NCBI GenBank assembly: GCA_964513465.1
Contig: CAZEMR010000002.1
Location: 57,479-121,478 of the forward strand
Length of the DNA stretch: 64,000 bases
Source of the DNA: an uncultured Hyphomicrobiales bacterium
GTDB lineage: Bacteria > Bacteroidota > Ignavibacteria > Kapaibacteriales > UBA2268
Direction: 5' to 3'
Numbering within the stretch: the first letter of the stretch is position 1; every line of letters begins with the position of its first letter. Shown here piece after piece: positions 1 through 64,000 of this stretch. A program made the position numbers and the translations under genes. The notes beneath the pieces are model-generated. The model worked only from the letters and a program-made list of their open reading frames with translations. It did no database searches and was not told the DNA's origin.

Positions 1-43
1 TATCGGAGTAACGATTGCCGCAAAGGAATACGATGATTCGAGA

Positions 44-595
44 TTGAATTCGTTTTATGTGAACATAGGCGGCAGAAATACCGAAAGCTTTGAGTATTAC
101 GTGAACGAATTAAGCGATAATATAAGAGTAGAAAGTATTACAGAAGAAAACAGCCTTATGCGCTTAGAATGCGGAATTGAAGGCAGCATCGATGGTGAAG
201 AGATTCTGGAGCTTATGATAAAACGAAAAGAAAACGTCGATGTGGAATTTGAAATAGTGATGGTGCCTGATGATTTAAACGAATGCGCATGCATTACAAA
301 TCTTGATGGAGATACTCTCCTGATAAGCAGCGAGAAAAAAGAAGACACCACTTCGGTGGTTCAGACAGATAGAAATATTAAATATTATTACGATAAAAAA
401 TTCGACGAATTCGTAATCGAAACTCCGGAAAATTCAGAAATATTGATTTATGGTTTTGCCGGAGCATTAAAAATGAAAAAAAGAAAATCAGAAATATATA
501 ACAGAATAGATGCGTCGGAATGGCCTCAGGGCATTTATCCGGCAATGATAAAGACAAGAAACGATATAAATAAAATTCTTTTGATAAAATACTAA
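44..595 (+). CDS. hypothetical protein, AT-rich, possibly 5'-partial (frame stays open back to window position 2)
   Basis: ORF with TTG start at 44. The same frame has no stop back to nt 2, so the gene may begin upstream of the window. No recognisable motifs. GC is markedly lower than the neighbouring genes. Confidence 0.3.
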   Translation: MNSFYVNIGGRNTESFEYYVNELSDNIRVESITEENSLMRLECGIEGSIDGEEILELMIKRKENVDVEFEIVMVPDDLNECACITNLDGDTLLISSEKKEDTTSVVQTDRNIKYYYDKKFDEFVIETPENSEILIYGFAGALKMKKRKSEIYNRIDASEWPQGIYPAMIKTRNDINKILLIKY

Positions 596-627
596 ATAAT
601 TACTTTTGTTAATTTAAGGAGGTCCTT

Positions 628-3600
628 ATGAATAGGTACTTTTTACAACGCCGGGAATACCGGATCTTGTTAAGCATATTCTTGTTTGTCGGCCTTCTGA
701 TGGCTTTTGCCCCAGATGCAAAAGCTCAGAACAGACCTGCTGCTCCGGTTATCAGCCTTACAGGGGCTTATGATGGCTGGGATCAGAATTGGTTCCCCGA
801 CGGCAGAATCACATTTTCACCTTCGCGCAATCTCGACAATCCGCGTGAAGTTCTTGTGCCCGTGTTTATCGAGAACAGATGGTTCTATTATGAGAATTCC
901 GCACCTCAGTACATAGTCGATCCCATTAAGAGCTTTAAATTTACTGTTCTTTATGACTCGACTTATCTGAGAGCAGTGGGCTATCAGAAAACACATCCCC
1001 AGTTCGGCGAAGATGATCCTCGCCTTGACTATGATTTCCAGACCGGCGAACTTATCGAGCCGCTCGCAAAAAATTTCAATGTCGTATGGTTCGATGAACC
1101 GAATTCCGAATACAAAGAAATATTCGAACCGGAATACGAATATTCTCCTAACGAAAAAAGACGGGGCCGCGGCATTACCATTACCGGTACTTCGACCGTT
1201 CCGATGCCCAATACAGATGTTAACGCAGTTGGCGATTTCCAGGTTCTGCTTTATCTGAAATTCGAAGTAAGAACTACTCAGTCGGCCACTACTCCGCTGA
1301 TTATTTCGCTGGAGTCGATTATGTATAATGATCTCGACGTTCGTAAGAACGCTCCTTTCGAGGAGATGCGTCCTTATGATTCACAGGTCGAAACTCATTA
1401 TTCGGACCCGACCAGATTCACTGGCGTTGCTGGTGTGAACAACGAAGCATATACGAAATTCAACACGTATCCGCAGTTCCCCGGCGTTATCTATGCAAAG
1501 ATAACCGGCGCACTGCCTAGCTTTGATTTCACACTCCAGAGCTATTTCACTGGTACAGAAGGCATTCGCGAAGAAACACCTTCGCTGTTTGAAATCGTCG
1601 AGCCTCTTACTATCGATTCGACAGAAATTCTGCCGAACTATGCAGAAGCCGAAATAAGAGTTATGAACGACGTCAGCGAAACAAGACTGCAGAACGTTCG
1701 CATCAGCTCCGATTCGGAATGGCTCTATTTCAATACATACTCGACCGGCGGTTCTCGTTCACCATGCCCCGGCCGTACGCACGACTGCTATATTGATTGG
1801 ATAGACAATGGTACAATAACCTCGCCCGAAGGCGACCCTTACGGTGAAGTTCCCGAACCGGAAGGCGACGTTTATATTCGCATTTCGTGCGATCCTTCTG
1901 AAATTCAGGAAGAAGAAGAAAAAACCGGTGTCTATGTTGGCTACATTACGCTCGATTCCGACGATGCCGAATTCGAACCCGTACGTCTTAAAGTTACTTT
2001 CATGTACCTCAGATCGCCTTTCGACGGCCTTCTGGAAGACGTCCCCGGTATCAATCTTGATCTCGTAAATGGCAATGGCGAAAAAATCAATCTGATCTTC
2101 GGCGTCGGCCATCGCGCCACACACGGAGTTGATCCGCTTTATGGTGAATTTGCATATCAGTATCCGCTGTCGACCAACGATTTCGATGCGCGCTGGTATC
2201 CGAAAGACGATGATGGCACAAATATTGTACCTTTTGGCTTGGGCGACATGGCTCCGAATGCTCTGAACCCGAGATCAAACTCGCGCGACATTCGTAATTA
2301 TTATGCCACTTCGCATTCGCTTGCATACTACTGCGAATTCAATGCTGTTCAATATCCGCTGACTATCGAATGGGATATTAATGACTTTACGATACTGCTG
2401 CCCGACGGCACTCAGGAAGAGCCAACGCTCTATATCCGCGATATCGTAAACGGTGTACCGCAACAGGGAACGAATATGCGTAATGCTACTCGCACTGGCG
2501 CAACAACCTTTGCTTATACGATCTCCGATCCGAGAGTGACTTCGTTCCTGATCGAATACACATTGCCTCAGGTTGTCGAATATCTCGACGAACTTGGCAA
2601 CCCGATAATCAAAGATGGCTGGAACCTGCTTTCGATGCCGGTTCTCCCCGTTAACACCGAATGGGATCAGGTATTTCCGCTTGCAACAAACAAGCCGTGG
2701 AGATTCTATAACAACAACTATCAGCAGGAAGAAGTTCTGAAGCCTGGCCAGGGATACTTCGTGAAATACGAAGACGTGGTCGATACCCGCTTCAAAGGCG
2801 CCACACTTGTTAATATTTCGCCTGATATGGGCTATAACATCCGCCTGACTGGCGGCTGGAATACAATCGGTGCGCTTTCTATTCCGATGAGCATCAACGA
2901 CATCGACTTCGAACCATTCCAGCCCGGTATTGTTCCGGATATCGACGAAGCGCTCGCCAAAGGTGTATACGAATACAGAACCGACCAGGGCTACTTCGAA
3001 GTATCGCAGCTTGTTCCGGGTCTTGGCTACTGGCTCTATGCCAACCAACAGGGCTACCTGGCGCTGAGAGCACAGAAGTTCAATGCAGCTCAGGATCAGA
3101 GCAATATCCGCAAAGAAACAGTGCTTGCGCAGAGCGTTAAAATTGATCTTAACGACAATGCACAGCATTCGAAATCGCTCTATCTGACCGAAAATAATCG
3201 CGTGGATCTCGGCAACTTCGAATATCCTCCGGTACCGCCGATGGAACTCTTCGATGTTCGCTTCAGCAACAATGGCTATCTCGAAATGGCCGGAGAAGCT
3301 ACCATGATGCTTCAGGGTGTTGAATATCCGATCTCGATCGCAATGCAGAATCCCGATGCGGTTTATACACTCACTGATGCCGTAACAGGCGAAGTGTTCG
3401 GACAAATCACCGAAGATAACAATGTTATCGAAATCGAGAAAGTAAAATCCGACAGAATCAAAATTGAGAAAGCAGATGCAGAAGGATTCGAATTCAAAGC
3501 ATATCCGAATCCCGCAAGCAGCTTTGCCAATGTGATGTTCAGCGTTCCCGAAAGCGGCAACGTCAACATCGCGCTTTACGATGCCATTGGCAATAAAGTG

Positions 3601-3741
3601 ATGACAATCGCCGACGCACAGTTCGACGCAGGTTCGCACTCCGCCAGCATCAATGCAGCTGATCTTTCTGCCGGAAATTACATCCTCAGAATTACGGCTG
3701 GCAACAACACGGCAGTTACCAAGATTACAATTATCAAATAA
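628..3741 (+). CDS. large secreted protein with signal peptide and T9SS C-terminal sorting domain (cargo of type IX secretion)
   Basis: N-terminal signal peptide (MNRYF...LLMAFAPDAKAQ). The C-terminal ~80 aa (KAYPNPASSFANVMF...GNYILRITAGNNTAVTKITIIK) matches the Por/T9SS CTD pattern. RBS AAGGAGG is upstream. Confidence 0.8.
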   Translation: MNRYFLQRREYRILLSIFLFVGLLMAFAPDAKAQNRPAAPVISLTGAYDGWDQNWFPDGRITFSPSRNLDNPREVLVPVFIENRWFYYENSAPQYIVDPIKSFKFTVLYDSTYLRAVGYQKTHPQFGEDDPRLDYDFQTGELIEPLAKNFNVVWFDEPNSEYKEIFEPEYEYSPNEKRRGRGITITGTSTVPMPNTDVNAVGDFQVLLYLKFEVRTTQSATTPLIISLESIMYNDLDVRKNAPFEEMRPYDSQVETHYSDPTRFTGVAGVNNEAYTKFNTYPQFPGVIYAKITGALPSFDFTLQSYFTGTEGIREETPSLFEIVEPLTIDSTEILPNYAEAEIRVMNDVSETRLQNVRISSDSEWLYFNTYSTGGSRSPCPGRTHDCYIDWIDNGTITSPEGDPYGEVPEPEGDVYIRISCDPSEIQEEEEKTGVYVGYITLDSDDAEFEPVRLKVTFMYLRSPFDGLLEDVPGINLDLVNGNGEKINLIFGVGHRATHGVDPLYGEFAYQYPLSTNDFDARWYPKDDDGTNIVPFGLGDMAPNALNPRSNSRDIRNYYATSHSLAYYCEFNAVQYPLTIEWDINDFTILLPDGTQEEPTLYIRDIVNGVPQQGTNMRNATRTGATTFAYTISDPRVTSFLIEYTLPQVVEYLDELGNPIIKDGWNLLSMPVLPVNTEWDQVFPLATNKPWRFYNNNYQQEEVLKPGQGYFVKYEDVVDTRFKGATLVNISPDMGYNIRLTGGWNTIGALSIPMSINDIDFEPFQPGIVPDIDEALAKGVYEYRTDQGYFEVSQLVPGLGYWLYANQQGYLALRAQKFNAAQDQSNIRKETVLAQSVKIDLNDNAQHSKSLYLTENNRVDLGNFEYPPVPPMELFDVRFSNNGYLEMAGEATMMLQGVEYPISIAMQNPDAVYTLTDAVTGEVFGQITEDNNVIEIEKVKSDRIKIEKADAEGFEFKAYPNPASSFANVMFSVPESGNVNIALYDAIGNKVMTIADAQFDAGSHSASINAADLSAGNYILRITAGNNTAVTKITIIK

Positions 3742-3769
3742 TTGCCGCTGCTAATATTACTATGAATTG

Positions 3770-3825
3770 CAAATGGGCGACGCGGAGTATCCGGGTCGTC
3801 CATTTGTATTATTATTAATTATTAA
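3770..3825 (+). terminator. putative rho-independent terminator after the 1037-aa T9SS cargo gene
   Basis: Imperfect GC-rich inverted repeat (caaatgggcgacgcgg...ccgggtcgtccatttg) followed by a T-rich run (tattattatt). Confidence 0.45.
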
Positions 3826-3833
3826 CTGAAGAT

Positions 3834-4610
3834 ATGAAAACTATAAGACTATTGTTAATTGCGGTATTACTGATGGCGCCGGTTATTGCGTATGCAATTC
3901 CGAATGAACGCATTCAGATTATTCAGACTAATGACGCCGACCAGATATTTAACCGCATTATTATTGGGATTGATCAGACCGCTACGAATGGCATCGATAC
4001 CGCGCTCGGAGAGGCTGCTTTGCCGCCTTTTTTGCCGCCTGGGCCCGTGCTGCATGGTTTTTGCGTGATCGAACACGGCGAGGGCCAGCTCGACTGGTCA
4101 TATCTTGATATTAGGCCAATACCGGATGAAGATAAATTTTATGTAAAATATCAGATTAAGCTGCAACGCGGCGAAGGCCGGGTAATGTGGCTGTCACGGC
4201 CGCCGCTTTCGAATTATATCGATTCGATAAAGGTAACCGATATTATAACAGAAAATATATACATACGCGATTTTGCGGATTCATCTAAAATCACAATCGA
4301 AAATCCCAGCCTGAACGACTTTTTTGTGCATGTGTGGTATAATAAAATTCCTACCAGCGTTGAAGAGATAGTTTCCGATACCAAAATAAATATCTACCCT
4401 CAACCGGCAAATACTGCTATTACAATAAAAAGCGATAAAAACTGTTATTCATATATAATATATGATATGGCCGGAAATACCTGTAAAAACGGAAAACCCT
4501 TTTCCGAAAAAGCTACCGTCGATGTATCAGATCTGGCGGCGGGTATTTATACAATTGTGATATTTGATGAATTAGGAACTTTTCAACAAAAAATGATTAT
4601 CATCGAATAA
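3834..4610 (+). CDS. secreted protein with T9SS C-terminal sorting domain (AT-rich gene)
   Basis: Signal peptide MKTIRLLLIAVLLMAPVIAYA. C-terminal YPQPANTAITIK...AGIYTIVIFDELG motif typical of a T9SS CTD. Confidence 0.65.
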   Translation: MKTIRLLLIAVLLMAPVIAYAIPNERIQIIQTNDADQIFNRIIIGIDQTATNGIDTALGEAALPPFLPPGPVLHGFCVIEHGEGQLDWSYLDIRPIPDEDKFYVKYQIKLQRGEGRVMWLSRPPLSNYIDSIKVTDIITENIYIRDFADSSKITIENPSLNDFFVHVWYNKIPTSVEEIVSDTKINIYPQPANTAITIKSDKNCYSYIIYDMAGNTCKNGKPFSEKATVDVSDLAAGIYTIVIFDELGTFQQKMIIIE

Positions 4611-4638
4611 GTCGGCTACGAGATTACAGGAGAAAAAA

Positions 4639-5748
4639 GTGGATAAAGATAACGAACAAAGAAACAAGCAGGATAAAGACAGCCAGCAACCACGTCGTAA
4701 TCCTCGTCGCGGCCAAAGAAAGCCACGGCCGCAGGGAACGACACAGCAAAAACAGCAGCCAGACCAGAAACAGCAAAAATCTCAGCAGAAACCTCGTAAG
4801 CCAGGCTCACCCAAAAAGCAGTCGATAATTTCTGTGGTGGTACCTTTGCTTAACGAAGAGGAGTCGCTTCCGGAGCTTGCTTTCCAGCTTGAGGAAGAGC
4901 TCGAAAAATTTGTTAAAAACCGCTACGAAGTGATATTTGTCGACGATGGCTCGACCGACAATTCATTCGAGGTAATCAGGCGGCTCAATCAGCGCAATCA
5001 CAAATTCCGCGCTATAAGATTTCGCAGAAATTATGGCAAATCGGCTGCGCTGTCCGTAGGCTTCAAACAGGCGAGAGGCGTTATCATTATTACGATGGAC
5101 GCCGATCTGCAGGACGATCCTGCGGAGATTCCGAACCTGGTCGGCAAAATCAAAGAGGGCTACGATCTGGTATCCGGATGGAAGAAAAAGCGTAAAGACC
5201 CTTTGAGCAAGACCATTCCTTCGAAATTTTTTAATTTTGTGACATCAAAGCTCAGCGGTATTAAATTGCATGACTTCAATTGCGGGCTGAAGGCTTATCG
5301 CAAAGAAGTAGCGCAATCGCTCGATGTGTATGGCGAAATGCATCGCTATCTGCCGGCTCTTGCGCACTGGGAGGGGTTCCGGGTGACCGAAATTCCGGTT
5401 AAGCACCACGAACGCCGCTACGGCAAGTCAAAATTCGGATTCTCGAGATTTATCAAGGGCTATCTCGATCTACTGACCGTGATGTTTACTACACGTTACC
5501 TTAAGCGGCCGCTGCATTTCTTCGGTACGCTCGGCACGCTCTTTGCATCGATAGGCTTTATTATTGATCTTTGGCTGACAATAGAATGGCTGCTTGGGTG
5601 GACATCGCTGAGCAATCGCCCGCTGGCGCTTTTGGGAGTATTGCTCATAATCGTGGGCGTTCAGTTCATTTCGATGGGACTTATTGGCGAAATGATTGTG
5701 AAAAATACTCAAAAAGACACAATATATAGTATAAAAGAAAAAATTTAA
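4639..5748 (+). CDS. family 2 glycosyltransferase (DPM1/ArnC-like polyprenyl-phosphate sugar transferase) with N-terminal basic Q/K/R-rich disordered tail and C-terminal TM helices
   Basis: GT2 core motifs are present: SVVVPLLNEEESL, VIFVDDGSTDNS and ITMDADLQDDP (DXD). About 60 aa of N-terminal low-complexity KQ-rich sequence. Two C-terminal hydrophobic helices. Confidence 0.8.
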   Translation: MDKDNEQRNKQDKDSQQPRRNPRRGQRKPRPQGTTQQKQQPDQKQQKSQQKPRKPGSPKKQSIISVVVPLLNEEESLPELAFQLEEELEKFVKNRYEVIFVDDGSTDNSFEVIRRLNQRNHKFRAIRFRRNYGKSAALSVGFKQARGVIIITMDADLQDDPAEIPNLVGKIKEGYDLVSGWKKKRKDPLSKTIPSKFFNFVTSKLSGIKLHDFNCGLKAYRKEVAQSLDVYGEMHRYLPALAHWEGFRVTEIPVKHHERRYGKSKFGFSRFIKGYLDLLTVMFTTRYLKRPLHFFGTLGTLFASIGFIIDLWLTIEWLLGWTSLSNRPLALLGVLLIIVGVQFISMGLIGEMIVKNTQKDTIYSIKEKI

Positions 5749-5753
5749 TCTTT

Positions 5754-6527
5754 TTGCAGGCAAAATTTATGAAAAGAATTTATCCATTTGCGTTCATTCT
5801 AATTTGCGTGGCAATGCTGGCATATTCACCGCATTCCGCCACCGCGCAGTTTACTTCCAAAACTTATATATCCGGAGGATTGTCGACCCTGGCAATGCCC
5901 GGCGAAACGCCGAATACTTTGCCGATGGTGCAGCGCGATACTACCAAAGAGCAAATCACCGGCGGAAGCTTTAATGGAAGCCAGCCCGGAATTGGACTTC
6001 AGTTCCTGTTTGTTCTCGATAAGGAAGAAAATTTCCGAATACCGCTCGGCTTCGATTACAATTTTTTCCGTGCTGCCGAACGTATCCCGATCTCGGCTTT
6101 TTATGAAGCGCGACTGAAGCACAGGGTGGATGTGGCAGGAATTAATCTGGGGCTGCACTACGCTTTTCTGAAGTTTCCGCTTGCTCAGGCAAAAATTTAT
6201 GGCGGAATCGAAGCGCGAGCCACATATGTATTTAATGGAGAATTCCAGAAAATTCAGAATTATAAGCTCGACGATCTGATGGACGAAGACGTTACTATAC
6301 CTACTAAGCCGGACGTCTGGCGTTTCGGAGGGCAAGCGCGCCTCGGTATCGAAGGCGAGATTTTCGACCCGGTTTATATTAACACAAGTGTGGCGTTCGG
6401 AGTTATAAATTTGATCGGACGCGATGATCAGCGCGGCGAACTCTTTACGATACTTTCGCAGTACGAAAACGAGGAATCGCTGGTATCTGTGATCAATTTC
6501 TCTTTTTTAATTCAATATAAATTTTAA
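5754..6527 (+). CDS. outer-membrane beta-barrel protein (signal peptide, C-terminal aromatic residue)
   Basis: Signal peptide and an alternating amphipathic strand pattern. The C-terminus ends in ...LIQYKF (terminal Phe), typical of OMPs. The likely true start is at MKRIYPF (about 5769). Confidence 0.55.
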   Translation: MQAKFMKRIYPFAFILICVAMLAYSPHSATAQFTSKTYISGGLSTLAMPGETPNTLPMVQRDTTKEQITGGSFNGSQPGIGLQFLFVLDKEENFRIPLGFDYNFFRAAERIPISAFYEARLKHRVDVAGINLGLHYAFLKFPLAQAKIYGGIEARATYVFNGEFQKIQNYKLDDLMDEDVTIPTKPDVWRFGGQARLGIEGEIFDPVYINTSVAFGVINLIGRDDQRGELFTILSQYENEESLVSVINFSFLIQYKF

Positions 6528-6535
6528 GACATCTG

Positions 6536-7627
6536 ATGAATATCGAAGATATTATTTATAAACCGGATTGCAGGCATTTCCGCGGAGATATCCCGTGCAG
6601 GCCGCATAAGGAATACGGGGTCCATTGCGCGGATTGCAATTATTATTCCGCGGCTGATACAAATATTCTCATAATTAAACTCGGGGCAATTGGCGATGTG
6701 ATAAGAACTACGCCGTTGCTTACCCGTATCCGGCGTGAATATCCCAAAGCGATGGTGTGGTGGCTGACTTATTCTCCCGATGTGGTTCCGGCAAAAGTCG
6801 ACCGGGTTATGCCATTCGATTTCGAATCCGTCACCGCGCTGCAAGGTATGGACTTCGATATTGCCATAAATCTTGACAAAGACCCTCATGCCTGCGGATT
6901 GCTCAATCGGGTGAAAGCTAATCAAAAATTCGGTTATCGCCTGAAAAAGAATAAACCTGCGCCGGTTGATGAATTGGCTCAGCATAAATATATAACCGGC
7001 ATTTTTGACGACGCAAATCAGGAAAACACAAAGAATTACCTCGAAGAAATCTTCGAAATATGCGGCTGGCAGTTCGAAGGCGAAGAGTATATCCTCGAAT
7101 ACGAAAGCGCTATGAAATGGGATATCCCCGCTGGCGGCAAGCCAATTGTCGGACTCAATACCGGCTGCGGCGAGCGCTGGACCTCCCGCCTATGGGCCGA
7201 GGAAAAATGGGAGGAACTGATCGGATTGCTTAACGAAAACGGCTTTTTCCCGCTGCTTCTGGGAGGCGCTCAGGAACACGAAAAAAACAGCAATATGGCG
7301 CTGCGCACCGGCGCGACCTATCTCGGGCATTTTCCGCTGCAGGACTTTATGTCGCTGATGGACGAGTGCCGGATAATTGTCAGCGCGGTAACCATGGCCA
7401 TGCACGTGGCAATCGGCTTGCGCAAACGTCTCGTTCTGATGAATAATATATTTAATGCCCGCGAATTCGAGCTTTACGGCCGTGGCGAAATCGTCCAGCC
7501 GGACAAGCCGTGCACCTGTTTCTTCAGGCCGCGCTGCGTCAATCCGGATTATTTCTGCATGGACAGCCTGTCCGCGCAGAAGATATTCGATGCCGTCCGG
7601 CGCCAGGCCGAAGCACGCCGAGCTTAG
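6536..7627 (+). CDS. family 9 glycosyltransferase (ADP-heptose:LPS heptosyltransferase-like) with N-terminal Cys4 extension
   Basis: ILIIKLGAIGDVIRTTPLL is the hallmark GT9 (RfaF/WaaC) N-terminal motif. The N-terminal 40 aa carry C-x8-C-x9-C-x2-C plus His residues. Confidence 0.75.
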   Translation: MNIEDIIYKPDCRHFRGDIPCRPHKEYGVHCADCNYYSAADTNILIIKLGAIGDVIRTTPLLTRIRREYPKAMVWWLTYSPDVVPAKVDRVMPFDFESVTALQGMDFDIAINLDKDPHACGLLNRVKANQKFGYRLKKNKPAPVDELAQHKYITGIFDDANQENTKNYLEEIFEICGWQFEGEEYILEYESAMKWDIPAGGKPIVGLNTGCGERWTSRLWAEEKWEELIGLLNENGFFPLLLGGAQEHEKNSNMALRTGATYLGHFPLQDFMSLMDECRIIVSAVTMAMHVAIGLRKRLVLMNNIFNAREFELYGRGEIVQPDKPCTCFFRPRCVNPDYFCMDSLSAQKIFDAVRRQAEARRA

Positions 7628-8469
7628 TAATTTGCAGCAAGCTTCAGCCAGCTTTGAGCTGTCGGGAGATGCCGGAAGCCGAATTTTTGCATCAGCTTTT
7701 TGCGCGAGCGGTGCTTCCGGGCAAAAATTATAATCGCTGTGTTCGTAATCGAGCGCGGCGATTTTTTTATTCCGGCGCTATCAAGCGAACGCCGGAGTAT
7801 ATCTCGTACGCCCCGCAGTGAGAGACTCGCCCCCTGATTGCTGCGACTCAGACAAGGAAAAAGGGGTGTGTTTTGCTCGAGTAAATTTAATGATTTGACA
7901 AATATTTGGACAATATCGCTATGGCGGCGGAATATCTCGCGTCCGGCGATTTTGTATGAATTATACGAATGCGAAATATCGCTCAAATTAAGCAGCGGAA
8001 TATCTGCCGGCGGAAATTCGTAGTATATAATCAGTATGATGATTAATTTATTACGAATCGAAAGCGGAGAATCGCTGCCTATAAGCAAGTCGATTTGATC
8101 GCGTGTGAGATACTCCGGTGGACGTGCTTTATGGGGGATTTCTTCGAATTTAATCAGTCTGGCAGGATTTGTTTCGATTAGTTTGTTATTTTTCAGATAA
8201 TTACAAAATCTTCTGAATGCAGAGAAATACATTCTTACAGAATTCTGACTAAGCATTTTATTAATTCTGAGATGTTCCATATATTTACGGGCGTCTTCGG
8301 GTGTGAATCCGAAATCATTCGCCGAAGCATACTCAAGAAATTGCGAAAGCATCCGGCTATAAGTTAATCGTGTGGCGGGCGCCGCGCCTGACAAATCGGT
8401 GAATTCCCGCGCCAGACGGCGTAGCCGGGGAATCTGTATATAAGTTGGCTTAATTTCATTATTTATCAT
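7624..8469 (-). CDS. tyrosine recombinase (XerC/XerD/phage integrase)-like protein with degenerate catalytic residues
   Basis: N-terminal SAM-like integrase domain (RLTYSRMLSQFLEYA...MEHLRINKMLSQNSVRMYFSAFRRFCNYL). The C-terminal region aligns to boxes I/II, but HxxR reads V-R-D-I-L-R-R and the terminal motif reads FRHLPTAQSWLKL, with W where the catalytic Tyr is expected. Confidence 0.5.
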   Translation of the reverse strand: MINNEIKPTYIQIPRLRRLAREFTDLSGAAPATRLTYSRMLSQFLEYASANDFGFTPEDARKYMEHLRINKMLSQNSVRMYFSAFRRFCNYLKNNKLIETNPARLIKFEEIPHKARPPEYLTRDQIDLLIGSDSPLSIRNKLIIILIIYYEFPPADIPLLNLSDISHSYNSYKIAGREIFRRHSDIVQIFVKSLNLLEQNTPLFPCLSRSNQGASLSLRGVRDILRRSLDSAGIKKSPRSITNTAIIIFARKHRSRKKLMQKFGFRHLPTAQSWLKLAANY

Positions 8470-8486
8470 AATATTTAAAATAAGAA

Positions 8487-9908
8487 ATGTCTAAAAATAA
8501 GAAAAATACATTCGTAGAACTAGAAATCGAATCGATCGGTTTCGAGGGAATTGCAATCGCCCGGAATGAGGGAATGGTCTACTTTGTCAAGGGCGGAGTG
8601 CCCGGCGACCGCGTGATTGCCAAAGAATTGCGCAAGCGAAAAAAATACCGCGAAGCCCAGGTCGAGGAGATAATAGCGCCATCGCCCGACAGGATCGATG
8701 CGCCATGCCGATATTTCGGGCCCTGCGGCGGCTGCACCTGGCAGAACCTGAAATACTCGAAGCAGCTCGAATGGAAGCGGCGCCACGTAGAGGACGCATT
8801 CACGAGGATCGGAAAAATCGAGGACGTTGAATACCTCGAAACACTGCCCTCGCCGAAGCAATATGAATATCGGAACAAAATGGAGTTCTCGTTCGGCAGC
8901 TCGCGATGGATGACCGCCGGCGAGATCGAGAGCGGCGAGGATATCCGGCAGAAACATTTCGCGCTGGGGCTGCATATCCCCGGGCGTTTCGATAAAATTC
9001 TGGATATAGACGAATGCCTGATTCATAAAAATTATGGTAATAAAATATTGAATACGCTTCGCGAAAAAGCGCTGGAGCTTGGCGTTTCGGCGTACAATAG
9101 CCGCGCCCATATCGGCTTTCTGCGCAATATAATTATTCGGACTAGCGACGCCAACGACGAAATCATGGCCGCGCTGATTACGAATGCTGTCGCCGAGGCC
9201 GAAGACCGGGTATTCATCGATTGGTATGAGAATGAATTCCCTGCCGCGCTGCCGGAGATCGACACAGTGCTTCATGCGGTCAACGATACGCGTTCGCCGG
9301 TGGCATCGCAGGAGATGCGCATTATTAATGGAAGCGGTGCGATAACCGAACAGATACTGGGCCTCGATTACCGGATTTCGCCATATTCATTTTTCCAGAC
9401 GAATTCATCACAGCTTGATGGATTTATCTCGTTAATTCTTGATTATGCCGAGCTGACCAACGAAAGCGCCGTGTGGGATTTGTATTGCGGGACAGGCTCG
9501 ATCACCCTTCCGGCATCGCGAAAGTGTAAATATATATATGGGATAGAGTTATCGGAAAGCTCGGTCGCCGACGCCCGCGCGAATATGCAGCTCAATAATA
9601 TCGACAATGCGGAGTTTTATCAGGCCGACCTTCACGCTAAGGATACTCCCGCGCTGCTCGATTCGCTGCCGCGCCCGGATGTGATTATCATCGATCCGCC
9701 GCGCGCAGGGATGCACAAAAATCTCGTCGATCATATCCTCGCAGCCGGCGCCGGCCTCATCGTTTACGTAAGCTGCAACCCGGCTACGCAGGCACGGGAC
9801 TGCGCCCTGCTTGCGGATAATTATACCGTCGAAAAAATCCGCCCGGTGGATATGTTCCCCCAGACCTTCCACGTCGAATCGGTCGCACTGCTGAGAAGGA
9901 AGGCATAA
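8487..9908 (+). CDS. rlmD: 23S rRNA (uracil-C5)-methyltransferase RlmD/RumA family
   Basis: TRAM domain, Fe-S cysteines (CRYFGPCGGCTWQN), SAM-MTase motifs (DLYCGTGSITL, IIDPPRAG) and the catalytic Cys region near the C-terminus. Confidence 0.85.
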   Translation: MSKNKKNTFVELEIESIGFEGIAIARNEGMVYFVKGGVPGDRVIAKELRKRKKYREAQVEEIIAPSPDRIDAPCRYFGPCGGCTWQNLKYSKQLEWKRRHVEDAFTRIGKIEDVEYLETLPSPKQYEYRNKMEFSFGSSRWMTAGEIESGEDIRQKHFALGLHIPGRFDKILDIDECLIHKNYGNKILNTLREKALELGVSAYNSRAHIGFLRNIIIRTSDANDEIMAALITNAVAEAEDRVFIDWYENEFPAALPEIDTVLHAVNDTRSPVASQEMRIINGSGAITEQILGLDYRISPYSFFQTNSSQLDGFISLILDYAELTNESAVWDLYCGTGSITLPASRKCKYIYGIELSESSVADARANMQLNNIDNAEFYQADLHAKDTPALLDSLPRPDVIIIDPPRAGMHKNLVDHILAAGAGLIVYVSCNPATQARDCALLADNYTVEKIRPVDMFPQTFHVESVALLRRKA

Positions 9909-9910
9909 GC

Positions 9911-10585
9911 GTGAAGCAGCCCGATATATATAATCTGCCGCTGGCGGTGTCGGAGCTGTTTTATTCGATACAGGGCGAAGGGACGCGCGCCGGCCTGCCC
10001 TGCGTATTCGTGCGGCTTCAGGGCTGCAATCTTCGCTGCGAGTGGTGCGATACGGAATATGCTCAGCAAATCGGAGGGGGGCACCGCATGGAATTTCGCG
10101 AAGTTAAAGAATATATAGAAGATAAAAAATGCTCGTTTGTGGAATTCACCGGCGGAGAGCCTCTGCTGCATCCGGAACTGATTCCGACCGTCCGGCATCT
10201 CTGCGATAAGGGGCTTACTGTGGCAATCGAGACGAATGGGTCGTTGGATATATCCGTGCTCGATACGCGGGCGGTGCGGATTATGGACGTGAAGTGTCCT
10301 GGCTCTGGGATGGAGAAATTCAATTTATGGGAAAATATGGAGTATTTGCAAACGCATGACGAGGTCAAATTCGTGCTCCGATCGGAGGATGATTATTTAT
10401 ATTCAAAAAAAATCATCGAGAAATATGATCTGATTCGCCGGACTGCGTCGGTGCTGATTTCCGCGGTGCATGGCAGCATTTCGCCTGAGTCGATTGCCGG
10501 ATGGATGCTGCGCGACCGGCTCGAAGCGCGATTGCAGCTTCAGCTTCATAAAATTATTTACGATCCTTCGCGGAGGGGCGTCTGA
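9911..10585 (+). CDS. queE: 7-carboxy-7-deazaguanine synthase (radical SAM, queuosine biosynthesis)
   Basis: CNLRCEWCDT radical-SAM cluster motif. Length and the FSIQGEG motif are typical of QueE. Confidence 0.85.
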   Translation: MKQPDIYNLPLAVSELFYSIQGEGTRAGLPCVFVRLQGCNLRCEWCDTEYAQQIGGGHRMEFREVKEYIEDKKCSFVEFTGGEPLLHPELIPTVRHLCDKGLTVAIETNGSLDISVLDTRAVRIMDVKCPGSGMEKFNLWENMEYLQTHDEVKFVLRSEDDYLYSKKIIEKYDLIRRTASVLISAVHGSISPESIAGWMLRDRLEARLQLQLHKIIYDPSRRGV

Positions 10586-10588
10586 GCC

Positions 10589-12178
10589 ATGAAAAAATTC
10601 GGTTTGTTGATAATTATATTAATTGCGGGGAATCACTGGCTGGACGCATCGGAACCGGACAGCGCGCTGGTGTTCCAGCAGCTCACCGAACGCAGCAATG
10701 CGTTGATGAATTTCACGAATTATGGAACTTATGGCGCGAGCTTTTCGAGTCTGACCGCTACAAATCTCTGGCCGCGGGATTCGGCTACGAATTATCTATA
10801 TTCCGGCGGATTCGCTTTCGTATGCAAAAAGCGAGTAAACGGCGAAGTCCGGCGAATGGCGGAATACACAATTAACCCCAATACGGCTTCGGACGGGCAT
10901 TTTTCGCCAGGGGCTATAGCAGACGGCCCGCTGGCGGATTACGAGCGGCCTGAGCGCGTCATGACCTGGTCATCGCTGAATCATGATTCATTCAGCGGCG
11001 TACCGATTCGGATTGAGGCGCTAGGGCAGAACTGGCCGTTGTGGCATTGCGATGGAGACAAATCTTATCTGCCCGGTTATTATGTATATGATGAATTGCG
11101 TCGCAATCCCGTTGAATTTCCGACAGGTGCGGCGATGATCTCGGATGAGGACATCTTCTGCGTTTATAAGGATACCGATCTCGCGAGGCGCGATCTGCCG
11201 GCTGAGATGCTGTCGGAGCGTGGCTATCCGCTGGGCCTGCAGGTCGAGCAGACGGCATTTACATGGAGCGTGGAGCAATACCGGGATATTATCATAATTT
11301 TATATAAATTAATAAATTACTCGCAGGATACGCTGCGGGGGTGCTGGTTTGCGCCGCTGTTCGACCCGGATATAGCGCCAGAGCGCCGGACATTTATGGG
11401 ATATAACGACGACCGTCTGGCCGAAGACCGGACATATGCGTATGAATATCAAATGGCGGTTTGCTGGAGCGATACCAGTGCGCTTGACCGCGGAATGCGA
11501 TTCGGCTATATGGGAATTTCGCCGCTGATGCGTCCGGCGGTGGATTCGGATGGAAAATTGCGCAACGATAAATCATTTTACCAATTAGAAGAACAAATTC
11601 CGGAAGGCCGCCTGCTGGCTATCCCTCCGGAATTGGATATATATAATGATTCGCTGTTTTATGAATTTATAGCAAATGAAGCAAGTATCGCACAGTTCGG
11701 GCCGGGCGACGTGCGATTTGCGATGCCGCTGGGGCCGTTCGATATGGCGCCTGGCGATACACTGAAGTCGGCTGTGCTGCTGGCCTGGGCATGGCCATCG
11801 TTCAGCGATACGCCGGATGATTCGCGATTCAACATGGTATTAATGAGCAACAGGATCGAAGCGGGGTATGATTTGTTTTATAACAGCATAATCACATCAA
11901 TCGGCGGGGAAGAAACGCAAACGGAATCGATAGTTATCTATCCCAATCCCACGGGGGCCGATCTGAATATCAGGATAAATTCTCCTGAAGCCGGATTTGC
12001 GAATCTGGAAATATTTGATTTAAAAGGTCGGAGCGCGGGGATTTCTGCGAAAAAATATTTAAATTCCGGTTCAAATTTGATTAATTTGGATATGGGCGGA
12101 TTGTCCTCTGCGGCATATATTTTGCTAATAGATATAAATGGCCGCATTCATACAGAATTATTTACGAAAATCAAATAA
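10589..12178 (+). CDS. secreted protein with T9SS C-terminal sorting domain
   Basis: Signal peptide. C-terminal IYPNPTGADLNIRINSPEAGFANLEIFDLKGR...AAYILLIDINGR is CTD-like. It starts 3 nt after queE. Confidence 0.7.
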   Translation: MKKFGLLIIILIAGNHWLDASEPDSALVFQQLTERSNALMNFTNYGTYGASFSSLTATNLWPRDSATNYLYSGGFAFVCKKRVNGEVRRMAEYTINPNTASDGHFSPGAIADGPLADYERPERVMTWSSLNHDSFSGVPIRIEALGQNWPLWHCDGDKSYLPGYYVYDELRRNPVEFPTGAAMISDEDIFCVYKDTDLARRDLPAEMLSERGYPLGLQVEQTAFTWSVEQYRDIIIILYKLINYSQDTLRGCWFAPLFDPDIAPERRTFMGYNDDRLAEDRTYAYEYQMAVCWSDTSALDRGMRFGYMGISPLMRPAVDSDGKLRNDKSFYQLEEQIPEGRLLAIPPELDIYNDSLFYEFIANEASIAQFGPGDVRFAMPLGPFDMAPGDTLKSAVLLAWAWPSFSDTPDDSRFNMVLMSNRIEAGYDLFYNSIITSIGGEETQTESIVIYPNPTGADLNIRINSPEAGFANLEIFDLKGRSAGISAKKYLNSGSNLINLDMGGLSSAAYILLIDINGRIHTELFTKIK

Positions 12179-12184
12179 ACGCAT

Positions 12185-14296
12185 ATGGCTGAAAGCATTA
12201 AAATAGTCGGACAGGATCATAATATCGCATTGTTTCGCGATAAGCTCAACCAGGCGAAAAAAGGCCAGGGTTCGGTAATGGTAATCCAGGGCGAAGCCGG
12301 ATTCGGCAAGAGCCACCTTATGAACAAATATCTCGAAATCGCCAGCGAAAAGAATTCCGGCGCGATTGGCATATATGTGGAAAGCCAGGCGCCTATCGGG
12401 ACGTTTAAGGTGGGCAATTTGCAGCCCCTTCTGCCGTTCAGCCGGGCGATGGAGCAGATGCTCGACGACAAGACCGTTTCGCCCGAGAAGAAATTCGCGC
12501 TCAATCTGGGTATGACCTTCCTGGCAGCGCTGCCGCTGGCGGGCGACCTATTCTATGCGGTCAAGGAGATGGGCCGGGATTACCGGCAATTCAAAAAGGA
12601 TAAGTCCTCGGCCAGGCTGCAGAACGTATCCAGCGCTGCTGCGGATTATTTCGATTCGATATGCGCATTTGCGGATAAGGCTCCTTTGGCGCTGCTGATG
12701 GACGATATGCACTTTTCCGATGCGCAGTCGGTAGAGCTGCTTAATTTACTCGCCGAGAAAGCATCGGCGCATCCTTTACTCATAGTGCTTGCGCTTCGGC
12801 CAAGCATCATGGAGAGCCAGGCGCTTCCGATGCTGAATTTCGTACAAAAGCAGAAGCCAGCGGGTACTGTAACTTTCGTCGATCTTCCGGTACTAACCCG
12901 GGGTGAAATCCGCGAAATGTGCCATATATATTTCACTGGATATAAATCCAATCAGGAATTCGAAAAATGGATCAAAGAGCATTCGTTCTCGGTGCCGGGT
13001 GTGGCGGCGGAGTATCTGCGCTATTTCGCGCAATATTCGCCGTTTGACGAAGAGGGCAATCTGGTTACGAATTTCGAGGATAATGAATTCCTTCCGGCTA
13101 CGCTCCAGAGTCTGTTCTCGCAGGCAATTGAAGACCTTTCCGAAGATGAGAAGAATATTCTCTCAATCTGTAGCTGCGAGGGCATGGAATTCACTACCAC
13201 AGTGGTCTCTCAGCTATTGAATATGGATATGCTGACCACAATCAAAAAGCTTCGTACGCTGCAGAACAAGACCGGTATAATCCGAAGCTTGGGCGCCCGC
13301 AATCGCTATGGTGTTAAATCGACGGTATATCGGTTTACGCAGGCTTTTTATCAGTCATATTTCGAAAATTCTCTTGAATACGAAGAGCATATAGCTATGC
13401 ACAGCCAGATAGCAGAGCTTCTGAAAGAAAAGTATGACGCTGCCTCAAGCGAGGAAATACGCCGAAAGATTGCGCCATATATCGCTGCCCACAGCTTAGC
13501 CGCCGGCGACGAGGATACGGTGAAGTCGATGCTTATGGTCGCCGCGGAGCATGCCGAACAGTATGGCAGCCCTGAAATGGTCAAGTCCGCATACGACAGT
13601 TTCAGGAATCTGGAGAATTTGAAATTAAGCCCTGAAGCTGCCGGAGAAGAAATCGTAGAGAAGGACGATCTGAGGTTTCTGAATCTGATCAGAAAGGCCG
13701 AAGATGCGCTCTCGGCGGGAGCTATCGGGAATGGGGAAACCATGGCGGAGGGCGAAGAAGTAGAAGCAAATGGCGTCAACGGCGCCGTAATTTCCGCCCC
13801 GATAGATTTCGAATCTCTGCGGCGGGAGGTAGTAAATGCATTTCACGCAGACGATTATCGCCTAGCGGCGGATATAGCCACCGATGCGCGTGGCGACCAG
13901 TTGGAGCTTCATCTATCCGAAAAGGCGCAGTTGCTCTCGCTTGCTATTAATTCATACATAATGCTCGGTGATTTCGAATCGGCAGAGAATATGGCCGCCG
14001 AGGCGCTCGCGCTGATCGAAAACCGCGCCGACCCTATATCCGATTGCTTCATCTATAATTCCTGCGCGCTAATGAGCTCGCACCAGAACCGCCCCGGCGA
14101 AGCATATAATTATCTGACCAAAGCCGCCGAGCGTGCCCAATTGCTGCCCGCCGAACTTAGGCTGCTTACTATGGCGACTATAGGGCTTTTGATGCGGCAG
14201 ACCTCGCCCGATAAGGCGCAGCAGTATATCGAGGCCGCCCGGATGCTAAGCGCAACGCTCAATTTCGACGAAATCAGTGCGGAATTGGGGGCTTAA
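12185..14296 (+). CDS. P-loop NTPase (AAA_16/STAND-like ATPase) with C-terminal helical TPR-like region
   Basis: Walker A GEAGFGKSHL. Walker B LALLMDDMHFSD. A ~450-aa alpha-helical C-terminal region. Operonic with the preceding gene (6-nt gap). Confidence 0.6.
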   Translation: MAESIKIVGQDHNIALFRDKLNQAKKGQGSVMVIQGEAGFGKSHLMNKYLEIASEKNSGAIGIYVESQAPIGTFKVGNLQPLLPFSRAMEQMLDDKTVSPEKKFALNLGMTFLAALPLAGDLFYAVKEMGRDYRQFKKDKSSARLQNVSSAAADYFDSICAFADKAPLALLMDDMHFSDAQSVELLNLLAEKASAHPLLIVLALRPSIMESQALPMLNFVQKQKPAGTVTFVDLPVLTRGEIREMCHIYFTGYKSNQEFEKWIKEHSFSVPGVAAEYLRYFAQYSPFDEEGNLVTNFEDNEFLPATLQSLFSQAIEDLSEDEKNILSICSCEGMEFTTTVVSQLLNMDMLTTIKKLRTLQNKTGIIRSLGARNRYGVKSTVYRFTQAFYQSYFENSLEYEEHIAMHSQIAELLKEKYDAASSEEIRRKIAPYIAAHSLAAGDEDTVKSMLMVAAEHAEQYGSPEMVKSAYDSFRNLENLKLSPEAAGEEIVEKDDLRFLNLIRKAEDALSAGAIGNGETMAEGEEVEANGVNGAVISAPIDFESLRREVVNAFHADDYRLAADIATDARGDQLELHLSEKAQLLSLAINSYIMLGDFESAENMAAEALALIENRADPISDCFIYNSCALMSSHQNRPGEAYNYLTKAAERAQLLPAELRLLTMATIGLLMRQTSPDKAQQYIEAARMLSATLNFDEISAELGA

Positions 14297-14617
14297 TTAT
14301 TAATCGTAATTAAAATTCCCATGAAAATCGGAAATAATATCAAATATTTACTTTTGTTAAATGTTAGTTTTTGATTCGGATTTTATTCCTAATCCTTCCT
14401 CTTCATTCCCCGCAGGGTGCATTAATCCAGTGTCGTAATATTTGAGCGACTCCGCTATCACTTGAAATTACCCGTTTATTGGGCAGTTTGAATTCGTCCG
14501 AAATTATTTTTTATAAAGAACGAATATGTTGTAATTCATAAATCGTTTGTATTTTGTTGCTTTTTGATTATATTACTCATGTGTTAAGATTGTGTAAAAT
14601 TTTTCAGGAGCCCCACC

Positions 14618-16783
14618 ATGTCTTTCGCAAAATCTATTCTTTCAATAATTGTAATCCAGCTTTTATGGCTGCCTTTGCTAACCGCTGCGGATTCGTTTAC
14701 CTACGTATATCCGGGCGAGGGCAGCGATTTTGCTTCGGGAAAGCATCTTGTGCTGCTACGCGCCTCGCATAAGATCGACCCGGCCAGCTTGTCTGATGCG
14801 GTCATCCGGCTGACAGGCTCGAAGAGCTGCAACAGTGAATTCGAACTGCGCATCGCCGCAGACAATCAGTCGCTGAATCTGATCCCTAAGGCAGAGTTTA
14901 TGCCGGGCGAGAGCGTGACGTTGGATTATCGGGGAGGACTCCGATTTGCCGATGGCCGCCAAATTGCGCCATATAAATATACTTATAAAATCGGCGAGCA
15001 TAGAGCCCTTCCCCGGCGGAGCTTTGGTGATCTCGAGGCTGATTTCGGCGGCATGCCGATCGATAAGCGCATTAGAACCAAATCCGAAAAAGCGATGGAC
15101 CTGCCCGGGGCATTCCCGAAATGGCGGGTTGTAGAGTCGAACGATCCGCAGCCGGGATATATATTTACGACGGTTTTCAATCCACATGCCCTTAATTGGT
15201 ATCCCGATTTGGAAACAAATGTCTCAATTATTGATAATTACGGTACCCAGGTTTTTTGCTGGAGTGAGCCGAGCAATACCATAAATGGCGTATTAATTGA
15301 TTTTAAGATGGTGCCGGATGGGAATATGATATTTGCCGTAGGAGGCCAGCATTATTATCTGAAAATGAATAAAAAATTCGAAGTAATAGATACGCTTCGA
15401 ATGGTGAATGGTCTGGCGGATGCTCACGACTGCCTTGAGCTCGAAAACGGCCACCGCGTATTTTGCGATTATAATTATCGATATGTCGATCTGACGGACA
15501 GCGTCGAGGGCGGCCACCCGATGAATGTGATCAATGCGCGCATTCAGGAACAGGACGCCGATGGCAATGTGATATTCGACTGGAACGGATTCGGGCATAT
15601 TTTCATAGACGAATACATGTTCAATAAACGGACGGATTGGGCCAATATCAAAAATGTCGATCTGGCGCATATCAATGCGGTAGAGGCCGATTCGGATACG
15701 ACCTTTTTGCTATCGCTGCGGCACACGAGTTATATTTGCAGAGTTAATAAAAATACCGGCAATATTATGTGGAAGCTTGGCGGCGGCCACGGCAACCAGT
15801 TCCTGCTGAGAAGCAAAGTGCCCGGCGAATCGCCATTGATATTCGCACAGCACGACGTCCGGCGCCTGCCCAATGGGAACATAACCGTATATGATAATGG
15901 TGTTTACGGGCGCGATCCCGAATATTCGCGTTACGCGGAATTCGAAGTGGATGAGGAATATAAAGTGGCGACTCTGGTGCGTGTGCTGCGCAGCCAGCCG
16001 AACGATATTTTCGGCCTCATTACCGGTAGCTCCCGGCATCTGGACGACGGCAGCATTGTCGTGGGCTGGGGCTCGGGCCGCCCGAATATCACAGAGTTTA
16101 AGCCGGATGGTACTCCCGCGCTGACTCTCGACGCCGATGCGTGTATATACCGCGCGGTCAAGTATGATTTCAAAAATGAAATATTCGATACGGACAAGGA
16201 TACCCTCCAATTCGGCGACGTGGCTACTACGGTAAACCGTAAATTCGTCGCATTCAATCGCACCGACCGGGATATTATTATTAATAATTTCCTTACGAAT
16301 ACAGAGGATTTCTTCGCGCTGGCCGACGAACTGCCGCGGACGATTCCGGCGGGCGGATCGGCTGAATTCACGGTCGAAATGACCAACGACGGCCTGCATA
16401 CGCGCGATGAGATTATTAAGGATGTGGCAACCTTTTGCAGCGATACGGACAGTACCCGGATTTCCTTCCAGGTCAATCTGTGCGGTGTGTTGCTCGACGG
16501 CTCCGGCGTTGTCGATATGGTGCCGGGATTCGAATACTCGGCCTGGCCACAGCCGGCGAACGAGGAATTTTCCGTACGAATTAAATATCACCCCGGTGCG
16601 GCGGTGCGAATGGAGATGTACGACATAATGGGCAACCATATCGAAACGCTCCACGACGGAATGCTCAACTCGGGCGAACTGATCATCCGCCGCGAAACCG
16701 GCAATTACTCCAATGGAATATATATACTCCGGATAACGACGGACGAAGGGACAATGTCTCGTCGGGTGCTTATTGGCAAATAA
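14618..16783 (+). CDS. arylsulfotransferase (ASST)-like beta-propeller protein with T9SS C-terminal sorting domain
   Basis: Signal peptide. The central region resembles the ASST family (FAQHDVRRLPNGNITVYDNG, WNGFGHIF). C-terminal CTD (YHPGAAVRMEMYDIMGNHIETL...GIYILRITTDEGTMSRRVLIGK). RBS CAGGAG. Confidence 0.55.
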   Translation: MSFAKSILSIIVIQLLWLPLLTAADSFTYVYPGEGSDFASGKHLVLLRASHKIDPASLSDAVIRLTGSKSCNSEFELRIAADNQSLNLIPKAEFMPGESVTLDYRGGLRFADGRQIAPYKYTYKIGEHRALPRRSFGDLEADFGGMPIDKRIRTKSEKAMDLPGAFPKWRVVESNDPQPGYIFTTVFNPHALNWYPDLETNVSIIDNYGTQVFCWSEPSNTINGVLIDFKMVPDGNMIFAVGGQHYYLKMNKKFEVIDTLRMVNGLADAHDCLELENGHRVFCDYNYRYVDLTDSVEGGHPMNVINARIQEQDADGNVIFDWNGFGHIFIDEYMFNKRTDWANIKNVDLAHINAVEADSDTTFLLSLRHTSYICRVNKNTGNIMWKLGGGHGNQFLLRSKVPGESPLIFAQHDVRRLPNGNITVYDNGVYGRDPEYSRYAEFEVDEEYKVATLVRVLRSQPNDIFGLITGSSRHLDDGSIVVGWGSGRPNITEFKPDGTPALTLDADACIYRAVKYDFKNEIFDTDKDTLQFGDVATTVNRKFVAFNRTDRDIIINNFLTNTEDFFALADELPRTIPAGGSAEFTVEMTNDGLHTRDEIIKDVATFCSDTDSTRISFQVNLCGVLLDGSGVVDMVPGFEYSAWPQPANEEFSVRIKYHPGAAVRMEMYDIMGNHIETLHDGMLNSGELIIRRETGNYSNGIYILRITTDEGTMSRRVLIGK

Positions 16784-16798
16784 ACACCTCAGCACGCG

Positions 16799-16832
16799 AA
16801 AAAGCCGTCCGGAATCGTCCGGGCGGCTTTTC
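16799..16832. terminator. bidirectional rho-independent terminator between convergent genes
   Basis: aaaaa-GCCGTCCGG-aatcgt-CCGGGCGGC-ttttt: a 9-bp GC-rich stem flanked by an A-run and a T-run. Confidence 0.7.
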
Positions 16833-16851
16833 GAATTTGGTATGGAATTAT

Positions 16852-18084
16852 TTAGTTCTTAATAAATTTCAAATAAATCGTATCGGTTGGTGATATAAAT
16901 CGTATGAAGTAAACGCCGGCGCCGAGCGGGCTTATGTCGATCTCGCCGCGAGGCTGACCGATGGCGCCCTCGAGTGCAATCCGGCCGCTGAGGTCTTTGA
17001 TAATAAATTTATCGAATCCGCCCTGATTGATCTCGAAATTGAGCACATCCCCTGCGGGATTGGGGTGGATATTAATGTCGGTCAATGACCCATCTGCGGC
17101 TCCGGTTTCCGATTTGCCCTGCGGCGAGTAGTGATAAAATTTCATTTCGATAAGTTCGAGGTCTTCCGGAGCATCAACGATTTTGTATTCATATTCGGCG
17201 ATAAGGAGATTGTTGGAATCATATTCATATTTTGTAAGGTAATCATTGGACATTTCTCCATTTTGAAATCCGTATTTGTTTATAGCGATTATATTTCCCA
17301 TGCCATCATATTCATTTTCCTGAGCAAACAGCTTTTTCCATTTGTCATTTTTCCAAAATGAATAACAGGCATATGATTTTTTCTTGCCGGAATACTTATA
17401 AGTGGATTTTAAATAAGGGGTTAATACGCCGTTTTTCTTATCGTATAACGTAGAGCTTAATAATTCGCCGTCATTAAATTCGTAATCATAAACAACGAAT
17501 TCATCGATATTGTCAAGCATGCAATTCTCCTGTTCGATAATGCGGCCATTTTCGTCGAAAGTTCTGGTGTAGCATTCGCGGTTGCTCCATTCGCCGGATT
17601 CCGGATCGAATTCTTCGACTTTTCGCGAAATGGCTAATCCGTCTTCGTTGACTCTGGTGGCGGATTTTGAAGAAAGGTAGCACTCATCATCGTTCCATTG
17701 GTAAATTTTTACATACTCCCAATCGCCGTCATAGTTATATTCGATTTTTTTTCTGTTTTTCCAATCCGCTTCGTCGGGATATAGAGAAATCGTATTTTGG
17801 GTTAGTGTCGAAAGCAGCCTCCCGTCGGGCGAATACTCGCGCATTTCGCGGAAGAATTTGACGATTGTGTTCGGGCTGTGGATTCTGGTCATAATCAGCG
17901 TGTCGCGGCCCTTGGCATCGGGGAAGTAGCGGATTGACTTCCAGGGGCCGATCTGTGGGTAATCGAATTTCACATAATAAACCGCGGAGTCGAGATGGAA
18001 GCCTTCCCGGCATGAATTTCCGGGGTGGAGCGCAAAACCGGCCTGGCAGCCGAGCAATAACAAAATGGCGATAAGTCGGATCAT
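16852..18084 (-). CDS. YD-repeat (RHS-like repeat) protein with signal peptide and T9SS C-terminal sorting domain
   Basis: The internal start MIRLIAILLLLGCQAGFA gives a signal peptide. The ORF-track N-terminal extension has no RBS logic. Repeated YxYDxxGxL units (EYNYDGDWEY, VVYDYEFNDGELL, KYEYDSNNLLIAEYEY). C-terminal CTD (IHPNPAGDVLNFEI...GVYFIRFISPTDTIYLKFIKN). Confidence 0.6.
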   Translation of the reverse strand: MIRLIAILLLLGCQAGFALHPGNSCREGFHLDSAVYYVKFDYPQIGPWKSIRYFPDAKGRDTLIMTRIHSPNTIVKFFREMREYSPDGRLLSTLTQNTISLYPDEADWKNRKKIEYNYDGDWEYVKIYQWNDDECYLSSKSATRVNEDGLAISRKVEEFDPESGEWSNRECYTRTFDENGRIIEQENCMLDNIDEFVVYDYEFNDGELLSSTLYDKKNGVLTPYLKSTYKYSGKKKSYACYSFWKNDKWKKLFAQENEYDGMGNIIAINKYGFQNGEMSNDYLTKYEYDSNNLLIAEYEYKIVDAPEDLELIEMKFYHYSPQGKSETGAADGSLTDINIHPNPAGDVLNFEINQGGFDKFIIKDLSGRIALEGAIGQPRGEIDISPLGAGVYFIRFISPTDTIYLKFIKN

Positions 18085-18287
18085 GGCGAGCCTCGTTGTA
18101 GGTGTGGGACAAAATATTAAACGAAGTATCAATGCGCCATAGTGATCCGGATTGTTGTGAAGTGGTTGATTTATATCAATATAAAAATAAAATATATATA
18201 AAGCAACAGATATTTTTAATAAAAACGAAGAGATTGCTTCGTATAAGATATTTCGCCGGTCGGCGGGTGTTTTATGCGCCACCTGCC

Positions 18288-18316
18288 AAAAAAAAAGCTC
18301 CGCCATATAGCGGAGC
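18288..18316 (-). terminator. rho-independent terminator for the small minus-strand ORF
   Basis: Perfect 7-bp stem gctccgc/gcggagc with loop catata. On the minus strand it is followed by a T9 run. Confidence 0.65.
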
Positions 18317-18344
18317 CATTTGATGAAAAATTTTTCTCGCGGCG

Positions 18345-18572
18345 TCAGACTTTGACGTCGAGGTAGCCTTTTTCGATCTGGCTTTGTGCGGTTTGCTGAA
18401 TCTGCTGCTGCGGCTGCGCGCTTGCGAGCAATTGCAGCAACTGGCGCTGGGTGCTTCCTGCACCTGTTCCGGCGGCGTCTCTAAGCATTTCCTTCCGGAT
18501 TTCGTTCTGGACGGTGATCGGAGGTTTCTCAGAGCTTGCCGGCTCCTGTTTCTGGACTGAATCGATAGTCAT
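18345..18572 (-). CDS. small Q-rich hypothetical protein (75 aa) with own RBS and terminator
   Basis: GGAGG lies 7 nt upstream of the ATG. A dedicated terminator sits downstream. Low-complexity Q/A-rich composition with no known motif. Confidence 0.4.
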   Translation of the reverse strand: MTIDSVQKQEPASSEKPPITVQNEIRKEMLRDAAGTGAGSTQRQLLQLLASAQPQQQIQQTAQSQIEKGYLDVKV

Positions 18573-18752
18573 GGTGACCTCCGTTATTTATGGTTAGAAT
18601 ATTTTTTTTCCTTTTCAGAGAGTATCGGCAACAACTTAAGAAAACTTTAGCGATTTTTGCGAAATAATTTCCCGTACCTTATTGCCGGAAATGTAAATAT
18701 ATAATATATAAACGCTTAATGCAAGCTAAAATTTTGATGATTCCGAAAATAT

Positions 18753-19571
18753 TTATTTCGATCTTAATATATATAATGCCTCGAGGCTCAGATATTTCCT
18801 CACGAATGGCATGAACGCCAGCGGAGTAAGCCGAAGGGCGGGCAGCCCGAATTTCATTTTGAACACGGGGCGCAGAAGATAATAGTCCGAATGCTCGATG
18901 GAATATCCCGCTTCGCCTGCGGCGGCGATGAATTTCCGCGGCGTCAGCCGGATGGACTGCAGGCGGCGCACCTCGCCAATGTCGTTGGGGCGCCCCTTTG
19001 CGATCAGTTTATGGAATATTGCGTCGGGCAGCAAATGGATATATGGCAGCTTCCCGCCGGGGCTAGCGACCGTGTGCTGATGGCCGCCATAAGGCGAATG
19101 ATAGGGCGGGAAGGTAACCAGCAGCCGTCCGCCGGGCTTGAGCATTTGCCTGATATTCGCCAGTGCGAGCCGGGTGTTGTCGAGGTGCTCGATGGTATCG
19201 CGGAGCATGGCCAGATCGAAAGCATTGCGCCAGGGTCCGGGCAGCGGCTCGGTCATTATATTATGCACGGCGAATTCTATATCGAGCGCGGCGATTCCGG
19301 CAATACGGCGGCCCATTTCGAGGCGGCTCGTCGCGATGTCGGTACCCAGAGAATGCCCCGCTCCGGCCTCGTTTAGCGCAGCGAGCACTCCGCCCTCGGC
19401 GCAGCCAATCTCGGCAACTGAGTCGCCTGGGGCGAATGCGCGCTGCCGCTTCAGGTATGGCGCCAGCACTTCCGCGCCGTAGCGGTACTGGTATTGCCAG
19501 TAGTATTTGTGGTCGGCGGGTATTTCGGGCGATTGGTCAATTATATTATAAGTGTCATTCATTGATTTCAT
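18753..19571 (-). CDS. class I SAM-dependent methyltransferase
   Basis: Motif I VAEIGCAEGGVL and motif post-I/II (LDIEFAVHNI, MLKPGGRLLV). Confidence 0.7.
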   Translation of the reverse strand: MKSMNDTYNIIDQSPEIPADHKYYWQYQYRYGAEVLAPYLKRQRAFAPGDSVAEIGCAEGGVLAALNEAGAGHSLGTDIATSRLEMGRRIAGIAALDIEFAVHNIMTEPLPGPWRNAFDLAMLRDTIEHLDNTRLALANIRQMLKPGGRLLVTFPPYHSPYGGHQHTVASPGGKLPYIHLLPDAIFHKLIAKGRPNDIGEVRRLQSIRLTPRKFIAAAGEAGYSIEHSDYYLLRPVFKMKFGLPALRLTPLAFMPFVRKYLSLEALYILRSK

Positions 19572-19730
19572 ATGAAAAATTTGTTAAAATAAGCTGAATT
19601 CAAATTCGTAATTGGAAAATAAATCCGATCGAATTAATCTTAGTTCGGCTTAAAAAATATATATACGCAATATAAACATTTTTATTAAATTGCTGATACA
19701 TTCCAATTCACCAACTTACCGGAGGCTTTT

Positions 19731-20678
19731 ATGAAAAACTTATTCAAATTCTCATTGTTGTCCGTATTGCTTGCGATGCTGGTGGTGTCGTGCAGCAAGG
19801 ACGACAACCCGGTCGACAACAGCGACCTTGGCCGTTTTGCCGCTACTTTCCAGTTTAAGCTGGACGGCCAGAGCAAAAATTATAAATATGGCGGCGCAGC
19901 ATACGACGCCGAGGATAGTTATTCCTACATCGCCGGCGCTAAGGATACCACCAGCTTTATTGGCGACATCACCGGCGAGATTCTCTACATCGAGCTTCCC
20001 GGCAAAAATACCGGTACATATCAGGTTATCGACGGCGAAAACGAGATATATCTCAGAATTGGCAGTGATTTTTATTCCGGTCAGTCCGGCGTAATTACGA
20101 TCTCCAAATTCGAAGGCGTTGGCGGCAAGGTAGAAGGCTCATTCAGCGCAGTGCTCAAGAATTCGCTGACCGGCGAGGAAATCAATATTACCGACGGCAG
20201 CTTTTCGGTTACGCGGTTCGAGGATGACGATTTCAGCGATGACGATAATAACAACCCGGTCGAGGGCGAGAATAGCTTTATTCTGAATGGATATGAATTT
20301 GATAATGAGCATTTCGAGGTTGACGAAAGCGCCACAAATGCCGTATTTGCATATGCTTCGGGAGATGCGGGATCGTCTATCCAGATTTATGGCACTACCG
20401 AGGTCGACGGAAATACCGAGGACATCACAATAAGCATAATCATCCGCCATGATTCGCCGGAAGCAGGCAATTACCAGATCGATCTGGAAAATACCACAAT
20501 GATAATCGACATGGGCGAGCGCACATTTATGCCGCTTTATGGCGAAATTACTATCACCAGCTATGGCGACATCGGCGACTACGTAGAGGGCACATTCGAG
20601 GGCCGGTTCAAGGGAATTGCCGACGGCAAGGAATATGATATAAGCGGCGGAAAATTCTCGGCCATGCGCACATATTGA
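19731..20678 (+). CDS. acidic lipoprotein with two tandem copies of a ~140-aa domain
   Basis: Lipobox LAMLVVSC. The segments ITISKFEGVGGKVEGSFSAV...ITDGSFSVTRFEDD and ITITSYGDIGDYVEGTFEGRF...ISGGKFSAMRTY are internal repeats. Both resemble the downstream 175-aa lipoprotein. Confidence 0.6.
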   Translation: MKNLFKFSLLSVLLAMLVVSCSKDDNPVDNSDLGRFAATFQFKLDGQSKNYKYGGAAYDAEDSYSYIAGAKDTTSFIGDITGEILYIELPGKNTGTYQVIDGENEIYLRIGSDFYSGQSGVITISKFEGVGGKVEGSFSAVLKNSLTGEEINITDGSFSVTRFEDDDFSDDDNNNPVEGENSFILNGYEFDNEHFEVDESATNAVFAYASGDAGSSIQIYGTTEVDGNTEDITISIIIRHDSPEAGNYQIDLENTTMIIDMGERTFMPLYGEITITSYGDIGDYVEGTFEGRFKGIADGKEYDISGGKFSAMRTY

Positions 20679-20697
20679 TCAAACTTATATTTAAAAT

Positions 20698-20740
20698 TAA
20701 ATGGCTGCCCGGCTTATCTGCGGGTGGCCATTTTTATTAT
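20698..20740 (+). terminator. putative rho-independent terminator after lipoprotein gene
   Basis: aaatggctgcccgg...gcgggtggccattt imperfect stem followed by ttttattat. Confidence 0.45.
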
Positions 20741-20872
20741 ATTAAAATATGCCCGCGTGTGCTTCGTACGATATATATATCCGAATCAGCTTCATTTACT
20801 TCAGCATTTTGAAATATTCGCGCTTTCTCTTCTGAAAATTCTATTTGTATCATTAAAAACGAGGAGTCTCAA

Positions 20873-21400
20873 ATGAGAAGGACTATTCATATTCTATTCA
20901 TTAGTTTTATCCTTTCGGTTGCCCTTATCGGATGCAGCGACGACGGCGACGACAATCCCACCAATGGTAATGGAGGCGATCACCCGTTCGAGGGCACTTT
21001 CGAATTCACTTCCGACGGTAATGATGTCGATTTCGGTTGGGGACTTGCCGGCCACGATGCTGATAATAACCAATCCTTTGCCTATGGCGCTGCGGACACA
21101 ACCGGCATTTCCAATTTCAATGTGGAAAACGCAATGATTATTTATTGGGAAGGAATGTCCGAAGGCACATTCCAGATTGACGGCGACAAAGTTAATATAA
21201 TCCGCTGGCTCGACGAGAGTGTGTTTTATTACGGAGTTTCGGGCGAGCTGACGATTACGCATTTTGGCGATGTAGGAGGCACAATCGAAGGCAACTTCAA
21301 TGCCAAACTGAGCAATCCGCTCGACATGGATACGGTGAACATCACCGGCGGCAATTTCTCTGTCGTCCGTGTTGACGAATTCGGCACATTGCCTGATTAA
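20873..21400 (+). CDS. acidic lipoprotein, single-domain paralogue of 19731..20678
   Basis: Lipobox VALIGCSDD. LTITHFGDVGGTIEGNFNAKL...ITGGNFSVVRVDEF is homologous to both repeats of the upstream gene. Confidence 0.6.
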   Translation: MRRTIHILFISFILSVALIGCSDDGDDNPTNGNGGDHPFEGTFEFTSDGNDVDFGWGLAGHDADNNQSFAYGAADTTGISNFNVENAMIIYWEGMSEGTFQIDGDKVNIIRWLDESVFYYGVSGELTITHFGDVGGTIEGNFNAKLSNPLDMDTVNITGGNFSVVRVDEFGTLPD

Positions 21401-21424
21401 TTAAAATTAGCCGATTAAAAATCG

Positions 21425-21461
21425 GGGCTGCCTGCTTTGAAATGCTTGCAGCCCTTTTTTT
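21425..21461. terminator. rho-independent terminator (usable in both directions)
   Basis: gggctgc...gcagccc stem followed by ttttttt. On the minus strand the hairpin is followed by gattttt. Confidence 0.55.
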
Positions 21462-21469
21462 AATACTAT

Positions 21470-21793
21470 TTACGTTGATTCCATTCTGGATGCGATTATT
21501 TTTTTGAATAACCATCTTCTGAATGCAACAAGAAATATTGAAGCTACTAAATCGGATATTGGCGAAAAATGCATTCCATCCTCGATGTCGAACAATACCC
21601 ATGAAGATAATACGAAGTCAATTGCAGCGAGCAAAATAAAAGTTGCAATGAAATCTATCCAAAATGGGCGTTTAAGCGTTTTTTGTAAATTTTCGATTTT
21701 TGCATTTTTAAATAAATCCACAGTTTCTCCAATTAATATAATTAAAATGGATCTGGACACCACCATGGAAGTTCGATGTTTAATTCTTCCCAA
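21470..21793 (-). CDS. small hypothetical membrane protein (2 predicted TM helices), AT-rich
   Basis: Hydrophobic segments ILIILIG and FIATFILLAAIDFVLSSWVLF. Downstream of the GT2 gene on the same strand. Weak support. Confidence 0.3.
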   Translation of the reverse strand: MGRIKHRTSMVVSRSILIILIGETVDLFKNAKIENLQKTLKRPFWIDFIATFILLAAIDFVLSSWVLFDIEDGMHFSPISDLVASIFLVAFRRWLFKKIIASRMEST

Positions 21794-21836
21794 AAATAGC
21801 TCTCCGGATTAATATATTAAAAATGAGTTTAAAATA

Positions 21837-22586
21837 CTAAGAATTTTTTTGATAAATTTTCCCGCGCTTTATTCCGGATTTGTTCAGGAAATGGCTGACC
21901 GATACCGAAAGCACGCCAAGGCCATACTTAACGCTTCGCCGGAAGTTGATCGAGCTGGCCTCCTTGAAATACTTCGTCGGGCAGGTGATCTCGGCGATTT
22001 CGAATCCGGCGGCGAATATCTGCGATAGCATTTGATTATCGAACACAAAATCGTCCGAATTTGCGTTGTAATTAATCGCTTCGAGCACCTCGCGCGAGAA
22101 AGCGCGATAGCCGGTGTGGTATTCCGACAGTTTCTGGCCGATCATATAATTCTGGAATAGGGTCAGAAAGCGGTTGGCTATATATTTATATTTCGGCATT
22201 CCTCCGCGCAGCGCGCCGCGCCCGAGAATTCGCGATCCCAGCACCACGGGATAGACGTCGTTGGCGATCAGGTATGCCATCGAGGGGATCAGCTTGGGTG
22301 TATATTGATAATCCGGGTGGACCATGATGACGATGTCTGCTCCAAGGGCAAGCGCCTTGTTATAGCATGACTTCTGGTTGCCGCCATAGCCTTTGTTTAT
22401 TTCGTGAACGATTACGTGGCGTATCCCGATTTCGCGGGCGAGATCGGCGGTTTTGTCGTTGCTGGCGTCGTCCACCAATACGACTTCGTCGACGATATCG
22501 CCGGGAATTTCTTCATAAGTCTTAACCAGAGTGCGCTCGGCGTTGTATGCGGGCAGCACTACCACTACTTTTTTGCCGTTAATCAT
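21837..22586 (-). CDS. family 2 glycosyltransferase (GtrB/DPM1-like)
   Basis: VVVVLPAYNAERTL, VVLVDDASNDKT and the DXD-like HPDYQYTP motifs. Confidence 0.75.
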   Translation of the reverse strand: MINGKKVVVVLPAYNAERTLVKTYEEIPGDIVDEVVLVDDASNDKTADLAREIGIRHVIVHEINKGYGGNQKSCYNKALALGADIVIMVHPDYQYTPKLIPSMAYLIANDVYPVVLGSRILGRGALRGGMPKYKYIANRFLTLFQNYMIGQKLSEYHTGYRAFSREVLEAINYNANSDDFVFDNQMLSQIFAAGFEIAEITCPTKYFKEASSINFRRSVKYGLGVLSVSVSHFLNKSGIKRGKIYQKNS

Positions 22587-22658
22587 ACGGATATGTTATT
22601 GATTTGAACAAAATAATCAGATTACAAATTTAGATAAATTAATTCAAAATAAACAGAC

Positions 22659-23417
22659 TTAATTGCCGCTGGGGGTAATTTGTTCTTCGAGCAGCCTTAG
22701 CAATCCGCGCAGAACAAGGTCGGGGATGATGTCGATATTCCGCCACTGGCGCAGAGCAAACTGCATATCGCGGGCATGGCCGCCGGTCAGAACCAGGCGC
22801 GTTGGGCGTTCGGTGATGCGGCGTTCGATGCGTTCGACGATATTGATTACCGAACCGGCGGCGCCGAAGAGCACTCCGGCAAGTATGGCGTCGTCGGTAT
22901 TCATGCCGAGCGGGATGTCGCGATGCTCGATACTGATCTCGCGAAGCTGGTCGGTGGAGTTGGCGAGCGCGGAAATCTGTGTTTTAAGCCCCGGCATAAT
23001 CGTCCCGCCGGCGAATATATTATCCTTGGCGAGCAGGTTGATCGTAATCGCGGTGCCGCAGTCGATGGTGATGAGTGGGGGCGGAAACATCGCGGCGGCT
23101 CCGGCAATTCCAAGCGCGCGGTCGGCTCCGGCTCCCGCGATATGTTTCCATTTGATAAATCTTGTGCGGTCGAGCAGTTTTGTTGCATTATATATATAAT
23201 TGGGGGGCAAATCGAGCGCCATAAGCAATTGTTCATATCGAATCGAGCTGACGCTGGAAATGCCGATTGCGTCGGGTTTCAGGCCGTGGATGAATTCCGA
23301 GGCCGTGCGTTCCCAGCCGGCGGAATAATCAGTGGCAAAGGATTCGCCCTCGGGGCCGAGGGCTTTCGCCCGGCTGTTGCCGATGTCCACGGCTGCGGAT
23401 CTGGATTTGTGAGCCAT
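22659..23417 (-). CDS. coaX: type III pantothenate kinase
   Basis: AVDIGNSRAK (phosphate 1), TIDCGTAITINLL and LTGGHA motifs of the CoaX/ASKHA fold. Confidence 0.85.
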   Translation of the reverse strand: MAHKSRSAAVDIGNSRAKALGPEGESFATDYSAGWERTASEFIHGLKPDAIGISSVSSIRYEQLLMALDLPPNYIYNATKLLDRTRFIKWKHIAGAGADRALGIAGAAAMFPPPLITIDCGTAITINLLAKDNIFAGGTIMPGLKTQISALANSTDQLREISIEHRDIPLGMNTDDAILAGVLFGAAGSVINIVERIERRITERPTRLVLTGGHARDMQFALRQWRNIDIIPDLVLRGLLRLLEEQITPSGN

Positions 23418-23418
23418 T

Positions 23419-24072
23419 TTACCGTGTCCGGCTTAATTTTCTATTGTATTTCGCAATGGCATTTTGTATGTCGACCAGCAGTCTATCGCTCGCCTGGGCG
23501 ATTGCTTTGCTGAATGCGGGAGCTATGGTTGCCACCGCGTTATTCCTTCGCGGGATTTCGATATTATACGTCTCCGAAAGCAGTATGTCGCGCTCTACTT
23601 CCATCGAACGACGCTTGATAAGATTGGCTTTCAATATGAAAACAACCCGGTTTGCGCCGCGCTCTTCTGATTCGGAATTAACGGCGATCATTTCCAGCAC
23701 CTGGCCCTCGAGTATATAATCGGGGACAATCATAGAGGTGGCGCCGATAATGCCATTGGTGAATGCTCCTGCGCGGCTGTAGCGCGATAAGATGTAATCA
23801 GTCACCATGCTTGATAAGTCTGTGATCCAGCGGTGATAATTATAGCGTTCCACCTCGGTGGGGCCGAGACGTGCGAGTATGGCGTCGGTATCGAATTCCG
23901 AAACCACATCGAATTGGCGGATTTGCAGCGCGCCGGGAACAGTGTCGATCTTTTCGAGCGAAATTGGCTGTTTCTGCAGTTCGTAATAGCTGATTGCCGG
24001 ATATTCCGTCCTGACATTGATACATCCTGTGGTAATTACTAAAAGAAGTATGAAAATGCTGGTTTTTTTCAT
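23419..24072 (-). CDS. lipoprotein of unknown function (possibly LptE/ABC-auxiliary-component-like)
   Basis: Lipobox LLLVITTGC. Translationally coupled to coaX (2-nt gap). No decisive motif. Confidence 0.4.
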   Translation of the reverse strand: MKKTSIFILLLVITTGCINVRTEYPAISYYELQKQPISLEKIDTVPGALQIRQFDVVSEFDTDAILARLGPTEVERYNYHRWITDLSSMVTDYILSRYSRAGAFTNGIIGATSMIVPDYILEGQVLEMIAVNSESEERGANRVVFILKANLIKRRSMEVERDILLSETYNIEIPRRNNAVATIAPAFSKAIAQASDRLLVDIQNAIAKYNRKLSRTR

Positions 24073-24215
24073 TATAATTCTCTCGATTTATTGATTTTTA
24101 TTATTATTGCATTGTACGAATCTGCGAATTCGGAAAAAAGCAGAAAGTCAGGTTCGGCAAAATGTTTCTCTATTTTTCAATTATACCAATTTTATCAGCA
24201 AATATCAAATAGTTA

Positions 24216-24944
24216 ATGGTTTATTTTATTTCGGACATACATCTCGGATTATTTGGACGGCAGCGCGAACGTGAGCGGGAGACCCTGCTAATCGATTTTC
24301 TCGAGAAAATCAGCGGCGACGCGACGCATCTTATCATCGCAGGCGATCTGTTCGACTACTGGTTCGAATACAAAACGGTTATCCCGCGGGCATTCGTTCG
24401 CACTTTGGGTGTGCTGAATGAATTGCAGACGAGCGGAGTCCGAATCGAATATGTAATGGGCAATCACGACTTCGGGCATTGGGATTTCTTCGAGCACGAC
24501 CTCGGCATTCCGGTGCACAAGGAAGACATCGTACGGGAATACTCCGGTTGCAGGTTCTACATATCCCACGGAGACGGGAAGTCCTATAAAGACACCGGAT
24601 ATAAAATTCTGAAAAAAATATTACGCAGCCCGGTTTCGCTGAAATTATATTCCTGGCTGCATCCCGACGCCGGCATCGGACTTGCGCTGGCCAGCAGCCG
24701 CAAAAGCCGCAAGCATACCGACCAGAAGGACTACGGCCAAAGAGACGGAATGCTCGATTTCGCAAAATCAAAAATCGAGGAGGGGTTCGATTATGTAATA
24801 ATGGGCCACCGCCATCAGGCCGTCCGCAAGCAGTTCGGCAAGGGGTGGTATGTCAATCTTGGCGAATGGATCAATAATCCCACATTTGCCCGCTTCGATG
24901 GCGAAAAAATCGAGCTGATGCGAGTAGCAGATTTCCTCGATTAG
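24216..24944 (+). CDS. calcineurin-like metallophosphoesterase, UDP-2,3-diacylglucosamine hydrolase (LpxH)-like
   Basis: ISDIHLG, GDLFDYWFE and GNHDF motifs. Size is about 240 aa. Confidence 0.55.
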   Translation: MVYFISDIHLGLFGRQRERERETLLIDFLEKISGDATHLIIAGDLFDYWFEYKTVIPRAFVRTLGVLNELQTSGVRIEYVMGNHDFGHWDFFEHDLGIPVHKEDIVREYSGCRFYISHGDGKSYKDTGYKILKKILRSPVSLKLYSWLHPDAGIGLALASSRKSRKHTDQKDYGQRDGMLDFAKSKIEEGFDYVIMGHRHQAVRKQFGKGWYVNLGEWINNPTFARFDGEKIELMRVADFLD

Positions 24945-25738
24945 CTTTCGCTTTCCTTAAATATATTCTGCCGGAAGCGCCCGAATTCGTCGAATACGTA
25001 GCTGCGCGACGACGCAACGCTGATGAATACCGTCATTACGCTGGCGGACATTACCGCAATCATAATCATAATCTGATATTTAATCGCCACTGTTGGGTCG
25101 CTGCCGCCGAGAATCTGGCCTGTCATCATCCCCGGCAGCGAGATTATCCCCATAGTCGCAGTATTGGCGATCGTTGGGCTGAATGCGTCTTTGAGCGCAT
25201 CGCGGAAATAATCGAAGAGCGCTTCGTTGCGGGTGGCGCCGGTCATTATGCGGAATTTATATGTCTCCTCTGATTTGCGGATCGTCTGATAAAACGAGCG
25301 GATGCCGATAATCGCGCTGGTCAGGCAATTGCCCAGTATCATACCGACGATCGGGATCATATACCGCGCGGCGGTAACGTTGTCCAGCTCGAGCACTATT
25401 GCCAGAAACACCAGCGCGGGGATAGCCATCCCGATAAATACGCCCGCCAGCACCGACGGGAAGAAAAATTTCTGCCGCAGATCGCTGCGGCGGATGATAG
25501 TATGCGTGGCCGTAAGCGTCATTACCAGCACCCAGAGCGAATTGAGCCACCATGCGTCGAGATCGAATATGTATTCCAGATATAATCCCACCAGCAGAAG
25601 CTGGACGGTCATCCGGCCGAATGCGATCAGCAGCGAGCTGACCAGCCCTGTGCGGAAATACGCAAATACGGCAATCGGGATCAGCAGCAGCAAAAAGCCG
25701 ATGCCGAGCTGCAGCCAGCCAATATCTATGGTGTTCAT
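24941..25738 (-). CDS. fetB: iron export ABC transporter permease FetB (UPF0014/YbbM family)
   Basis: The LPGMMTGQILGGSDPTVAIKYQIM motif is characteristic of FetB/YbbM. About 7 TM helices. Overlaps the upstream ATPase gene by 4 nt. Confidence 0.75.
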   Translation of the reverse strand: MNTIDIGWLQLGIGFLLLLIPIAVFAYFRTGLVSSLLIAFGRMTVQLLLVGLYLEYIFDLDAWWLNSLWVLVMTLTATHTIIRRSDLRQKFFFPSVLAGVFIGMAIPALVFLAIVLELDNVTAARYMIPIVGMILGNCLTSAIIGIRSFYQTIRKSEETYKFRIMTGATRNEALFDYFRDALKDAFSPTIANTATMGIISLPGMMTGQILGGSDPTVAIKYQIMIMIAVMSASVMTVFISVASSRSYVFDEFGRFRQNIFKESES

Positions 25739-26376
25739 TTGCGGCCTCCTATATCGATAATCTTATCGCAGCTCTCCAGCCAGCGTTTTTCGTGCGAAGT
25801 CGATAGCACCGCCGAGTCGTTTTCGTCGAGCATAAATCGCACCGCATGATCGATCGACCCCTCGTCGAGCGCCGAGGTCGGCTCGTCGAGCAGAAGCAGC
25901 GGCCGCTTCAGCAGGCGGCATATCAGCAGTCCGACTCGCTGCTTTTCGCCGCCGGAGATTTTTGTGAATTCCTTATCCAGAATATCTTCGGATAATCCGA
26001 GGGAATCGAGACCGCTGAGGATGTCTTCGCGGTCGGGGTCAAGTCCTTTATTGTCGGAATAAGTAAACGGGCGGCGGATTACTTCGCGGACTTTGCCCTG
26101 GCCGGGGGCTGCGACGTTTTGCGGCAGCCAGCACATATCGCGGCGGAGATCGTCGATATCTCCATTGCCCAGCATTTTGCCGCGTATATATATATTGCCG
26201 GAGTCGGGGTGCTCGAATCCCATGATGGCCGAGAGCAGCGATGATTTGCCGCTGCCCGAGGGGCCTTTGAGCGCCACTTTATCGCCCGGAGCGAGCGAGA
26301 GATCGAAATCATCGAATATCTTCCGGCCGTCGAATGCCAGCGTAAGGCCCTTTATTTGTAATACTTTTTCGCTCAT
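25735..26376 (-). CDS. fetA: ABC transporter ATP-binding protein FetA-like
   Basis: Walker A GPSGSGKSSL. Signature LSGGEKQR. Walker B LLLLDEPTSALD. Paired with fetB. Confidence 0.75.
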   Translation of the reverse strand: MSEKVLQIKGLTLAFDGRKIFDDFDLSLAPGDKVALKGPSGSGKSSLLSAIMGFEHPDSGNIYIRGKMLGNGDIDDLRRDMCWLPQNVAAPGQGKVREVIRRPFTYSDNKGLDPDREDILSGLDSLGLSEDILDKEFTKISGGEKQRVGLLICRLLKRPLLLLDEPTSALDEGSIDHAVRFMLDENDSAVLSTSHEKRWLESCDKIIDIGGRK

Positions 26377-26528
26377 AAGTAATATTATATGAATTTGTGG
26401 ATTTGTGTACTACAAATATAGTTTTATTAGTTAAAAAAGGTTTATATTTTGAATAAATTTTCGTATGTTTTAATCGGAATCAAGGTCTCCCGATATTCAC
26501 ATCCAATAAATTAATAACGAGGTTAGCC

Positions 26529-27461
26529 ATGAAAAAGATTGGCATCCTGTTCGGAATGGAAACGGCGTTTCCCGAAGAATTGGTCCGCCGCATTAACGCC
26601 GCGGACAAGAGCGGACTGACATCTGAATATGCCAGCCTCGGAGCGATAACCATAGATCAGAAGCCGGATTACGACGTGGTGCTCGACCGCATCTCGCCGC
26701 GGATTCCGTATTATGTTGCCGCGCTTAAGTCTGCCGCAGTCAACGGAGTTCGCGTGGTAAACAATCCGTTTATGAATTGCTTCCCTGATAATTTTTTCTT
26801 TTATAATATTGCCAAAAAGCTGGATATACCGCTGCCGCGGACGGCAATATTGCCCAGCAAGCATCATCCGCACGGCGTCACGGCGGATTTCCTGCGCAAT
26901 CTGCAATATCCGCTGAATTGGGATGAGATATTCGAATACGTCGGCTGGCCGGCATACCTGAAGGCCAACTCCGGCAGCGACGAATTCAATATGTATAAAA
27001 TTTACAACAAATCGGAATTCTTCTCTGCTTACGATCTGACGGGCCGGAATGTGATGCTGCTACAGCAGTGCGTCGATTACAACGATTATTTCCGTTGCTT
27101 TGCAATCGGGCAGCGCGATTACAGGGTGCTGCATTACGATCCGTCGCGGCCTCAGCATCTGCGGTATAAGCCGGAACCGCTGGCGGAGGATCATCCCGTT
27201 TTTGCGAAAATCCGCGACTATTCTCAAAAAATTGCGAAAGCGTTCGATCTGGATTTCAACGCGGTCGATTTTGCCGTCAATGGCCGGGAAGTCGTTGCGG
27301 TGGATATATATAACCCGGCGCCGAAGCTCGAGCGCGGCCATCTGCTCGACGAGAATTTCGAATGGATTGCCGACCGCACAGCCGATATGCTGATTCGAAG
27401 GGCGTCGAGTCCGGCCGCCGAGAAAAAATTCTACGACAAACTGATCGATATGATCCGCTGA
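26529..27461 (+). CDS. ATP-grasp-fold protein (RimK/glutathione-synthetase-like), function unknown
   Basis: YLKANSGSDEF (K plus glycine-rich loop) and the C-terminal VAVDIYNPAPKLE metal-binding-like motif. Weak similarity only. Confidence 0.4.
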   Translation: MKKIGILFGMETAFPEELVRRINAADKSGLTSEYASLGAITIDQKPDYDVVLDRISPRIPYYVAALKSAAVNGVRVVNNPFMNCFPDNFFFYNIAKKLDIPLPRTAILPSKHHPHGVTADFLRNLQYPLNWDEIFEYVGWPAYLKANSGSDEFNMYKIYNKSEFFSAYDLTGRNVMLLQQCVDYNDYFRCFAIGQRDYRVLHYDPSRPQHLRYKPEPLAEDHPVFAKIRDYSQKIAKAFDLDFNAVDFAVNGREVVAVDIYNPAPKLERGHLLDENFEWIADRTADMLIRRASSPAAEKKFYDKLIDMIR

Positions 27462-27602
27462 GATTTGTGATTAATTGCGCTAAGTCCCGAAGTCACATCA
27501 GGCTGCGGGATTTTCGCGTTGTGCGGTCGATTTTACTTTAAGCTCTATTTTTTGTATTTTGAATATTCCTGAATTCGCATTTAAAAATCACAGAGGAATA
27601 AT

Positions 27603-29066
27603 ATGTCGGTAAGAGTCAGATTTGCCCCATCCCCAACGGGTTACCTCCACGTGGGAGGTCTTCGCACAGCACTTTATAATTATTTATTCGCACGCCATCA
27701 CGGCGGCAAATGCATCCTGCGTATCGAGGATACCGACCGCACCCGCTATGTCGAAAACGCAGTCGAGAACCTCGTCAGCTCGCTCAACTGGGCGGGTGTC
27801 GAATTCGACGAAGGCCCGATGCAGGGCGGCGAATACGGCCCGTATGTGCAGTCCGAACGCACAGAAATTTACCGCAAACACGCATTCGAACTTATCGAAA
27901 AACGCGCGGCTTATTATGCGTTCGATACCGCCGAGGAGCTCGACCAAATGCGTCAGGAGCAGAAGGGCGCCCCGGCTATCCGATATGACCGCAATAAGAT
28001 GCGCAACCAGTTCACACTCGGCATCGAGGAGGCCAGCCGCCTGATTGAAAACGGCGAACCCTACGTCGTGCGCATGGTCATCCCCGACGAGCTGATCGAA
28101 TTCGACGATATAATTCGCGGCAAAGTAAAGGTGCACGGCCGCGACATCGACGACCAGATTCTGCTCAAATCCGATGGATTCCCGACATATCATCTGGCAA
28201 ATGTGGTGGACGACCATATGATGGGCATCACCCATGTGATCCGCGGCGAGGAATGGCTGCCGTCGACCCCGAAGCATGTGGCGCTGTATGATTCGTTCGG
28301 CTGGGAACGGCCGCAGTTTGCGCACCTGCCCCTGCTTTTGAATAAAGATAAAACAAAGCTGAGCAAGCGCACCGGCAGCGTTGCCGTCGAGGATTTTGCC
28401 CGGAAATATATACGCGACGCATTTGTGAATTTTGTGGCTCTGCTTGGCTGGAACCCGACCGCCGACCGCGAGATATTCTCAATCGACGAATTGATCGAAT
28501 CGTTCAATCTCGAGAAAGTAAACAAGGGCGGCGCGGTGTTCGACGTGCAGAAGCTGGACTGGATGAACGGCCAGTATCTGCGGCAAATGCCGGCCGATGA
28601 ATTGGCCAAAGAGCTGATGCCGAAGCTGCGCGAGAGCGGATGGGACGTATCCGAAGACTATGCCCGGCGGGTCGTCGAATTGTTTATAGAGCGGATTACA
28701 TTTATTGACGATATAATCGCAAATTGTGCGTATATGTTCGAGGCGCCAACGGATTACGACGAAAAATATATGAAAAAGCACTGGAAGGACGACACGCTCG
28801 AATACGTGCGTCCGCTGGTCGATAAGCTCGGATCGCTGGAGGAATTCACGCATGATTCGACTCACGAGGCCACGAAGGAATACGTCGCAGAAAAGGACAT
28901 CAAGCTGAAGGTGGTGATCCATCCCTTAAGGCTGATGATAACCGGCATGAGCTTTGGCGCAGGAATGTTCGAAACGATGGAACTGCTGGGACGGGATGAA
29001 TGCATCAGCCGTTGCAGAGATTTTATTGAAAAAATCGAAAAAGACGAAATCAAACCGGGGGAATAA
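27603..29066 (+). CDS. gltX: glutamate--tRNA ligase
   Basis: RFAPSPTGYLHVGGLRTALYNYLFARHHGGKCILRIEDTD (HIGH region) and KLSKR (KMSKS). Confidence 0.9.
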   Translation: MSVRVRFAPSPTGYLHVGGLRTALYNYLFARHHGGKCILRIEDTDRTRYVENAVENLVSSLNWAGVEFDEGPMQGGEYGPYVQSERTEIYRKHAFELIEKRAAYYAFDTAEELDQMRQEQKGAPAIRYDRNKMRNQFTLGIEEASRLIENGEPYVVRMVIPDELIEFDDIIRGKVKVHGRDIDDQILLKSDGFPTYHLANVVDDHMMGITHVIRGEEWLPSTPKHVALYDSFGWERPQFAHLPLLLNKDKTKLSKRTGSVAVEDFARKYIRDAFVNFVALLGWNPTADREIFSIDELIESFNLEKVNKGGAVFDVQKLDWMNGQYLRQMPADELAKELMPKLRESGWDVSEDYARRVVELFIERITFIDDIIANCAYMFEAPTDYDEKYMKKHWKDDTLEYVRPLVDKLGSLEEFTHDSTHEATKEYVAEKDIKLKVVIHPLRLMITGMSFGAGMFETMELLGRDECISRCRDFIEKIEKDEIKPGE

Positions 29067-29507
29067 ATGAAAATATATATATATATATTAATTATTGGCG
29101 CACTGCTTGGTGGCTGCGCAAGGCCCCATTGCATCACCGACAGCAACGAACAGCTAACGATTCGGTGGGGCGTTTATTATTCCGAGAGCGGCCGGATGGA
29201 GGGCTACCAGATTAATACCTCCGGCGAAATTCGTCGTATGGACGCACCCTATTCCGAGCCGATCGCCAAAGCCGGCGAAGACGAGCTTTGCCGGGCGATA
29301 GATAAATGCTATAACGCATTCCTCAAATCGCAGGCATTCTACGTTCCGGCCGACACCCAGCGGGTGGTGATGATGGAGAATCCGACCACCGGAGTAAGGT
29401 CTCGTGCGTTCTGGAATCCGGAATTCACTACCGATGGAAACAAATATTTTGTTGATTTATACGATTACTTAATGGATATACTGAACGATAATCAACAATC
29501 GAAATAA
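29067..29507 (+). CDS. small lipoprotein of unknown function
   Basis: Lipobox ALLGGC. Start codon overlaps the gltX stop. Confidence 0.45.
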   Translation: MKIYIYILIIGALLGGCARPHCITDSNEQLTIRWGVYYSESGRMEGYQINTSGEIRRMDAPYSEPIAKAGEDELCRAIDKCYNAFLKSQAFYVPADTQRVVMMENPTTGVRSRAFWNPEFTTDGNKYFVDLYDYLMDILNDNQQSK

Positions 29508-29511
29508 ATAA

Positions 29512-30915
29512 ATGAAAGTTCTCATAGTAGACGATAATATAGATTTCTGCTCGACTATTGCGGATATTGTGCGGTCTTTCGGATTTTCGACCGAAACGAT
29601 GACCGATCCGCACGAAGCCGAGGCTTACATAGAGCGCAACAACAAGACCATCGATCTGATGATGTTCGATATCGAATTCGGCCCCGAAGCGGATATGAAC
29701 GGCATTGATTTGCTGGCCGTGGTGCGCCGCACTCATCCGGAGATTCCGGTGGTGATGATAAGCGGCAAGGGCACAATCGAAACCGCAGTGAAGGCCACAA
29801 AGCTCGGCGCGATTAATTTTATAGAAAAAAGCCTTCTTAATGCGAAAAAGCTCAAAGAGGTGCTCGACAGTGCGATCGAGAAAATCGGCGCGCGATCGGA
29901 AACCGAGGAGATTCGTAAATTCCTCGCCGCCAACGGGATAATCGGTTATAGCAAGCCAATGCTCGAGGTGGGCGATAGTATAATCCGTTTCGGCCGCACA
30001 GATTTGAATGTATTGATCACCGGCGAGACCGGCACCGGCAAAAAGCTGGTCGCCAAGGCGCTGCATATGGCCAGCCGCCGCACGAAATTTCCATTCGTAA
30101 CTGTGGATATTCCCAATATCCCGCGCGAGCTGTTCCAGAGCGAGCTGTTCGGCCACAATAAGGGCTCGTTCTCCGGCGCGACCGATACGAAGAAGGGCCT
30201 CTTTCATCAGGCGAACAAGGGGACTCTGTTTTTGGACGAAATCGGCGACCTCAGCCCCGAGCTGCAGTCCAATTTATTTATACCGATCGAAGAGAAGCTC
30301 GTCCGGCGAGTGGGATCGATCGAGAGCGAGGACGTCGACATCCGCTTTATATCGGCCACGGACAAGGACCTGGTCTATGCGATGAAAGAATCGCGATTCC
30401 GCGAGCAGCTATACCACCGCTTGCGCGAATGCGAGATACATCTGCCTCCGCTGAGCGAACGCCGCGAGGATATCGCCGAGATTGTAAATTATTATGTCAA
30501 AAAGCATAACGAGGAATTCGGCGAGGAGAAATATCTTGCGCCGACGGCTGTTGAATATCTCGAAGAGCAAAGCTGGCCGGGCAATGTGCGCGAGCTGGCA
30601 AGCCTGATTCGCGTGGTGCTCCAGACCGCGCCGTCAGACCAGATTGAAACCAGCGAATTGCACAAAATGATTTCCGGATCGGCATCATCGAAGAAAGAGT
30701 CTCAAACCGGCCCGGCGCTGATCTCGAGCGACCGCACGCTGAAGGAGGACCTTGCCGAAGTCGATAAGAAAAAGATAGAGGCCACGCTCCAGCGATGCCG
30801 GGGCAATGTGAGCAAATCCGCCGCGCAGCTCGGAATCAGCCGCGAGACGCTGCATAATAAAATCAGGAAGTATAAAATCAACGTGCAGATATACCGCAAT
30901 AAGGCCAAAAAATAA
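29512..30915 (+). CDS. sigma-54-dependent response regulator (NtrC family: REC + AAA+ sigma-54 activator + Fis HTH)
   Basis: REC domain (LIVDDN...MFDIEFG). GETGTGKKLVAKALH Walker A. The GAFTGA-like segment appears as GHNKGSFSGA. C-terminal HTH (SKSAAQLGISRETLHNKIRKY). Confidence 0.85.
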   Translation: MKVLIVDDNIDFCSTIADIVRSFGFSTETMTDPHEAEAYIERNNKTIDLMMFDIEFGPEADMNGIDLLAVVRRTHPEIPVVMISGKGTIETAVKATKLGAINFIEKSLLNAKKLKEVLDSAIEKIGARSETEEIRKFLAANGIIGYSKPMLEVGDSIIRFGRTDLNVLITGETGTGKKLVAKALHMASRRTKFPFVTVDIPNIPRELFQSELFGHNKGSFSGATDTKKGLFHQANKGTLFLDEIGDLSPELQSNLFIPIEEKLVRRVGSIESEDVDIRFISATDKDLVYAMKESRFREQLYHRLRECEIHLPPLSERREDIAEIVNYYVKKHNEEFGEEKYLAPTAVEYLEEQSWPGNVRELASLIRVVLQTAPSDQIETSELHKMISGSASSKKESQTGPALISSDRTLKEDLAEVDKKKIEATLQRCRGNVSKSAAQLGISRETLHNKIRKYKINVQIYRNKAKK

Positions 30916-31605
30916 TCAGACCCCGGCCATTCGGAATCCCTCGCGGGCGCGCGTAATAAATTCGCTGACAAGCTCCGGGGTTTTGATGCCGGTGGCGTCC
31001 TCGACTCCGGTGTGGGCGTCCACTCCGGCGGGGTGTACTGTGGCGATCGCTTCTCTGACATTCTTCGAATTCAGCCCCCCGGCGAGTATGACGGGCTTGG
31101 GGGCGAGTTCGACCAGCTTTTTGCTTACCTCCCAGTCGTGTGTTTTGCCTGTGGCGCCTCGCGCTCCGGTTTCGGGATCGTAAGTATCGGTAATAAATGC
31201 ATCGGCATATGGGCCGAATTGTTTGGCGATTATCGCAAGGTCTTCGAAATTATCGTTTTCTACCACCAGGCTTTTGATGATTGCCAATTCGGGCCTGCGC
31301 TCGCGAAGGCGGATGACTTCGAGCAACGGCAGCTCTCCGTGAAGCTGGACTGCGCCGGCGCCGATATATTCAGCCAGCTCTGCGATTTCGTTGTGTTCGG
31401 ATAAATAAGTGATCAATACCGGTTTAATCCGCTGGCAGAGCGCTGCGCAAAATATCCGTACGTCGCTTGCCGGAAGGTCTTCCTCGTGGAAATGCAGCGC
31501 CAGCGGGAATCCGATATATTCCACGCCGAGCGATGCCATCATTTCGGCTTCGGCGAATGTGCGCATGCCTGCTATTTGTATGTATGGTAAATTTAGTCTG
31601 CTCAT
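30916..31605 (-). CDS. trpF: N-(5'-phosphoribosyl)anthranilate isomerase
   Basis: IQIAGMRT N-terminus and C-terminal ILAGGLNSKNVREAIATVHPAGVDAHTGVE match the PRAI family pattern. Confidence 0.7.
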   Translation of the reverse strand: MSRLNLPYIQIAGMRTFAEAEMMASLGVEYIGFPLALHFHEEDLPASDVRIFCAALCQRIKPVLITYLSEHNEIAELAEYIGAGAVQLHGELPLLEVIRLRERRPELAIIKSLVVENDNFEDLAIIAKQFGPYADAFITDTYDPETGARGATGKTHDWEVSKKLVELAPKPVILAGGLNSKNVREAIATVHPAGVDAHTGVEDATGIKTPELVSEFITRAREGFRMAGV

Positions 31606-32066
31606 AGTTTTGCCTCGTTTTCAAAGAATCTTTCAGCTTCGCGCAGCAGCGGATCGATGGTGAATTCCTGAATCCGGTGCGGCGGCGACCAGTCCAGCCA
31701 TAGGAAATTTTCGTGTTCGGTGGGGGTTACCTTCTGAGGTTGGCGCAAATATGCGATAAATACGGAGAGCTTTTTCTCGACTGTCTCGTAGTTGAATTTT
31801 TTGTATTTGGGAAAATAAGTATAATCGAACCGAAAGGCCGGCTCGATATCGATTGCGTTGGCAGGGATTCCGGTTTCTTCGGTGAATTCACGTACTGCGC
31901 AATCGAGGGCTGATTCCCCGGGTTCGGTATGACCTTTGGGCAGATCATATCTGTGGGGATGCACCATCAATAGGAAGCGTTCTTTTCCGATTGATGAAAA
32001 TAATAAAATTCCGCCGGCCTTCACTTTGCGCATAATAATTCCGGGCTGTTGTTCGATTCGTCTCAA
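31602..32066 (-). CDS. NUDIX hydrolase
   Basis: Nudix box GHTEPGESALDCAVREFTEETGI. Confidence 0.8.
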   Translation of the reverse strand: MRRIEQQPGIIMRKVKAGGILLFSSIGKERFLLMVHPHRYDLPKGHTEPGESALDCAVREFTEETGIPANAIDIEPAFRFDYTYFPKYKKFNYETVEKKLSVFIAYLRQPQKVTPTEHENFLWLDWSPPHRIQEFTIDPLLREAERFFENEAKL

Positions 32067-32075
32067 ATTGCGAAT

Positions 32076-33275
32076 TTACGAATTTCTGACGGCATTTACG
32101 AATTCGAACATCTTTGATTCGATTTTCATGTTATTTAAATATACGAAATCCAGATTCGGGGTCATCCGCACGATTGCGTTGGCCAGATGAACCGAGCTAA
32201 GCACGTTGAATCCGGCGGCGCGGGCACGTGAGGGCCGGTGGTGGTAGGCCACCGCTTCGGTGATATTGTCCGATAGCCCCCAGATGGAGAGCAAATAAGC
32301 TCCGACCTCTGCGTGGGTGGTTTTGTAGATTTCGTATTCGGCTTCGAAATATGTCATATTATTTTCTTTGATCAGTCGCAGCACCGCCGGGTAATAGTCC
32401 GGATTGGTCAGCAATACCAGCTTGCCGACGTCGTGCAGAATGCCTGCAACATATGCCTCTTCGGTCTGGCGGCGTGGCAGTTTATTGCCGCGTGCGATGG
32501 CGCGGGCTGCTTTGCCGACTCGGATGCTATGCTGCCAGAGTTCCTCGAGCGGGAAATTTTTGTCGATCGAAATTCCGAATGTGGTGAAGACTTTAATATA
32601 TAATGTCAGATGGCGAAGTATATTAATCCCGAGGAAATTTACCGCCTGGACTATGTCGTTGATTCTGACTGGCATTCCGAATATTGGGGAATTGACCAGT
32701 TGCAACAGCTTGGCTGTCATGGTCATATCGCCGGAAATCATTTCGGCAATTTCGGTGAGCGTAATGTCGGGATCGTTCAGTGCTTCTTCGAGCCGGAGAT
32801 AAACATCGGGCAGGGACGGCAGGGCGCCTATGCCGGCCACAAGCTGCTCGAGATTCTCGCTGGCCAGATGCTTTCTTAGGCGGAATGTGCGTTCCATTCG
32901 CAGCCGGAAGTCCTCCAGCGCGATTGGCTTGGCGATGAATTGGTGGGCTACCTGGCTGGAGCGGAGCAGGGCTTCCTGGTTGGATTCGGGCGCCGTCATT
33001 ATAAAACGGACGGTAGAGGGATAGCCCTCTTTGGCCATGGCGAGCAGGCGGGGGCCGTCGATATCGGGCATGCCTGCCTCGGTTACGATTACATCGACTT
33101 TTTCGTCGGCCAGTATGCGGATCGCCTTGTCGGTGTTATCCGCAAAATACATCTCCCATTCGTCCTCCATAGGAGCAAGCTCCCGGCGTATCTGGCTCAG
33201 GCTGTCCGTATCCTTATCCACAAATAATATATACTTTTTCATCGTTCGATTCCGTTTACCATAATGGATATTCAA
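32076..33275 (-). CDS. response regulator with C-terminal HDOD domain
   Basis: REC domain (ILFVDKDTD...VIVTEAGMPDIDG) followed by HDOD-like (LPSLPDVYLRLEEAL...KLLQLVNSPIFG...GILHDVGKLVL). Confidence 0.75.
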   Translation of the reverse strand: MNIHYGKRNRTMKKYILFVDKDTDSLSQIRRELAPMEDEWEMYFADNTDKAIRILADEKVDVIVTEAGMPDIDGPRLLAMAKEGYPSTVRFIMTAPESNQEALLRSSQVAHQFIAKPIALEDFRLRMERTFRLRKHLASENLEQLVAGIGALPSLPDVYLRLEEALNDPDITLTEIAEMISGDMTMTAKLLQLVNSPIFGMPVRINDIVQAVNFLGINILRHLTLYIKVFTTFGISIDKNFPLEELWQHSIRVGKAARAIARGNKLPRRQTEEAYVAGILHDVGKLVLLTNPDYYPAVLRLIKENNMTYFEAEYEIYKTTHAEVGAYLLSIWGLSDNITEAVAYHHRPSRARAAGFNVLSSVHLANAIVRMTPNLDFVYLNNMKIESKMFEFVNAVRNS

Positions 33276-33328
33276 TTACCTCAAATATAGGTAAATGAAA
33301 AAAACATTACAAGATAATTAGAAAAAAA

Positions 33329-35119
33329 TTATTTTGAATTATTTTTAAGTACCCGGAATTCCACCCTTCGGTTGGATGCGCGTCCGGTTTCGTTTTCGTT
33401 CGAGGCCATCGGCTGCGACGATCCGTATCCTTTGGTGGTTATCCGGCTGCGGTCTATGCCGCGGTCGGTCAGGTAATTCGATACTGCTTTTGCGCGCCGC
33501 TGGCTGAGCGCGTTGTTATACACATCGGTACCGACGTCGTCGGTGTGGCCGGCTATTTCGATCTTCAATTGCGGATGCTTTTCGAGCATTGCAAGCAGCC
33601 GCTCCAGTTCGGGGATGGATTCCGGCAGCAGCCGGCTCTTGTCGAATTCGAAGAATACATTGTTGATGCGGACGGCTTCTTTTTCGAGATTGTCGATTTT
33701 GAATAATGTGATATTTTCGGTTACCACGCGGTGGCTGTCGGCCTGCTGGAGGTCGATATTTTTGGATATCGGATAATATCCTTCCTTCTCGGCGTAATAG
33801 CCGTATTTGCGCCCGACGGGCAGCACTATGACGTAGTGGCCGTTTTGGGGGTCGCTCTTCAGCCGGCCAACGCGTTCGCCGGTAGCGAGATCCTCCCAGA
33901 CAATATCCGCCGCCAGCCAGTCGCTGTCGCAGTCGCGTACTGTGCCCTGGATTGTGACGACCGTATTCGGGCGGGCGAATTCAGGCAGCTCGATAGTATA
34001 AATATCGGTGCCGCCGTAGTTGACTTTTCGGTCGGTGGCGGCAAAGTAAGCCAGGCTGCCCTCGGTCGATACCACTGCCCCCCAGTCGGTGCCGCTTCCG
34101 TTGATTTCCTTGCCCAGATTGACCGGTTCGCTCCACTCAGTCCATGAGTCCTCGCGGAGCCTCCTGCTGACGAACAGATCGAGCCGTCCAAGACCATAGT
34201 GGCCGTCTGATGCGAAGTACAGCGTCCGTCCGTCCGGATGCAGAAATGGTTTGCGTTCGGCATAGGGGGTGTTGATAGTTGGCCCCAGATTGATCGGTTC
34301 CGACCAACCCGTATCAGTACGGAAGGATATATAAATATCGCTATTGCCGTATCGGGTGCCGTGAAAGGGCTCGTGTATGAGGTGGGTTTCGCCTACTCCG
34401 CCGGGGCGTTCGGATACGAAGATAAGGGTTTTGCCATCGGCGGTAATCTTGGCGTCGCAGTCGAAATATTCAGAGTTAATCGGTCGTGGGTAGAGCTTTG
34501 GATAAGTCCATCCGCTGTCGGTTTTTTCGGAATAATACAGGTCGCCGCGGCCGATTTGTTCGGGATAATTGCCGAAAAGTATCAGCAGGTTGCCATCGGT
34601 CGAGATGCACTGCGGGGCCTCGTTGTGCATAGTGTTAAGCGAGGCTTCGAGTTTGCGTGCATTCGTCCATTCGTCGGCAATTCTTTCGCAGACGAAGACA
34701 TCTTCGGAGCGGTTCATAAAGTCTCGTTCGATACCGGTGAAATACATCAAAGTGCCATCGGCGGTAGGCATGGGGGTATGCTCGTAACCGGCGGTGTTCA
34801 CATTCGGGCCGAGATTTTTTTCGGCCAGGCCGCGGGGAATAGCGTTAATCAGGCCGAGGATTTTATCGAATCTTTTTTCCATGCCAGGGAAATCCGGTTT
34901 GTAGAGCATAAAGATATCGCCGGCTGCCTCCCAGTTGCCCTGGCGGATATGCGGCTCGGCGAGCCTTTGCACTGCAACGAAGGCATTTTCCGAAGGGGCG
35001 CTGTCTTTGATAAAATTATAAAATTTTTTAAAATTGAAATCATTAACCGAACCCGACAGGAATTCCTGCCCGTGGAGCATGGCGGGTAGCAGCAGGAATA
35101 TTATGATGATTTTGATCAT
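33329..35119 (-). CDS. OmpA-family protein with TolB-like (PD40) beta-propeller repeats
   Basis: Signal peptide. Repeated PD40-like units. C-terminal OmpA domain (FEFDKSRLLPES...AGHTDDVGTDVYNNALSQRRAKAV...NRRVEF). Confidence 0.8.
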   Translation of the reverse strand: MIKIIIIFLLLPAMLHGQEFLSGSVNDFNFKKFYNFIKDSAPSENAFVAVQRLAEPHIRQGNWEAAGDIFMLYKPDFPGMEKRFDKILGLINAIPRGLAEKNLGPNVNTAGYEHTPMPTADGTLMYFTGIERDFMNRSEDVFVCERIADEWTNARKLEASLNTMHNEAPQCISTDGNLLILFGNYPEQIGRGDLYYSEKTDSGWTYPKLYPRPINSEYFDCDAKITADGKTLIFVSERPGGVGETHLIHEPFHGTRYGNSDIYISFRTDTGWSEPINLGPTINTPYAERKPFLHPDGRTLYFASDGHYGLGRLDLFVSRRLREDSWTEWSEPVNLGKEINGSGTDWGAVVSTEGSLAYFAATDRKVNYGGTDIYTIELPEFARPNTVVTIQGTVRDCDSDWLAADIVWEDLATGERVGRLKSDPQNGHYVIVLPVGRKYGYYAEKEGYYPISKNIDLQQADSHRVVTENITLFKIDNLEKEAVRINNVFFEFDKSRLLPESIPELERLLAMLEKHPQLKIEIAGHTDDVGTDVYNNALSQRRAKAVSNYLTDRGIDRSRITTKGYGSSQPMASNENETGRASNRRVEFRVLKNNSK

Positions 35120-35137
35120 TAAATTAATATATTAATA

Positions 35138-35506
35138 TCAAAGAGTTTTGAGTACTGCGTCGATTTTCTGTTTCAGGCCATCGGGAGTAAATGGCTTTAC
35201 GACGTAATTATTTATTTTTGCCTTGACCGCCGCCACCACGTCGAATTTTGTGCCGCGAGTGGTGACCATAATAATCGGCAGATGCTGATAGTCCGGAATG
35301 CTCCGTATGCGTTTGACCAGCTCGAGGCCGTCCATTTTTGGCATATTCCAGTCGGTGATAACAAACTCGATGGGATTGCGGGCAAGCTGCTCGAGCGCTT
35401 CCTCGCCGTCGCCGGCTTCGGTGATACGTTCGTGGCCCAGTGCGCGCAGGCTGTTGCCGATAAATCTGCGCACAGTTGGGGAATCGTCAACAACTAGAAA
35501 ATGCAT
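35138..35506 (-). CDS. cheY: single-domain response regulator (CheY-like)
   Basis: VVDDS, DWNMP and VKPF motifs. 122 aa. Confidence 0.8.
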   Translation of the reverse strand: MHFLVVDDSPTVRRFIGNSLRALGHERITEAGDGEEALEQLARNPIEFVITDWNMPKMDGLELVKRIRSIPDYQHLPIIMVTTRGTKFDVVAAVKAKINNYVVKPFTPDGLKQKIDAVLKTL

Positions 35507-35704
35507 TGCGTTTATTTACCTGAATTATATTCACAAGATATTTTCCAATATATATAATATAAGAAATTCCTGAAATTTTGTAGTAAATTAATTATGTAGT
35601 TTACGTTTTTTTCGGGTTTTGATTATATTATAAAGATAGAATTGTCTTCGAAGCGTATTTTTCTTAATTTAAATAAATTTTCATGTAAAAACTCCGGACA
35701 GCCA

Positions 35705-36442
35705 ATGAGAAAATTACTTGTGCTTTTGTTCGCCACGATTCTTTCCGCTAATATCGCCAGCGCTCAGTTTACCCGCGCGGTGGTCTCGCTCACCGGCGAG
35801 GTGATCGACCAGTCTACCCGCAATGCCGCCAAAGTCACCCTTGTGGTGCACGATGCCGAGGGCAAAAAAGTCCGCAAGGTGAAATCTAACGAATCCACCG
35901 GTTATTATTTTATCACCGGGCTTGCTCCGGGCTCGAGCTATACTATCGAATTGCTCTCGGAGGATTATCTGAACGAGAAATATCTGGTGAATATTCCCAA
36001 TACCGACCGCTACGCGGAATTTTCGCGCGATTTTCTGGCAAAGCCCCGAGTCGAAGGCGCAAAAATTAAAATACCGGTGCCGCCGTTCGAGCTGCGCAAG
36101 GCCAGGCTGCGCTTCGGGTCGGAATATTTTCTTGGGGACTATATGAATGTGATGATTGCCAATCCGGATGTAAAATTCTCGATAAGCTGCTATCCCGATT
36201 CGGAGGGCGATCCGGAGATCAACCTGGAGCTGACCGAGATGCGCTGCCGTTCGCTGGAGGAATATTTCGCTTCGGGCGGAGTCGATCCGGCTCGGATTTC
36301 GATTGATCCGCATAAGCAGCCCGATCCGGCGAATCCGCCGCCAACCGACAAGCGCGCCAAGGGCAAGCGTTATATCGGGCCGACATATCTGGTGATCGAA
36401 GAAATCGCCGACGACGGCCGGGGAATGCCCTCGAAAGACTAA
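35705..36442 (+). CDS. OmpA-like domain protein with N-terminal carboxypeptidase-regulatory-like beta-sandwich
   Basis: The internal start MRKLLVLLFATILSANIASAQ gives a signal peptide. The C-terminal portion resembles an OmpA peptidoglycan-binding domain. The gene lies 21 nt upstream of MCP 1. Confidence 0.5.
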   Translation: MRKLLVLLFATILSANIASAQFTRAVVSLTGEVIDQSTRNAAKVTLVVHDAEGKKVRKVKSNESTGYYFITGLAPGSSYTIELLSEDYLNEKYLVNIPNTDRYAEFSRDFLAKPRVEGAKIKIPVPPFELRKARLRFGSEYFLGDYMNVMIANPDVKFSISCYPDSEGDPEINLELTEMRCRSLEEYFASGGVDPARISIDPHKQPDPANPPPTDKRAKGKRYIGPTYLVIEEIADDGRGMPSKD

Positions 36443-36463
36443 TTTTGTAAATATATATTCGGA

Positions 36464-38665
36464 GTGCATAAATTGCGGCTGAACCTGAAATGGAAGATCA
36501 TGATACTGGCGGCGCTGGCAGTGCTGTTGCCGATGGCTGTTATCCTGGTCATTACCGGCGAATTCGAAAAAAACATCGAATCCACCGCCACCAGCGAACT
36601 CAATACGCTCGCACGGCTGAACGTAGCCCAGATCGCGCGGGACGTCCACGGCCTCTGCGGCACATCGAACGACCTTTTGCAGCAGCGGCTCGACCACGGG
36701 CTCGACGTCAGCATCAGCCAGGTCCGGGCGATTGGCAGGCCGCGGCTCCACCCGGCGAATACGCTGATCTGGAATTGCGTGAATCAATATACTCATAATG
36801 CAGACACTCTGCGCCTGCCGCAGATGTTTATTAACGGCAAGCCGGTCGATAAAGTTGGCGGCTTCGATCGGTCCGCTCTGGTGGTCGATCGCGTTACCGA
36901 GCTTACCGGCGCCACCTGCACAATTTTCCAGCGGATGAACGAGCGCGGCGATATGCTCCGCATTGCCACCACGGTAAAAAACGCCAAAGGTAATCGCGCA
37001 ATCGGCACCTATATACCGGCGGTCAATCCCGACGGGCGCCCCAATCCGGTGGTCTCGGCGCTGCTCGAGGGCAAAACATTCCGCGGCGCTGCATATGTTG
37101 TGAACAATCGCTATTTGACGGCATACCGGCCGCTGCTCGACGAAAAGGGCAGCATAATCGGCGCGATTTATGTCGGACTTCCGCTCGAATCGGTCGAATC
37201 GCTCCGCAAAACTATATTGAACACAAAGGTCGGCAAGACCGGCTATGTTTACGTCCTTGGCGCCAGCAACGAGCATCCGGGGCATTATATTATCAGCAAG
37301 GACGGTCTGCGCGACGGTGAGGATATCTACGACGCAACCGACGCCGACGGCAATTATTTTATCCGCGAATTAATCACTGAAACTCAGAAAGCTTCCGCCG
37401 GAGAGGTGATTTTCCATACATATAAATGGAAAAATCCCGGTGAGGATACAGCGCGCGAGAAACTTGTGGCGGCTGTTTATTTCGCACCCTGGGACTGGGT
37501 GATTGGCGCTGGAGTATATAAGGAAGACTATCTGGAGACCTCTGCCCACCTTAGCGACGCTATCGACGATATGCGCTCCGGCCAGATTTATATATATATA
37601 ATTATCGCAATAATTGCCTTAATCGTTGCTTTCGTGGTGGCGCGGCGCATGGCCGGGCCGCTGGAATATGTTGCCGGGCTGGCGCGCGGGATTGCCGATG
37701 GGGATATCGCCGCAGCCGGCGAATCGCTCGAAAATTCGAAATACTCCCGCAGAAACACTCGCGACGAAACCGGCGAATTGATTGAATCTTTCAAAAAAAT
37801 GACGGCTAATCTCAGCTCGCTGCTCAAAGAGGTGCGGCACTCGGGCATTCAGGTGACCACATCGGCCACCGAGATTTCCGCATCGGCGCGCCAGCTCGAA
37901 GCGGCAGTCGCCCAGCAGGCGTCATCGACCCGCCAGGTAAATTCCGCCGGACAGAATATCAGCCGCAAATCCGACGAGTTAGTGGGGGCGGTTCACGAAG
38001 TAGCCGGCGAAGTCGACGAATCGGCTGCGCTCGCCGAATCGGGCGGTGCCAGCCTTTCGGAGATGAAGGAGGCAATCGACCATCTGAGCAGCGCCACGGC
38101 GTCGATTACTTCGAAGCTCTCGGTGGTCAGCGAAAAAGCGAATAAGATTTCAGCGGTAGTAACTACGATTAATAAAATCAGCGACCGCACGAATCTGCTG
38201 TCGCTCAATGCTGCGATCGAGGCCGAAAAAGCCGGCGAATACGGCCGCGGATTCTCGGTGGTGGCGCGCGAAATAAGCCGTCTGGCCGACCAGACCGCCA
38301 TCGCCACTCGCGACATCGAGCAGATGGTGCGCGATATGCAGCGGTCGGTATCCTCGGGCGTGATGGAGATGGACAAATTCGGCGAAGAGGTGCGCCAGGG
38401 CGTTGGCAAGGTCAGCACAATCGGCTCTCAGCTTAATATGATAACCGAGCGGGTGCGATCGATAGGCCCGCGATTCGACGAGCTCGAATCGGGTATGGAG
38501 ACTCAGGCCGAGGGCGCCGGGCAGATAAGCGAGGCAATGAGCCAGCTTGCCGAATCGACCGGCCAGACACGCGAATCGCTTGCCGAATTCAAGAAAGTGA
38601 CGCAGCAGCTCAACGAGGCCGTAGAAATTTTGCGCAATGAAGTATCAAAATTCAAAATAAATTAA
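36464..38665 (+). CDS. methyl-accepting chemotaxis protein (Cache-type periplasmic sensor, HAMP, MA domain)
   Basis: Two TM helices flank a ~330-aa periplasmic domain. The highly conserved signalling hairpin is [37 protein letters not shown]. Confidence 0.85.
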
Positions 38666-38682
38666 CCGGACCGGACATAGAT

Positions 38683-40731
38683 ATGCTCAATAAACTCAGT
38701 ATTGGCGCCAAATTGCTGATTCTCATCCTTGCCAGCGTTTTCGCGATTTTTGCCGGGATGTATATATATCATTATTTCGTTTCGCGCGCGGCTATTATGA
38801 ATATCGTCCACCGCGAATCTCACAAAACCGCACTCGCTACGGTCAACCGTATCGAGGAGATACTTGGCTCGGTCGAGCGCATTGCCGGGAATATGGCCAA
38901 TTATGCTTCCACGGCGGAATTTTCTACCGGCGAAATTCATAAATATCTTACTTCGACAGTTTCTTATAATGATATAATCTTCGGCGCAACAATGGCTTAC
39001 GAGCCGTTTGCGGCCGACAGCACAATCCGCTATTTTGCGCCATATTACTACCGAAAGGACGGCGCGCTTGGCTATGTCGATCTTGCCGATCCGGATTATT
39101 TCTACCCGAAATGGGGCTGGTATAACCGTCCCCGCGAGGAGGGCCGCGCGTTATGGACAGAGCCATACTACGACGAGGGCGCCGGCAATACGGTGATGAC
39201 CACATATTCCGTGCCGATTTATAAAAATACGGACGGGCGGAGGCAATTCGCCGGGGTGGTGACAAATGACGTCTCGCTTGGCTGGCTGCGGCGCTTTTTC
39301 GATTCGATGTCTTCGTATAAATCCAGCTATTTCTTTTTAATATCGAAGGATGGCACATTTATTTCGCATCCGGATTCCAATCTTATAATGAAAGAAACGA
39401 TTTATTCGGTGGCCGAGCGTCTGGGCGACAGCGTGCTTGCCGGGATTGCCAATCGGATGACATCCGGCGCGACCGGGCTGACGGATTACACAAGCAAAAT
39501 CAGCGGAGTCGAGGGATTTATATATTATATGCCGCTGCGCTCGGCGGAGTGGTCGCTGGGTATTATGTTCAGCGACGACGAGGTGATGGCCGATATGATC
39601 GAATTGAACCGCGAGATTATCATAATCGGGATCGTCGGATTGTTGGTATTAATTATTATCATAATATTAATTTCGCGGACAATCGCCCGGCCGCTGCGCT
39701 ATGCCACCAATGCCGCCGAAGAGATTGCCGAAGGCCGTCTCGATTCGGCCGCGCGGCTTACGGATGAATATCTCGATAAATCCGGGTTGAATAAATATAT
39801 AAATAAATCCACCAAAAATGAATCTATCAGATTATTCGCCGCAATCCGCAAAATGGCCGACAATCTGAATTCGCTCATAAGCCAGGTGCAGCGCTCGGGG
39901 TCGCTCGTTTCGAGCTCGACGTCCGAGATTGCGGCCTCGGCGCGCCAGCTTGAGTCCACCGCCGCCGAGCAGGCCGCCTCGACCAAAGAGGTCACCGCCA
40001 CCAGCCGCTCAATCGCCGACACCGCCGATAAACTGGTCGACACCACAGGCGAGGTGGGCGACAACGTCAGCCGCGCCGCTGCCTCGGCCGAAAGCGGCCG
40101 CGCGGACCTTGCCCGGATGAAGCAGACCATGGATTCCCTGAGCGGCGCCACGCGTTCGATCTCGAAAAAGCTCTCTATTATTAACGACAAGGCCGGGAAG
40201 ATTTCGGCGGTGATTACTACAATCAATAATATCAGCGACCAGACCAATCTGCTTTCGCTAAATGCCGCAGTCGAAGCCGAAAAAGCCGGCGAATACGGCA
40301 AGGGCTTCTCGGTCGTCGCGCGCGAGATAAGCCGGCTATCGGAGCAGACCGCCATTGCCACCCAGGACATCGAATACATGGTGCGAGAAATGCAAAGCTC
40401 CGTGCGCACGGGGGTTAACGAAATGGACAGCTTTGCGCGCGAAATCAAAAGCTCTGTGGGCGAGGTTACTACCATCGGCAGCCATCTGGCTGGTATCATC
40501 GATATGGTAAACAGCCTGAAGCCGCAATTCCGAATGCTGGACGAGGGGATCGGCGGCCAGAGCGAGGGCGCCGGCCAGATAAGCGAGGCCATGACCCAGC
40601 TTGCCGAGGCCAGCGAGCAGACCCGGCAGTCGCTCTCGGAATTCAAGCGGGCCACCGAACAGCTCAACGACGTTGTGCTGAGCCTTCAGCAGGAAGTATC
40701 TAAATTCAAAGTAAAAGAGGATGCCCAATAA
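38683..40731 (+). CDS. methyl-accepting chemotaxis protein (dCache-like sensor)
   Basis: Same architecture as MCP 1. Signalling domain [28 protein letters not shown]. Confidence 0.85.
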
Positions 40732-42828
40732 ATGAGAAAATTACGCGGAAGACTCAGAATCGCCCATAAATTGCTGCTGAGCTGCATATTTTTCGCAATC
40801 CCGATCGGGGTGCTGCTGTGGTATGTGGTCGATGGCCACAATCAGCATATTCGCTTTGCCGAAAAGGAGCGCTCCGGCGCAGAAATAATTGCAAAGGCCG
40901 CCCCTGCGATGGAGCTGATTGCCGAATTCGCAATCGATGATTATATCGCCCGGGTCGGCGGCGAACAGGATTATCGCAGCGCCGAATCCGAAAAGCGCAT
41001 CCATAAGGCGCTGGCCGATCTGGAGCATTTTGCGGGTAAATATTCCGAAATTATGGATTTATCCTCCGGACGGCTCGGGGAGATTGGCAAATCGGATATT
41101 CTGCCGGGGAATATTATGAAAAAATGGGATGTATTTCTGCGCGAAAAATCAGATTTGGGCAATGAGGAATTATCCGAAAATTATATGATTTTTTTGCAAA
41201 ATATTAATTCCCTGATCCGGTATATCGGCGATAAATCCAATCTGATACTCGATCCCGATCTGGATTCGTATTATATGATGGATATTTCGCTGCTTGCGAT
41301 GCCCGATCTGACGCGGCGGCTGGCGGAGTTCACGATAAACGCCGCGAATGCCGCAGCCGATACCGCCGGAAATACCGATATTCCGGGATATATATATAAT
41401 GTGGCGGTCAATGATCTTCTGCCTCGGATCGTAAGCGATGCGGAGGTCTCCGTGCGCGAGGATGCCACTTTCCATGGCGATCATCCCGCCCTCGGCGAGG
41501 ATATGGTCAATAAAGCCTCCGAATTCCGGAACAGAATTGAGAATTATCTGGCAAAATGGCACAGCCCCGGCGCGCAGCCGCTCCGATCGCTTGCGGCTGA
41601 TTCGCATCAGTCCTTTTCGCAGATGCGGGAGTTCTGGCTCGTCTCGAATTCCACGCTGATTGATTTATTAAATAAAAGAATTGATTATTATCAAACCAGA
41701 AAATGGACATCGCTGGCGATCAGTCTGGCGGCCGTTGCGTTAGCCGCGATCGTCGTATTTCTGATTGCGCTGGGCATATCCCGGCGCCTGCGGAGCGTTA
41801 CGCGGATAACCAGCGACATCGCAATGGGCAACATCGCCGGTGCAAAGGAAGCGCTCGAAAAATGCCGCAATCGCGGTACCGGAGTGCGGCTCGATTCGCC
41901 CGGTGCGGCCAAAACCCGCGACGAGAGCGTGATATTGCTTCAGGAAATAAATATTATGACCCACAATCTCGATTCGCTGCTCTCGGAGGTGCGCAATACG
42001 GGTATTCGGATGACCAGCTCGGCGACGGAGATTTCGGCATCGGCGCGCCAGCTCGAATCGACAATCACCGAGCAGGCAGGCTCGATTAATCAGATAAATT
42101 CCACCAGCCGCGAGATTGCCGCAAATTCTGGCGATCTTTCCGATACGATGAAGCTATTGCTCGATCAGGCATCCGAGGCTGCGCGCGTATCCCATAGCGG
42201 AGTCGAGGCGCTCGACGAGCTGAACGAAACCATCCACGCGCTGATTGATTCATCCGAGGAAATTGCCGAAAAGCTCAGCTTTATAAGCTCCAGCGCGACG
42301 AATATCGGCGAGGTGATAACGACGATTACAAAGGTAGCCAATCAGACGAATCTGCTGTCGCTCAATGCCGCAATAGAAGCCGAGAAAGCGGGCGAGGCGG
42401 GCGTCGGGTTTGCCGTCGTTGCGCGCGAGATCAGGCGCCTGGCCGACCAGACAGCCGTCGCCACGCTCGACATCGAGGATATGGTGCGTCAGATGGACGC
42501 CGCCATTCGCGAGGGCGCCGCCGCGGTTGATAATAATTCGCGCCAGCGGGACGTTTCTCAGGAAAAGATTGGCAGGATCAGCAGGGAGTTTACTGTGATA
42601 ATCGACCAGACTCGCGAGATTGAACCCAGATTCGGCGAGGTAACCGAGGGCATGAACGCCCAGAGCGAGAGCGCCCTCACGATAAGTGATGCGATGGCAC
42701 GGCTCAACGATGCCGCGCGCCAGACCCGCGAGGCAATCGGCGAATTCAACCAGGTGACCGCTGCGCTGCGCGATTCGTCCCAGAATCTGCAGAAAGAGCT
42801 TGGGCGATTCAGAACGGAGCAGGAGTAA
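40732..42828 (+). CDS. methyl-accepting chemotaxis protein (helical periplasmic sensor)
   Basis: TM, ~290-aa sensor, TM, HAMP, then an MA domain ([28 protein letters not shown]). Starts 1 nt after MCP 2. Confidence 0.85.
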
Positions 42829-42834
42829 ATATAT

Positions 42835-43299
42835 ATGCTGCTGCTGCTTATGAATATCGGCGATGATTTTTATGCGATCGACATCGACCGTATAGTCGAG
42901 ATCGTGCCATTCGTCAACCTCAAAAAAATCCCGCAGATGCCGCGCTATATCGGGGGTATCCTGAATTATCGCGGACGTCTGACTCCGGTGGTCGATATAT
43001 CCGAATTGCTCGCCGGGCGGCCCACCCCGCCGCTGTTCAGCTCGCGGATAATCCTCGTCAGGTATCGCGGCGTCGATGGCGAAAATCATACGCTGGGCCT
43101 GCTCGCCGGGGCGGTGACCGAGACGATAAATGTTAATCCCGAGCAGATTCAAAGCTCGGGCATAGAGGTAGAAAACGCGCCGTTTCTGAAGGATATAATA
43201 ATCGACGAGCGGGGGATGATCCAGCGAATCGATATTGACAAAACATTGCCAAAAAATATTCACGAAGCCTTGTTCAGATCCGGTGAGGGCGATGCGTAA
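42835..43299 (+). CDS. cheW: chemotaxis coupling protein CheW
   Basis: 154-aa CheW-like domain (FYAIDIDRIVEIVP...GGILNYRGRLTPVVD). Confidence 0.8.
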   Translation: MLLLLMNIGDDFYAIDIDRIVEIVPFVNLKKIPQMPRYIGGILNYRGRLTPVVDISELLAGRPTPPLFSSRIILVRYRGVDGENHTLGLLAGAVTETINVNPEQIQSSGIEVENAPFLKDIIIDERGMIQRIDIDKTLPKNIHEALFRSGEGDA

Positions 43300-44536
43300 T
43301 GCCCAGCTCAAATATCTGATCGAGCGCCGCCTGGGGTTTGATATCGAGACGCTTGGCGCGAGCTACGTCGAAAACGCCGTCCGCCGTCTGAGCGAGAGCT
43401 CGGGCGCGCAGGAAATCGAGGATTATGTTACGAGGGTTGCTGGCTCAACTGAAATGATGGCCGCGCTCATCGAGGAAATTGTCGTACCCGAGACATGGTT
43501 TGTCCGCGACAGCGGGGCATTCGATTTTTTGAAAAATTTTGCAAAAAAAATTCATCCGGAAAAGGGCGGGCCGCTGCGGATACTCTCTGCGCCATGCTCC
43601 ACCGGCGAGGAGCCCTATTCGATTGCGATAGCTTTGCATGAAGCCGGCCTCGGCGCGGAGGATTACTCAATCGAGGCCGTCGATATCAGCTATTGTGCTA
43701 TCGACAAAGCCCGCGCCGCCGAATACACGAAGAATTCCATGCGCGGCGCAAGCAATGAATTCATAGAAAAATATTTTGATCGCGCCGGGGATAAATATAT
43801 ATTAAAAAAGGGATTCAGGCGGAATGTGGAATTTCGGCAGGCCAATATTCTCGATCCGGGATTTGCGGGATCGCGCGCCGAATTCGACATCATATTCTGC
43901 CGCAATCTGATGATATATCTGCGCCCGGATTCGCGGCTGCGGCTGTTCTCGGCGGTCGATCGGCTGCTGCGGCCCGGGGGTGCCCTTTTTACGGGGCATT
44001 CGGAGATAATGTTTTTCAACCGGGCGGGTTATTCTCCATCTGGCGCCGCGCGTTCGTTTGCTTTGATTAAAAATGAAGAGCATGATGCGCCGGCTGCGCA
44101 GGAGAAAAAATTCCCCGATACGAAAAAATATTTGAAAAAAATTCGTGAAAATGCCCGGAAAGATAGAAAACGGCCAATAATTGCTCCGAAGTTCGAAATT
44201 CCGGAGCGGTCAAAAGCACCGGCCGCGGAGGATGCGATATCCGCTAAGTCCGTGCGCCGGCTGGCGGATATGGGGCGCTACGACGAGGCGCTAAGCGGCT
44301 GCGAGCAATTGATCGCCGAGCGCTCGCCCCAAGCGGAACTCTATTATTTGGCGGGACTTATCAACGAAGCGCTGGGCAATTCCGCCCGCGCGGCCGAAAG
44401 CTACAACAAGGCGCTCTACCTCGATCCGGAGCATTACGAAACGCTGATAAATTTATGCTTATTATCCGAAAAAATGGGTGACCTCCGCAAGGCCGAATTG
44501 CTCCGGCGGCGCGCGCAAAAGATTGATTTTAAATAA
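43292..44536 (+). CDS. cheR: chemotaxis protein methyltransferase CheR with C-terminal TPR repeats (FrzF-like)
   Basis: The start is taken at the in-frame ATG 43292, overlapping the cheW stop. The CheR SAM-binding core is LRILSAPCSTGEEPYSIAIAL. C-terminal TPR (AELYYLAGLINEALGNSARAAESYNKALYLDPEHYETLINL). Confidence 0.8.
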   Translation: MRNAQLKYLIERRLGFDIETLGASYVENAVRRLSESSGAQEIEDYVTRVAGSTEMMAALIEEIVVPETWFVRDSGAFDFLKNFAKKIHPEKGGPLRILSAPCSTGEEPYSIAIALHEAGLGAEDYSIEAVDISYCAIDKARAAEYTKNSMRGASNEFIEKYFDRAGDKYILKKGFRRNVEFRQANILDPGFAGSRAEFDIIFCRNLMIYLRPDSRLRLFSAVDRLLRPGGALFTGHSEIMFFNRAGYSPSGAARSFALIKNEEHDAPAAQEKKFPDTKKYLKKIRENARKDRKRPIIAPKFEIPERSKAPAAEDAISAKSVRRLADMGRYDEALSGCEQLIAERSPQAELYYLAGLINEALGNSARAAESYNKALYLDPEHYETLINLCLLSEKMGDLRKAELLRRRAQKIDFK

Positions 44537-44550
44537 ATTAATATATATAT

Positions 44551-45201
44551 ATGGAAAACAAAAAAGAAGAACGGTGCTGGAAGACGATCGGCGTATTGGG
44601 CGACGGAAGCTGCGAGCAGCTCGATAAATTCGTCCACTGCCGCCACTGCCCGGTATATTCGACCGCGGGCCGGAATATTCTCGACCGCCCGGCGCCGGAT
44701 AGCGTCGTCGAAGAATGGACGCTCAACATAGCCAGCGAAAAAGAAACCGAGCCGCCGGATACCATCCCGCTCGTGATTTTCCGGATTTATGGCGACTGGC
44801 TGGCGCTGCGGGCATCGGCATTCCAGGAGATGATCGACGTTCGCGAGGTGCACTCGGTGCCATTCCGCACCAACCGCTTTTTCCGCGGACTGGTCAACGT
44901 CAACGGCGAGCTTCTGCTCTGCCTTTCGATGGCCGCGCTGCTGGATATAATGCAGTCCGGCGAGGATAAATTCTCGCGGATGATCGTCGTCCGAAGCGGC
45001 GCCGACCGCTATGTTTTTGCAGTTCACGAAATGCCCGGCGTCTTGAAAATTCCTACGGAATCGATCGGCAAAACGCCATCGACTCTGGCGAAATCGCCGA
45101 TGGCCTTCTCGCGAGGAATATTCGAATTCGACGGCAAAAAAGTCGGCATGATCGACGAAGCATTCTTTTTTGATTCGATCGCAAGGAGGTTAGTCTGGTG
45201 A
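44551..45201 (+). CDS. CheW-like protein with N-terminal Cys-rich (putative zinc-binding) extension
   Basis: N-terminus CWKTIGVLGDGSCEQLDKFVHCRHCP (C-x10-C-x8-C-x2-C), then a CheW domain (VIFRIYGDWLALRASAFQEMIDV...GLVNVNGELLLCLSM). Confidence 0.7.
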   Translation: MENKKEERCWKTIGVLGDGSCEQLDKFVHCRHCPVYSTAGRNILDRPAPDSVVEEWTLNIASEKETEPPDTIPLVIFRIYGDWLALRASAFQEMIDVREVHSVPFRTNRFFRGLVNVNGELLLCLSMAALLDIMQSGEDKFSRMIVVRSGADRYVFAVHEMPGVLKIPTESIGKTPSTLAKSPMAFSRGIFEFDGKKVGMIDEAFFFDSIARRLVW

Positions 45202-48200
45202 GCGAAAATCAGAATTCGGCCGATATGTTCATGCTGGAGCTGTTCCACACGGAGGTGGAGAACCACGCGCGGACGCTGGAGGAGGGCCTTGTGCGGGTCG
45301 AGGACGATCAGTCGGCGTCGGCGATCGAGCCATTGATGCGTGCGGCGCATTCGATAAAGGGCGCGGCGCGGATAGTTGGTCTGGACGATGCTGTAACATT
45401 GGCCCACGCGATGGAGGATGTTCTCACCGCTGCGCAATCGGGCAAGCTGCGGCTCGGGCAGGCGATAATCGACGAATTGCTCGGCGGGAATGATATTTTT
45501 ATCGATACGATTGACCAGCCAGTTGGCGAAATCGAATCATTTTTTAAATCGAATAAAGAAAAAATCGAGCAAATTTCGAATAATCTGAAAAAATTGATGT
45601 CCGGCGAGAAGCCTGCGTCACAGACCGAATCACAGCCAAAGCCGGCTCCCGAGCCAAAACCCGCACCCCCGAAAAAAGAAGAGCCTCCACAAAAAAATGA
45701 GCCAAAACAGGAATCCGGCGGGGCGGATATGTTTATGCTGGAGCTGTTCCACACGGAGGTGGAGAACCACGCGCGGACGCTGGAGGAGGGCCTTGTGCGG
45801 GTCGAGGACGATCAGTCGGCGTCGGCGATCGAGCCATTGATGCGTGCGGCGCATTCGATAAAGGGCGCGGCGCGGATAGTTGGTCTGGACGATGCTGTAA
45901 CATTGGCCCACGCGATGGAGGATGTTCTCACCGCTGCGCAATCGGGCAAGCTGCGGCTCGGGCAGGACGACATCGATCTGCTGCTCGATTGCAATGATAT
46001 ATTTATAAAAATAATCGATATTTCGCCCGGGGAAATCGAGGGCTATCTTAAGTCGCAGAAAGGGGATATCGAAAATCTGGCCGGAGAGCTGCGCAAAGTA
46101 TTATCAGGCGAACCGCGCGCCGTTAAACCGGTGGAGGCCCCGCCTGAAGAAGAAATTACTCTCGAAAAATTCAGAGAAATTCTAGCGAAAAATTCTTCGC
46201 TGCTTGAGGTCGGACTAATCGAATCCGAGGGCGCGCAGTCGGAGGAATCGCTTCGTGAGCTGGCCGGATTATGCGCAGAAATACGGGAATTATCAGGGAA
46301 ATTCGATTTCCGGACGCTCGGGGAAATGCTCGGCGGGATGGAAAAGGCGCTAAATGCCGCGGCTCGCGGCGAAATCGCACTTGCCGCAGCCGAGATAAAT
46401 TTATTGCTGCGCTCTAATGACGTACTCGCCAGCATCGCCCAGATGGAAGCCTCGGAAATCGAAGATATTATCATCAGCGAATCGGGGATAATCGAGGAAT
46501 TCACCGGCGAATTGCGCGAAATTCCGCAAAAGCGGCCGCCGCGAAAACTCGAATCCGCCGAGCTGCGCGACCCCGCGGAAGCCAGCGACGAAGAGCTTGC
46601 CGATTTCCGCGACCAGGTGGCCGACAGCGCTCTGGTGCTTGAGCGCGGAATAGCCACTGAGGAAGGCATTTCCGCTGAATTTGCGCCAATGATGCGCGCG
46701 GCGTGGTCGATACGCGATGCCGCGCGGAATGTTGGATTCACCAGCATCACACGGCTGGCGGCGGCCATGCAGAGTATGTTCGGGGCTGCGTTCCACGGCC
46801 GGATAGAGCTCTCGGGCGAGCAAATCGAATGGCTTCGGCGGGGAGCCGGAGCGCTCCGCGAGATGATTAGCGCCGGGGCGATGGAACTGCTTGATATATA
46901 TATAAATAAGACGGATGCGATCGACGATCTCGTCCGCCTGATAAGCGATTTCCTGGGCGAGGAGATGTTGCTGCCACCCGCTCCTAAGACAGAAAAGCCG
47001 AAGGAGCTGCCGGCACAGCCCGCCAAAAAAGATTCGCCGCCAAAGCCGGCCGCGCCGGAGCCTCAGGCGCCTCGGCAGGACGACAGCTTCGTTCGAGTGC
47101 TTTCGCAGAATTTAAATAAATTGATGGGGCTGTCGGGCGAGACGCTTGTCAAAGTTAAATCAATTAAGCCATTTTCTACGAATTTACTCGAAATAAAAAA
47201 TTTATTATTCGAATTTAATTCCCTTCACGAAAATATTGTCCAGAATCTTGAGGACAACCCCGCGCTGCCCGAATCGTGGCGGCTTAAGCTGGGCGAATCA
47301 TCCGAAAAGCTCGGCGATATCCGGCAGTTGCTACTCGGGCATATCGATGATTTCGAGATGTTTTCGCGGCGCCTCGAAAACGTCGCAGAGCAGCTATATT
47401 CCGAAGCCGTCGCCACCCGGATGAAGCCATTCGCCGAGGGATTGCACGGCTTCAACCGGATGGTGCGCGATGTGGCCAAAAAGCTCGGCAAGCGGGTGAA
47501 TCTGCGCATCGAGGGCGAATCCACACGGGTCGATCGCGATATACTCGAAAAGCTCGAAGCGCCGCTGAATCATCTGCTGCGCAATGCGGTCGATCACGGA
47601 ATCGAGACCATCGAAGATCGTGAGCGGAAGGGCAAACCCGCCGCAGGAACGCTGACGCTCAGCGCGCGGCACCGCTCGGGAATGCTTATTATCTCGCTTA
47701 AAGACGACGGCCGCGGAATCGATCCCGCGAAGCTGCGCCGCAAGGTAGTCGAAAAGGGCTATGTCAGCGAGGAGATGGCCGCAAAATTATCCACGCCGGA
47801 ATTGATGGATTTCCTCTTTCTGCCGGGATTCTCGACGGCGGAGAAGGTCACGGAAATCTCCGGGCGGGGCGTGGGACTCGACGTCGTATTCTCGATGGTA
47901 AGCGAGGTCGGGGGCACCGTCCGCGCTGATTCGGCGCCGGACGAAGGCACCACATTTTTGCTCGAATTGCCGCTGACGCTCAGCATATTGCGGACGCTGC
48001 AGGTCGGAATCGCCGGCGAGTCGTACGCATTGCCGCTCTCGCGGATCGACCGGATTTTCGATATAAAGGAAGACAACCTTAAAACAATCGAGGATCGGCA
48101 GTATTGCGTATTCGACGGCGAAAACATGGGCATCGTCGATGCCCGCAAGGTGCTCCGGCTCGGCGAGCGCGAGGAATTTTCCGAAAAAATTCATCTGGTA

Positions 48201-48827
48201 ATAATCAGCGACCGGCTGAACCGCTACGGCGTGGTGGTCGATCAGTTCCTTGGCGAGAAAGACCTCGTCGTCATCCCGCTCGACAAAAAGCTGGGCAAGA
48301 TCCCCAACATCAGCTCCGGCGCGATAATGGAGGACGGCTCGATCGTGCTCATACTCGACATCGACGACATGGTGCGCTCGGTGGACGATTTGCTTAATCG
48401 CGAAAAATTAAATATAAAGGAACGCGGCCGCGCAAAAATCGCTCAATTGCGCAAGCGGATTCTCGTTACCGATGATTCGCTTACCGTCCGCGAGGTCGAG
48501 CGCAAGCTATTGGAAAACGCCGGTTATGACGTAACTCTGGCGGTCGATGGCGCCGACGGCTGGAACAAGCTTAGCGCCGGTGAATTCGATCTGGTGATCA
48601 GCGACGTCGATATGCCGCGGATGAACGGCATCGAATTTGTTTCGAAAATCCGGAGCGAAGTCAGATACCGCGATTTGCCGGTAATGATTGTATCATATAA
48701 AGATCGGGAAGAGGACAAGCTGCGCGGACTTGATGCGGGCGCAAATTATTACCTGACCAAAAGCAGCTTTCACGACGAAACGCTGCTCGAGGCGGTGCGC
48801 GACCTGATCGGGGACGCCCGCGAATGA
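45198..48827 (+). CDS. cheA: hybrid chemosensory histidine kinase CheA-CheY (ChpA/FrzE-like) with two identical Hpt domains, a degenerate third Hpt-like domain, HATPase, CheW-like and C-terminal receiver domain
   Basis: Hpt motif AAHSIKGAARIVG occurs twice, and AAWSIRDAARNVG occurs once. CheA-type HATPase (NAVDHGIE...GRGVGLDVV). CheW-like region. REC (ILVTDDS...ISDVDMP...TKS). Pro/Lys-rich linkers. Confidence 0.85.
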   Translation: MSENQNSADMFMLELFHTEVENHARTLEEGLVRVEDDQSASAIEPLMRAAHSIKGAARIVGLDDAVTLAHAMEDVLTAAQSGKLRLGQAIIDELLGGNDIFIDTIDQPVGEIESFFKSNKEKIEQISNNLKKLMSGEKPASQTESQPKPAPEPKPAPPKKEEPPQKNEPKQESGGADMFMLELFHTEVENHARTLEEGLVRVEDDQSASAIEPLMRAAHSIKGAARIVGLDDAVTLAHAMEDVLTAAQSGKLRLGQDDIDLLLDCNDIFIKIIDISPGEIEGYLKSQKGDIENLAGELRKVLSGEPRAVKPVEAPPEEEITLEKFREILAKNSSLLEVGLIESEGAQSEESLRELAGLCAEIRELSGKFDFRTLGEMLGGMEKALNAAARGEIALAAAEINLLLRSNDVLASIAQMEASEIEDIIISESGIIEEFTGELREIPQKRPPRKLESAELRDPAEASDEELADFRDQVADSALVLERGIATEEGISAEFAPMMRAAWSIRDAARNVGFTSITRLAAAMQSMFGAAFHGRIELSGEQIEWLRRGAGALREMISAGAMELLDIYINKTDAIDDLVRLISDFLGEEMLLPPAPKTEKPKELPAQPAKKDSPPKPAAPEPQAPRQDDSFVRVLSQNLNKLMGLSGETLVKVKSIKPFSTNLLEIKNLLFEFNSLHENIVQNLEDNPALPESWRLKLGESSEKLGDIRQLLLGHIDDFEMFSRRLENVAEQLYSEAVATRMKPFAEGLHGFNRMVRDVAKKLGKRVNLRIEGESTRVDRDILEKLEAPLNHLLRNAVDHGIETIEDRERKGKPAAGTLTLSARHRSGMLIISLKDDGRGIDPAKLRRKVVEKGYVSEEMAAKLSTPELMDFLFLPGFSTAEKVTEISGRGVGLDVVFSMVSEVGGTVRADSAPDEGTTFLLELPLTLSILRTLQVGIAGESYALPLSRIDRIFDIKEDNLKTIEDRQYCVFDGENMGIVDARKVLRLGEREEFSEKIHLVIISDRLNRYGVVVDQFLGEKDLVVIPLDKKLGKIPNISSGAIMEDGSIVLILDIDDMVRSVDDLLNREKLNIKERGRAKIAQLRKRILVTDDSLTVREVERKLLENAGYDVTLAVDGADGWNKLSAGEFDLVISDVDMPRMNGIEFVSKIRSEVRYRDLPVMIVSYKDREEDKLRGLDAGANYYLTKSSFHDETLLEAVRDLIGDARE
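45221..45966 (+). repeat. tandem direct duplication inside cheA: two ~245-bp copies (about 45221-45462 and 45725-45966, period 504 bp) with a 232-bp perfectly identical core
   Basis: Nucleotide-identical block atgctggagctgttccacacgg...ctgcggctcgggcagg in both copies. The reverse-frame ORFs 45024..45437 and 45630..45941 in the track share an identical 69-aa peptide, confirming nucleotide identity. Confidence 0.85.
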
Positions 48828-49861
48828 GAATAGGGATCGTCAATGACGTATCGCTGGCGGTAGAGGTGCTGAGGCGCACTATCCACCAGCAGCCCGGACT
48901 CGAAATCGCATGGGTGGCATTCGACGGCGAGGAAGCCGTCCGCAAAAATGCCGACGACAAGGCCGATCTGATACTTATGGATCTCTTGATGCCCGTGATG
49001 GACGGAGTCGAGGCCACCCGGCGGATTATGACCGAAAACCCCACGGCGATTCTGGTGGTGACATCGACAGTAACCGGCAATTCCGGAAAGGTATTCAGCG
49101 CAATGGGTTATGGCGCGCTGGATGCGGTTTGCACCCCCGTATTCGGTCCGGGCGGGAAGATAGAAGGCGCCCGCGATCTGTTGAAAAAAATCGCCACGAT
49201 CGGGAAATTAATTGGCAAAGAAAATATTGAATTAGTAAATCATAATTCGGAAAATGATAATTGCAAAGGCGAACTCCCGCCGATGGTGGCTATCGGCTCA
49301 TCGACCGGCGGGCCGCGTGCGCTGGCGGATATACTCACATGGCTGCCAGGGGATTTTCCTGCGGCGGTGGTGGTAGTCCAGCATGTGGATTCGCAGTTCG
49401 CGCGGGGGCTGGCCGACTGGCTCGACGATCAGACCTCGCTCCGGGTCAAGGTCATCCGCGAGGGCGACCACGCCGAAAAGGGGTATATATATATTGCGGA
49501 AACGAACGACCATGTGGTGCTCGACCGCGACCGGACTTTTTATTATACCCCCGAGCCGATGAATTATCATTACCGGCCATCGGTGAATACATTTTTCAAA
49601 AGTCTTAACGAAAACTGGCCGCGGCGGGATGTGGCGGTAGTGCTCACCGGTATGGGCGACGACGGCGCAAAGGGTTTGCTCGCGCTGCGCGAGGCCGGAT
49701 GGCACACAATCGCACAGGACAAGGAGACATCGGTGGTTTACGGAATGCCCGGTGCGGCGGCCCGGCTGAATGCGGCCATCGAGATATTGCCCGTCGAAAA
49801 AATTGCAGAATCAATTATTAAAAATATTAATAAAAAGGCTAATACAAATGCAGCAAAATGA
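48824..49861 (+). CDS. cheB: chemotaxis response regulator protein-glutamate methylesterase CheB
   Basis: REC domain (LILMDLLMPVMDG) plus methylesterase domain (VAIGSSTGGPRAL, VVVQHVDSQF, DGAKGLLALREAGWHTIAQD). 4-nt overlap with cheA. Confidence 0.85.
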   Translation: MRIGIVNDVSLAVEVLRRTIHQQPGLEIAWVAFDGEEAVRKNADDKADLILMDLLMPVMDGVEATRRIMTENPTAILVVTSTVTGNSGKVFSAMGYGALDAVCTPVFGPGGKIEGARDLLKKIATIGKLIGKENIELVNHNSENDNCKGELPPMVAIGSSTGGPRALADILTWLPGDFPAAVVVVQHVDSQFARGLADWLDDQTSLRVKVIREGDHAEKGYIYIAETNDHVVLDRDRTFYYTPEPMNYHYRPSVNTFFKSLNENWPRRDVAVVLTGMGDDGAKGLLALREAGWHTIAQDKETSVVYGMPGAAARLNAAIEILPVEKIAESIIKNINKKANTNAAK

Positions 49862-51047
49862 ATCAACCCAATTGGATACGAATATTACCGAATATAAAAT
49901 CAAGGTGCTGCTGGTCGATGACCAGGCTATAGTCGGCGAGCAGGTGCGGCGGATGCTCCAGCCCGAGGAGGACATCGAATTCCATTTCTGTCAGGAACCC
50001 TCGAAGGCCGTTCAGACCGCCGCAGAGCTGAATCCCACGGTAATCCTGCAGGATCTGGTGATGCCGGATATCGATGGTCTGACGCTGGTCAAATTCTTCC
50101 GCGCGCACCCACAGCTCAAGGATGTGCCGATGATCGTGCTTTCGTCGAAGGAGGAGGCCGTCACCAAGGCGGACTCGTTTGCCACCGGCGCGAATGATTA
50201 TCTGGTCAAACTGCCCGACCGCATCGAGCTGGTTGCGCGAATTCGTTACCACTCAAAGGGTTATATACATTTACTCCAGCGCAACGAGGCCGAGGACAAA
50301 TTGCGCAAAAGCCAGAAGGCGCTGCTCTCGGAGCTTGCCAAGGCCGGCGAATATTGCGTTTCGCTGCTGCCCGAGGAGATCGACGAAGGCGACATCCGCA
50401 CCCACTGGCGATTTGTGCCATCCGAGCAGCTCGGCGGCGATTCATTCGGCTACCACTGGGTTGATGATGACCACTTCGCGATGTATCTGCTCGACGTATG
50501 CGGGCATGGCGTCGGGTCGGCATTGCTCTCGGTTTCGGGCCTGAACGCAATGCGGATGCAGTCGCTGCCGAACACGGACTTCCGCAGCCCGGAGAGCGTC
50601 TGCAACGGGCTGAATGCGGCATTCCAGATGGAGGCCCACAACGACATGTATTTCACGCTATGGTATGGCGTTTATAATAAAAATTCGCGAGAGATGAAGT
50701 TTGCCACCGCAGGCCATCCGCCGGCGCTGCTCTACGACGCGGCCGGAAATTGCAAACAGCTTATGAACGAGAATTTCATAATCGGCGGGTTGCCCGAATT
50801 TCCGTATAGCGAGAGCTCGACCGAGGTTGCGCCGGGCTCGAGGATGTATATATATTCCGACGGGGTTTACGAAATCACGCGGCCTGACGGCTCGATGTGG
50901 GACCTCGACGGTCTGGAGGATTACATGCGCGAGCCGCACGATGGCTTCGAATCGGAGATCGAGGCGCTTCACCGGCATGTGCAGTCGATGAGCGGCCTCG
51001 AGATTCTGGACGACGATTTCTCGATGCTTAAGATCATATTCGATTGA
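49848..51047 (+). CDS. response regulator fused to PP2C/SpoIIE-type serine phosphatase (RsbU/RssB-like output module)
   Basis: The internal start MQQNEST overlaps the cheB end by 14 nt. REC domain (VLLVDDQ...LQDLVMPDIDG...YLVKL). PPM domain (GGDSFGYHW...LLDVCGHGVGSALLS...TAGHPPALL...YIYSDGVYE). Confidence 0.8.
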   Translation: MQQNESTQLDTNITEYKIKVLLVDDQAIVGEQVRRMLQPEEDIEFHFCQEPSKAVQTAAELNPTVILQDLVMPDIDGLTLVKFFRAHPQLKDVPMIVLSSKEEAVTKADSFATGANDYLVKLPDRIELVARIRYHSKGYIHLLQRNEAEDKLRKSQKALLSELAKAGEYCVSLLPEEIDEGDIRTHWRFVPSEQLGGDSFGYHWVDDDHFAMYLLDVCGHGVGSALLSVSGLNAMRMQSLPNTDFRSPESVCNGLNAAFQMEAHNDMYFTLWYGVYNKNSREMKFATAGHPPALLYDAAGNCKQLMNENFIIGGLPEFPYSESSTEVAPGSRMYIYSDGVYEITRPDGSMWDLDGLEDYMREPHDGFESEIEALHRHVQSMSGLEILDDDFSMLKIIFD

Positions 51048-52516
51048 TTTTCAATTTCATAAAGATTAATTCAATGAAAATTAGATATTTTTCGCTGATT
51101 GCTCTGCTGCTGGTAATTTCCCTGAATTCCTGCGAGCAGACCACTATCGAGCGCCCTGGGCCGAAGAATATTATCATCATGATCGCCGACGGCGCGGGCT
51201 ATGACCATATTCAGATCGCAAATTTATATGAAGAGGGCAAAACCGAAGCCCAGCCTTATGAGCAATTCCCCGTGCGGTATTTCGTGAGCACCTATCCGGC
51301 GCTCGCGGGCGATTATTATGATGCGCTGGAAAATCATGCAAATTCCGGATATAGTCCATACGAGACCTGGCATGATTTCGACTGGCGGCGGCATGGATTC
51401 ACCGGCTCGGGCGCGGCATCGACGGCAATGGCCACAGGAATGAAGACCTATAACGGCGCGATTGGCGTCAATATCACCGGACAGCCGCTGCTGAATATCA
51501 CAGAGCGCGCCAAGGATATGGGCAAATCCGCAGGGGTGGTGAGCTCGGTGCAGTTTGCTCACGCAACCGCGGCCGCATTCAGCGTACACAACACGGACCG
51601 CGATAATTATCCCGAAATCGCCCGCGATATGCTGATCAAAAGCCGGCTGGACGTGATCATGGGCTGCGGCCATCCCTATTATGATAATGATGGTAAAATC
51701 CGTCAGAATGCGCTAAGTTTTAAATACGTCGGCGACAGCCTGTTATGGTCGGAAATCCACGCCGGAAAAGCCCGAGTACGGCGCGGCAGCGGTATTGAAG
51801 TCGATCTGGCCGACGTCAACGGCGACGGCCAGCCGGATGCATGGGAGCTGATCGATAATATCGAGGAATTCGAGAATCTCGCCCAGGGCGAGACCCCGCT
51901 GCGGGCGCTTGGAGTGGCGCCCAATATATATACATTGCAACAAGCGCGCGGCGATTCGATTGCCGGAATGATGAATGCCTACGATTATCCGTTTATCGAA
52001 AAAATGCCCTCGCTCGAAACGATGACCGCGGGCGCGCTGAACGTGCTGGATAATAATAATTCGGGATTTTTCCTGCTGATCGAGGGCGGAGCGATCGACT
52101 GGGCGTCGCACAGCAACCAGAAAGGACGCCTGATCGAAGAGATGAGCGAATTCAACAAAGCTGTCCGCCGGGTGATCGACTGGATAGAGACAAGCAGCGG
52201 ATGGGACGAAACATTGCTGATCGTAACCGCCGACCACGAAACGGGATACGTCGCCGGCCCGGACTCCGGGGGCGATCCGCCGCAGTGGTTCCCTCCGCTT
52301 AATAACGGCAGGGGGAATATGCCCGGATTCGATTTCCACAGCACAGATCACACGAATGCGCTTGTGCCGCTTTACGCAAAGGGCAAGGGCAGCGAGCTGT
52401 TCGCGGAATATGCCGACGAATACGATCCGGTGCGCGGCGAATTTATTACCAATAGCGAGATCGGCCAGCTTTTGTTCCGGCTGTTCGGACGCGGCAAGGC
52501 GTTGAGGGATAAGTGA
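51044..52516 (+). CDS. alkaline phosphatase (PhoA family) lipoprotein
   Basis: IIIMIADGAGYDHI (the second serine nucleophile region follows). DWASHSN and TADHETG metal-binding motifs. Lipobox LLVISLNSC. Confidence 0.85.
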   Translation: MIFNFIKINSMKIRYFSLIALLLVISLNSCEQTTIERPGPKNIIIMIADGAGYDHIQIANLYEEGKTEAQPYEQFPVRYFVSTYPALAGDYYDALENHANSGYSPYETWHDFDWRRHGFTGSGAASTAMATGMKTYNGAIGVNITGQPLLNITERAKDMGKSAGVVSSVQFAHATAAAFSVHNTDRDNYPEIARDMLIKSRLDVIMGCGHPYYDNDGKIRQNALSFKYVGDSLLWSEIHAGKARVRRGSGIEVDLADVNGDGQPDAWELIDNIEEFENLAQGETPLRALGVAPNIYTLQQARGDSIAGMMNAYDYPFIEKMPSLETMTAGALNVLDNNNSGFFLLIEGGAIDWASHSNQKGRLIEEMSEFNKAVRRVIDWIETSSGWDETLLIVTADHETGYVAGPDSGGDPPQWFPPLNNGRGNMPGFDFHSTDHTNALVPLYAKGKGSELFAEYADEYDPVRGEFITNSEIGQLLFRLFGRGKALRDK

Positions 52517-52846
52517 TTATGGTTGCCGCGAAGACGACATCCGCCGGGCGATTTTGTTCAGATCGGACTGGACGATTGCCGGTATAATGATGCTTGCAAG
52601 CAAGTAAATAATGAACCACATGGCTTCCTGGTTGTCTTTGCGGACGTAGCGGGAATAGCCCTCGCAATATTTCCATGCCCAATATATATTCGCGATCGGG
52701 ACGATTATCAGCCACGCTGTGGGGATGTCCGCGCCGAGGGCGTTGATTTCTTCCTTTGTTTTTACCGACCAGTAAATAGCGTAAATGCCGAGGGTTACGA
52801 ACATCAGCAGATAGACCGCAACCACATTTCTTTCCTTGATTTCCAT
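52517..52846 (-). CDS. small integral membrane protein (DUF4234-like)
   Basis: LGIYAIYWSVKTKEEIN motif. Three hydrophobic helices. Confidence 0.5.
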   Translation of the reverse strand: MEIKERNVVAVYLLMFVTLGIYAIYWSVKTKEEINALGADIPTAWLIIVPIANIYWAWKYCEGYSRYVRKDNQEAMWFIIYLLASIIIPAIVQSDLNKIARRMSSSRQP

Positions 52847-52948
52847 TGATATCCCGGATTATTAATAATTTTGATTTAATAAATAATACGGATTAATTTC
52901 GGCAAAGTTATAAAAATGGCGGCCATTTTACCAGCCGCCATGTATATA

Positions 52949-54235
52949 TCAGATCGATTTCAGCGAATCATAATGCGCGCTGATTGTGCGGTCGATATCC
53001 TCTTCCGTGTGGGCGGTGGATACGAACATCGCCTCGAACTGCGCAGCCGCAAGATATATTCCGCGGTCGAGCATTTCGTGGAAATATTTCCCGTAAGCGC
53101 GGGTATCCGAGCGGGCTGCGGCATCGTAGCTTTCGACCGGGCTCTCGCGGAAGAACATGCAGAGCATCGATCCGGCGCGGTTCATGGCATAACTGCGGCC
53201 AAGCTTGCTCAGATTTTCCTTCAGACCATTTTCCAGATAAATCGCTTTTTCGTTCAGGTCGCTATATATATCCGGATTATTTTTGATATGCTTCAATACG
53301 GCGGCTCCTGCGGCCATTGCTATCGGGTTGCCGCTTAGAGTGCCCGCCTGATATACCGGGCCTTCGGGCGAGATGCTGCGCATGATTTCCTGGCGTCCGC
53401 CGAATGCGCCGACTGGCATTCCGCCGCCGATGACTTTGCCGAAGGTGGTCAGATCGGGCATTATTCCGTAGATTTCCTGTGCGCCTCCGGGAGCAAGGCG
53501 GAATCCGGTCATTACCTCGTCGAATATAAGGACGATTTCCTCCAGATCGCAAAGCTCGCGCAATTGGCGGAGGAATTCCGGGTCGGATTTGACCACGCCC
53601 ATATTGCCGGCGACCGGCTCGATGATGATTGCGGCGATTTCGCCGCGATGTTCGTTGACCGTCCGGCGCACGGATTCGATGTCGTTATAATCCGCCACGA
53701 GGGTCTCCGCTGCGACGGATGCAGGCACTCCGGGGCTGGTAGGCACTCCGAGGGTCAGCGCGCCCGATCCGGCCTTGATCAGGAAGCTGTCGCCGTGGCC
53801 GTGGTAGCAGCCTTCGAATTTGATGATTTTGTCCCGGCCGGTAAAGCCGCGGGCCAGGCGGATGGCGCTCATGGTCGCCTCGGTGCCGCTATTGACCATT
53901 CGCACGAGATCGACCGATGGGACAAGCTCGCAGATGAGCCGCGCCATTTCGACTTCGGGTTCGCAGGGTGCGCCGAAGCTGGTGCCGCGATTGAGGGCGT
54001 CGGCGATTGCTTCCATTATGAACGGCGGATTGTGGCCGAACAGGTGCGGCCCCCAGCTGCCGACATAGTCGATATATTCATTGCCATCGACGTCGCGGAT
54101 GTGAGCGCCCGCGCCGCTTTCGATAAAAATCGGGTCGCCGCCGACTGATTTGAACGCGCGCACGGGGGAATTCACCCCGCCGGGAATATATTCTTTAGCT
54201 TTGCGGAATAGTTCTTTGCTTTTTTCGATTTTCAT
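52949..54235 (-). CDS. hemL: glutamate-1-semialdehyde 2,1-aminomutase
   Basis: The likely start is the internal MKIEKSKELFRKAKEYIPGGVNSPVRAF. PLP-lysine region FDEVMTGFR...KVIGGGMPVGAFGG. The longer N-terminal extension in the ORF track has no support. Confidence 0.9.
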   Translation of the reverse strand: MKIEKSKELFRKAKEYIPGGVNSPVRAFKSVGGDPIFIESGAGAHIRDVDGNEYIDYVGSWGPHLFGHNPPFIMEAIADALNRGTSFGAPCEPEVEMARLICELVPSVDLVRMVNSGTEATMSAIRLARGFTGRDKIIKFEGCYHGHGDSFLIKAGSGALTLGVPTSPGVPASVAAETLVADYNDIESVRRTVNEHRGEIAAIIIEPVAGNMGVVKSDPEFLRQLRELCDLEEIVLIFDEVMTGFRLAPGGAQEIYGIMPDLTTFGKVIGGGMPVGAFGGRQEIMRSISPEGPVYQAGTLSGNPIAMAAGAAVLKHIKNNPDIYSDLNEKAIYLENGLKENLSKLGRSYAMNRAGSMLCMFFRESPVESYDAAARSDTRAYGKYFHEMLDRGIYLAAAQFEAMFVSTAHTEEDIDRTISAHYDSLKSI

Positions 54236-54252
54236 AAATTCCTCCTGATTAT

Positions 54253-56580
54253 TTAACTCCTTTGGTCCAGTTCGATAATTTTTTCGACGATCAGCGCCGC
54301 GCAGAAGGCCGCCGCTTTTTTGCGCATAATCGGGAATCCCATGTATGACGCAATCGGCAGAGTCCACTCGAGCATTGCCAGCAGGTATGGCCGCATGTCG
54401 CGCTCGAAAATAGTCGTGCGGTCGGCATAATTGCGCAATTTCGAGATTATAACATAGGCTTTTTCATAGGCCGGGTCGTCGCTTGCGCAGGTGAATCGCG
54501 GAAGTTCGCTGATCAGATTCTGCATCAAAAGCCCCTGTTCGAATTCTATCACATGGGCGATTTCCTCGTCGGAATCAATGGGCAGCATTTCGAATTTGAT
54601 AATCGGTTCGAGCCGCGCAAAGTCCGATACGATATTGCTTTCGCGGGTTTCCGAAAAGTCGATTACATATATATTTTCGTCCTCGTCGAGCAGAATATTC
54701 TTCATATTCAGGTCGCCATGGATGACGGATTTATACCCTGTGATTTCCTGGTTTTTTCTTTTGGGGAATTCATTTTTTAAAAAATGGAATGGGTTACGCA
54801 CGCTGCGCCCAAGGCAGGGGCAGTGGATCATTTCGTCGCTGCTGTCGATTCCGAGTTCGCTTTTGGCGTCTTCGCATATCGTACTGAAGAGCCTGCCCGG
54901 GTAGTGCTCGTCGTAGAGCCGGACGGGGGTCATGCGGGGCTGGCCGTACCAGGGCTTGAGCACATGGGTGAATACCCGGTCGAAAATTTCGGCGACTTCT
55001 TCGGCGGGGCGCTCCTGAAAATGCTTCTCGAGCCATTCGATACGGCTGTCGGCGCCGCCGATTCCGACGAAATTATACCTTAGCCCGGCGTAATCTCGAT
55101 AGCTTGTGCGGCCCATGACCGAGGTGCTGTTGTTTAAGATAAATTTTTTGACAAAATTGGAATATGCGTTCTCTTCGCGCCGGATAGCTTCCTTCGAAGC
55201 GATCTTCAGCACGGTGGGGAGCTGGCGGCGGCCGTCGCGGTCGAAGCTGTTTACGAGGAATGTGCGCGCGGAGAATCCTCCGGTAAGCGGCTTGAGCACA
55301 ACTTTGCCGGAATCGCCGTAAATTCTGCGGATAATTATATTGAATTCCTCCGGGAAATCCGATTCGCCCTCGAATTCGATTTTAATGCGCTTGTGGGTGC
55401 CGGGGCGGACGTCTTCTGGAACGAAGAGCCAAGCGGCAAAGCGGCCGATATCCGAATCGGGCGAGATATTGCCGACGCCTCCGAGCCGCTCGAGATCGGC
55501 AATGTCGCGGATTATTTCGTTGTGGGTTTTGTCAAGATTTTCGGTATCGAATTTATTCAAAAAAAGTGCGTTCATACGGACATAAATGCCATCTCCTGCT
55601 GCATATTCGTCGAGGGCAGGAAAGAGGGGCTCTTTGACGGATTCGCGGCGCTCGGCGATTCCGACGACGAATGCCGCGGCCGGGGTGACCGGCTGGGTGA
55701 TACGATGGCCGGCCGAGAAGTCATCGGAATCCTCAAAATGCGATGCGAATAATTTTTTTGATTCGCAATATGCGCAAAAGGCGATTCGTTCGGGCTTTTT
55801 ATCTGATGATTTTTCCGCTGCCGAAAAAAAGTCTTTAACGGCTTCATGAATCGGCAGGATTTTCTGTTCGGCGAATTTGATTTCTGCGCAGGGTTTCCCG
55901 TTGATGCCGAGCATCGAGACTGCGTCGATCTCCAGCTTCGATGAGTCCTCGGCGATGAAATAGTCGGCCACGCTGTTGCCATCGGCTGCGATAGCTCCGG
56001 CGATATGGTGGGCGGCAATAAATTCGCCGGGAGCGGCTTCGGTGCCGTCCGATCCGCTGAATCCGGCAATGCCGACTCCGAGAGGGATTTCGTCGAGAAA
56101 TAATTTTTCGATGGATTTTTCCGTTTCCGGAGAATTTTCGCTGCGGCCCCATAGCTCGAGTATACACTGCGATTCGGGGAATTCCATATAGGTATATTCC
56201 CGGCCGCCTGAGCTGAATTCGCTGCGGGTATCGATGGCGAGCTTTTCCGACAGCACGTGCTTCAGCGCTTCGTCGGGGGTGTCGTACATCGTTACCGAGC
56301 GGTCGAGTCCGGACATCGAGATTGCGCTCATTGCGTCGCCCGAGAGCGCGCAGAGGATAGAGCGTCCTCCGCGGCTGCGCATGTTTTTTTCGATTTTCAG
56401 CAGGGAGCGGATTCCTACGCTGGAAATATAATTAACCCGGCCCATATTGATAATGGCATAGCATCTGCTTTCGGGGATATCGGCGGCGCGGGAGTCGAGA
56501 TCGCGGGCGCCGACAGCATCCAGCCGTCCTTCGAGAACGAGAACCGGCACGGAATTTTTTTCTGTAATCTGGATTTCCAT
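54253..56580 (-). CDS. novel fusion: N-terminal STAS (anti-sigma-factor antagonist, SpoIIAA-like) domain + ~320-aa domain of unknown function + C-terminal APH/protein-kinase-like fold domain
   Basis: The STAS domain is VLVLEGRLDAVGARDL...AIINMGRVNYISSVGIRSLL...GGRSILCALSGDAMSAISMSGL, with the conserved Ser within ISSVG. The kinase-like region has an N-lobe (GKVVLKPLTGGFSARTFLV...LPTVLKI) and a catalytic loop (VIHGDLNMKNILLDEDENIYVIDFSETR) of the APH/ChoK/ePK-like type. The gene lies between hemB and hemL in one operon. Confidence 0.6.
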   Translation of the reverse strand: MEIQITEKNSVPVLVLEGRLDAVGARDLDSRAADIPESRCYAIINMGRVNYISSVGIRSLLKIEKNMRSRGGRSILCALSGDAMSAISMSGLDRSVTMYDTPDEALKHVLSEKLAIDTRSEFSSGGREYTYMEFPESQCILELWGRSENSPETEKSIEKLFLDEIPLGVGIAGFSGSDGTEAAPGEFIAAHHIAGAIAADGNSVADYFIAEDSSKLEIDAVSMLGINGKPCAEIKFAEQKILPIHEAVKDFFSAAEKSSDKKPERIAFCAYCESKKLFASHFEDSDDFSAGHRITQPVTPAAAFVVGIAERRESVKEPLFPALDEYAAGDGIYVRMNALFLNKFDTENLDKTHNEIIRDIADLERLGGVGNISPDSDIGRFAAWLFVPEDVRPGTHKRIKIEFEGESDFPEEFNIIIRRIYGDSGKVVLKPLTGGFSARTFLVNSFDRDGRRQLPTVLKIASKEAIRREENAYSNFVKKFILNNSTSVMGRTSYRDYAGLRYNFVGIGGADSRIEWLEKHFQERPAEEVAEIFDRVFTHVLKPWYGQPRMTPVRLYDEHYPGRLFSTICEDAKSELGIDSSDEMIHCPCLGRSVRNPFHFLKNEFPKRKNQEITGYKSVIHGDLNMKNILLDEDENIYVIDFSETRESNIVSDFARLEPIIKFEMLPIDSDEEIAHVIEFEQGLLMQNLISELPRFTCASDDPAYEKAYVIISKLRNYADRTTIFERDMRPYLLAMLEWTLPIASYMGFPIMRKKAAAFCAALIVEKIIELDQRS

Positions 56581-56593
56581 AAATCACTCCGGA

Positions 56594-57583
56594 TTAATAT
56601 TCGTAATCGGAATCAATTAATTTTGCGAGGTCTTTGGCAAAATATGTCAGTATCATATCCGCGCCTGCGCGCTTGATCGAAATGGCAGATTCGTGCATAA
56701 CGCGCGCTTCGTCGATCCATCCGTTGGCGGCGGCGGCTTTTATCATCGAATATTCGCCGCTGACCTGGTATGCTGCTGTGGGCATGCAGAATTCTTCTTT
56801 TACGCGGCAGACGACGTCGAGATATGGCATTGCGGGCTTGACCATTACGATGTCGGCGCCTTCGAATATGTCTTCGTCGACTTCGCGCAGAGCCTCGCTG
56901 GCGTTGGCGATGTCCATCTGGTGTGATTTGCGGTCGCCGAATTGCGGAGCGGATTCGGCAGCGTCGCGGAATGGTCCGTAGAATCCGGAGGCATATTTGG
57001 CAGCATAGCTCATAATCGGCAGGTTTGGATATTCGTTTTCGTCGAGTGTCCGGCGGATTGCGGCGACCCGGCCATCCATCATGTCCGAGGGGGCGACCAT
57101 ATCGGCGCCTGCGCGTGCGTGGCTCAGCGCCATCTGGGCCAGCAGATTGATTGTGACGTCGTTTAGTATCTGGTTGCCGTGGATTATTCCGCAGTGGCCG
57201 TGGCTGGTGTATTCGCAGAGGCATACATCGGTGATGACCACGAGGTCGGGGATTTCCTCTTTGAGCGCTTTGACCGCGCGCTGGACGATGCCGTTTTCGG
57301 CGTAGCCCTCGCTACCGGCTTCGTCTTTTTCCGAAGGAATTCCGAATAGCATTATAGCAGGGATGCCCAATTGGTGGACTTCCACGCACTCGGAGATGAG
57401 ATTATCGATGGATAGCTGAAATACGCCGGGCATGGATTTGACTTCGTTTTTTACGCGTTTGCCCGGGCATACGAACATTGGGTAGATCAGATCGGATTTG
57501 GCGAGCGTGGTTTCGCGCACCATCCGGCGAATAACGGGATTCCGGCGGAGCCTGCGGAACCGCTTGAATTCAAATTCCAGCAT
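56594..57583 (-). CDS. hemB: porphobilinogen synthase (delta-aminolevulinate dehydratase)
   Basis: Active-site region [15 protein letters not shown], a Zn-type Cys triad and the Schiff-base Lys region. Confidence 0.9.
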
Positions 57584-57620
57584 GATTGCCTCTTATAAAA
57601 ATATATAAATAATATGGTGA

Positions 57621-58547
57621 TTATAAATTGCCAAGAATTTTGTCTGCGCCGCGATCGAGCAGAGTCCGCGCAAGGCGTCTGCCTAAGGATTCCGGATCGT
57701 CCGCCGGGCCGTCGATAGCGTCGCGGTATTGTTCGCTGCCATCTACGGAGGCGACCATGCCCTCTATGCGGATACTCTCGCCGTCGAGGTCGGCAGTGGC
57801 TGCTATCGGATACTGGCAGCCTCCGCCCAATGCGGCGAGGAATGTCCGTTCGGCGGTGGTGCATATCCGGGTCGGCCGGTGATCGATTTTTTCGAGCAAT
57901 CGTCGGAGAGCTTCGTTATCGGAATTGATCTCGACTCCGAGCGCGCCCTGTCCGACGGCGGGGATCATTACGTGCCGAGGAATTACGGACGAAATATGCT
58001 GCTCCAGCCCCAGGCGCTCCACACCGGCGCGGGCGAGAATTACGGCGTCCCATTTTGATTCCTGAAATTTTCGGATGCGGGTGGGAACGTTCCCGCGAAG
58101 GTCCTCGGTCGTCAGGTCCGGCCTCAGTGCGAGCAATTGCGCGCGGCGGCGGGTCGACCCGGTGCCGACGGTGCCTCCGGACGGAATATCGTCGATAGTC
58201 GTGCCCCTGGTGCGGGCAATCAGTACGTCCTCGCGGGCGTGGCGTTCGGTGACTGCGGCTATCGCAAGGCCTTCGGGGACGGCGGTCTCGAGGTCTTTCA
58301 GGCTGTGGACTGCGACGTTGATTTCGCCGGAAAGCAGCGCGTTTTCGAGCTCTTTGGTGAATAGTCCCTTGCCGCCGATTTTCGCGAGCGGCGTGTTGAT
58401 GAATTTGTCGCCTTTGGTTTTAATATGTTTTAATTCGATATATATATCCGGAGCGATAGCTGCAATCCTTGATTTGATAAAATTGGACTGCCACAACGCG
58501 AGATCGCTCGATCGGGTGCCGATGATTATTTTTCGAGGGAAATTCAT
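57621..58547 (-). CDS. hemC: hydroxymethylbilane synthase (porphobilinogen deaminase)
   Basis: IIIGTRSSDLALWQS and AVHSLKDL motifs, plus the C-terminal cofactor-binding Cys region (ALGGGCQYPIA). Confidence 0.9.
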   Translation of the reverse strand: MNFPRKIIIGTRSSDLALWQSNFIKSRIAAIAPDIYIELKHIKTKGDKFINTPLAKIGGKGLFTKELENALLSGEINVAVHSLKDLETAVPEGLAIAAVTERHAREDVLIARTRGTTIDDIPSGGTVGTGSTRRRAQLLALRPDLTTEDLRGNVPTRIRKFQESKWDAVILARAGVERLGLEQHISSVIPRHVMIPAVGQGALGVEINSDNEALRRLLEKIDHRPTRICTTAERTFLAALGGGCQYPIAATADLDGESIRIEGMVASVDGSEQYRDAIDGPADDPESLGRRLARTLLDRGADKILGNL

Positions 58548-58632
58548 ATAGTAATTTGCAAAAAATTTTACAATTCTGAAAACAGTTCATTAAGGTATAT
58601 CAAATTTAAAATAATATAAATAATTAATTGAA

Positions 58633-58667
58633 ATAAAAAAGCCGGACGCCACATTTCGGACGTCCGG
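58633..58667 (-). terminator. rho-independent terminator after the 920-aa T9SS cargo gene (minus strand)
   Basis: 8-bp perfect stem gccggacg/cgtccggc. On the minus strand it is followed by TTTTTTATTT. Confidence 0.6.
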
Positions 58668-58693
58668 CCAATTAGCCGATTATCGGCAATTAA

Positions 58694-61456
58694 TTATCTG
58701 ACGAGCGCAATAGGCAGGCGGGCTGTGCGGTCGCCCGAGCGGGCTATCACATAATATGTGCCCGAAGCCAGTTTGGCTGCGTCGAAGTCTGCTGTGTATT
58801 CGCCGTTGCTGTGGTATCCCGAAGCCAGATTGGCAACCACATTGCCAAGCGCGTCGACAATTGTGATTTCAATATTCTGCGGCTGGGAGATAGCATAGCG
58901 GATTGTTGTATTGGATACGAACGGGTTCGGTCCGGCGGTCATTTCGAGGCCGTCGATCGAAGCCACTCCGTCTTCGACTGAGTTCGCACCGCCATTGCCC
59001 GCGAGCGGGATGTCGAATGTGGTTTCGTCGGAGTCGTTCGAAAGTATGCGAAGCACTGCCTGGTCGTATGTTTCCACTTCGGCGGGGGTGAAAGTAACGA
59101 TTACATTGATAGCATCGAGCGGTTCGAGTACGATGGGGAATTCATGATTGCCCTGAATCTGTACTTTGAATACGCCGGTTTCGTCGTTGTGGATATAAAT
59201 ATCGTTGATGACAAGGTTCTCGTCGCCGTCGTTTTCGATTACAATGATCTTGGGCGAGTTTTCGCCGACAGTTACTTTGCCGAAGTCGATGTCGGCCACA
59301 GTGCTGATGCTCGGGCCTGTGCCGGGCTGGGTGCCAACGCCATTGAGCATGATCGACTGAATGCCTGCGTCTTCGTCATTGCTTTCTACTTCGATGCCGG
59401 GTGTGTCGTATGTTTTAGCTTCTGTAGGAGTAAACGATACGGTGATGTCATAGCTGCCTTCGGCATCGATGCGCAGCGGGAGATTGGGCTTGTCGACAAA
59501 TGCGAAGACTTCGTCGTCGTTCCAGAAGAAATCGAGCTTGGTGATAACCAGTTCCTGGTTGCCGCGGTTTTCGATTTTGAATGTTTCTTCGGTTGTTGTG
59601 TTAACATTGACTTCGCCGAAGTCGAGATTCAGAGTGCTGAGATAGAGCGAGGGGCCGTCTTCGACGATTACCTTATCCAGCCACTGCCAGATGCGTCCCA
59701 TAAGCTGTTCGCGGTCGTCTGCGCTGGGGATTGCTTTAAAGGGGAACGCCAGATAAACCAGTTTGCCATCGCCGCGGACTACGTTGTAGCCACCGCCGTG
59801 GGTCTGGTCATTATCGAAATACAGGAATTTCTCGGCGGGGCTTCCGCTCATTTTTTCAAAAATTTCGGTATAAAACACATAATAAGGATGTGTGCTTGGA
59901 TTATATTTATTCATATCGAAATTCAGGTCGTCGCCGATTTCGTGGCCGTTTACGCCTTTGCAATTGAATTCGGTGAAGCCTGTGATCTGGTTGTTGCTGT
60001 TGGTGGTGAAGCGTCTGATAGGTTCGCCCGAAGACTGGATCATCAGAGTGCCTTCGTAGAAGGATTTGCCAAGGGCCGAAGGATACTGACCGCTAAGCTG
60101 GGCGTATTCCACTTCGGCGCATACGAGCACTTTTTTGCCGGCATTGAGCATGCTGCTGATTGCGCTCATCACGTACTGATTCATCGACGATACGGATGCG
60201 CCGATAAGCCCGCGGCTATTGAAATCGACCGAGAATATCGCGCGCTCGAAACCGCTCGACGGATAAGCAGTCATGACGCCGGAATGGATCGGCAGAATAG
60301 CTGTTTTTTGGGCATAGCTGCCGATTTCCGTAAAGGCGTTATACTCGAATCCGATAGCGTTGTTCGATCCGGTATAGATCACGTTTTCGGTGTTGTCGGT
60401 CAGCGCATAGATAGAGATTTCCTGGGCGATCGGTATTTGGGAAACGTCTGTGGGCACAGCGTTGATCACCAGCGCAACAAAGCCAGCCTGCTGACCGGGT
60501 GTGATGCTGACGTTGATTGATTTGGTTTCGCCCGGAGTAAGAGTTACTTCGGTTTCGCTAAGGTCGACCATGAAATCTTCCGGCTTAGCGGATTTATCTT
60601 CGTTCAGAGAAAGCGCAACAGTCATTTCTTCATCGGTTGGATTGGTAACGGTGAAGGTCTCGGTTGTGGTTTCCGAAGCCGGAATGGTAAGGAATGTGGT
60701 CTCATAATCAAGCTGGGCGCGGATAGTTTCCAGTGTGGTTCCGGCCTGGAGCACCTCTTTATCGCTGTCGTCCTGTACCCAAGCGGCGATGAACATACCA
60801 TCGGCATTCCAGTCGGAATTTATTGTGTATCCATAGTCGAAGCTGCTTTCGCTGCCTGCGGCGATCGAAAGAAGCTGGCCGGTGGGGCTGGGGAGCATTT
60901 CGCGCGCTATGAAATAGAAATCCTTTTCGCCGTTGCTGCCGGCATCTTCGTAATAATGATAGAATTCGACAATCGCAACGCGCAGCCGGACACCATTCAG
61001 TGCGTCGTCCGAGGCTACGGTTACGGTAAAGTCCATATTCATGCCGTCGCGGGTTTCGTCGATAGTAATAGTTATCGGCGAGGTGGTTCCGGCATAGGTG
61101 TTTATTTCGGTCTTGACATCATTCAGATGGCCTGGGTTCTCGCTGAACGTACCGTTGACTCTGGCATTGGGCACACCGGTAACGCCATAATACGAGGTGC
61201 GGGAATTGTACATTGTGGGATTTGCGCTGTATATCACATCCGAGTCGGGGAAGCTTGTTCGGAAAATAACCGGAACGACATTGTCGAGATTTTCCAGCAG
61301 ATAATCCTGGAAAGCCGGGTTAACGTTTGCGCACGGACCGCACGATGCATTTGTGAATTCCTCTACCAGCACCAGCCGGGGGGATTCTGCGAATAATGTT
61401 GTCGCGCTCATAATAAAAGCTGCGAGCAACATGAAAATTGTAGTCTTGCGTCTCAT
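58694..61456 (-). CDS. large secreted multi-domain protein with CGPC motif-containing N-terminal domain (thioredoxin/Omp28-like?) and T9SS C-terminal sorting domain
   Basis: Signal peptide MRRKTTIFMLLAAFIMSATTLFA. LVEEFTNASCGPCANV near the N-terminus. C-terminal CTD (GPNPFVSNTTIRYAISQPQNIEITIVDALGN...GTYYVIARSGDRTARLPIALVR). Confidence 0.65.
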   Translation of the reverse strand: MRRKTTIFMLLAAFIMSATTLFAESPRLVLVEEFTNASCGPCANVNPAFQDYLLENLDNVVPVIFRTSFPDSDVIYSANPTMYNSRTSYYGVTGVPNARVNGTFSENPGHLNDVKTEINTYAGTTSPITITIDETRDGMNMDFTVTVASDDALNGVRLRVAIVEFYHYYEDAGSNGEKDFYFIAREMLPSPTGQLLSIAAGSESSFDYGYTINSDWNADGMFIAAWVQDDSDKEVLQAGTTLETIRAQLDYETTFLTIPASETTTETFTVTNPTDEEMTVALSLNEDKSAKPEDFMVDLSETEVTLTPGETKSINVSITPGQQAGFVALVINAVPTDVSQIPIAQEISIYALTDNTENVIYTGSNNAIGFEYNAFTEIGSYAQKTAILPIHSGVMTAYPSSGFERAIFSVDFNSRGLIGASVSSMNQYVMSAISSMLNAGKKVLVCAEVEYAQLSGQYPSALGKSFYEGTLMIQSSGEPIRRFTTNSNNQITGFTEFNCKGVNGHEIGDDLNFDMNKYNPSTHPYYVFYTEIFEKMSGSPAEKFLYFDNDQTHGGGYNVVRGDGKLVYLAFPFKAIPSADDREQLMGRIWQWLDKVIVEDGPSLYLSTLNLDFGEVNVNTTTEETFKIENRGNQELVITKLDFFWNDDEVFAFVDKPNLPLRIDAEGSYDITVSFTPTEAKTYDTPGIEVESNDEDAGIQSIMLNGVGTQPGTGPSISTVADIDFGKVTVGENSPKIIVIENDGDENLVINDIYIHNDETGVFKVQIQGNHEFPIVLEPLDAINVIVTFTPAEVETYDQAVLRILSNDSDETTFDIPLAGNGGANSVEDGVASIDGLEMTAGPNPFVSNTTIRYAISQPQNIEITIVDALGNVVANLASGYHSNGEYTADFDAAKLASGTYYVIARSGDRTARLPIALVR

Positions 61457-61826
61457 CGGGGACTCCTCTATTAGTAGAAAAAAGCATTAATAAAAATTAA
61501 TTATTCAGGGTAATATAAATCAATCTAACTGGATGACACGATATACTTGATAAAAGTTACAATTATTAAAATGCTGTTTTACCGGATTAACACAATCTTA
61601 ATATTAATCAAGTACTAAAAATAAAGATAATTCTTCTAAAAGCAAAAAAATTATTATTTTTTAAGCTGAATCTCATTCAGTCCTTGCTAAATCTAAGATT
61701 GTTATCAAAATAACACATTCGGAGGCGGTTTGTCACAATTTCAGGATTTTTCATTCGTTATATAATTACTGAAATTAAAATTTGCAGATTTAATTTGGAA
61801 TCTGTAAATTTGTAAGCTACAAAGAT

Positions 61827-61902
61827 GGCGGGAGTAGCTCAGTAGGTAGAGCACCAGATTGTGGCTCTGGTGGTCGCGAGTTCAAGTCTCGTCTCTCGCC
61901 CC
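61827..61902 (+). tRNA. tRNA-His (anticodon GTG) with genomically encoded G-1; 3' end CC encoded, terminal A not encoded
   Basis: Manual cloverleaf fold. A 7-bp acceptor stem (two G-U pairs), D-arm GCTC/GAGC, anticodon stem CCAGA/TCTGG with loop TTGTGGC, and T-arm GCGAG/CTCGT with TTCAAGT. The extra 5' G pairs with discriminator C73, which is His-specific. Coordinates are accurate to 2-3 nt. Confidence 0.8.
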
Positions 61903-61910
61903 TAAGCACT

Positions 61911-61940
61911 GGCTGTCCGGTTCGGACAGCCTTTTTTTTT
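61911..61940 (+). terminator. rho-independent terminator downstream of tRNA-His
   Basis: ggctgtccg-gttc-ggacagcc hairpin followed by T9. Confidence 0.8.
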
Positions 61941-62355
61941 GATTAATTTATTTTGAAATCATCTCTGCTGTTCCGCGTTTATTAAGCCCCGAATCGTTAA
62001 TATTCTGGTATTGATATGTAGTCAATGCCGGAATAATTTTAATCTGATATAAATCGCCCGGCATATTAAAATAAAATATTTCAAATGCAATTGTATAATA
62101 AAATTTTGCAGATGTGATTGTTGTGTGTGCTGCGTTGCAATCAGAAATTATTGAATTGATTATTATTATAATCATGGTTGCCGGAGGCCGATCCGGTTTG
62201 CGCGGGATTATGTTTACGATGTGCTCTCGAATGCATTTAAATTCACGTTCCTGCACGTGTTTGCATTAATTCTGCTGATTCAAGTGCACCTGATTTCAGT
62301 GATATTTTCGGGTTTATGCGCAGTTTTGCGGGTGCTTGCATTCGAAGAGCTTATT

Positions 62356-62388
62356 CAATAAAAAAGGAGGCGATTGCCTCCTTGTTTT
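62356..62388 (-). terminator. rho-independent terminator downstream of yidC (minus strand; hairpin also readable on plus strand)
   Basis: ggaggc-gatt-gcctcc hairpin flanked by an A8 run, which is a T-run on the minus strand, and ttgtttt. Confidence 0.7.
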
Positions 62389-62404
62389 ATAATCATATCT
62401 GTTA

Positions 62405-63922
62405 TTATTTCTTTTTCTTACGCTGATATTTTGTTTTTGTGCTGCCGCCGCGCTGTCCGGGAACGCTTCTGCCCTGTGATTCTGCGACTTCCTGGGCTTC
62501 GCGCATTTTTTTCTGGAACCAGCCTTCTTTTTTGGGCGCTTTCTTGAGGTCTTCGAGCGTAATTTTCTTTCTCGAAAACTTCTCGATGTAGACCTGCTGC
62601 CCGATTCCGAGGAGGTTGAACACAAAATAGTAGAGGTTCAGGCCCGATGGGAATGAAGAGAAAATCAGGGTGAACATGACTGGCATTATATATATCATGC
62701 CTTTCTGGCGCGGGTCGGTGATGGTCATCTTCTGCTGGATGAACATGGTAACGCCCATCAGCAGGGCGAGTCCGGAGAATTTATCCATACCGAAAAGCGG
62801 TATTTTGAATGGCAGCTCGAGTATTACGTCGGGCTGGGATAAGTCGTTGATCCATAAGACGAAATCGGCCTGGCGGAGGTCTATTGCGGTGCGCAGAACC
62901 GTCCACATTGAGTAAAGGATAGGCATCTGGAGCAACAGCGGCAGGCACCCGCTGGCGGGATTGATACCGTATTGGGAGTATAGTCCCATTAACTCCTTCT
63001 GCTGTTTGGTGTTATCGTCTTTATATTTTTCGCGGATTTTTTGCATTTCCGGGCCGAGCAGCTTCATTTTCTGAGCCGAGCGCATCTGCTGGATCGAGAG
63101 CGGATAGAGTAAGAACTTGATAATTATAGCAAATATGATGATTGATATACCATAGTTCGGCACGAATTTGTGAATGAAATGGAATATCGGCAGCATGAAG
63201 TACTCGCCGATAGGGGCTACTATCCATTCGAAGCCGAAATTGATTGTGGACTCAAGGCCATAGCTGCTTAGCAGGTCGTAGTCCATAGGCCCGATGAATA
63301 CACGGTATTTGTCCGTCTGGACTCCGCCGTCGTAGGGTACGCGCAGGCTCATGGCGTATTGCTCGACGATGCCTTCGTCTTTGACGTAATGCCTTGTGCC
63401 ATAAAGGTCTACGGTGCCGTCGAATGATTGATAGGGCTGCGGGATAATGGCCGCTTCGAAGTATTTTATCTTGACTGCGGCGAAGTCCACCAGGCCAGTG
63501 ACGCTGGTTTCGACGGGTTCGTTTTCGTCGGCGTCGAGCTGTTCCATTTCGCCATTAAGTGACACCATAGCAAGGGCTTCGGCGGATTCGTCGACGGAGT
63601 TGGATTCCTGATATCGCAAGCCTTTGTCCCAGCCGAAATTATATCCGCGCGAGGGGATGACACTCTGCATATTTTCGAGTACGATTTCTGCGTCGAGATG
63701 ATACTTATCTCCGTAGAATGTAAGGCGTTTAACCAATGCGCGCTGGTCGTCTATCGGGATGCGCGCGGTGAGTGTATAGCTGTCGTTGCCGGAGATTTTG
63801 TAGTAATCCTTGTCGGCATCGAGCTGGAAGTAGAGTTCGCGCGAGTCGATCTGTTTGCTTTCCATTGTGAGGAATGTGACGAACAGTTCGCCTTCGGTTT
63901 TCCAGATAAGTCGGGTCGGCAC
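62405..63922 (-). CDS. yidC: membrane protein insertase YidC; the ORF in the window lacks the N-terminal TM segment, so the gene probably continues beyond the window end
   Basis: Conserved YidC/Oxa1 core (ISIIIFAIIIKFLLYPLSIQQMRSAQKMKLLGPEMQKIREKY...GCLPLLLQMPILYSMW). Long periplasmic domain. Basic C-terminal tail. Confidence 0.85.
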   Translation of the reverse strand: MPTRLIWKTEGELFVTFLTMESKQIDSRELYFQLDADKDYYKISGNDSYTLTARIPIDDQRALVKRLTFYGDKYHLDAEIVLENMQSVIPSRGYNFGWDKGLRYQESNSVDESAEALAMVSLNGEMEQLDADENEPVETSVTGLVDFAAVKIKYFEAAIIPQPYQSFDGTVDLYGTRHYVKDEGIVEQYAMSLRVPYDGGVQTDKYRVFIGPMDYDLLSSYGLESTINFGFEWIVAPIGEYFMLPIFHFIHKFVPNYGISIIIFAIIIKFLLYPLSIQQMRSAQKMKLLGPEMQKIREKYKDDNTKQQKELMGLYSQYGINPASGCLPLLLQMPILYSMWTVLRTAIDLRQADFVLWINDLSQPDVILELPFKIPLFGMDKFSGLALLMGVTMFIQQKMTITDPRQKGMIYIMPVMFTLIFSSFPSGLNLYYFVFNLLGIGQQVYIEKFSRKKITLEDLKKAPKKEGWFQKKMREAQEVAESQGRSVPGQRGGSTKTKYQRKKKK

Positions 63923-64000
63923 CCCGTCCCATTTTTTATAATTCTTTAATTCCCATTGGATTAAAGAGCCGCCTCGATTGCTGATTTTGGCCTTGACCAG

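Follow-up and report, generated by a model that had tools for sequence, protein, structure and literature searches.

A Wsp-type chemosensory gene cluster in a Kapabacteria genome with a putative PP2C phosphatase in the output position

What does a chemosensory gene cluster control when the last of its conserved genes encodes a receiver domain joined to a PP2C-type Ser/Thr phosphatase (REC-PP2C)? Analysis of a 64-kb stretch of Kapabacteria DNA (hereafter, the window) confirmed that it contains a real chemotaxis-like gene cluster, organised as a plus-strand operon that encodes an OmpA-like protein, three MCP receptors, CheW, CheR-TPR, a second CheW with a four-cysteine N-terminus, a hybrid CheA-REC, CheB, REC-PP2C and, possibly, an alkaline phosphatase. 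Every cluster gene was backed by a Pfam domain search, the OmpA-like first gene only weakly. The nine junctions between the OmpA-like gene and the REC-PP2C gene, whose lengths were derived from the start-codon table and ORF ends, comprised five gaps (21, 17, 0, 6 and 14 nt) and four overlaps (8, 4, 4 and 14 nt). The first-pass annotation had listed these genes together with a CheY and had described successive genes as coupled by 1- to 14-nt overlaps or gaps. All the named genes were recovered at their assigned places with strong Pfam support and the spacing was tight; however, gaps reached 21 nt, and CheY, encoded divergently on the minus strand, was neither in the operon nor coupled to it. 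The presence of CheR-TPR, a marker of 'alternative cellular function' (ACF) clusters (PMC3447774), of a hybrid CheA-REC and of a final conserved gene for a multidomain response regulator supported assignment of the cluster to the non-flagellar ACF chemosensory class, in agreement with the initial proposal.

The first gene of the operon (35705-36442, +) showed weak Pfam matches to CarboxypepD_reg and OmpA_C (24.8 and 20.8 bits, both under the gathering scores) and a partial NCBIfam match to the C-terminal part of the PorE family (E 1e-12). A signal peptide was seen in its product, which is predicted to be secreted. This gene was kept in the closest relative (locus L086, 62% identity) and was absent from the other 80 loci. 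MCP1 (36464-38665, +) combines a Cache_3-Cache_2 periplasmic sensor with HAMP and signalling domains (Pfam, E 3e-86 and 3e-35). Its signalling domain is of 40-heptad length, aligned without gaps to TM1143, and has an arm of 141 aa from the hairpin tip to the C-terminus; this receptor type occurred with a PP2C output in 23 of 30 loci. MCP2 (38683-40731, +) carries a dCache_1/MCP-like PDC sensor according to Pfam and a signalling domain of the same length as that of MCP1. In MCP3 (40732-42828, +) Pfam recognised MCPsignal only and matched no sensor domain in the periplasmic part, for which weak homologues were found in the Ignavibacteria-type loci L025, L031, L035 and L064. With ligand-binding domains of the Cache type in its receptors, the pathway may respond to a small molecule, whereas Pseudomonas Wsp senses surface or envelope stress.

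Downstream of the receptors, CheW1 (42835-43299, +; Pfam CheW, E 2e-26) occupies the conserved WspB position, followed by the WspC-like CheR-TPR (43292-44536, +; Pfam CheR, E 5e-43, with C-terminal TPR repeats). In the WspD-like CheW2 (44551-45201, +) the Pfam CheW domain covers aa 74-203 only. Its N-terminus contains the motif C-x11-C-x8-C-x2-C (Cys9, 21, 30 and 33; nt 44575-44649), which was found in all 70 loci that matched a CheW2 N-terminal query, and the N-domain is common to 868 representative proteins. The WspE-like hybrid CheA (45198-48827, +) consists, according to Pfam, of three Hpt domains, HATPase_c, CheW and a C-terminal REC. The multiple Hpt domains noted in the first pass held for two intact copies (His51 and His219), but the remaining copy or copies (at least one) are degenerate, with Trp in place of His. 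A 285-nt direct repeat (45218-45502 and 45722-46006, 94% identical) shows that the two intact domains derive from a recent tandem duplication. CheB, a methylesterase with a REC domain in the WspF position (48824-49861, +; Pfam, E 3e-58), scored 442 bits against NCBIfam PRK12555, above the 342-bit cutoff.

The REC-PP2C gene (49848-51047, +; Pfam SpoIIE, E 8e-39, plus REC) has a start, giving 399 aa, that agreed with NCBI protein P0118 and with the family length. Residues 15-224 matched the WspR proteins of P. aeruginosa and P. syringae (PDB 3BRE, E 7e-53; 3I5A, E 2e-52). An AF2 model (pLDDT 86) showed a receiver (18-120), a long stalk helix of 48 residues (125-172) and a PP2C domain (183-398), and the top Foldseek matches were RssB, WspR, SiaA, RsbX and SpoIIE, as well as the RsbU domain of Rv1364c. 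Receiver residues D24, D25, D69, S99 and K121 and the PP2C metal ligands D198, D216, D338, D389 and D390 were invariant, as judged for the metal-binding aspartates across 39 family members. With all catalytic Asp residues intact, the phosphatase domain looks active, and it is of the RsbU/SpoIIE/RssB/SiaA partner-switch type, as had been suggested before. In this output regulator, an intact RsbU/SpoIIE-type PP2C takes the place of the GGDEF domain of WspR. Because the gene overlaps cheB by 14 nt and sits at the same place in 37 of the 80 related loci, it belongs to the cluster, as originally proposed, and is not a separate transcription unit. It is followed, after a 26-nt gap without a terminator-like site, by a gene for an alkaline phosphatase lipoprotein (51074-52516, +; Pfam Alk_phosphatase, E 2e-49). 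This gene may be co-transcribed with the operon; it is a lineage-specific addition whose place beside the cluster is shared by the closest relative (L091) alone.

The same cluster was found in 80 genomes from many phyla, with REC-PP2C in 37 of the 80 loci and all five core genes in 57; with the gene set found in the same order at 57 of these independent loci, the cluster is far beyond what chance would give. The order MCP, CheW, CheR-TPR, Cys4-CheW, CheA-REC, CheB, REC-X was observed in Thermodesulfobacteriota, Ignavibacteria, Lentisphaerae, Chlamydiae, Planctomycetes, Cyanobacteria and Gammaproteobacteria. The terminal position is taken by REC-GGDEF in gammaproteobacterial loci and by REC-class III cyclase or REC-HisKA-HATPase in others, and the output types formed clades in a tree of receiver plus stalk. 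Coiled-coil-linked receiver, PAS and GAF domains have been proposed to be exchangeable among PPM phosphatases, GGDEF cyclases and histidine kinases (PMC12143880). The cluster type is widespread and already catalogued, in the form of ACF clusters with REC-PP2C regulators (PMC3447774); searches of the open-access literature yielded no study of the function or structure of a member with PP2C output.

The reading preferred here, with a probability of about 65%, is a Wsp-type ACF chemosensory pathway whose output enzyme has been swapped to a PP2C phosphatase acting on a STAS-type partner switch. We infer that the three transmembrane MCPs would form arrays with CheW1, CheW2 and the hybrid CheA, with methylation-based adaptation by the WspC-like CheR-TPR and the WspF-like CheB. 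Phosphate would be transferred from CheA~P to Asp69 of REC-PP2C, although the REC of CheA itself, CheB, the divergent CheY and a nearby REC-HDOD protein are other possible acceptors. The receiver and stalk helix of REC-PP2C, putative orthologues of those of the diguanylate cyclase WspR, would here be coupled to a PP2C Ser/Thr phosphatase instead of GGDEF, and the phosphatase would be switched on when phosphorylation orders the stalk or makes it dimerise. Dephosphorylation of a serine of a STAS-domain protein could then redirect a sigma factor or some other effector under STAS control. The present operon contains no STAS or anti-sigma kinase gene. A custom STAS HMM, biased to one STAS subfamily, gave no match closer than about 10 kb to cheA at any of the 80 GTDB loci, and nothing was conserved downstream of the PP2C gene among families matched by at least two of 74 ORFs. 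The proposed substrate class is therefore based on analogy within the phosphatase family and on one locus, L087, the sole relative with STAS in the operon, where a single-domain STAS gene is the first gene. In two relatives an RsbW-like HATPase_c_2 gene lies downstream of the PP2C gene.

A candidate PP2C substrate, not an established one, is encoded 3.2 kb downstream by a fusion of STAS and a TCAD9/APH-like kinase (54253-56580, -; Pfam STAS, E 6e-13; TCAD9, E 1e-50). According to this alternative, the kinase part phosphorylates the serine of its own STAS domain and the che pathway, via REC-PP2C, reverses this modification. No second STAS domain occurs in the window. In that of the fusion, Ser54 aligns with the phospho-serine of SpoIIAA, and this domain resembles the STAS protein of the homologous L087 operon (37% identity, E 3e-19; both with the motif YISS(A/V)G). 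The STAS-TCAD9/che neighbourhood is also preserved in the closest relative, L091, but at 55-84% amino-acid identity this synteny can be explained by descent. Against a functional tie, the gene lies on the opposite strand to the che operon, between hemB and hemL in a heme-biosynthesis operon (hemC-hemB-X-hemL), and its homologues occur in five other contexts (L081/82, L083/84, L085, L088/89 and L090) without che or PP2C neighbours. A similar gene within 10 kb was found in none of the 80 che loci. The link to a nearby STAS-kinase drawn in the first-pass annotation was thus not borne out, and its co-occurrence with the cluster came down to adjacency in that one close relative; this substrate is considered unlikely.

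Improbable, too, is a role in motility chemotaxis, alone or in addition, in which CheA would act by phosphorylating the divergent CheY, the controller of a flagellar motor, and REC-PP2C would be a side branch or serve as a phosphate sink. The CheY-like protein (35138-35506, -; Pfam Response_reg, E 6e-30) is a single-domain receiver of 122 aa with the canonical CheY motifs DWNMP and YVVKPF. Its best NCBIfam match was the CheY model, although its score of 118 bits was below the 189-bit equivalog cutoff. In the closest relative (L086, 80% identity) the gene is likewise divergent and next to the cluster, but none of the other 80 loci has it there. As it lies on the minus strand, with a 198-nt AT-rich spacer (35507-35704) before the first plus-strand gene, it is transcribed divergently, outside the operon and without translational coupling to it, and heads a string that continues with PorE-like OmpA/PD40 and REC-HDOD genes; its membership in the pathway is uncertain. 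The best sigma-70-like site in the scanned region, a consensus match only, is located in this spacer (35530-35558, +; TTCACA-17-TATAAT, 11/12 matches). Flagella and chemotaxis genes have been reported in a Kapabacteria MAG (PMC7509429), and a flagellin gene was found on a related Bacteroidota contig. However, the scanned window ORFs included no flagellar genes, and CheR-TPR, hybrid CheA-REC and a multidomain terminal regulator are hallmarks of ACF systems (PMC3447774; 10.1101/2022.05.07.491037).

Regulation of T9SS-dependent gliding, adhesion or cell-envelope behaviour is quite improbable. The T9SS substrates noted earlier were indeed present, as six window proteins carry a Por_Secre_tail domain, and two PorE/CHU_0125-like genes of the OmpA family, both conserved in the closest relative, lie on either side of the divergent promoter. 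Surface and envelope cues, moreover, trigger the Wsp system of Pseudomonas. However, the PorE matches were far under family cutoffs and neither gliding (gld/spr) nor adhesion genes were linked to the cluster. The most similar clusters occur in Syntrophia, Desulfobacterales, Lentisphaerae and Chlamydiae, groups that are not known to use T9SS, so that the conserved function cannot be T9SS-specific. The flagella and chemotaxis genes reported in the related Kapabacteria genome (PMC7509429) further weaken this option. Finally, action of REC-PP2C as an RssB-like adaptor or pseudo-phosphatase, which, once phosphorylated, binds a target protein (a sigma factor, for example) and delivers it without dephosphorylation, would fit its best full-length structural and NCBIfam matches, which are RssB proteins, but is highly improbable in view of its full-length PP2C domain with invariant metal ligands, in contrast to the truncated, inactive E. 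coli RssB (PMC12143880), and of an NCBIfam RssB score of 92 bits versus a cutoff of 700.

The preferred reading, a Wsp-type pathway with a PP2C output, has several partial precedents. The survey of Muñoz-Martínez et al. (2012; PMC3447774, citing Wuichet and Zhulin, 2010) lists CheR-TPR next to REC fused to a family-2C Ser/Thr phosphatase, as found here, and gives architectures only. F7 'stage 1' clusters, including Shewanella Che1 with CrsR/CrsA and RpoS, and Vibrio cluster III, likewise link chemosensory genes to a partner-switch serine phosphatase (PMC7184735, PMC9855816). In contrast to the present cluster, they encode STAS antagonists in cis, have CheD, Aer2-type receptors and CheY, and lack CheR-TPR and hybrid CheA. 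P. aeruginosa RssB (3F7A/3EQ2; the best full-length structural match) and HsbR, Shewanella CrsR, B. cereus RsbY and Vibrio SypE share with REC-PP2C a receiver, a helical linker, a SpoIIE-family PP2C and intact catalytic residues. The present protein differs in having neither a fused or adjacent anti-sigma kinase nor an adjacent STAS partner, and in its WspR-type receiver and same-operon CheA, as opposed to an Hpt relay or orphan kinase.

Among the Frz, Chp and Wsp systems with which the cluster had been compared, the likeness to Wsp stood, whereas Frz and Chp were not closest. Wsp is the closest model because the gene order is that of wspABCDEFR (MCP, CheW, CheR-TPR, CheW, hybrid CheA-REC, CheB, response regulator), because the regulator's receiver and stalk match the sequences of WspR crystal structures, and because homologues of the second CheW carry the JGI name WspD; the receptor signalling domain also has a 40-heptad length, as in WspA (PMC11253619). 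Differences from the Pseudomonas system are the three receptors with Cache-type sensors versus one WspA, the duplicated Hpt domain of CheA, the additional OmpA-like first gene and trailing alkaline phosphatase gene, and the host, a MAG of the Kapabacteria (Bacteroidota/Chlorobi group). With a PP2C output instead of the GGDEF of WspR, the pathway would not make c-di-GMP directly.

Each gene that the first-pass annotation had listed for the locus was confirmed by Pfam searches, with its coordinates. The plus-strand operon starts with a CarboxypepD_reg/OmpA-like protein (35705-36442, +; weak Pfam matches) and ends with a REC-SpoIIE/PP2C protein, the output regulator REC-PP2C (49848-51047, +). Between these two lie the genes for three MCPs, CheW, CheR-TPR, a second CheW that is Cys-rich at its N-terminus, CheA and CheB. 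The sensors of the three MCPs were assigned to Cache_3-Cache_2 in one case and to dCache_1 in another, while the third remained unassigned in Pfam. A 122-aa CheY-like receiver (35138-35506, -) had been counted in the cluster. It is instead located on the minus strand, divergent from the first plus-strand gene and parted from it by a 198-nt AT-rich spacer, and it heads a string of genes encoding CheY, a PorE/CHU_0125-like OmpA-PD40 protein, REC-HDOD, NUDIX and PRAI proteins. The tight gene coupling described earlier was retrieved for the overlaps, which measured 4-14 nt, whereas gaps of 0-21 nt extended beyond the range noted. The next gene, which starts 26 nt beyond the PP2C gene, encodes a secreted alkaline phosphatase, and no terminator-like site was found in this gap.

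Pfam analysis of the 1209-aa CheA identified Hpt, HATPase_c, CheW and REC domains. The multiple Hpt domains previously ascribed to this protein comprise two intact ones (His51 and His219), whereas a further copy is degenerate; an Hpt-like bundle near aa 500 carries Trp in place of the phospho-His. A 285-nt direct repeat (45218-45502 and 45722-46006; 94% identical, 504 nt apart) doubles the first CheA Hpt, and the two intact domains derive from a recent tandem duplication. REC-HDOD proteins, encoded here in the minus-strand string behind CheY (32076-33275, -) and in a Smithella locus (L004; 10012-11784, -) directly after the REC-PP2C gene, may be additional phospho-acceptors in these pathways.

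A flagellar side-branch that operates through the divergent CheY may exist, since this protein has canonical CheY motifs and a Kapabacteria MAG has been reported to encode flagella and chemotaxis genes (PMC7509429). However, the cluster does not have the architecture of an F-class system. None of the window ORFs scanned was a flagellar gene.

The evidence supported classification of the locus as a Wsp-type core with a swapped output, within the alternative cellular function (ACF) class. A multidomain response regulator, a CheR-TPR and a CheA-REC were all detected in the cluster by Pfam, in agreement with the ACF class and PP2C output proposed in the first-pass annotation; these three features are criteria described for the ACF class (PMC3447774; 10.1101/2022.05.07.491037). 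CheR-TPR clusters with a receiver fused to a family-2C Ser/Thr phosphatase appear in the survey of Muñoz-Martínez et al. (PMC3447774), who match such regulators to ACF architectures of Wuichet & Zhulin 2010. The architecture is thus already catalogued in surveys and is uncharacterised experimentally: the literature searched did not include any experiments on a Wsp-type REC-PP2C. Assignment to the Frz/Chp systems was dropped in favour of Wsp on the basis of gene order and the WspR-type receiver.

Searches of PDB sequences with phmmer matched aa 15-224 of REC-PP2C, which comprise the receiver and the next helix, to WspR of P. aeruginosa (3BRE, E 7e-53) and of P. syringae (3I5A, E 2e-52). This match is the decisive link to Wsp. 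In the alignment, Asp69 of REC-PP2C falls on the WspR phospho-acceptor, the Asp at position 70 of the 3BRE chain. From approximately residue 180 onward, a SpoIIE-family PP2C domain is found where WspR has GGDEF. At E <= 1e-30, the REC-PP2C family comprised at least 7,988 90%-identity clusters. Members of the top 120 clusters, from several phyla, were 397-414 aa long and 61-65% identical over their full length, an identity range outside which only the exact match and a single relative at 84% fall. In a 39-member alignment, receiver residues D24, D25, D69, S99 and K121 were invariant, as were the PP2C metal ligands D198, D216, D338, D389 and D390.

An AlphaFold (AF2) model of the protein (pLDDT 86) showed a REC domain (18-120), a single 48-residue helix (125-172) and a PP2C domain (183-398). 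Foldseek ranked P. aeruginosa RssB (REC-linker-PP2C) first and then WspR, which matched the N-terminal half. The phosphatase domain matched the RssB C-domain, SiaA, RsbX, SpoIIE and the RsbU domain of Rv1364c, all of which belong to partner-switch circuits. Invariance of the catalytic residues led to rejection of an RssB-like pseudo-phosphatase.

A search with CheA against 185,579 species-representative genomes recovered 80 loci, whose CheA proteins were 38-58% identical in the best-matching segment. Hosts included Syntrophia/Smithella, Desulfobacterales, Maridesulfovibrio, Ignavibacteria, Lentisphaerae, Verrucomicrobia, Planctomycetes, environmental Chlamydiae, Cyanobacteria and Gammaproteobacteria. 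When the window proteins were mapped onto the ORFs of these loci, the order MCP(s), CheW, CheR-TPR, Cys-motif CheW, CheA-REC, CheB and REC-X, in which X denotes the output domain, was found to recur. The full five-gene core was present in 57 of the 80 loci; because many of the remaining contigs are short, some absences of core genes are probably due to truncation. One further genome with the cluster (5.46 Mb, locus L093) contains a gene for an Rce1-like CPBP intramembrane protease (3854-4786) between CheR and the WspD-like CheW. Environmental Chlamydiae (Parachlamydia and Chlamydiales MAGs; L029, L040 and L074) have a Wsp-type cluster with REC-PP2C at its end, and in a receiver tree that included the first two of these, their receivers branched apart from the main PP2C clade. 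The che operon (window 36000-52000) has a G+C content of 53-56%, as compared to 43-51% in most of the upstream half, and its proteins are nearest to those of Syntrophia/Smithella, not Ignavibacteria. This combination hints at horizontal acquisition of the operon.

PP2C was the commonest output among the relatives retrieved. Gammaproteobacterial loci have GGDEF as X (canonical WspR), and cyanobacterial loci have either a cyclase or a HisKA-HATPase kinase in this place. In several Desulfobacterales loci, CheB is followed by a tandem of output regulators, first a REC-class III cyclase and then REC-PP2C (Desulfobacterales-type tandem loci L005, L013, L016, L021, L023, L033, L051 and L054). Output types formed clades on a neighbour-joining tree of receiver and stalk, calculated without support values, which is consistent with a few domain swaps. 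The REC-PP2C architecture agrees with a model by Baral et al., in which crossing helical linkers let REC, PAS, GAF or HAMP domains drive PPM phosphatases, GGDEF cyclases and kinases interchangeably (PMC12143880).

No gaps were needed to align the signalling domains of the three MCPs and their relatives, which are all equal in length. The arm from hairpin tip to C-terminus measures 141 residues or 20 heptads, which corresponds to 40H length as an estimate by residue count and not as a formal heptad-class assignment. The 40H class has been reported for WspA (PMC11253619). Class 44H, suggested by a gap-free match to the 44H receptor TM1143, was discarded in view of this arm count. Among loci that covered the receptor region, a Cache_3-Cache_2 MCP accompanied the PP2C output in 23 of 30, and was found with neither GGDEF (0/11) nor kinase outputs (0/9).

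Near its N-terminus, the WspD-like coupling protein CheW2 contains the motif CW..IG..GD.SC..L....HC(R/K)(N/H)C (aa 9-33; nt 44575-44649). Two CheW2 homologues (73% and 36% identical) were annotated by JGI as 'chemotaxis-related protein WspD'. The four cysteines were present in all 70 loci that matched an N-terminal query, including gammaproteobacterial REC-GGDEF (canonical Wsp-like) loci. This Cys4 domain, which looks like a metal-binding or redox domain, occurred in 868 representative proteins, mostly at the N-terminus of proteins of 215-250 aa; a few copies lie inside longer proteins, which are possible fusions. No Pfam match covers the region, and the WspD cysteine motif was not found in the literature searched. 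In an AlphaFold model of CheW2, based on an alignment of 6 sequences, the N-terminus had a pLDDT of 37-58 and was uninformative as to its fold.

The genomic context of REC-PP2C was analyzed for candidate substrates of the phosphatase. Among 74 ORFs downstream of the PP2C gene in approximately 28 loci, for which the 25 most frequent Pfam families were listed, no conserved partner was found; PAD_porph followed in five Ignavibacteria-type loci and an RsbW-like HATPase_c_2 in two. A PAD_porph protein of approximately 670 aa (peptidyl-arginine/agmatine deiminase-like) is encoded directly after REC-PP2C in loci L025, L027, L031, L035 and L064, and in L090 a PAD_porph gene is also located near a STAS-kinase homologue. 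Upstream of the first MCP, 38 ORFs contained no STAS domain except that of L087, a metagenome-derived relative. A custom STAS HMM, biased towards the STAS-kinase subfamily, gave no match among all ORFs of the 80 loci. In L087, a 110-aa single-domain STAS precedes MCP, MCP, CheW, CheR, CheW, CheA, CheB and REC-SpoIIE, and no other direct contextual support for a STAS substrate was found than this operon STAS. Clusters of a different class, F7 stage 1, to which Shewanella Che1 belongs, have genes for STAS proteins and serine phosphatases in cis (PMC7184735, PMC9855816).

The sole STAS domain in the window is part of a 775-aa fusion with a TCAD9/APH-like kinase (54253-56580, -; Pfam), encoded 3.2 kb away on the opposite strand, between hemB and hemL and with hemC further upstream. 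Conservation in this STAS domain of the serine aligned to the phosphorylation site of SpoIIAA points to a self-contained kinase-STAS switch. The STAS-TCAD9 family yielded 111 matches of approximately 780 aa in Bacteroidota, Armatimonadota, Sumerlaeota and Deltaproteobacteria, with a conserved architecture and variable neighbours. Action of REC-PP2C via this nearby protein, as proposed in the first-pass annotation, would agree with the retained serine and with the 37% identity of its STAS domain to the L087 operon STAS. However, homologues in five other independent contexts had no che or PP2C neighbours, and adjacency was kept only in the closest relative (L086 and L091, same JGI sample). In that relative (55-84% aa identity), synteny extends over the whole region and takes in the hem genes, the alkaline phosphatase, both OmpA-like genes and the divergent CheY; such synteny is expected from common descent and is not evidence of functional coupling. 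The proposed link was not supported and is considered improbable.

OmpA-family genes flank the divergent promoter on both sides. One (33329-35119, -) encodes a PD40 beta-propeller with OmpA that resembles PorE/CHU_0125, below cutoff, while the short CarboxypepD_reg plus OmpA_C protein on the other side (35705-36442, +) matches the C-terminal part of PorE; both PorE-like matches are far below family cutoffs. Both genes are kept in the closest relative (L086) and are absent from the other 80 loci. Six proteins with T9SS C-terminal sorting domains are encoded in the window (628-3741, 3834-4610, 10589-12178, 14618-16783, 16852-18306 (-) and 58694-61456 (-)); one has an arylsulfotransferase domain and another, large one has Ig-like repeats. 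A connection of the cluster to T9SS had been suggested. No gliding genes are linked to the cluster, and the lineages with the most similar clusters are not known to use T9SS; this connection found no support.

Wsp is a textbook biofilm route in Pseudomonas and is usually seen as a c-di-GMP device that belongs to Beta- and Gammaproteobacteria. Here, its machinery spans anaerobic Thermodesulfobacteriota, Ignavibacteria/Kapabacteria, Lentisphaerae, Planctomycetes, environmental Chlamydiae and Cyanobacteria, with interchangeable outputs. With a probability of roughly one in four, the Wsp core would be a portable sensing and adaptation cassette whose receiver and stalk were repeatedly fused to PP2C, GGDEF, class III cyclase and histidine kinase domains; the PP2C form would be a major route from chemoreceptor arrays to Ser/Thr partner switches, with its substrate in trans, possibly STAS-TCAD9 kinases; and the WspD Cys4 domain would supply every Wsp-type system, that of Pseudomonas among them, with a metal or redox input. 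If PP2C feeds a partner switch, adaptive chemoreceptor sensing would govern the activity of sigma factors or STAS effectors in many uncultured lineages. The locus family also provides a natural test of the exchange of coiled-coil-linked sensor modules among PPM phosphatases, GGDEF cyclases and kinases (PMC12143880). For the window itself, the outcome is mostly careful annotation of an architecture listed before; the points of most interest are the PP2C substrate, the modular outputs and the invariant Cys4 N-domain of the WspD-type coupling protein.

Partner-switch PP2C proteins (RsbU/SpoIIE/RsbP/HsbR type) share with REC-PP2C the SpoIIE-family fold and all metal-binding aspartates. Their cognate STAS and/or RsbW-type kinase is adjacent or fused, whereas neither is present in the operon. 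F-class systems have a single-domain operon CheY, a non-hybrid CheA and flagellar linkage; in contrast, CheY is divergent here and CheA has a REC domain. Frz and Pil-Chp systems rely on a FrzCD-type cytoplasmic receptor or PilJ, while the receptors encoded here are transmembrane proteins with periplasmic Cache domains. These systems also feature PilG/PilH-type CheYs and pilus-gene linkage, and no pil genes were found in the window; ChpA of Pil-Chp has many Hpt/Xpt domains, as opposed to only two intact, recently duplicated Hpt domains. The output of Wsp (wspABCDEFR) is a GGDEF diguanylate cyclase, whereas SpoIIE/PP2C (Pfam E 8e-39) without a GGDEF match is found here. Wsp has one WspA-type receptor (40H), which responds to surface or envelope stress; the present locus encodes three receptors, with signalling arms of estimated 40H length and with Cache or unassigned sensors. 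The Wsp gene order MCP, CheW, CheR, CheW, CheA, CheB, response regulator is matched, and CheR-TPR (WspC), a hybrid CheA-REC (WspE), two CheW paralogues (WspB and WspD) and a terminal regulator whose receiver and stalk are of WspR type are all shared with the present locus.

Follow-up and report, generated by a model that had tools for sequence, protein, structure and literature searches.

Tandem Hpt Domains of a Wsp-Like CheA-Receiver Kinase Share a Perfect Nucleotide Repeat, Probably through Gene Conversion

The kinase gene of a Wsp-like chemosensory operon, located in a 64-kb stretch of DNA (referred to here as the window), encodes two tandem Hpt domains that are identical over 232 bp. Most probably, the identity reflects an old duplication followed by recent and ongoing gene conversion, which would make the two domains interchangeable, and homogenisation of this type appears to be recurrent in the family. 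Multi-Hpt CheA-receiver kinases with His-less Hpt domains have already been described, and the system is not of a new kind. A literature search found no report of concerted evolution or gene conversion of identical, tandem, or duplicated Hpt domains.

The operon and its kinase

By Pfam annotation, the operon encodes three MCPs, CheW, CheR-TPR, CheW, CheA-REC, CheB, and REC-PP2C, in the following arrangement:

36464 to 42828, forward strand: three tandem MCP genes (Pfam)
42835 to 43299, forward strand: CheW (Pfam)
43235 to 44536, forward strand: CheR with a TPR tail (Pfam)
44551 to 45201, forward strand: second CheW-like protein (Pfam)
45198 to 48827, forward strand: CheA-type hybrid histidine kinase of 1209 amino acids, Wsp-like (open reading frame list, Pfam)
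48824 to 49861, forward strand: CheB methylesterase (Pfam)
49770 to 51047, forward strand: REC-PP2C phosphatase, SpoIIE-type (Pfam)

The signalling domains of the three MCPs are 61-80% identical at the nucleotide level; one protein has a Cache_3-Cache_2 sensor and another a dCache_1 sensor, while the third has no recognised sensor domain. The REC-PP2C phosphatase is likely to be the output of the pathway. The same gene order is found in Singulisphaera acidiphila, in two other assembled loci (L085 and L086), and at 23 of 86 loci. No Pil-type genes (pilG/H/I/J/K) were detected when the genes of the operon and several open reading frames around it were scanned with Pfam.

To which class does the kinase belong? 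The order MCP-CheW-CheR-CheW-CheA/REC-CheB, with the receiver fused to CheA, is that of the ACF class, and JGI names homologues of the kinase WspE. However, the gene after cheB encodes REC-SpoIIE/PP2C and not a WspR-type REC-GGDEF protein; the system is therefore Wsp-like and not strictly Wsp. Judged by gene order and by the names that homologues carry in their source databases, the kinase is a Wsp-like (ACF-type) CheA-receiver hybrid. The original prediction had called the gene cheA, which holds for the CheA type but not in the sense of a classical cheA.

The kinase gene has a GTG start and a 4-nt overlap with the upstream stop, and NCBI calls the same start in a second assembly (L003, described below). 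Hpt, HATPase_c, CheW, and Response_reg domains are recognised by Pfam, and the protein has the hallmarks of the CheA family: a phospho-accepting N-terminal Hpt, and HATPase_c followed by a CheW-like domain. The order is Hpt, Hpt, two degenerate Hpt-like domains, kinase core, CheW-like domain, and receiver:

45218 to 45462, forward strand: repeat copy 1, 245 nt, perfect part 45231-45462; helices A-C of Hpt1
45463 to 45721, forward strand: diverged remainder of unit 1, with Hpt1 helix D/E and a Pro/Lys-rich linker; homologous to 45967-46225, synonymous sites saturated
45722 to 45966, forward strand: repeat copy 2, 245 nt, perfect part 45735-45966; helices A-C of Hpt2
45967 to 46145, forward strand: diverged remainder of unit 2, with Hpt2 helix D/E followed by the first part of the second linker (copy comparison, codon statistics)
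46152 to 46493, forward strand: third Hpt-like domain (residues 319-432), in which Ala replaces the phospho-His (family-specific HMM, 65.5 bits)
46587 to 46922, forward strand: fourth Hpt-like domain (residues 464-575), in which Trp replaces the phospho-His, AAWSIRDAARNVG (HMM, AF2, Foldseek)
47559 to 48380, forward strand: kinase core, HATPase_c (P4, residues 788-927) and CheW-like P5 (934-1061) (Pfam)
48459 to 48797, forward strand: C-terminal receiver domain, residues 1088-1200 (Pfam)

The first two domains score 57.5 and 57.8 bits against the Pfam Hpt model. His51 of Hpt1 (CAT, 45348-45350) aligns with the phospho-His of Thermotoga maritima CheA P1, and its equivalent in Hpt2 is His219 (45852-45854). 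The third domain has no match in the Pfam scan; the AF2 model is a five-helix bundle with high pLDDT, and its best fold matches in Foldseek are CheA P1 domains. The fourth scores 25.8 bits, barely over the Pfam cut-off for Hpt. Thus, the Trp-bearing domain, counted earlier as the third, is actually the fourth, and the earlier comparison with ChpA, whose Xpt domains lack the His, is reasonable, with the correction that two domains are degenerate, one with Ala and one with Trp. Neither bundle can take phosphate on His; both probably serve as spacers or docking modules. In the kinase core, HATPase_c scores 62.5 bits and CheW 60.4 bits, and NCBIfam CheA models cover residues 725-1059. The H-kinase_dim (P3) match is weak (E = 0.22, 12.4 bits, residues ~630-665), and this domain is poorly conserved according to a survey of CheA proteins (PMC10782961).

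A perfect repeat within diverged units

Position-by-position comparison bears out the repeat as first described: 45231-45462 equals 45735-45966 over 232 bp without a mismatch, in frame and at an offset of 504 bp. Alignable homology of the copies begins at 45218/45722, and 5' of the perfect run there are just two mismatches, both synonymous: 45221 C versus 45725 G (GCC/GCG, Ala) and 45230 C versus 45734 T (TTC/TTT, Phe). As was also noted, both copies encode the same 81-residue peptide and are joined by a Pro/Lys-rich linker, SGEKPASQTESQPKPAPEPKPAPPKKEEPPQKNEPKQESGG. A repeat search reports the pair as 285 nt at 94% with a spacing of 504, and this is the sole near-perfect repeat in the entire window. 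Given the flanking identity, a perfect run of 232 bp would be expected by chance with a probability of about 1e-55. The block spans helices A-C, including the phospho-accepting His, so that the reported duplication of the Hpt (P1) domain is right as to two Hpt copies but the block is less than a whole P1 domain. Within it, only 2 of 77 degenerate codons for the same amino acid differ between the copies, although copy number two and interior identity rest on assemblies, and short-read assemblers may pop bubbles and so overstate identity.

Could the Hpt unit simply have been duplicated in tandem very recently, without gene conversion? Such a duplication predicts that the full 504-bp unit is identical. 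The 5' half has no interior differences, whereas in the 3' half a gap-free alignment of the units extends over more than 50 codons, with 54.5% of the nucleotides identical, and the linkers are not alignable beyond ~45620. The 52 aligned codons next to the block (codons 90-141) are 50% identical in amino acids and 33% at third positions, and 13 of the 26 codons that specify the same amino acid differ. Perfect identity does end at the block, as had been seen, but divergence is not immediate in the sense of lost homology. A non-homologous 3' half, created by an unrelated insertion, would revive the duplication; the gap-free alignment at 50% amino acid identity speaks against it. Moreover, the paralogue-specific sites at the block edge flip between strains (see below). 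The family does show unit duplications (P0003 compared with P0034, and P0018 with P0024), and the repeat at L086 is identical over nearly the whole unit. For the window kinase, however, the saturated synonymous divergence in the rest of the unit contradicts a very recent duplication and makes this explanation decidedly unlikely.

The features of the copies are those of concerted evolution, in which paralogous stretches are identical, including at synonymous sites, and have mosaic tract boundaries. In the window kinase, a patch of identity that includes synonymous sites lies inside diverged units. Gene conversion, which the original prediction had offered as one option, is favoured by this patch and by the edge sites.

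Independent assemblies and strain variation

Is the repeat real? An assembly artefact would mean that one true Hpt unit was expanded, or that differing copies were collapsed into one consensus that was traversed twice. The sequence is metagenome-derived, and the contigs of two other metagenome-assembled genomes (MAGs) end exactly at the repeat, which shows that assemblers struggle there. The window was compared with two independent MAG assemblies, GCA_046542925.1 (L003) and GCA_048615515.1 (L001). The L003 contig runs through the upstream operon, copy 1, and the linker and ends after 55 nt of the copy-2 block; the L001 contig has the last 33 nt of copy 1, the linker, complete copy 2, and downstream sequence. 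A further contig, L002, begins 5 nt past copy 2. From these extents it follows that each repeat junction is observed at least twice, and all four junctions are present in two MAG assemblies other than the window. Short-read contigs stop at the repeat, as a true long identical repeat predicts. In three assemblies, the unique linker (45463-45721) has the block on both sides, which needs at least two copies, while several interior differences would have made the graph resolvable and left the contigs unbroken.

Strain variation also argues against an artefact: the assemblies are separated by SNPs and so come from independent populations. At position 45221 the window has C, whereas L003 has G, the copy-2 base; at position 45734 the window and L003 share T, whereas L001 has C, the copy-1 base. 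Both sites are at most 13 nt from unique flanking sequence, which links these polymorphisms to their copies. Copy 2 of L001 also has a private synonymous change within the block (45932 C>A), and this contig has only the end of copy 1. The strain evidence for conversion amounts to two or three sites. Similar perfect repeats are also present in two other assemblies and in S. acidiphila, an isolate with a finished genome. Together, these observations make an artefact very unlikely.

Further searches recovered few close relatives. An exact 30-mer of the block had no matches in JGI metagenome contigs or GTDB species-representative genomes. When the N-terminal 340 amino acids served as a protein query, the partial L003 protein was the sole near-identical match, and no single- or three-copy variants were found. 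Exact-protein look-up of the window kinase and of two homologues (P0122 and P0017) gave no match; look-ups with both CheW proteins recovered L003 alone, and the upstream contig of GCA_048615515.1 was not found.

Finally, it is hardly credible that selection on the nucleotide sequence itself (RNA structure, an internal regulatory site, or another embedded element) keeps the copies identical: the block is G+C-rich (0.60-0.64) with a strong positive GC skew, against an AT-rich linker, but no Rfam family matches across 38-53 kb, the antisense open reading frames have no family match, freezing 75 of 77 synonymous codons is implausible, and the equally perfect repeats of other lineages differ widely in sequence, which points to copying and not to a conserved element.

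Recurrence among homologues

Orthologous kinases were compared, as the original prediction had proposed. Of 105 multi-Hpt homologues, 15 have two Hpt domains within the protein that are at least 90% identical to each other, and in five the identity is 100%. The finished genome of S. acidiphila encodes three Hpt units, of which copies 1 and 3 share a perfect run of 335 bp. Two Singulisphaera species have the same three-copy layout, and similarity is greater within genomes (94-100%) than between species (88-93%). Likewise, the Hpt copies of homologues P0043 and P0036 are 100% identical within each genome but 90% identical between genomes. The evidence for such an excess of within-genome similarity over positional orthologues comes from these two comparisons; the species of the window has no close relative with both copies. 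Perfect blocks of 375 bp, with diverged linkers, and 447 bp are present at L085 and L086, respectively.

In most homologues, however, the Hpt copies are differentiated and show positional orthology (diagonal identities of 80-99%, off-diagonal 40-60%). As far as the sequences compared indicate, homogenisation is sporadic and not the rule. Among 80 GTDB loci, the only Hpt-spaced perfect runs were those at L084 (77 bp) and L006 (47 bp), which were rejected as conversion tracts: they sit on the conserved His motif.

Copy number also varies. A first pass found no such variation among very close relatives, with cores at least 85% identical; lowering the threshold to 70% gave the borderline pair P0003/P0034, listed at 85%, and more distant pairs. 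P0003 has one unit more than P0034 (core 85%), and P0018 one more than P0024.

A model of conversion between Hpt copies

How might the present arrangement have arisen? Long ago, a 504-bp unit of Hpt plus linker would have been duplicated in frame, giving two tandem Hpt (P1) modules. Recently, non-reciprocal homologous recombination, presumably of the RecA type, would have written some 232-245 bp of one copy onto the other, wiping out the differences in helices A-C while helix D/E and the linkers kept their old, saturated divergence. Compared with Hpt1 of P0006, the nearest homologue, helix D shows about the same similarity in either copy, which favours neither direction of conversion. Since the edge of the tract varies between strains, exchange between the copies is probably still ongoing in the population.

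On this model of conversion, His51 and His219 would be interchangeable phospho-acceptor modules with partner-contact surfaces that are identical over helices A-C. The P4 kinase domain would phosphorylate both Hpt domains, from which phosphate may pass to the kinase's own receiver, CheB, and the REC-PP2C output. Wsp-like orthologues in other phyla sporadically show the same homogenisation, which is therefore probably a family-level tendency of tandem Hpt arrays and not a one-off; this tendency would consist of concerted evolution with occasional duplication of units.

A further idea, which we consider improbable, is that the tandem Hpt arrays of this Wsp-like kinase family with PP2C output are evolvable modules driven by recombination: conversion would keep several acceptors matched to a single set of receivers, and RecA-mediated unequal exchange between identical in-frame blocks (504 bp = 168 codons) would alter the number of units. 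If so, populations would contain kinases that differ in the number of phospho-acceptors, allowing heritable tuning of signalling gain or phosphate buffering.

The proposal of gene conversion has consequences for how these proteins are studied. The Hpt domains of some chemosensory kinases may not always be differentiated modules, with copies overwriting one another repeatedly and in several phyla. Positional orthology would then be erasable, which affects the comparison and classification of Hpt copies. MAG assembly and annotation are affected as well, where contig breaks at the repeat yield 'partial' Hpt proteins. A further question is why two equivalent phospho-acceptor sites should be retained in one kinase.

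Comparison with known systems

WspE of the Pseudomonas Wsp system (ACF class) shares with the window kinase the gene order MCP, CheW, CheR, CheW, CheA-REC, CheB, the lack of a P2 domain, and the C-terminal receiver. The output gene differs, REC-PP2C (SpoIIE-type) in the window and REC-GGDEF WspR in Wsp; no characterised Wsp-like system with a PP2C output was found in the literature search. The window kinase also has four N-terminal Hpt-type domains, in contrast to one in homologues of WspE length (~764 amino acids).

In the survey by Berry, Andrianova and Zhulin (2023; PMC10782961), 18% of CheA proteins have at least two Hpt domains; a C-terminal receiver is present in more than 90% of these multi-Hpt CheAs, and ~93% of them belong to the ACF or Tfp class. 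The window kinase fits the survey's description. Its subject is domain architecture; it does not use the word 'identical', nor does it discuss homogenisation of copies (PMC10782961). ChpA of the P. aeruginosa Pil-Chp system (Tfp class) likewise combines multiple N-terminal Hpt domains with a C-terminal receiver, and some of its Hpt-like domains lack the His and are unphosphorylated in vitro (PMC10782961). However, ChpA belongs to another chemosensory class and operon, the window operon being without pil genes, and identical Hpt copies of ChpA are not mentioned in the survey (PMC10782961), whereas the window copies are nucleotide-identical over helices A-C. CheA3 of R. sphaeroides has one intact, phosphorylatable N-terminal Hpt followed by structurally Hpt-like domains without His (PMC10782961). 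In having His-less domains after a phosphorylatable Hpt it resembles the window kinase; CheA3, however, has no functional kinase domain and partners with CheA4, while the kinase core in the window is complete.

Gene conversion is known to keep bacterial duplicates alike, as in tufA/tufB of Salmonella, rRNA operons, and the repeat domains of surface proteins. In contrast to cases of the tufA/tufB type, the partners in the window are two signalling domains that lie 504 bp apart within one gene.

A perfect repeat within the kinase gene

A single ORF (45198-48827, + strand), which encodes a Wsp-like CheA-receiver hybrid kinase of 1209 amino acids, contains both copies of the Hpt repeat in frame. 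The original prediction had described a 232-bp block without mismatches, occurring twice at a spacing of 504 bp, and comparing each base of 45000-46300 with the base 504 nt downstream bears this out. Homology starts at 45218/45722; after two synonymous mismatches (45221 C vs. 45725 G and 45230 C vs. 45734 T), the next 232 bases are identical (45231-45462 and 45735-45966). Repeat-finding on the window returns the same 45218/45722 pair, which a whole-window scan identifies as the sole near-perfect repeat in 64 kb. The 81-residue peptide is the same in both copies, and a Pro/Lys-rich linker does separate them. The repeat is genuine and far beyond what chance would produce.

The two Hpt blocks have a G+C content of 0.60-0.64 with a strong positive GC skew of 0.26-0.30 (45175-45474 and 45700-45999), and G+C falls to 0.38 over helices D/E and the start of the linker (45475-45624). 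Swings about as large occur across the operon. An Rfam scan of 38-53 kb gave no match, and antisense ORFs across the repeat are without any family match.

Pfam recognises Hpt (three stretches), HATPase_c, CheW and a C-terminal receiver in the kinase, and His51 aligns with the His that accepts phosphate in the Thermotoga maritima CheA P1 domain. A family-specific HMM, made from 120 homologues, finds four Hpt-type domains:

Residues 9-123: Hpt1, His at the His column
Residues 177-291: Hpt2, His at the His column
Residues 319-432: third Hpt-type domain, Ala at the His column
Residues 464-575: fourth Hpt-type domain, Trp at the His column

The Pfam Hpt model scores the fourth domain marginally (25.8 bits) and does not recognise the third. 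An AlphaFold2 model of residues 300-600 contains two five-helix bundles (mean pLDDT 87.8), and its top structural matches are CheA P1 domains (TM normalised to target: 1i5n 0.81, 1tqg 0.82, 3kyj 0.76). The Trp-bearing domain noticed earlier is thus real by both HMM and model; it is the fourth and not the third, with the Ala domain preceding it.

Is the repeat an assembly artefact?

The species is represented by three independent assemblies, which were compared: the window, GCA_046542925.1 (contigs L002 and L003) and GCA_048615515.1 (contig L001). L003 corresponds to window 38763-45789; it takes in the upstream operon, copy 1 and the linker, and ends 55 nt into the copy-2 block. L002 starts at 45971, 5 nt past copy 2. 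L001 begins within copy 1, 33 nt from its 3' end (45430), and continues across the linker, the complete copy 2 and downstream. In all three assemblies the unique linker is flanked by the block on both sides, and therefore at least two copies are required. Both short-read assemblies break at the repeat, as would be expected of a long, truly identical one. Moreover, 5-9 SNPs separate the other contigs from the window, so the assemblies represent separate populations. It is possible that there are more than two copies, or that a few interior differences were smoothed out by the assembler.

Because contigs of the two public MAGs end at the repeat (L001 position 1, L002 position 1, L003 position 7027), the NCBI annotation splits the kinase into two or three 'partial' proteins. 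An N-terminal protein search returned many Hpt-only partial proteins from other taxa, which may stem from the same contig-break problem.

An old duplication and a probable young conversion tract

Was the Hpt module duplicated recently, or have two old copies been made identical? A fresh tandem duplication would leave the whole 504-bp unit of Hpt and linker identical; its 3' part is diverged instead. Beyond 45462 the units can be aligned without gaps for at least 52 codons, over which identity is 50% at the amino-acid level, 54.5% at the nucleotide level and 33% at third positions. Codons specifying the same residue differ in 13 of 26 cases beyond the block and in 2 of 77 within it, both at the 5' edge. 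Protein-level selection is unable to freeze synonymous sites.

Since the unit 3' of the block is diverged, synonymous sites included, gene conversion is preferred to fresh duplication. The original prediction had allowed for either; the mosaic of identity upholds the former, and the 3' divergence tells against the latter. Judged by sequence pattern, the identity is that of a putative gene-conversion tract over helices A-C of the Hpt bundle. The tract's 5' limit is where homology stops, and its 3' limit falls between helices C and D. Old Hpt paralogues of this family typically show a short peak of 90-100% identity at the His motif, with helices A-C otherwise at 60-76%.

The only two 5'-edge sites that separate the copies both vary among strains, the alternative base in each case being that of the other copy. 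Position 45221 is C in the window and G in L003 (G in copy 2), while 45734 reads T in both the window and L003 but C in L001 (C in copy 1). Both sites are unambiguous in assembly because they lie at most 13 nt from unique flanking sequence. A rough calculation from counts, using ~1-2 SNPs per kb and 75 alignable paralogue-distinguishing sites, puts the chance of such matches at ~1e-4. L001 also carries A>C at 45467 (its position 38), 5 nt beyond the 3' block edge, giving the copy-2 base; the four differing bases between this site and the block are unconverted in L001, and the match may be a coincidence or a complex conversion edge. Copy 2 of L001, on a contig without copy 1 apart from its last 33 nt, has a private synonymous C>A at 45932 inside the block. 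Exchange between the copies is probably ongoing.

Overall, the likely explanation is gene conversion, recent and probably still under way, between two old Hpt modules that stand in tandem in a Wsp-like CheA-receiver kinase. RecA-type homologous recombination between copies 1 and 2 would be its cause.

Hpt homogenisation in related kinases

Concerted evolution through gene conversion is a well-known process. How common are near-identical Hpt copies among relatives? Among 105 multi-Hpt proteins within the top 120 matches, 15 contain an intra-protein Hpt pair at least 90% identical (100% in five), and 24 have at least one domain whose set-wide nearest neighbour lies inside the same protein. Most lineages have clearly differentiated copies with obvious positional orthology. 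Homogenisation is thus sporadic.

Outside the species, the closest homologue is P0006 (kinase core 66% identical), which carries three Hpt-type domains (H, H, R). Hpt1 and Hpt2 of the window kinase are both closest to its first domain (59-60%), and for this reason the pair looks like a lineage-specific yet ancient duplication.

The finished genome of Singulisphaera acidiphila (CP003364, L004 8001-9500) encodes the same operon, REC-PP2C included, with three Hpt units in tandem. Copies 1 and 3, although not adjacent, are nearly identical, with a perfect run of 335 bp; copy 2 between them is ~92% identical to both. Singulisphaera sp. Ch08 has the same three-copy layout, and identity within genomes (94-100%) exceeds that between species (88-93%), which marks these units as a case of concerted evolution. 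Two further loci with this operon type, L085 and L086, have perfect Hpt blocks of 375 and 447 bp, respectively; the linkers of L085 are diverged, a mosaic as in the window. Their proteins (P0043/P0036) show 100% Hpt identity within and 90% between genomes. Unit gain is also seen: the homologues P0003 and P0018 each exceed their relatives by one unit.

The operon and its output

The neighbours of the kinase gene, assigned with Pfam, are tightly packed on the + strand in the order three MCPs (two with Cache sensors), CheW, CheR with a TPR tail, second CheW, kinase, CheB, REC-PP2C (SpoIIE-type) and alkaline phosphatase. The main features are:

36464-42828, +: three tandem chemoreceptor genes (Cache_3-Cache_2; dCache_1; one without a recognised sensor)
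49770-51047, +: REC-PP2C (SpoIIE-type) phosphatase, the likely pathway output; weak match to Pseudomonas RssB
51044-52516, +: alkaline-phosphatase-family gene directly 3' of the REC-PP2C gene (4-nt overlap by ORF call)
54253-56580, -: 775-aa protein, N-terminal STAS (anti-sigma antagonist) fused to a TCAD9/APH kinase-like region
58694-61456, -: 920-aa protein with Omp28, several Ig-like (ASH/Cep192/HYDIN-type) and T9SS C-terminal sorting domains

The MCP signalling domains share 61-80% nucleotide identity at regular spacings of 2054 and 2103 bp; in contrast to the Hpt pair, these genes have no homogenised block. The alkaline-phosphatase-family gene is found at the matching place in L002. The STAS-TCAD9/APH gene lies ~3 kb downstream of the REC-PP2C gene on the opposite strand, and its product is a possible partner-switch target of that enzyme. 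The Omp28/T9SS protein fits a Bacteroidota-related host, and near-identical database entries are annotated as Bacteroidota or Candidatus Kapaibacterium MAGs.

Recombination between the blocks would remove or add one unit, and would stay in frame because the unit is 504 bp (168 codons); no variants of this kind were observed. As to function, His51 and His219 would both be phosphorylated by the P4 domain, and the phosphate passed to the kinase's own receiver, CheB and the REC-PP2C output. The His-less domains of ChpA are not phosphorylated in vitro (PMC10782961), and by analogy the Ala and Trp domains may be non-phosphorylatable spacers or docking modules.

Comparison with known systems

The gene order is that of Wsp, and JGI names many homologues of the kinase WspE, but the output gene differs. 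Of 86 loci, 23 (within L004-L086) have a Wsp-like operon that closes with REC-PP2C in place of REC-GGDEF; the arrangement is conserved across Kapabacteria, Desulfobacterota, Acidobacteriota, Planctomycetota, Verrucomicrobiota and Chlamydiae-type MAGs. No literature characterising such an operon was found, and within the searchable library nothing relevant concerned identical, tandem or duplicated Hpt domains or Hpt gene conversion. A survey of CheA architectures reports at least two Hpt domains in 18% of CheAs and His-less Hpt domains in ChpA and CheA3; identical Hpt copies are not mentioned there (PMC10782961). Since multi-Hpt and His-less CheAs are reported in that survey, the window kinase is of a known type. 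It represents a tidy case of a recurrent, previously unremarked evolutionary behaviour of Hpt arrays and not a new system.

Follow-up and report, generated by a model that had tools for sequence, protein, structure and literature searches.

Gene X, in the 64-kb window (the whole stretch of DNA analysed, 64,000 nucleotides), encodes a genuine and conserved fusion of a SpoIIAA/RsbV-type STAS domain, a middle domain with an alpha-acetolactate decarboxylase (ALDC)-like fold and a C-terminal kinase-like domain (Table 1). Our preferred reading, to which we give somewhat better than an even chance, is that this protein is an enzyme gated by its STAS domain and forms an output, or a branch point, of PP2C-based partner switching, fed in this genome by a Wsp-like chemosensory pathway. 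The family to which it belongs probably represents a kind of output new to the partner-switching scheme.

Table 1. Features of the window that bear on gene X, with positions counted from the first letter of the stretch.
Feature	Position	Strand	Evidence
Gene X, 775-aa STAS / ALDC-like / TCAD9 kinase-like protein	54253..56580	-	ORF, Pfam domains, AF2
STAS domain of gene X, SpoIIAA/RsbV type, residues 1-110	56251..56580	-	
Ser54 codon of gene X, predicted phospho-acceptor	56419..56421	-	Aligned to SpoIIAA phospho-serine
Middle domain of gene X, ~residues 118-415, ALDC/PTD012-like double-lobed fold, non-catalytic	55336..56229	-	
Kinase-like domain of gene X, ~residues 420-775, Pfam TCAD9, APH/choline-kinase fold	54256..55323	-	
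hemC, upstream operon partner	57621..58547	-	Porphobil_deam Pfam match
hemB, upstream operon partner	56594..57583	-	ALAD Pfam match
hemL, downstream operon partner	52949..about 54235	-	Aminotran_3 Pfam match
Terminator-like hairpin closing the hemC-hemB-X-hemL unit	52916..52941	-	Consensus scan
Second terminator-like hairpin, ahead of hemC	58640..58669		Consensus scan
REC-PP2C (SpoIIE) response-regulator phosphatase, candidate Ser54 phosphatase	49770..51047	+	Response_reg and SpoIIE Pfam matches
Wsp-like chemosensory cluster, presumed REC-PP2C input	36464..49861	+	Pfam

Gene X encodes a conserved fusion of three domains

The reading frame of gene X opens with an ATG that has GGAG 7 nt upstream, and its product is 100% identical to the database entry 'MAG: STAS domain-containing protein [Candidatus Kapaibacterium sp.]'. 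The same architecture is common to 111 full-length database homologues and about 295 species from many phyla; a frameshift or an artefactual joining of two ORFs, against which the initial annotation had asked for a check, was rejected on this basis. Cultured carriers of the family are found in Syntrophomonas, Sporotomaculum and Candidatus Formimonas. The ISSVG motif and the kinase motifs quoted there (LTGGFS, VLKI, HGDLxxxN and DFS) are all present in the ORF. The full-length AF2 model has a pLDDT of 89 and a pTM of 0.74. The architecture had also been thought undescribed, and our literature searches indeed found no paper describing the family; in the databases, however, STAS and TCAD9 both have Pfam entries, and homologues are annotated as 'STAS domain-containing protein' or 'anti-sigma factor antagonist'.

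The N-terminus is a STAS domain, as proposed from the sequence at the outset, and it has the STAS fold. Residues 3-105 match PF01740 at 48.8 bits (Pfam cut-off 22.6), and NCBIfam TIGR00377 (ant_ant_sig) scores 49.1 bits, just under its cut-off of 53.45. Ser54, within ISSVG, aligns with the SpoIIAA phospho-serine, which is the first S of DSSGLG (the SpoIIAA Ser58 position) and the residue mutated to Ala in 1tid/1til. Every one of the 179 aligned family members has Ser at this position.

The C-terminal assignment to a kinase fold likewise held, with Pfam TCAD9 (PF19974) matching at 173.7 bits (cut-off 40, E 9.7e-51) and APH (PF01636) at 29.2 bits (cut-off 23.2); the score for Hanks-type Pkinase (PF00069), 15.2 bits, did not reach its cut-off of 31.7. 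The constellation of Gly-rich loop, Lys-Glu pair, HxDxxxxN and DFx Asp is complete, and G434, G435, K459, E469, H621, D623, N628 and D641 are invariant across 180 family members. An SDFARLE segment and R716 are also invariant and are specific to the kinase domain of this family. The 180 full-length members taken together show next to no variation at Ser54 or at the catalytic residues, a pattern of conservation that indicates purifying selection on both.

The middle region, which had been described as lacking any recognisable motif, is confidently predicted to adopt an ALDC/PTD012-like fold, with a conserved ELGxAFGxGGxG loop in its first lobe. No Pfam family matched it at E <= 0.1. Because no His or Cys is conserved at more than 70% in residues 112-415 of the family, from which a Zn site could be formed, the domain is very unlikely, judging from the alignment, to be a decarboxylase or an esterase, and we rejected a catalytic role of either kind for want of conserved metal ligands.

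Partner-switching genes recur beside gene X homologues

We surveyed the neighbours of gene X family members in 80 species-level loci, detecting GHKL genes by tblastn and unfiltered ORFs. Partner-switching genes adjoined gene X in 29 loci: 13 held full triads of PP2C, GHKL and small STAS, 7 a GHKL gene only, 5 a PP2C gene only, 2 GHKL with a small STAS, 1 PP2C with GHKL, and 1 a small STAS only. The flanks of the other 51 held none of these genes. Within 1.5 kb of gene X such genes occurred at 22.4 per 100 kb, compared with an internal control of 0.9-1.7 per 100 kb in the zone 3-8 kb away, an enrichment of PP2C, RsbW-like GHKL and small STAS genes of about 15-fold. A PP2C gene flanked gene X in 19/80 loci from several phyla, nearly always within 1.5 kb, and an RsbW-type GHKL kinase (PF13581) lay beside it in about 21/80. 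The sensor domains of the PP2C partners differ by phylum, being REC, 5TMR-LYT or dCache-HAMP, and this variety argues that gene X and PP2C have become associated repeatedly.

The GHKL genes bear directly on the proposal of the initial annotation that gene X is a self-contained partner switch built on a different class of kinase. In such a switch the APH-like kinase would phosphorylate Ser54 in cis or between protomers, replacing the GHKL RsbW-type kinase, and the REC-PP2C would reset it. The window itself is consistent with this, as it contains the REC-PP2C and gene X together with no RsbW-like GHKL gene (by jackhmmer and tblastn, covering the window only) and no STAS-domain protein found other than gene X. 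In five further loci (L044, L057, L062, L070 and L077) a PP2C gene adjoins gene X and the flank, followed for as much as 8 kb where the contig was long enough, is free of GHKL genes; L070 also has another, shorter STAS+APH fusion. Invariance extends to Ser54 and every catalytic residue alike, and the pTM of the model suggests a defined inter-domain arrangement. Against this reading stand the RsbW-type kinases directly beside gene X, among them the seven loci in which GHKL is the sole partner-switching gene, where the STAS domain of gene X is the only nearby partner on which it could presumably act. That domain carries the motif YISSxG(I/L)R, the same as in the small STAS proteins encoded nearby, which are substrates of the neighbouring GHKL kinases. 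Paralogues that join STAS to the ALDC-like domain and have no kinase domain also exist, so the STAS module does not depend on the kinase in cis, and the closest solved folds to the kinase domain are mostly small-molecule kinases, with some peptide kinases, rather than STAS kinases. The proposal is thus weakened, not refuted, and we regard it as possible but rather unlikely. Because a GHKL kinase is so often encoded next door, the APH-like domain is more readily seen as an output under regulation than as a substitute for the STAS kinase.

The same loci can be read in a second way, with gene X as a sequestered target that takes the place of sigma-B in an rsbV-rsbW-sigB arrangement: an RsbW-like protein would hold gene X inactive through its STAS domain until a dephosphorylated small STAS protein competed it away. 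The 13 loci with a complete triad plus gene X would suit this arrangement, as would the order PP2C - GHKL - STAS - X in L007 and L071, where gene X occupies the usual position of the target gene. We nevertheless consider it improbable, since the strictly invariant Ser54 argues that the STAS domain of gene X is itself phosphorylated, and the triad is absent from the window and from most other loci.

A Wsp-like chemosensory cluster ends in a candidate phosphatase

Pfam matches bore out the earlier description of a response-regulator PP2C phosphatase at the end of a Che-like cluster near gene X. The cluster comprises three MCPs, CheW, CheR-TPR, CheW, CheA (3 Hpt)-REC and CheB, and the REC-PP2C, for which the ATG at 49848 is likely the true start, follows directly after CheB, 3.2 kb from gene X. 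In the window the two genes lie on opposite strands, gene X being co-transcribed with heme genes.

The arrangement CheB - REC-PP2C - X was found in five loci, three from Acidobacteriota and two from Verrucomicrobiota (L048, L049, L082, L062 and L070), with the genes on the same strand and separated by gaps of about 30-130 nt. The PP2C directly upstream of gene X in these loci is 37-51% identical to the REC-PP2C of the window, and in L048 the REC-PP2C-X pair is preceded by the gene order of the window's Wsp-like cluster. The suggestion that the REC-PP2C is the phosphatase for gene X therefore gained comparative support, because the neighbourhood is conserved elsewhere, both in these five loci and in the wider set with a PP2C gene in the flank.

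The pairing is recurrent, not obligatory. The reverse test sets this limit: among metagenomic sequences, the REC-PP2C relatives that are closest and have CheB upstream (L090, L092 and L098-L100; 53-54% identity to the window's REC-PP2C for L090 and L092) lack gene X, STAS and GHKL genes over a distance of 7 kb. The homologues closest to the gene X of the window (40-46%) are without a PP2C neighbour on the available contigs.

Gene X was found in a heme operon in this genome only

The hemC-hemB-X-hemL unit that contains gene X is compact, with gaps of 37, 13 and 17 nt when the start of hemL is set at an internal ATG with AGGAGG 6 nt upstream, and the Pfam matches agree with the earlier naming of these neighbours. 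On the coding strand no terminator-like site was found inside the unit; hairpins stand at its two ends only, each with a stem of 10-11 bp followed by a T run. No hemD was seen among the genes of the unit. These features could suggest that gene X is a component or regulator of the heme pathway, for example a HemD substitute or a kinase that regulates Hem enzymes and senses a tetrapyrrole intermediate through its ALDC-like domain. The survey, however, found no hemB, hemC or hemL near homologues in any of the 80 species-level loci or in six further contigs, the three closest homologues included, and the check on conservation of the hemB-X-hemL context that the initial annotation had proposed thus came out negative: no other locus has hem genes adjoining gene X, and the arrangement was found in this genome only. 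Gene X also has no HEM4 Pfam match at E <= 0.1, nor does it match HemD in fold. With the middle domain assigned to the ALDC fold, we rejected a HemD or heme role, and regard any version of it as highly improbable. The position of gene X among heme genes, striking as it is, looks incidental and without detectable meaning, and should not serve to infer function.

A proposed mechanism and its implications

In the reading that we prefer, the Wsp-like array would control the REC-PP2C through phosphotransfer by its hybrid CheA, and the REC-PP2C would in turn strip the phosphate from phosphorylated Ser54 of gene X. The APH-like kinase would thereby be switched on or off toward its substrate, which might be a small molecule, a peptide or a protein, and the ALDC-like domain may bind a ligand or substrate, or may serve as a scaffold. 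The kinase for Ser54 would be either an RsbW-type enzyme from another part of the genome or gene X's own kinase domain. The fullest form of the latter option, in which the TCAD9 domain is the Ser54 kinase and gene X a one-polypeptide switch, reset by a PP2C under the control of the chemosensory pathway and with the ALDC-like domain as ligand sensor, we hold to be doubtful. If true, it would be the first case of a STAS kinase that does not belong to the RsbW/SpoIIAB family, on a protein-kinase-like rather than a GHKL fold, and a new output route for Che-like pathways.

Partner-switching modules are widespread, and their outputs beyond the control of sigma factors are mostly unknown. A STAS-gated gene X family would add a defined one, a phosphorylatable STAS domain tethered to a kinase-like enzyme and a possible ligand-binding domain in about 300 species of many phyla, in which the signal would run from Ser phosphorylation of the STAS switch to a second phosphotransfer reaction. 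Here and in a few other genomes, the Wsp-like array ending in a REC-PP2C offers a testable Che pathway of the 'alternative cellular function' kind, leading from MCP through CheA and REC-PP2C to a STAS-kinase.

Comparison with known systems

SpoIIAA/RsbV antagonists are small stand-alone proteins of about 110 aa, whereas the STAS domain of gene X forms the N-terminus of a 775-aa protein with two more domains. The other members of the SpoIIAA/RsbV - SpoIIAB/RsbW - SpoIIE/RsbU modules do recur, as PP2C and RsbW-type GHKL neighbours of gene X, although no sigma factor target is evident and the window, with its REC-SpoIIE protein, has a PP2C and no GHKL kinase. The kinase domain is only 9-14% identical to APH, choline kinase, glucosamine kinase, PsiK and LxmK, and gene X differs from the APH/choline-kinase group by its fusion to STAS and ALDC-like domains. 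The middle domain shares its fold with ALDC and PTD012 (C11orf54) at an identity of only about 10%.

The chemosensory cluster resembles the Pseudomonas Wsp system in its gene order, MCP - CheW - CheR(TPR) - CheW - CheA-REC hybrid - CheB - response-regulator output. It differs in that there are three MCPs, that CheA has three Hpt domains, and that the output regulator has a PP2C phosphatase domain in place of GGDEF.

Pfam uses the name TCAD9 (glossed in PMC10910872) for kinase-like domains that occur in vWA-MoxR-VMAP ternary conflict systems (Kaur et al. 2020, PMC7159879), and from its sequence gene X appears to share the active APH-like type of kinase domain mentioned there (PMC7159879). Those systems belong to conflict, whereas the context of gene X is one of signal transduction. 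An anti-phage or ternary conflict role, which the name might suggest, was rejected: the annotated genes around gene X in the window, and around its homologues on nine contigs, included no vWA, MoxR or VMAP gene, and a PADLOC defence search returned nothing significant, with two marginal catalytic-loop matches only.

Anabaena All4160, in which an N-terminal STAS domain is fused to a glycosyltransferase under the control of the REC-SpoIIE protein HenR and the Ser kinase Alr3423 (bioRxiv 10.64898/2026.04.08.717354), offers a precedent for our preferred reading, as a functional analogy only. Its output is a sugar transferase, it is without an ALDC-like domain, and its input is not Che-like. Like gene X, however, it places a phosphorylatable STAS domain at the N-terminus of an enzyme, and there the REC-PP2C is the activating phosphatase, so that the logic of the partner switch acts on an enzyme and not on a sigma factor.

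Domain architecture and conservation of X

The open reading frame of X, the gene under study, is present as the initial annotation described it, and an identical database entry is named 'MAG: STAS domain-containing protein [Candidatus Kapaibacterium sp.]'. Pfam searches bore out both terminal assignments, an N-terminal STAS domain (PF01740, residues 3-105, 48.8 bits against a cut-off of 22.6) and a C-terminal APH/kinase fold (TCAD9, PF19974, 173.7 bits, cut-off 40; APH, PF01636, 29.2 bits, cut-off 23.2); the Hanks Pkinase model matched the catalytic loop alone, with a score under threshold. The full-length AlphaFold2 model, computed from 36 homologues, was confident (pLDDT 89, pTM 0.74). The middle region, in which no motif had been recognised, instead has a predicted fold like that of alpha-acetolactate decarboxylase (ALDC), with single-lobe matches including PPC/DUF296 proteins. 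Identity to the fold matches is ~10%, and across the 180 aligned full-length family members the region has no His or Cys with conservation above 70%; we therefore take it to be an ALDC-like domain that is non-catalytic. Its best-conserved element is a glycine-rich loop in the first lobe (consensus ELGxAFGxGGxG, G170 invariant). By sequence and fold tests, X passes as STAS, TCAD9 and a member of the APH-like kinase branch, and fails as a Hanks kinase, a catalytic ALDC or HemD.

A word-indexed search returned 111 homologues (28-46% identity), nearly all 715-820 aa long with both STAS and TCAD9, and an exhaustive search of 1.84 billion representatives gave 149 clusters at E <= 1e-30, almost all of X-type architecture, full-length or as fragments. 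With one genome per GTDB species, relatives are encoded in 295 stretches; the phyla include Cloacimonadota, Acidobacteriota, Verrucomicrobiota, Thermodesulfobacteriota, Armatimonadota, Sumerlaeota, Latescibacterota, Bacteroidota and others, with Syntrophomonas, Sporotomaculum and Formimonas as Bacillota carriers. Ser54, which aligns with the SpoIIAA phospho-serine, is conserved in all 179 sequences aligned there, and G434, G435, K459, E469, H621, D623, N628, D641, D653, R656, E658 and R716 are invariant (180/180). Judged by this family-wide architecture and residue conservation, the STAS-TCAD9 fusion is real and old, and phospho-acceptor and kinase chemistry alike are strongly constrained. A literature search of incomplete coverage found no paper on the architecture, in keeping with the earlier remark that it was not known as a described family; the X family is real, widespread and unstudied.

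In Acidobacteriota loci, paralogues of ~410 aa with STAS and the ALDC-like domain but no kinase are encoded 2-6 kb away from X. They align to X columns 14-289 with 99.1% probability (hhalign, E 6e-19), and Pfam recognises their STAS part alone. In one Verrucomicrobiota locus (L070), a 388-aa protein encoded 1.5 kb downstream of X has STAS joined straight onto a kinase domain of the APH family (PF01636, E 1.7e-10), without the middle domain; its kinase part resembles X only weakly, which suggests a STAS-kinase fusion distinct from X. From these proteins it is seen that STAS and the ALDC-like domain form a unit by themselves, and that fusions of STAS to a kinase arose more than once.

Coordinates of features in the window and in homologue loci (L numbers, local coordinates)
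Feature	Position	Strand	Remarks
Wsp-like chemosensory cluster	36464-49861	+	Pfam
REC-SpoIIE (PP2C) gene, REC-PP2C	49770/49848..51047		after CheB; Pfam
Alkaline-phosphatase-family gene	51044-52516	+	PF00245, E 1.7e-49
Small ORF	52517-52846	-	109 aa; DUF4234, E 4.6e-10
hemL, mechanical ORF	52949-54367	-	GTG start
X	54253..56580	-	775 aa; ATG start, GGAG 7 nt upstream
hemC, hemB		-	
Strong terminator-like hairpin	58640-58669		
Omp28 protein gene	58694-61456	-	920 aa
STAS + ALDC-like paralogues	L048:14470-15702; L023:16179-17402; L026:4618-5865; L082:14600-15835		
STAS + APH gene	L070:11815-12981		
5TMR-LYT-SpoIIE-GHKL gene	L045:6049-7773		
PP2C, then SGNH/AlgX-like gene(s)	L090:8289-9650; L092:2305-5119		

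Partner-switching genes beside X

Profile searches of all ORFs in 80 species-level X loci, with tblastn and Pfam spot checks, placed partner-switching genes near X in 29. Thirteen loci hold the full triad of PP2C phosphatase, RsbW-type GHKL kinase (PF13581, ~140 aa) and small STAS protein (~100-130 aa); the others have a GHKL kinase alone, abutting X (7), PP2C alone (5), GHKL and small STAS (2), PP2C and GHKL (1) or small STAS alone (1). Up to 1.5 kb from X, such genes number 22.4 per 100 kb, versus 0.9-1.7 per 100 kb at 3-8 kb, the internal control. The order is PP2C - GHKL - STAS - X in L007 and L071, while X faces STAS - GHKL - PP2C in L023, L025, L026, L031 and L053. L048 reads MCP - CheR - CheW - CheA-REC - CheB - REC-PP2C - X - STAS - GHKL, L049 and L082 are alike, and L062 and L070, both Verrucomicrobiota, have CheB - REC-PP2C - X; in these five loci REC-PP2C shares 37-51% identity with the window's along its whole length, and CheB 34-59%. 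X and the small STAS proteins of these modules share the motif YISSxG(I/L)R. The PP2C partners differ in sensor domain (REC, 5TMR-LYT, once fused to a GHKL domain, and dCache-HAMP) and the hosts span at least six phyla; the association has thus arisen, or been kept, repeatedly. In Sporotomaculum syntrophicum (L045), one 574-aa protein combines a SpoIIE phosphatase and an RsbW-like GHKL kinase with a 5TMR-LYT membrane sensor; its gene is divergent from X and is followed by a 100-aa STAS gene.

It is established that RsbW-type kinases phosphorylate STAS proteins and that SpoIIE/RsbU-type PPM/PP2C phosphatases reverse this. Onto the observed domain identities, conservation pattern and neighbourhood statistics we place a model, on balance the probable one, in which X is a STAS-gated output: its STAS domain would be a substrate of a PP2C/RsbW-type phosphorylation cycle, and its phosphorylation state would gate the attached ALDC-like and kinase-like domains. 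An RsbW-type external kinase for Ser54 is favoured by genomic context, as GHKL genes are frequent beside X and are the sole partner-switching gene in seven loci. The same counts speak against a self-contained switch, in which the kinase domain of X would itself phosphorylate Ser54 and which we consider less likely; autophosphorylation is favoured by the invariant catalytic residues and by several loci, the window included, that have PP2C but no GHKL gene. The initial annotation had suggested that the APH-like domain may stand in for the GHKL kinase, which those PP2C-only settings would fit, but with GHKL so often beside X the replacement is unsupported. That X is a sequestered target, held inactive by an RsbW-like protein, seems quite improbable.

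The chemosensory cluster and its phosphatase

Upstream of REC-PP2C, the window's receiver-SpoIIE phosphatase gene, the Wsp-like cluster encodes three MCPs in tandem (Cache-type sensors in two), CheW, CheR-TPR, CheW, a CheA of 1209 aa that has three Hpt domains and a receiver at its C-terminus, and CheB; its output regulator carries PP2C in place of GGDEF. X is the sole STAS-domain protein detectable in the 64-kb window, where no RsbW-type kinase was found. In this genome the phosphatase for the STAS domain of X may be the Che-controlled REC-PP2C, as first proposed, and the CheB - REC-PP2C - X order in five other loci supports this pairing, which is, however, recurrent rather than obligatory. 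Metagenomic relatives of REC-PP2C were fetched and their flanks scanned for X, small STAS and GHKL genes: the closest with CheB upstream (L090 and L092, 53-54% identity; L098-L100, 39%) had none of the three within 7 kb; next to them come SGNH/AlgX-like, histidine-kinase or unrelated genes on the downstream side. In L090 and L092, one or two SGNH/AlgX-like (polysaccharide acetyltransferase-type) genes come after PP2C. The TTG start of the window's alkaline-phosphatase-family gene overlaps the REC-PP2C stop codon by 4 nt, which suggests translational coupling; no such gene was found beside REC-PP2C or X in any other locus.

Heme gene context

The Pfam-confirmed hemC, hemB and hemL share the strand of X, with gaps of 13 nt to hemB and 17 nt to hemL. 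The mechanical hemL ORF begins 44 codons upstream, overlapping the end of X, and the ATG at 54235, with AGGAGG 6 nt upstream, is likely the true start. Within this unit, terminator-like hairpins occur before hemC and after hemL and nowhere else; given these and the tight gaps, X is likely co-transcribed with the hem genes. Upstream of hemC, and divided from it by the strong hairpin, lies a gene whose product has an Omp28 domain, a T9SS C-terminal sorting domain and several Ig-like domains of HYDIN/ASH/Cep192 type. The DUF4234 ORF sits just past the hemL hairpin, in the space where the Che/PP2C and hem units converge.

The hemB-X-hemL context, pointed out in the initial annotation, was not seen elsewhere: tblastn with HemB, HemC and HemL found none of the three in 86 homologue loci or on the contigs that carry the three nearest homologues (40-46% identity); contexts checked one by one had no relation to heme. 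The setting thus appears incidental, and a heme role for X highly improbable. Nor is its middle domain, with its ALDC-like fold, the HemD whose gene the initial annotation had noted as missing between hemB and hemL.

Comparison with known systems

Of the two most exotic-looking features of X, the heme operon is incidental and GHKL replacement unsupported; the family's value is as an output of partner-switching and Che-like pathways that can be put to the test. TCAD9 was named in the context of a ternary system, which X lacks, and X is not a stand-alone anti-sigma antagonist, though so named in some databases. In its way of working it most resembles a STAS protein of partner switching that has been joined to an enzyme. 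For a regulated enzyme with a fused STAS domain there is a direct precedent in Anabaena, the STAS-glycosyltransferase All4160; genetic and in vitro evidence puts it under the control of HenR, a REC-SpoIIE phosphatase, and of Alr3423, a Ser kinase (bioRxiv 10.64898/2026.04.08.717354).
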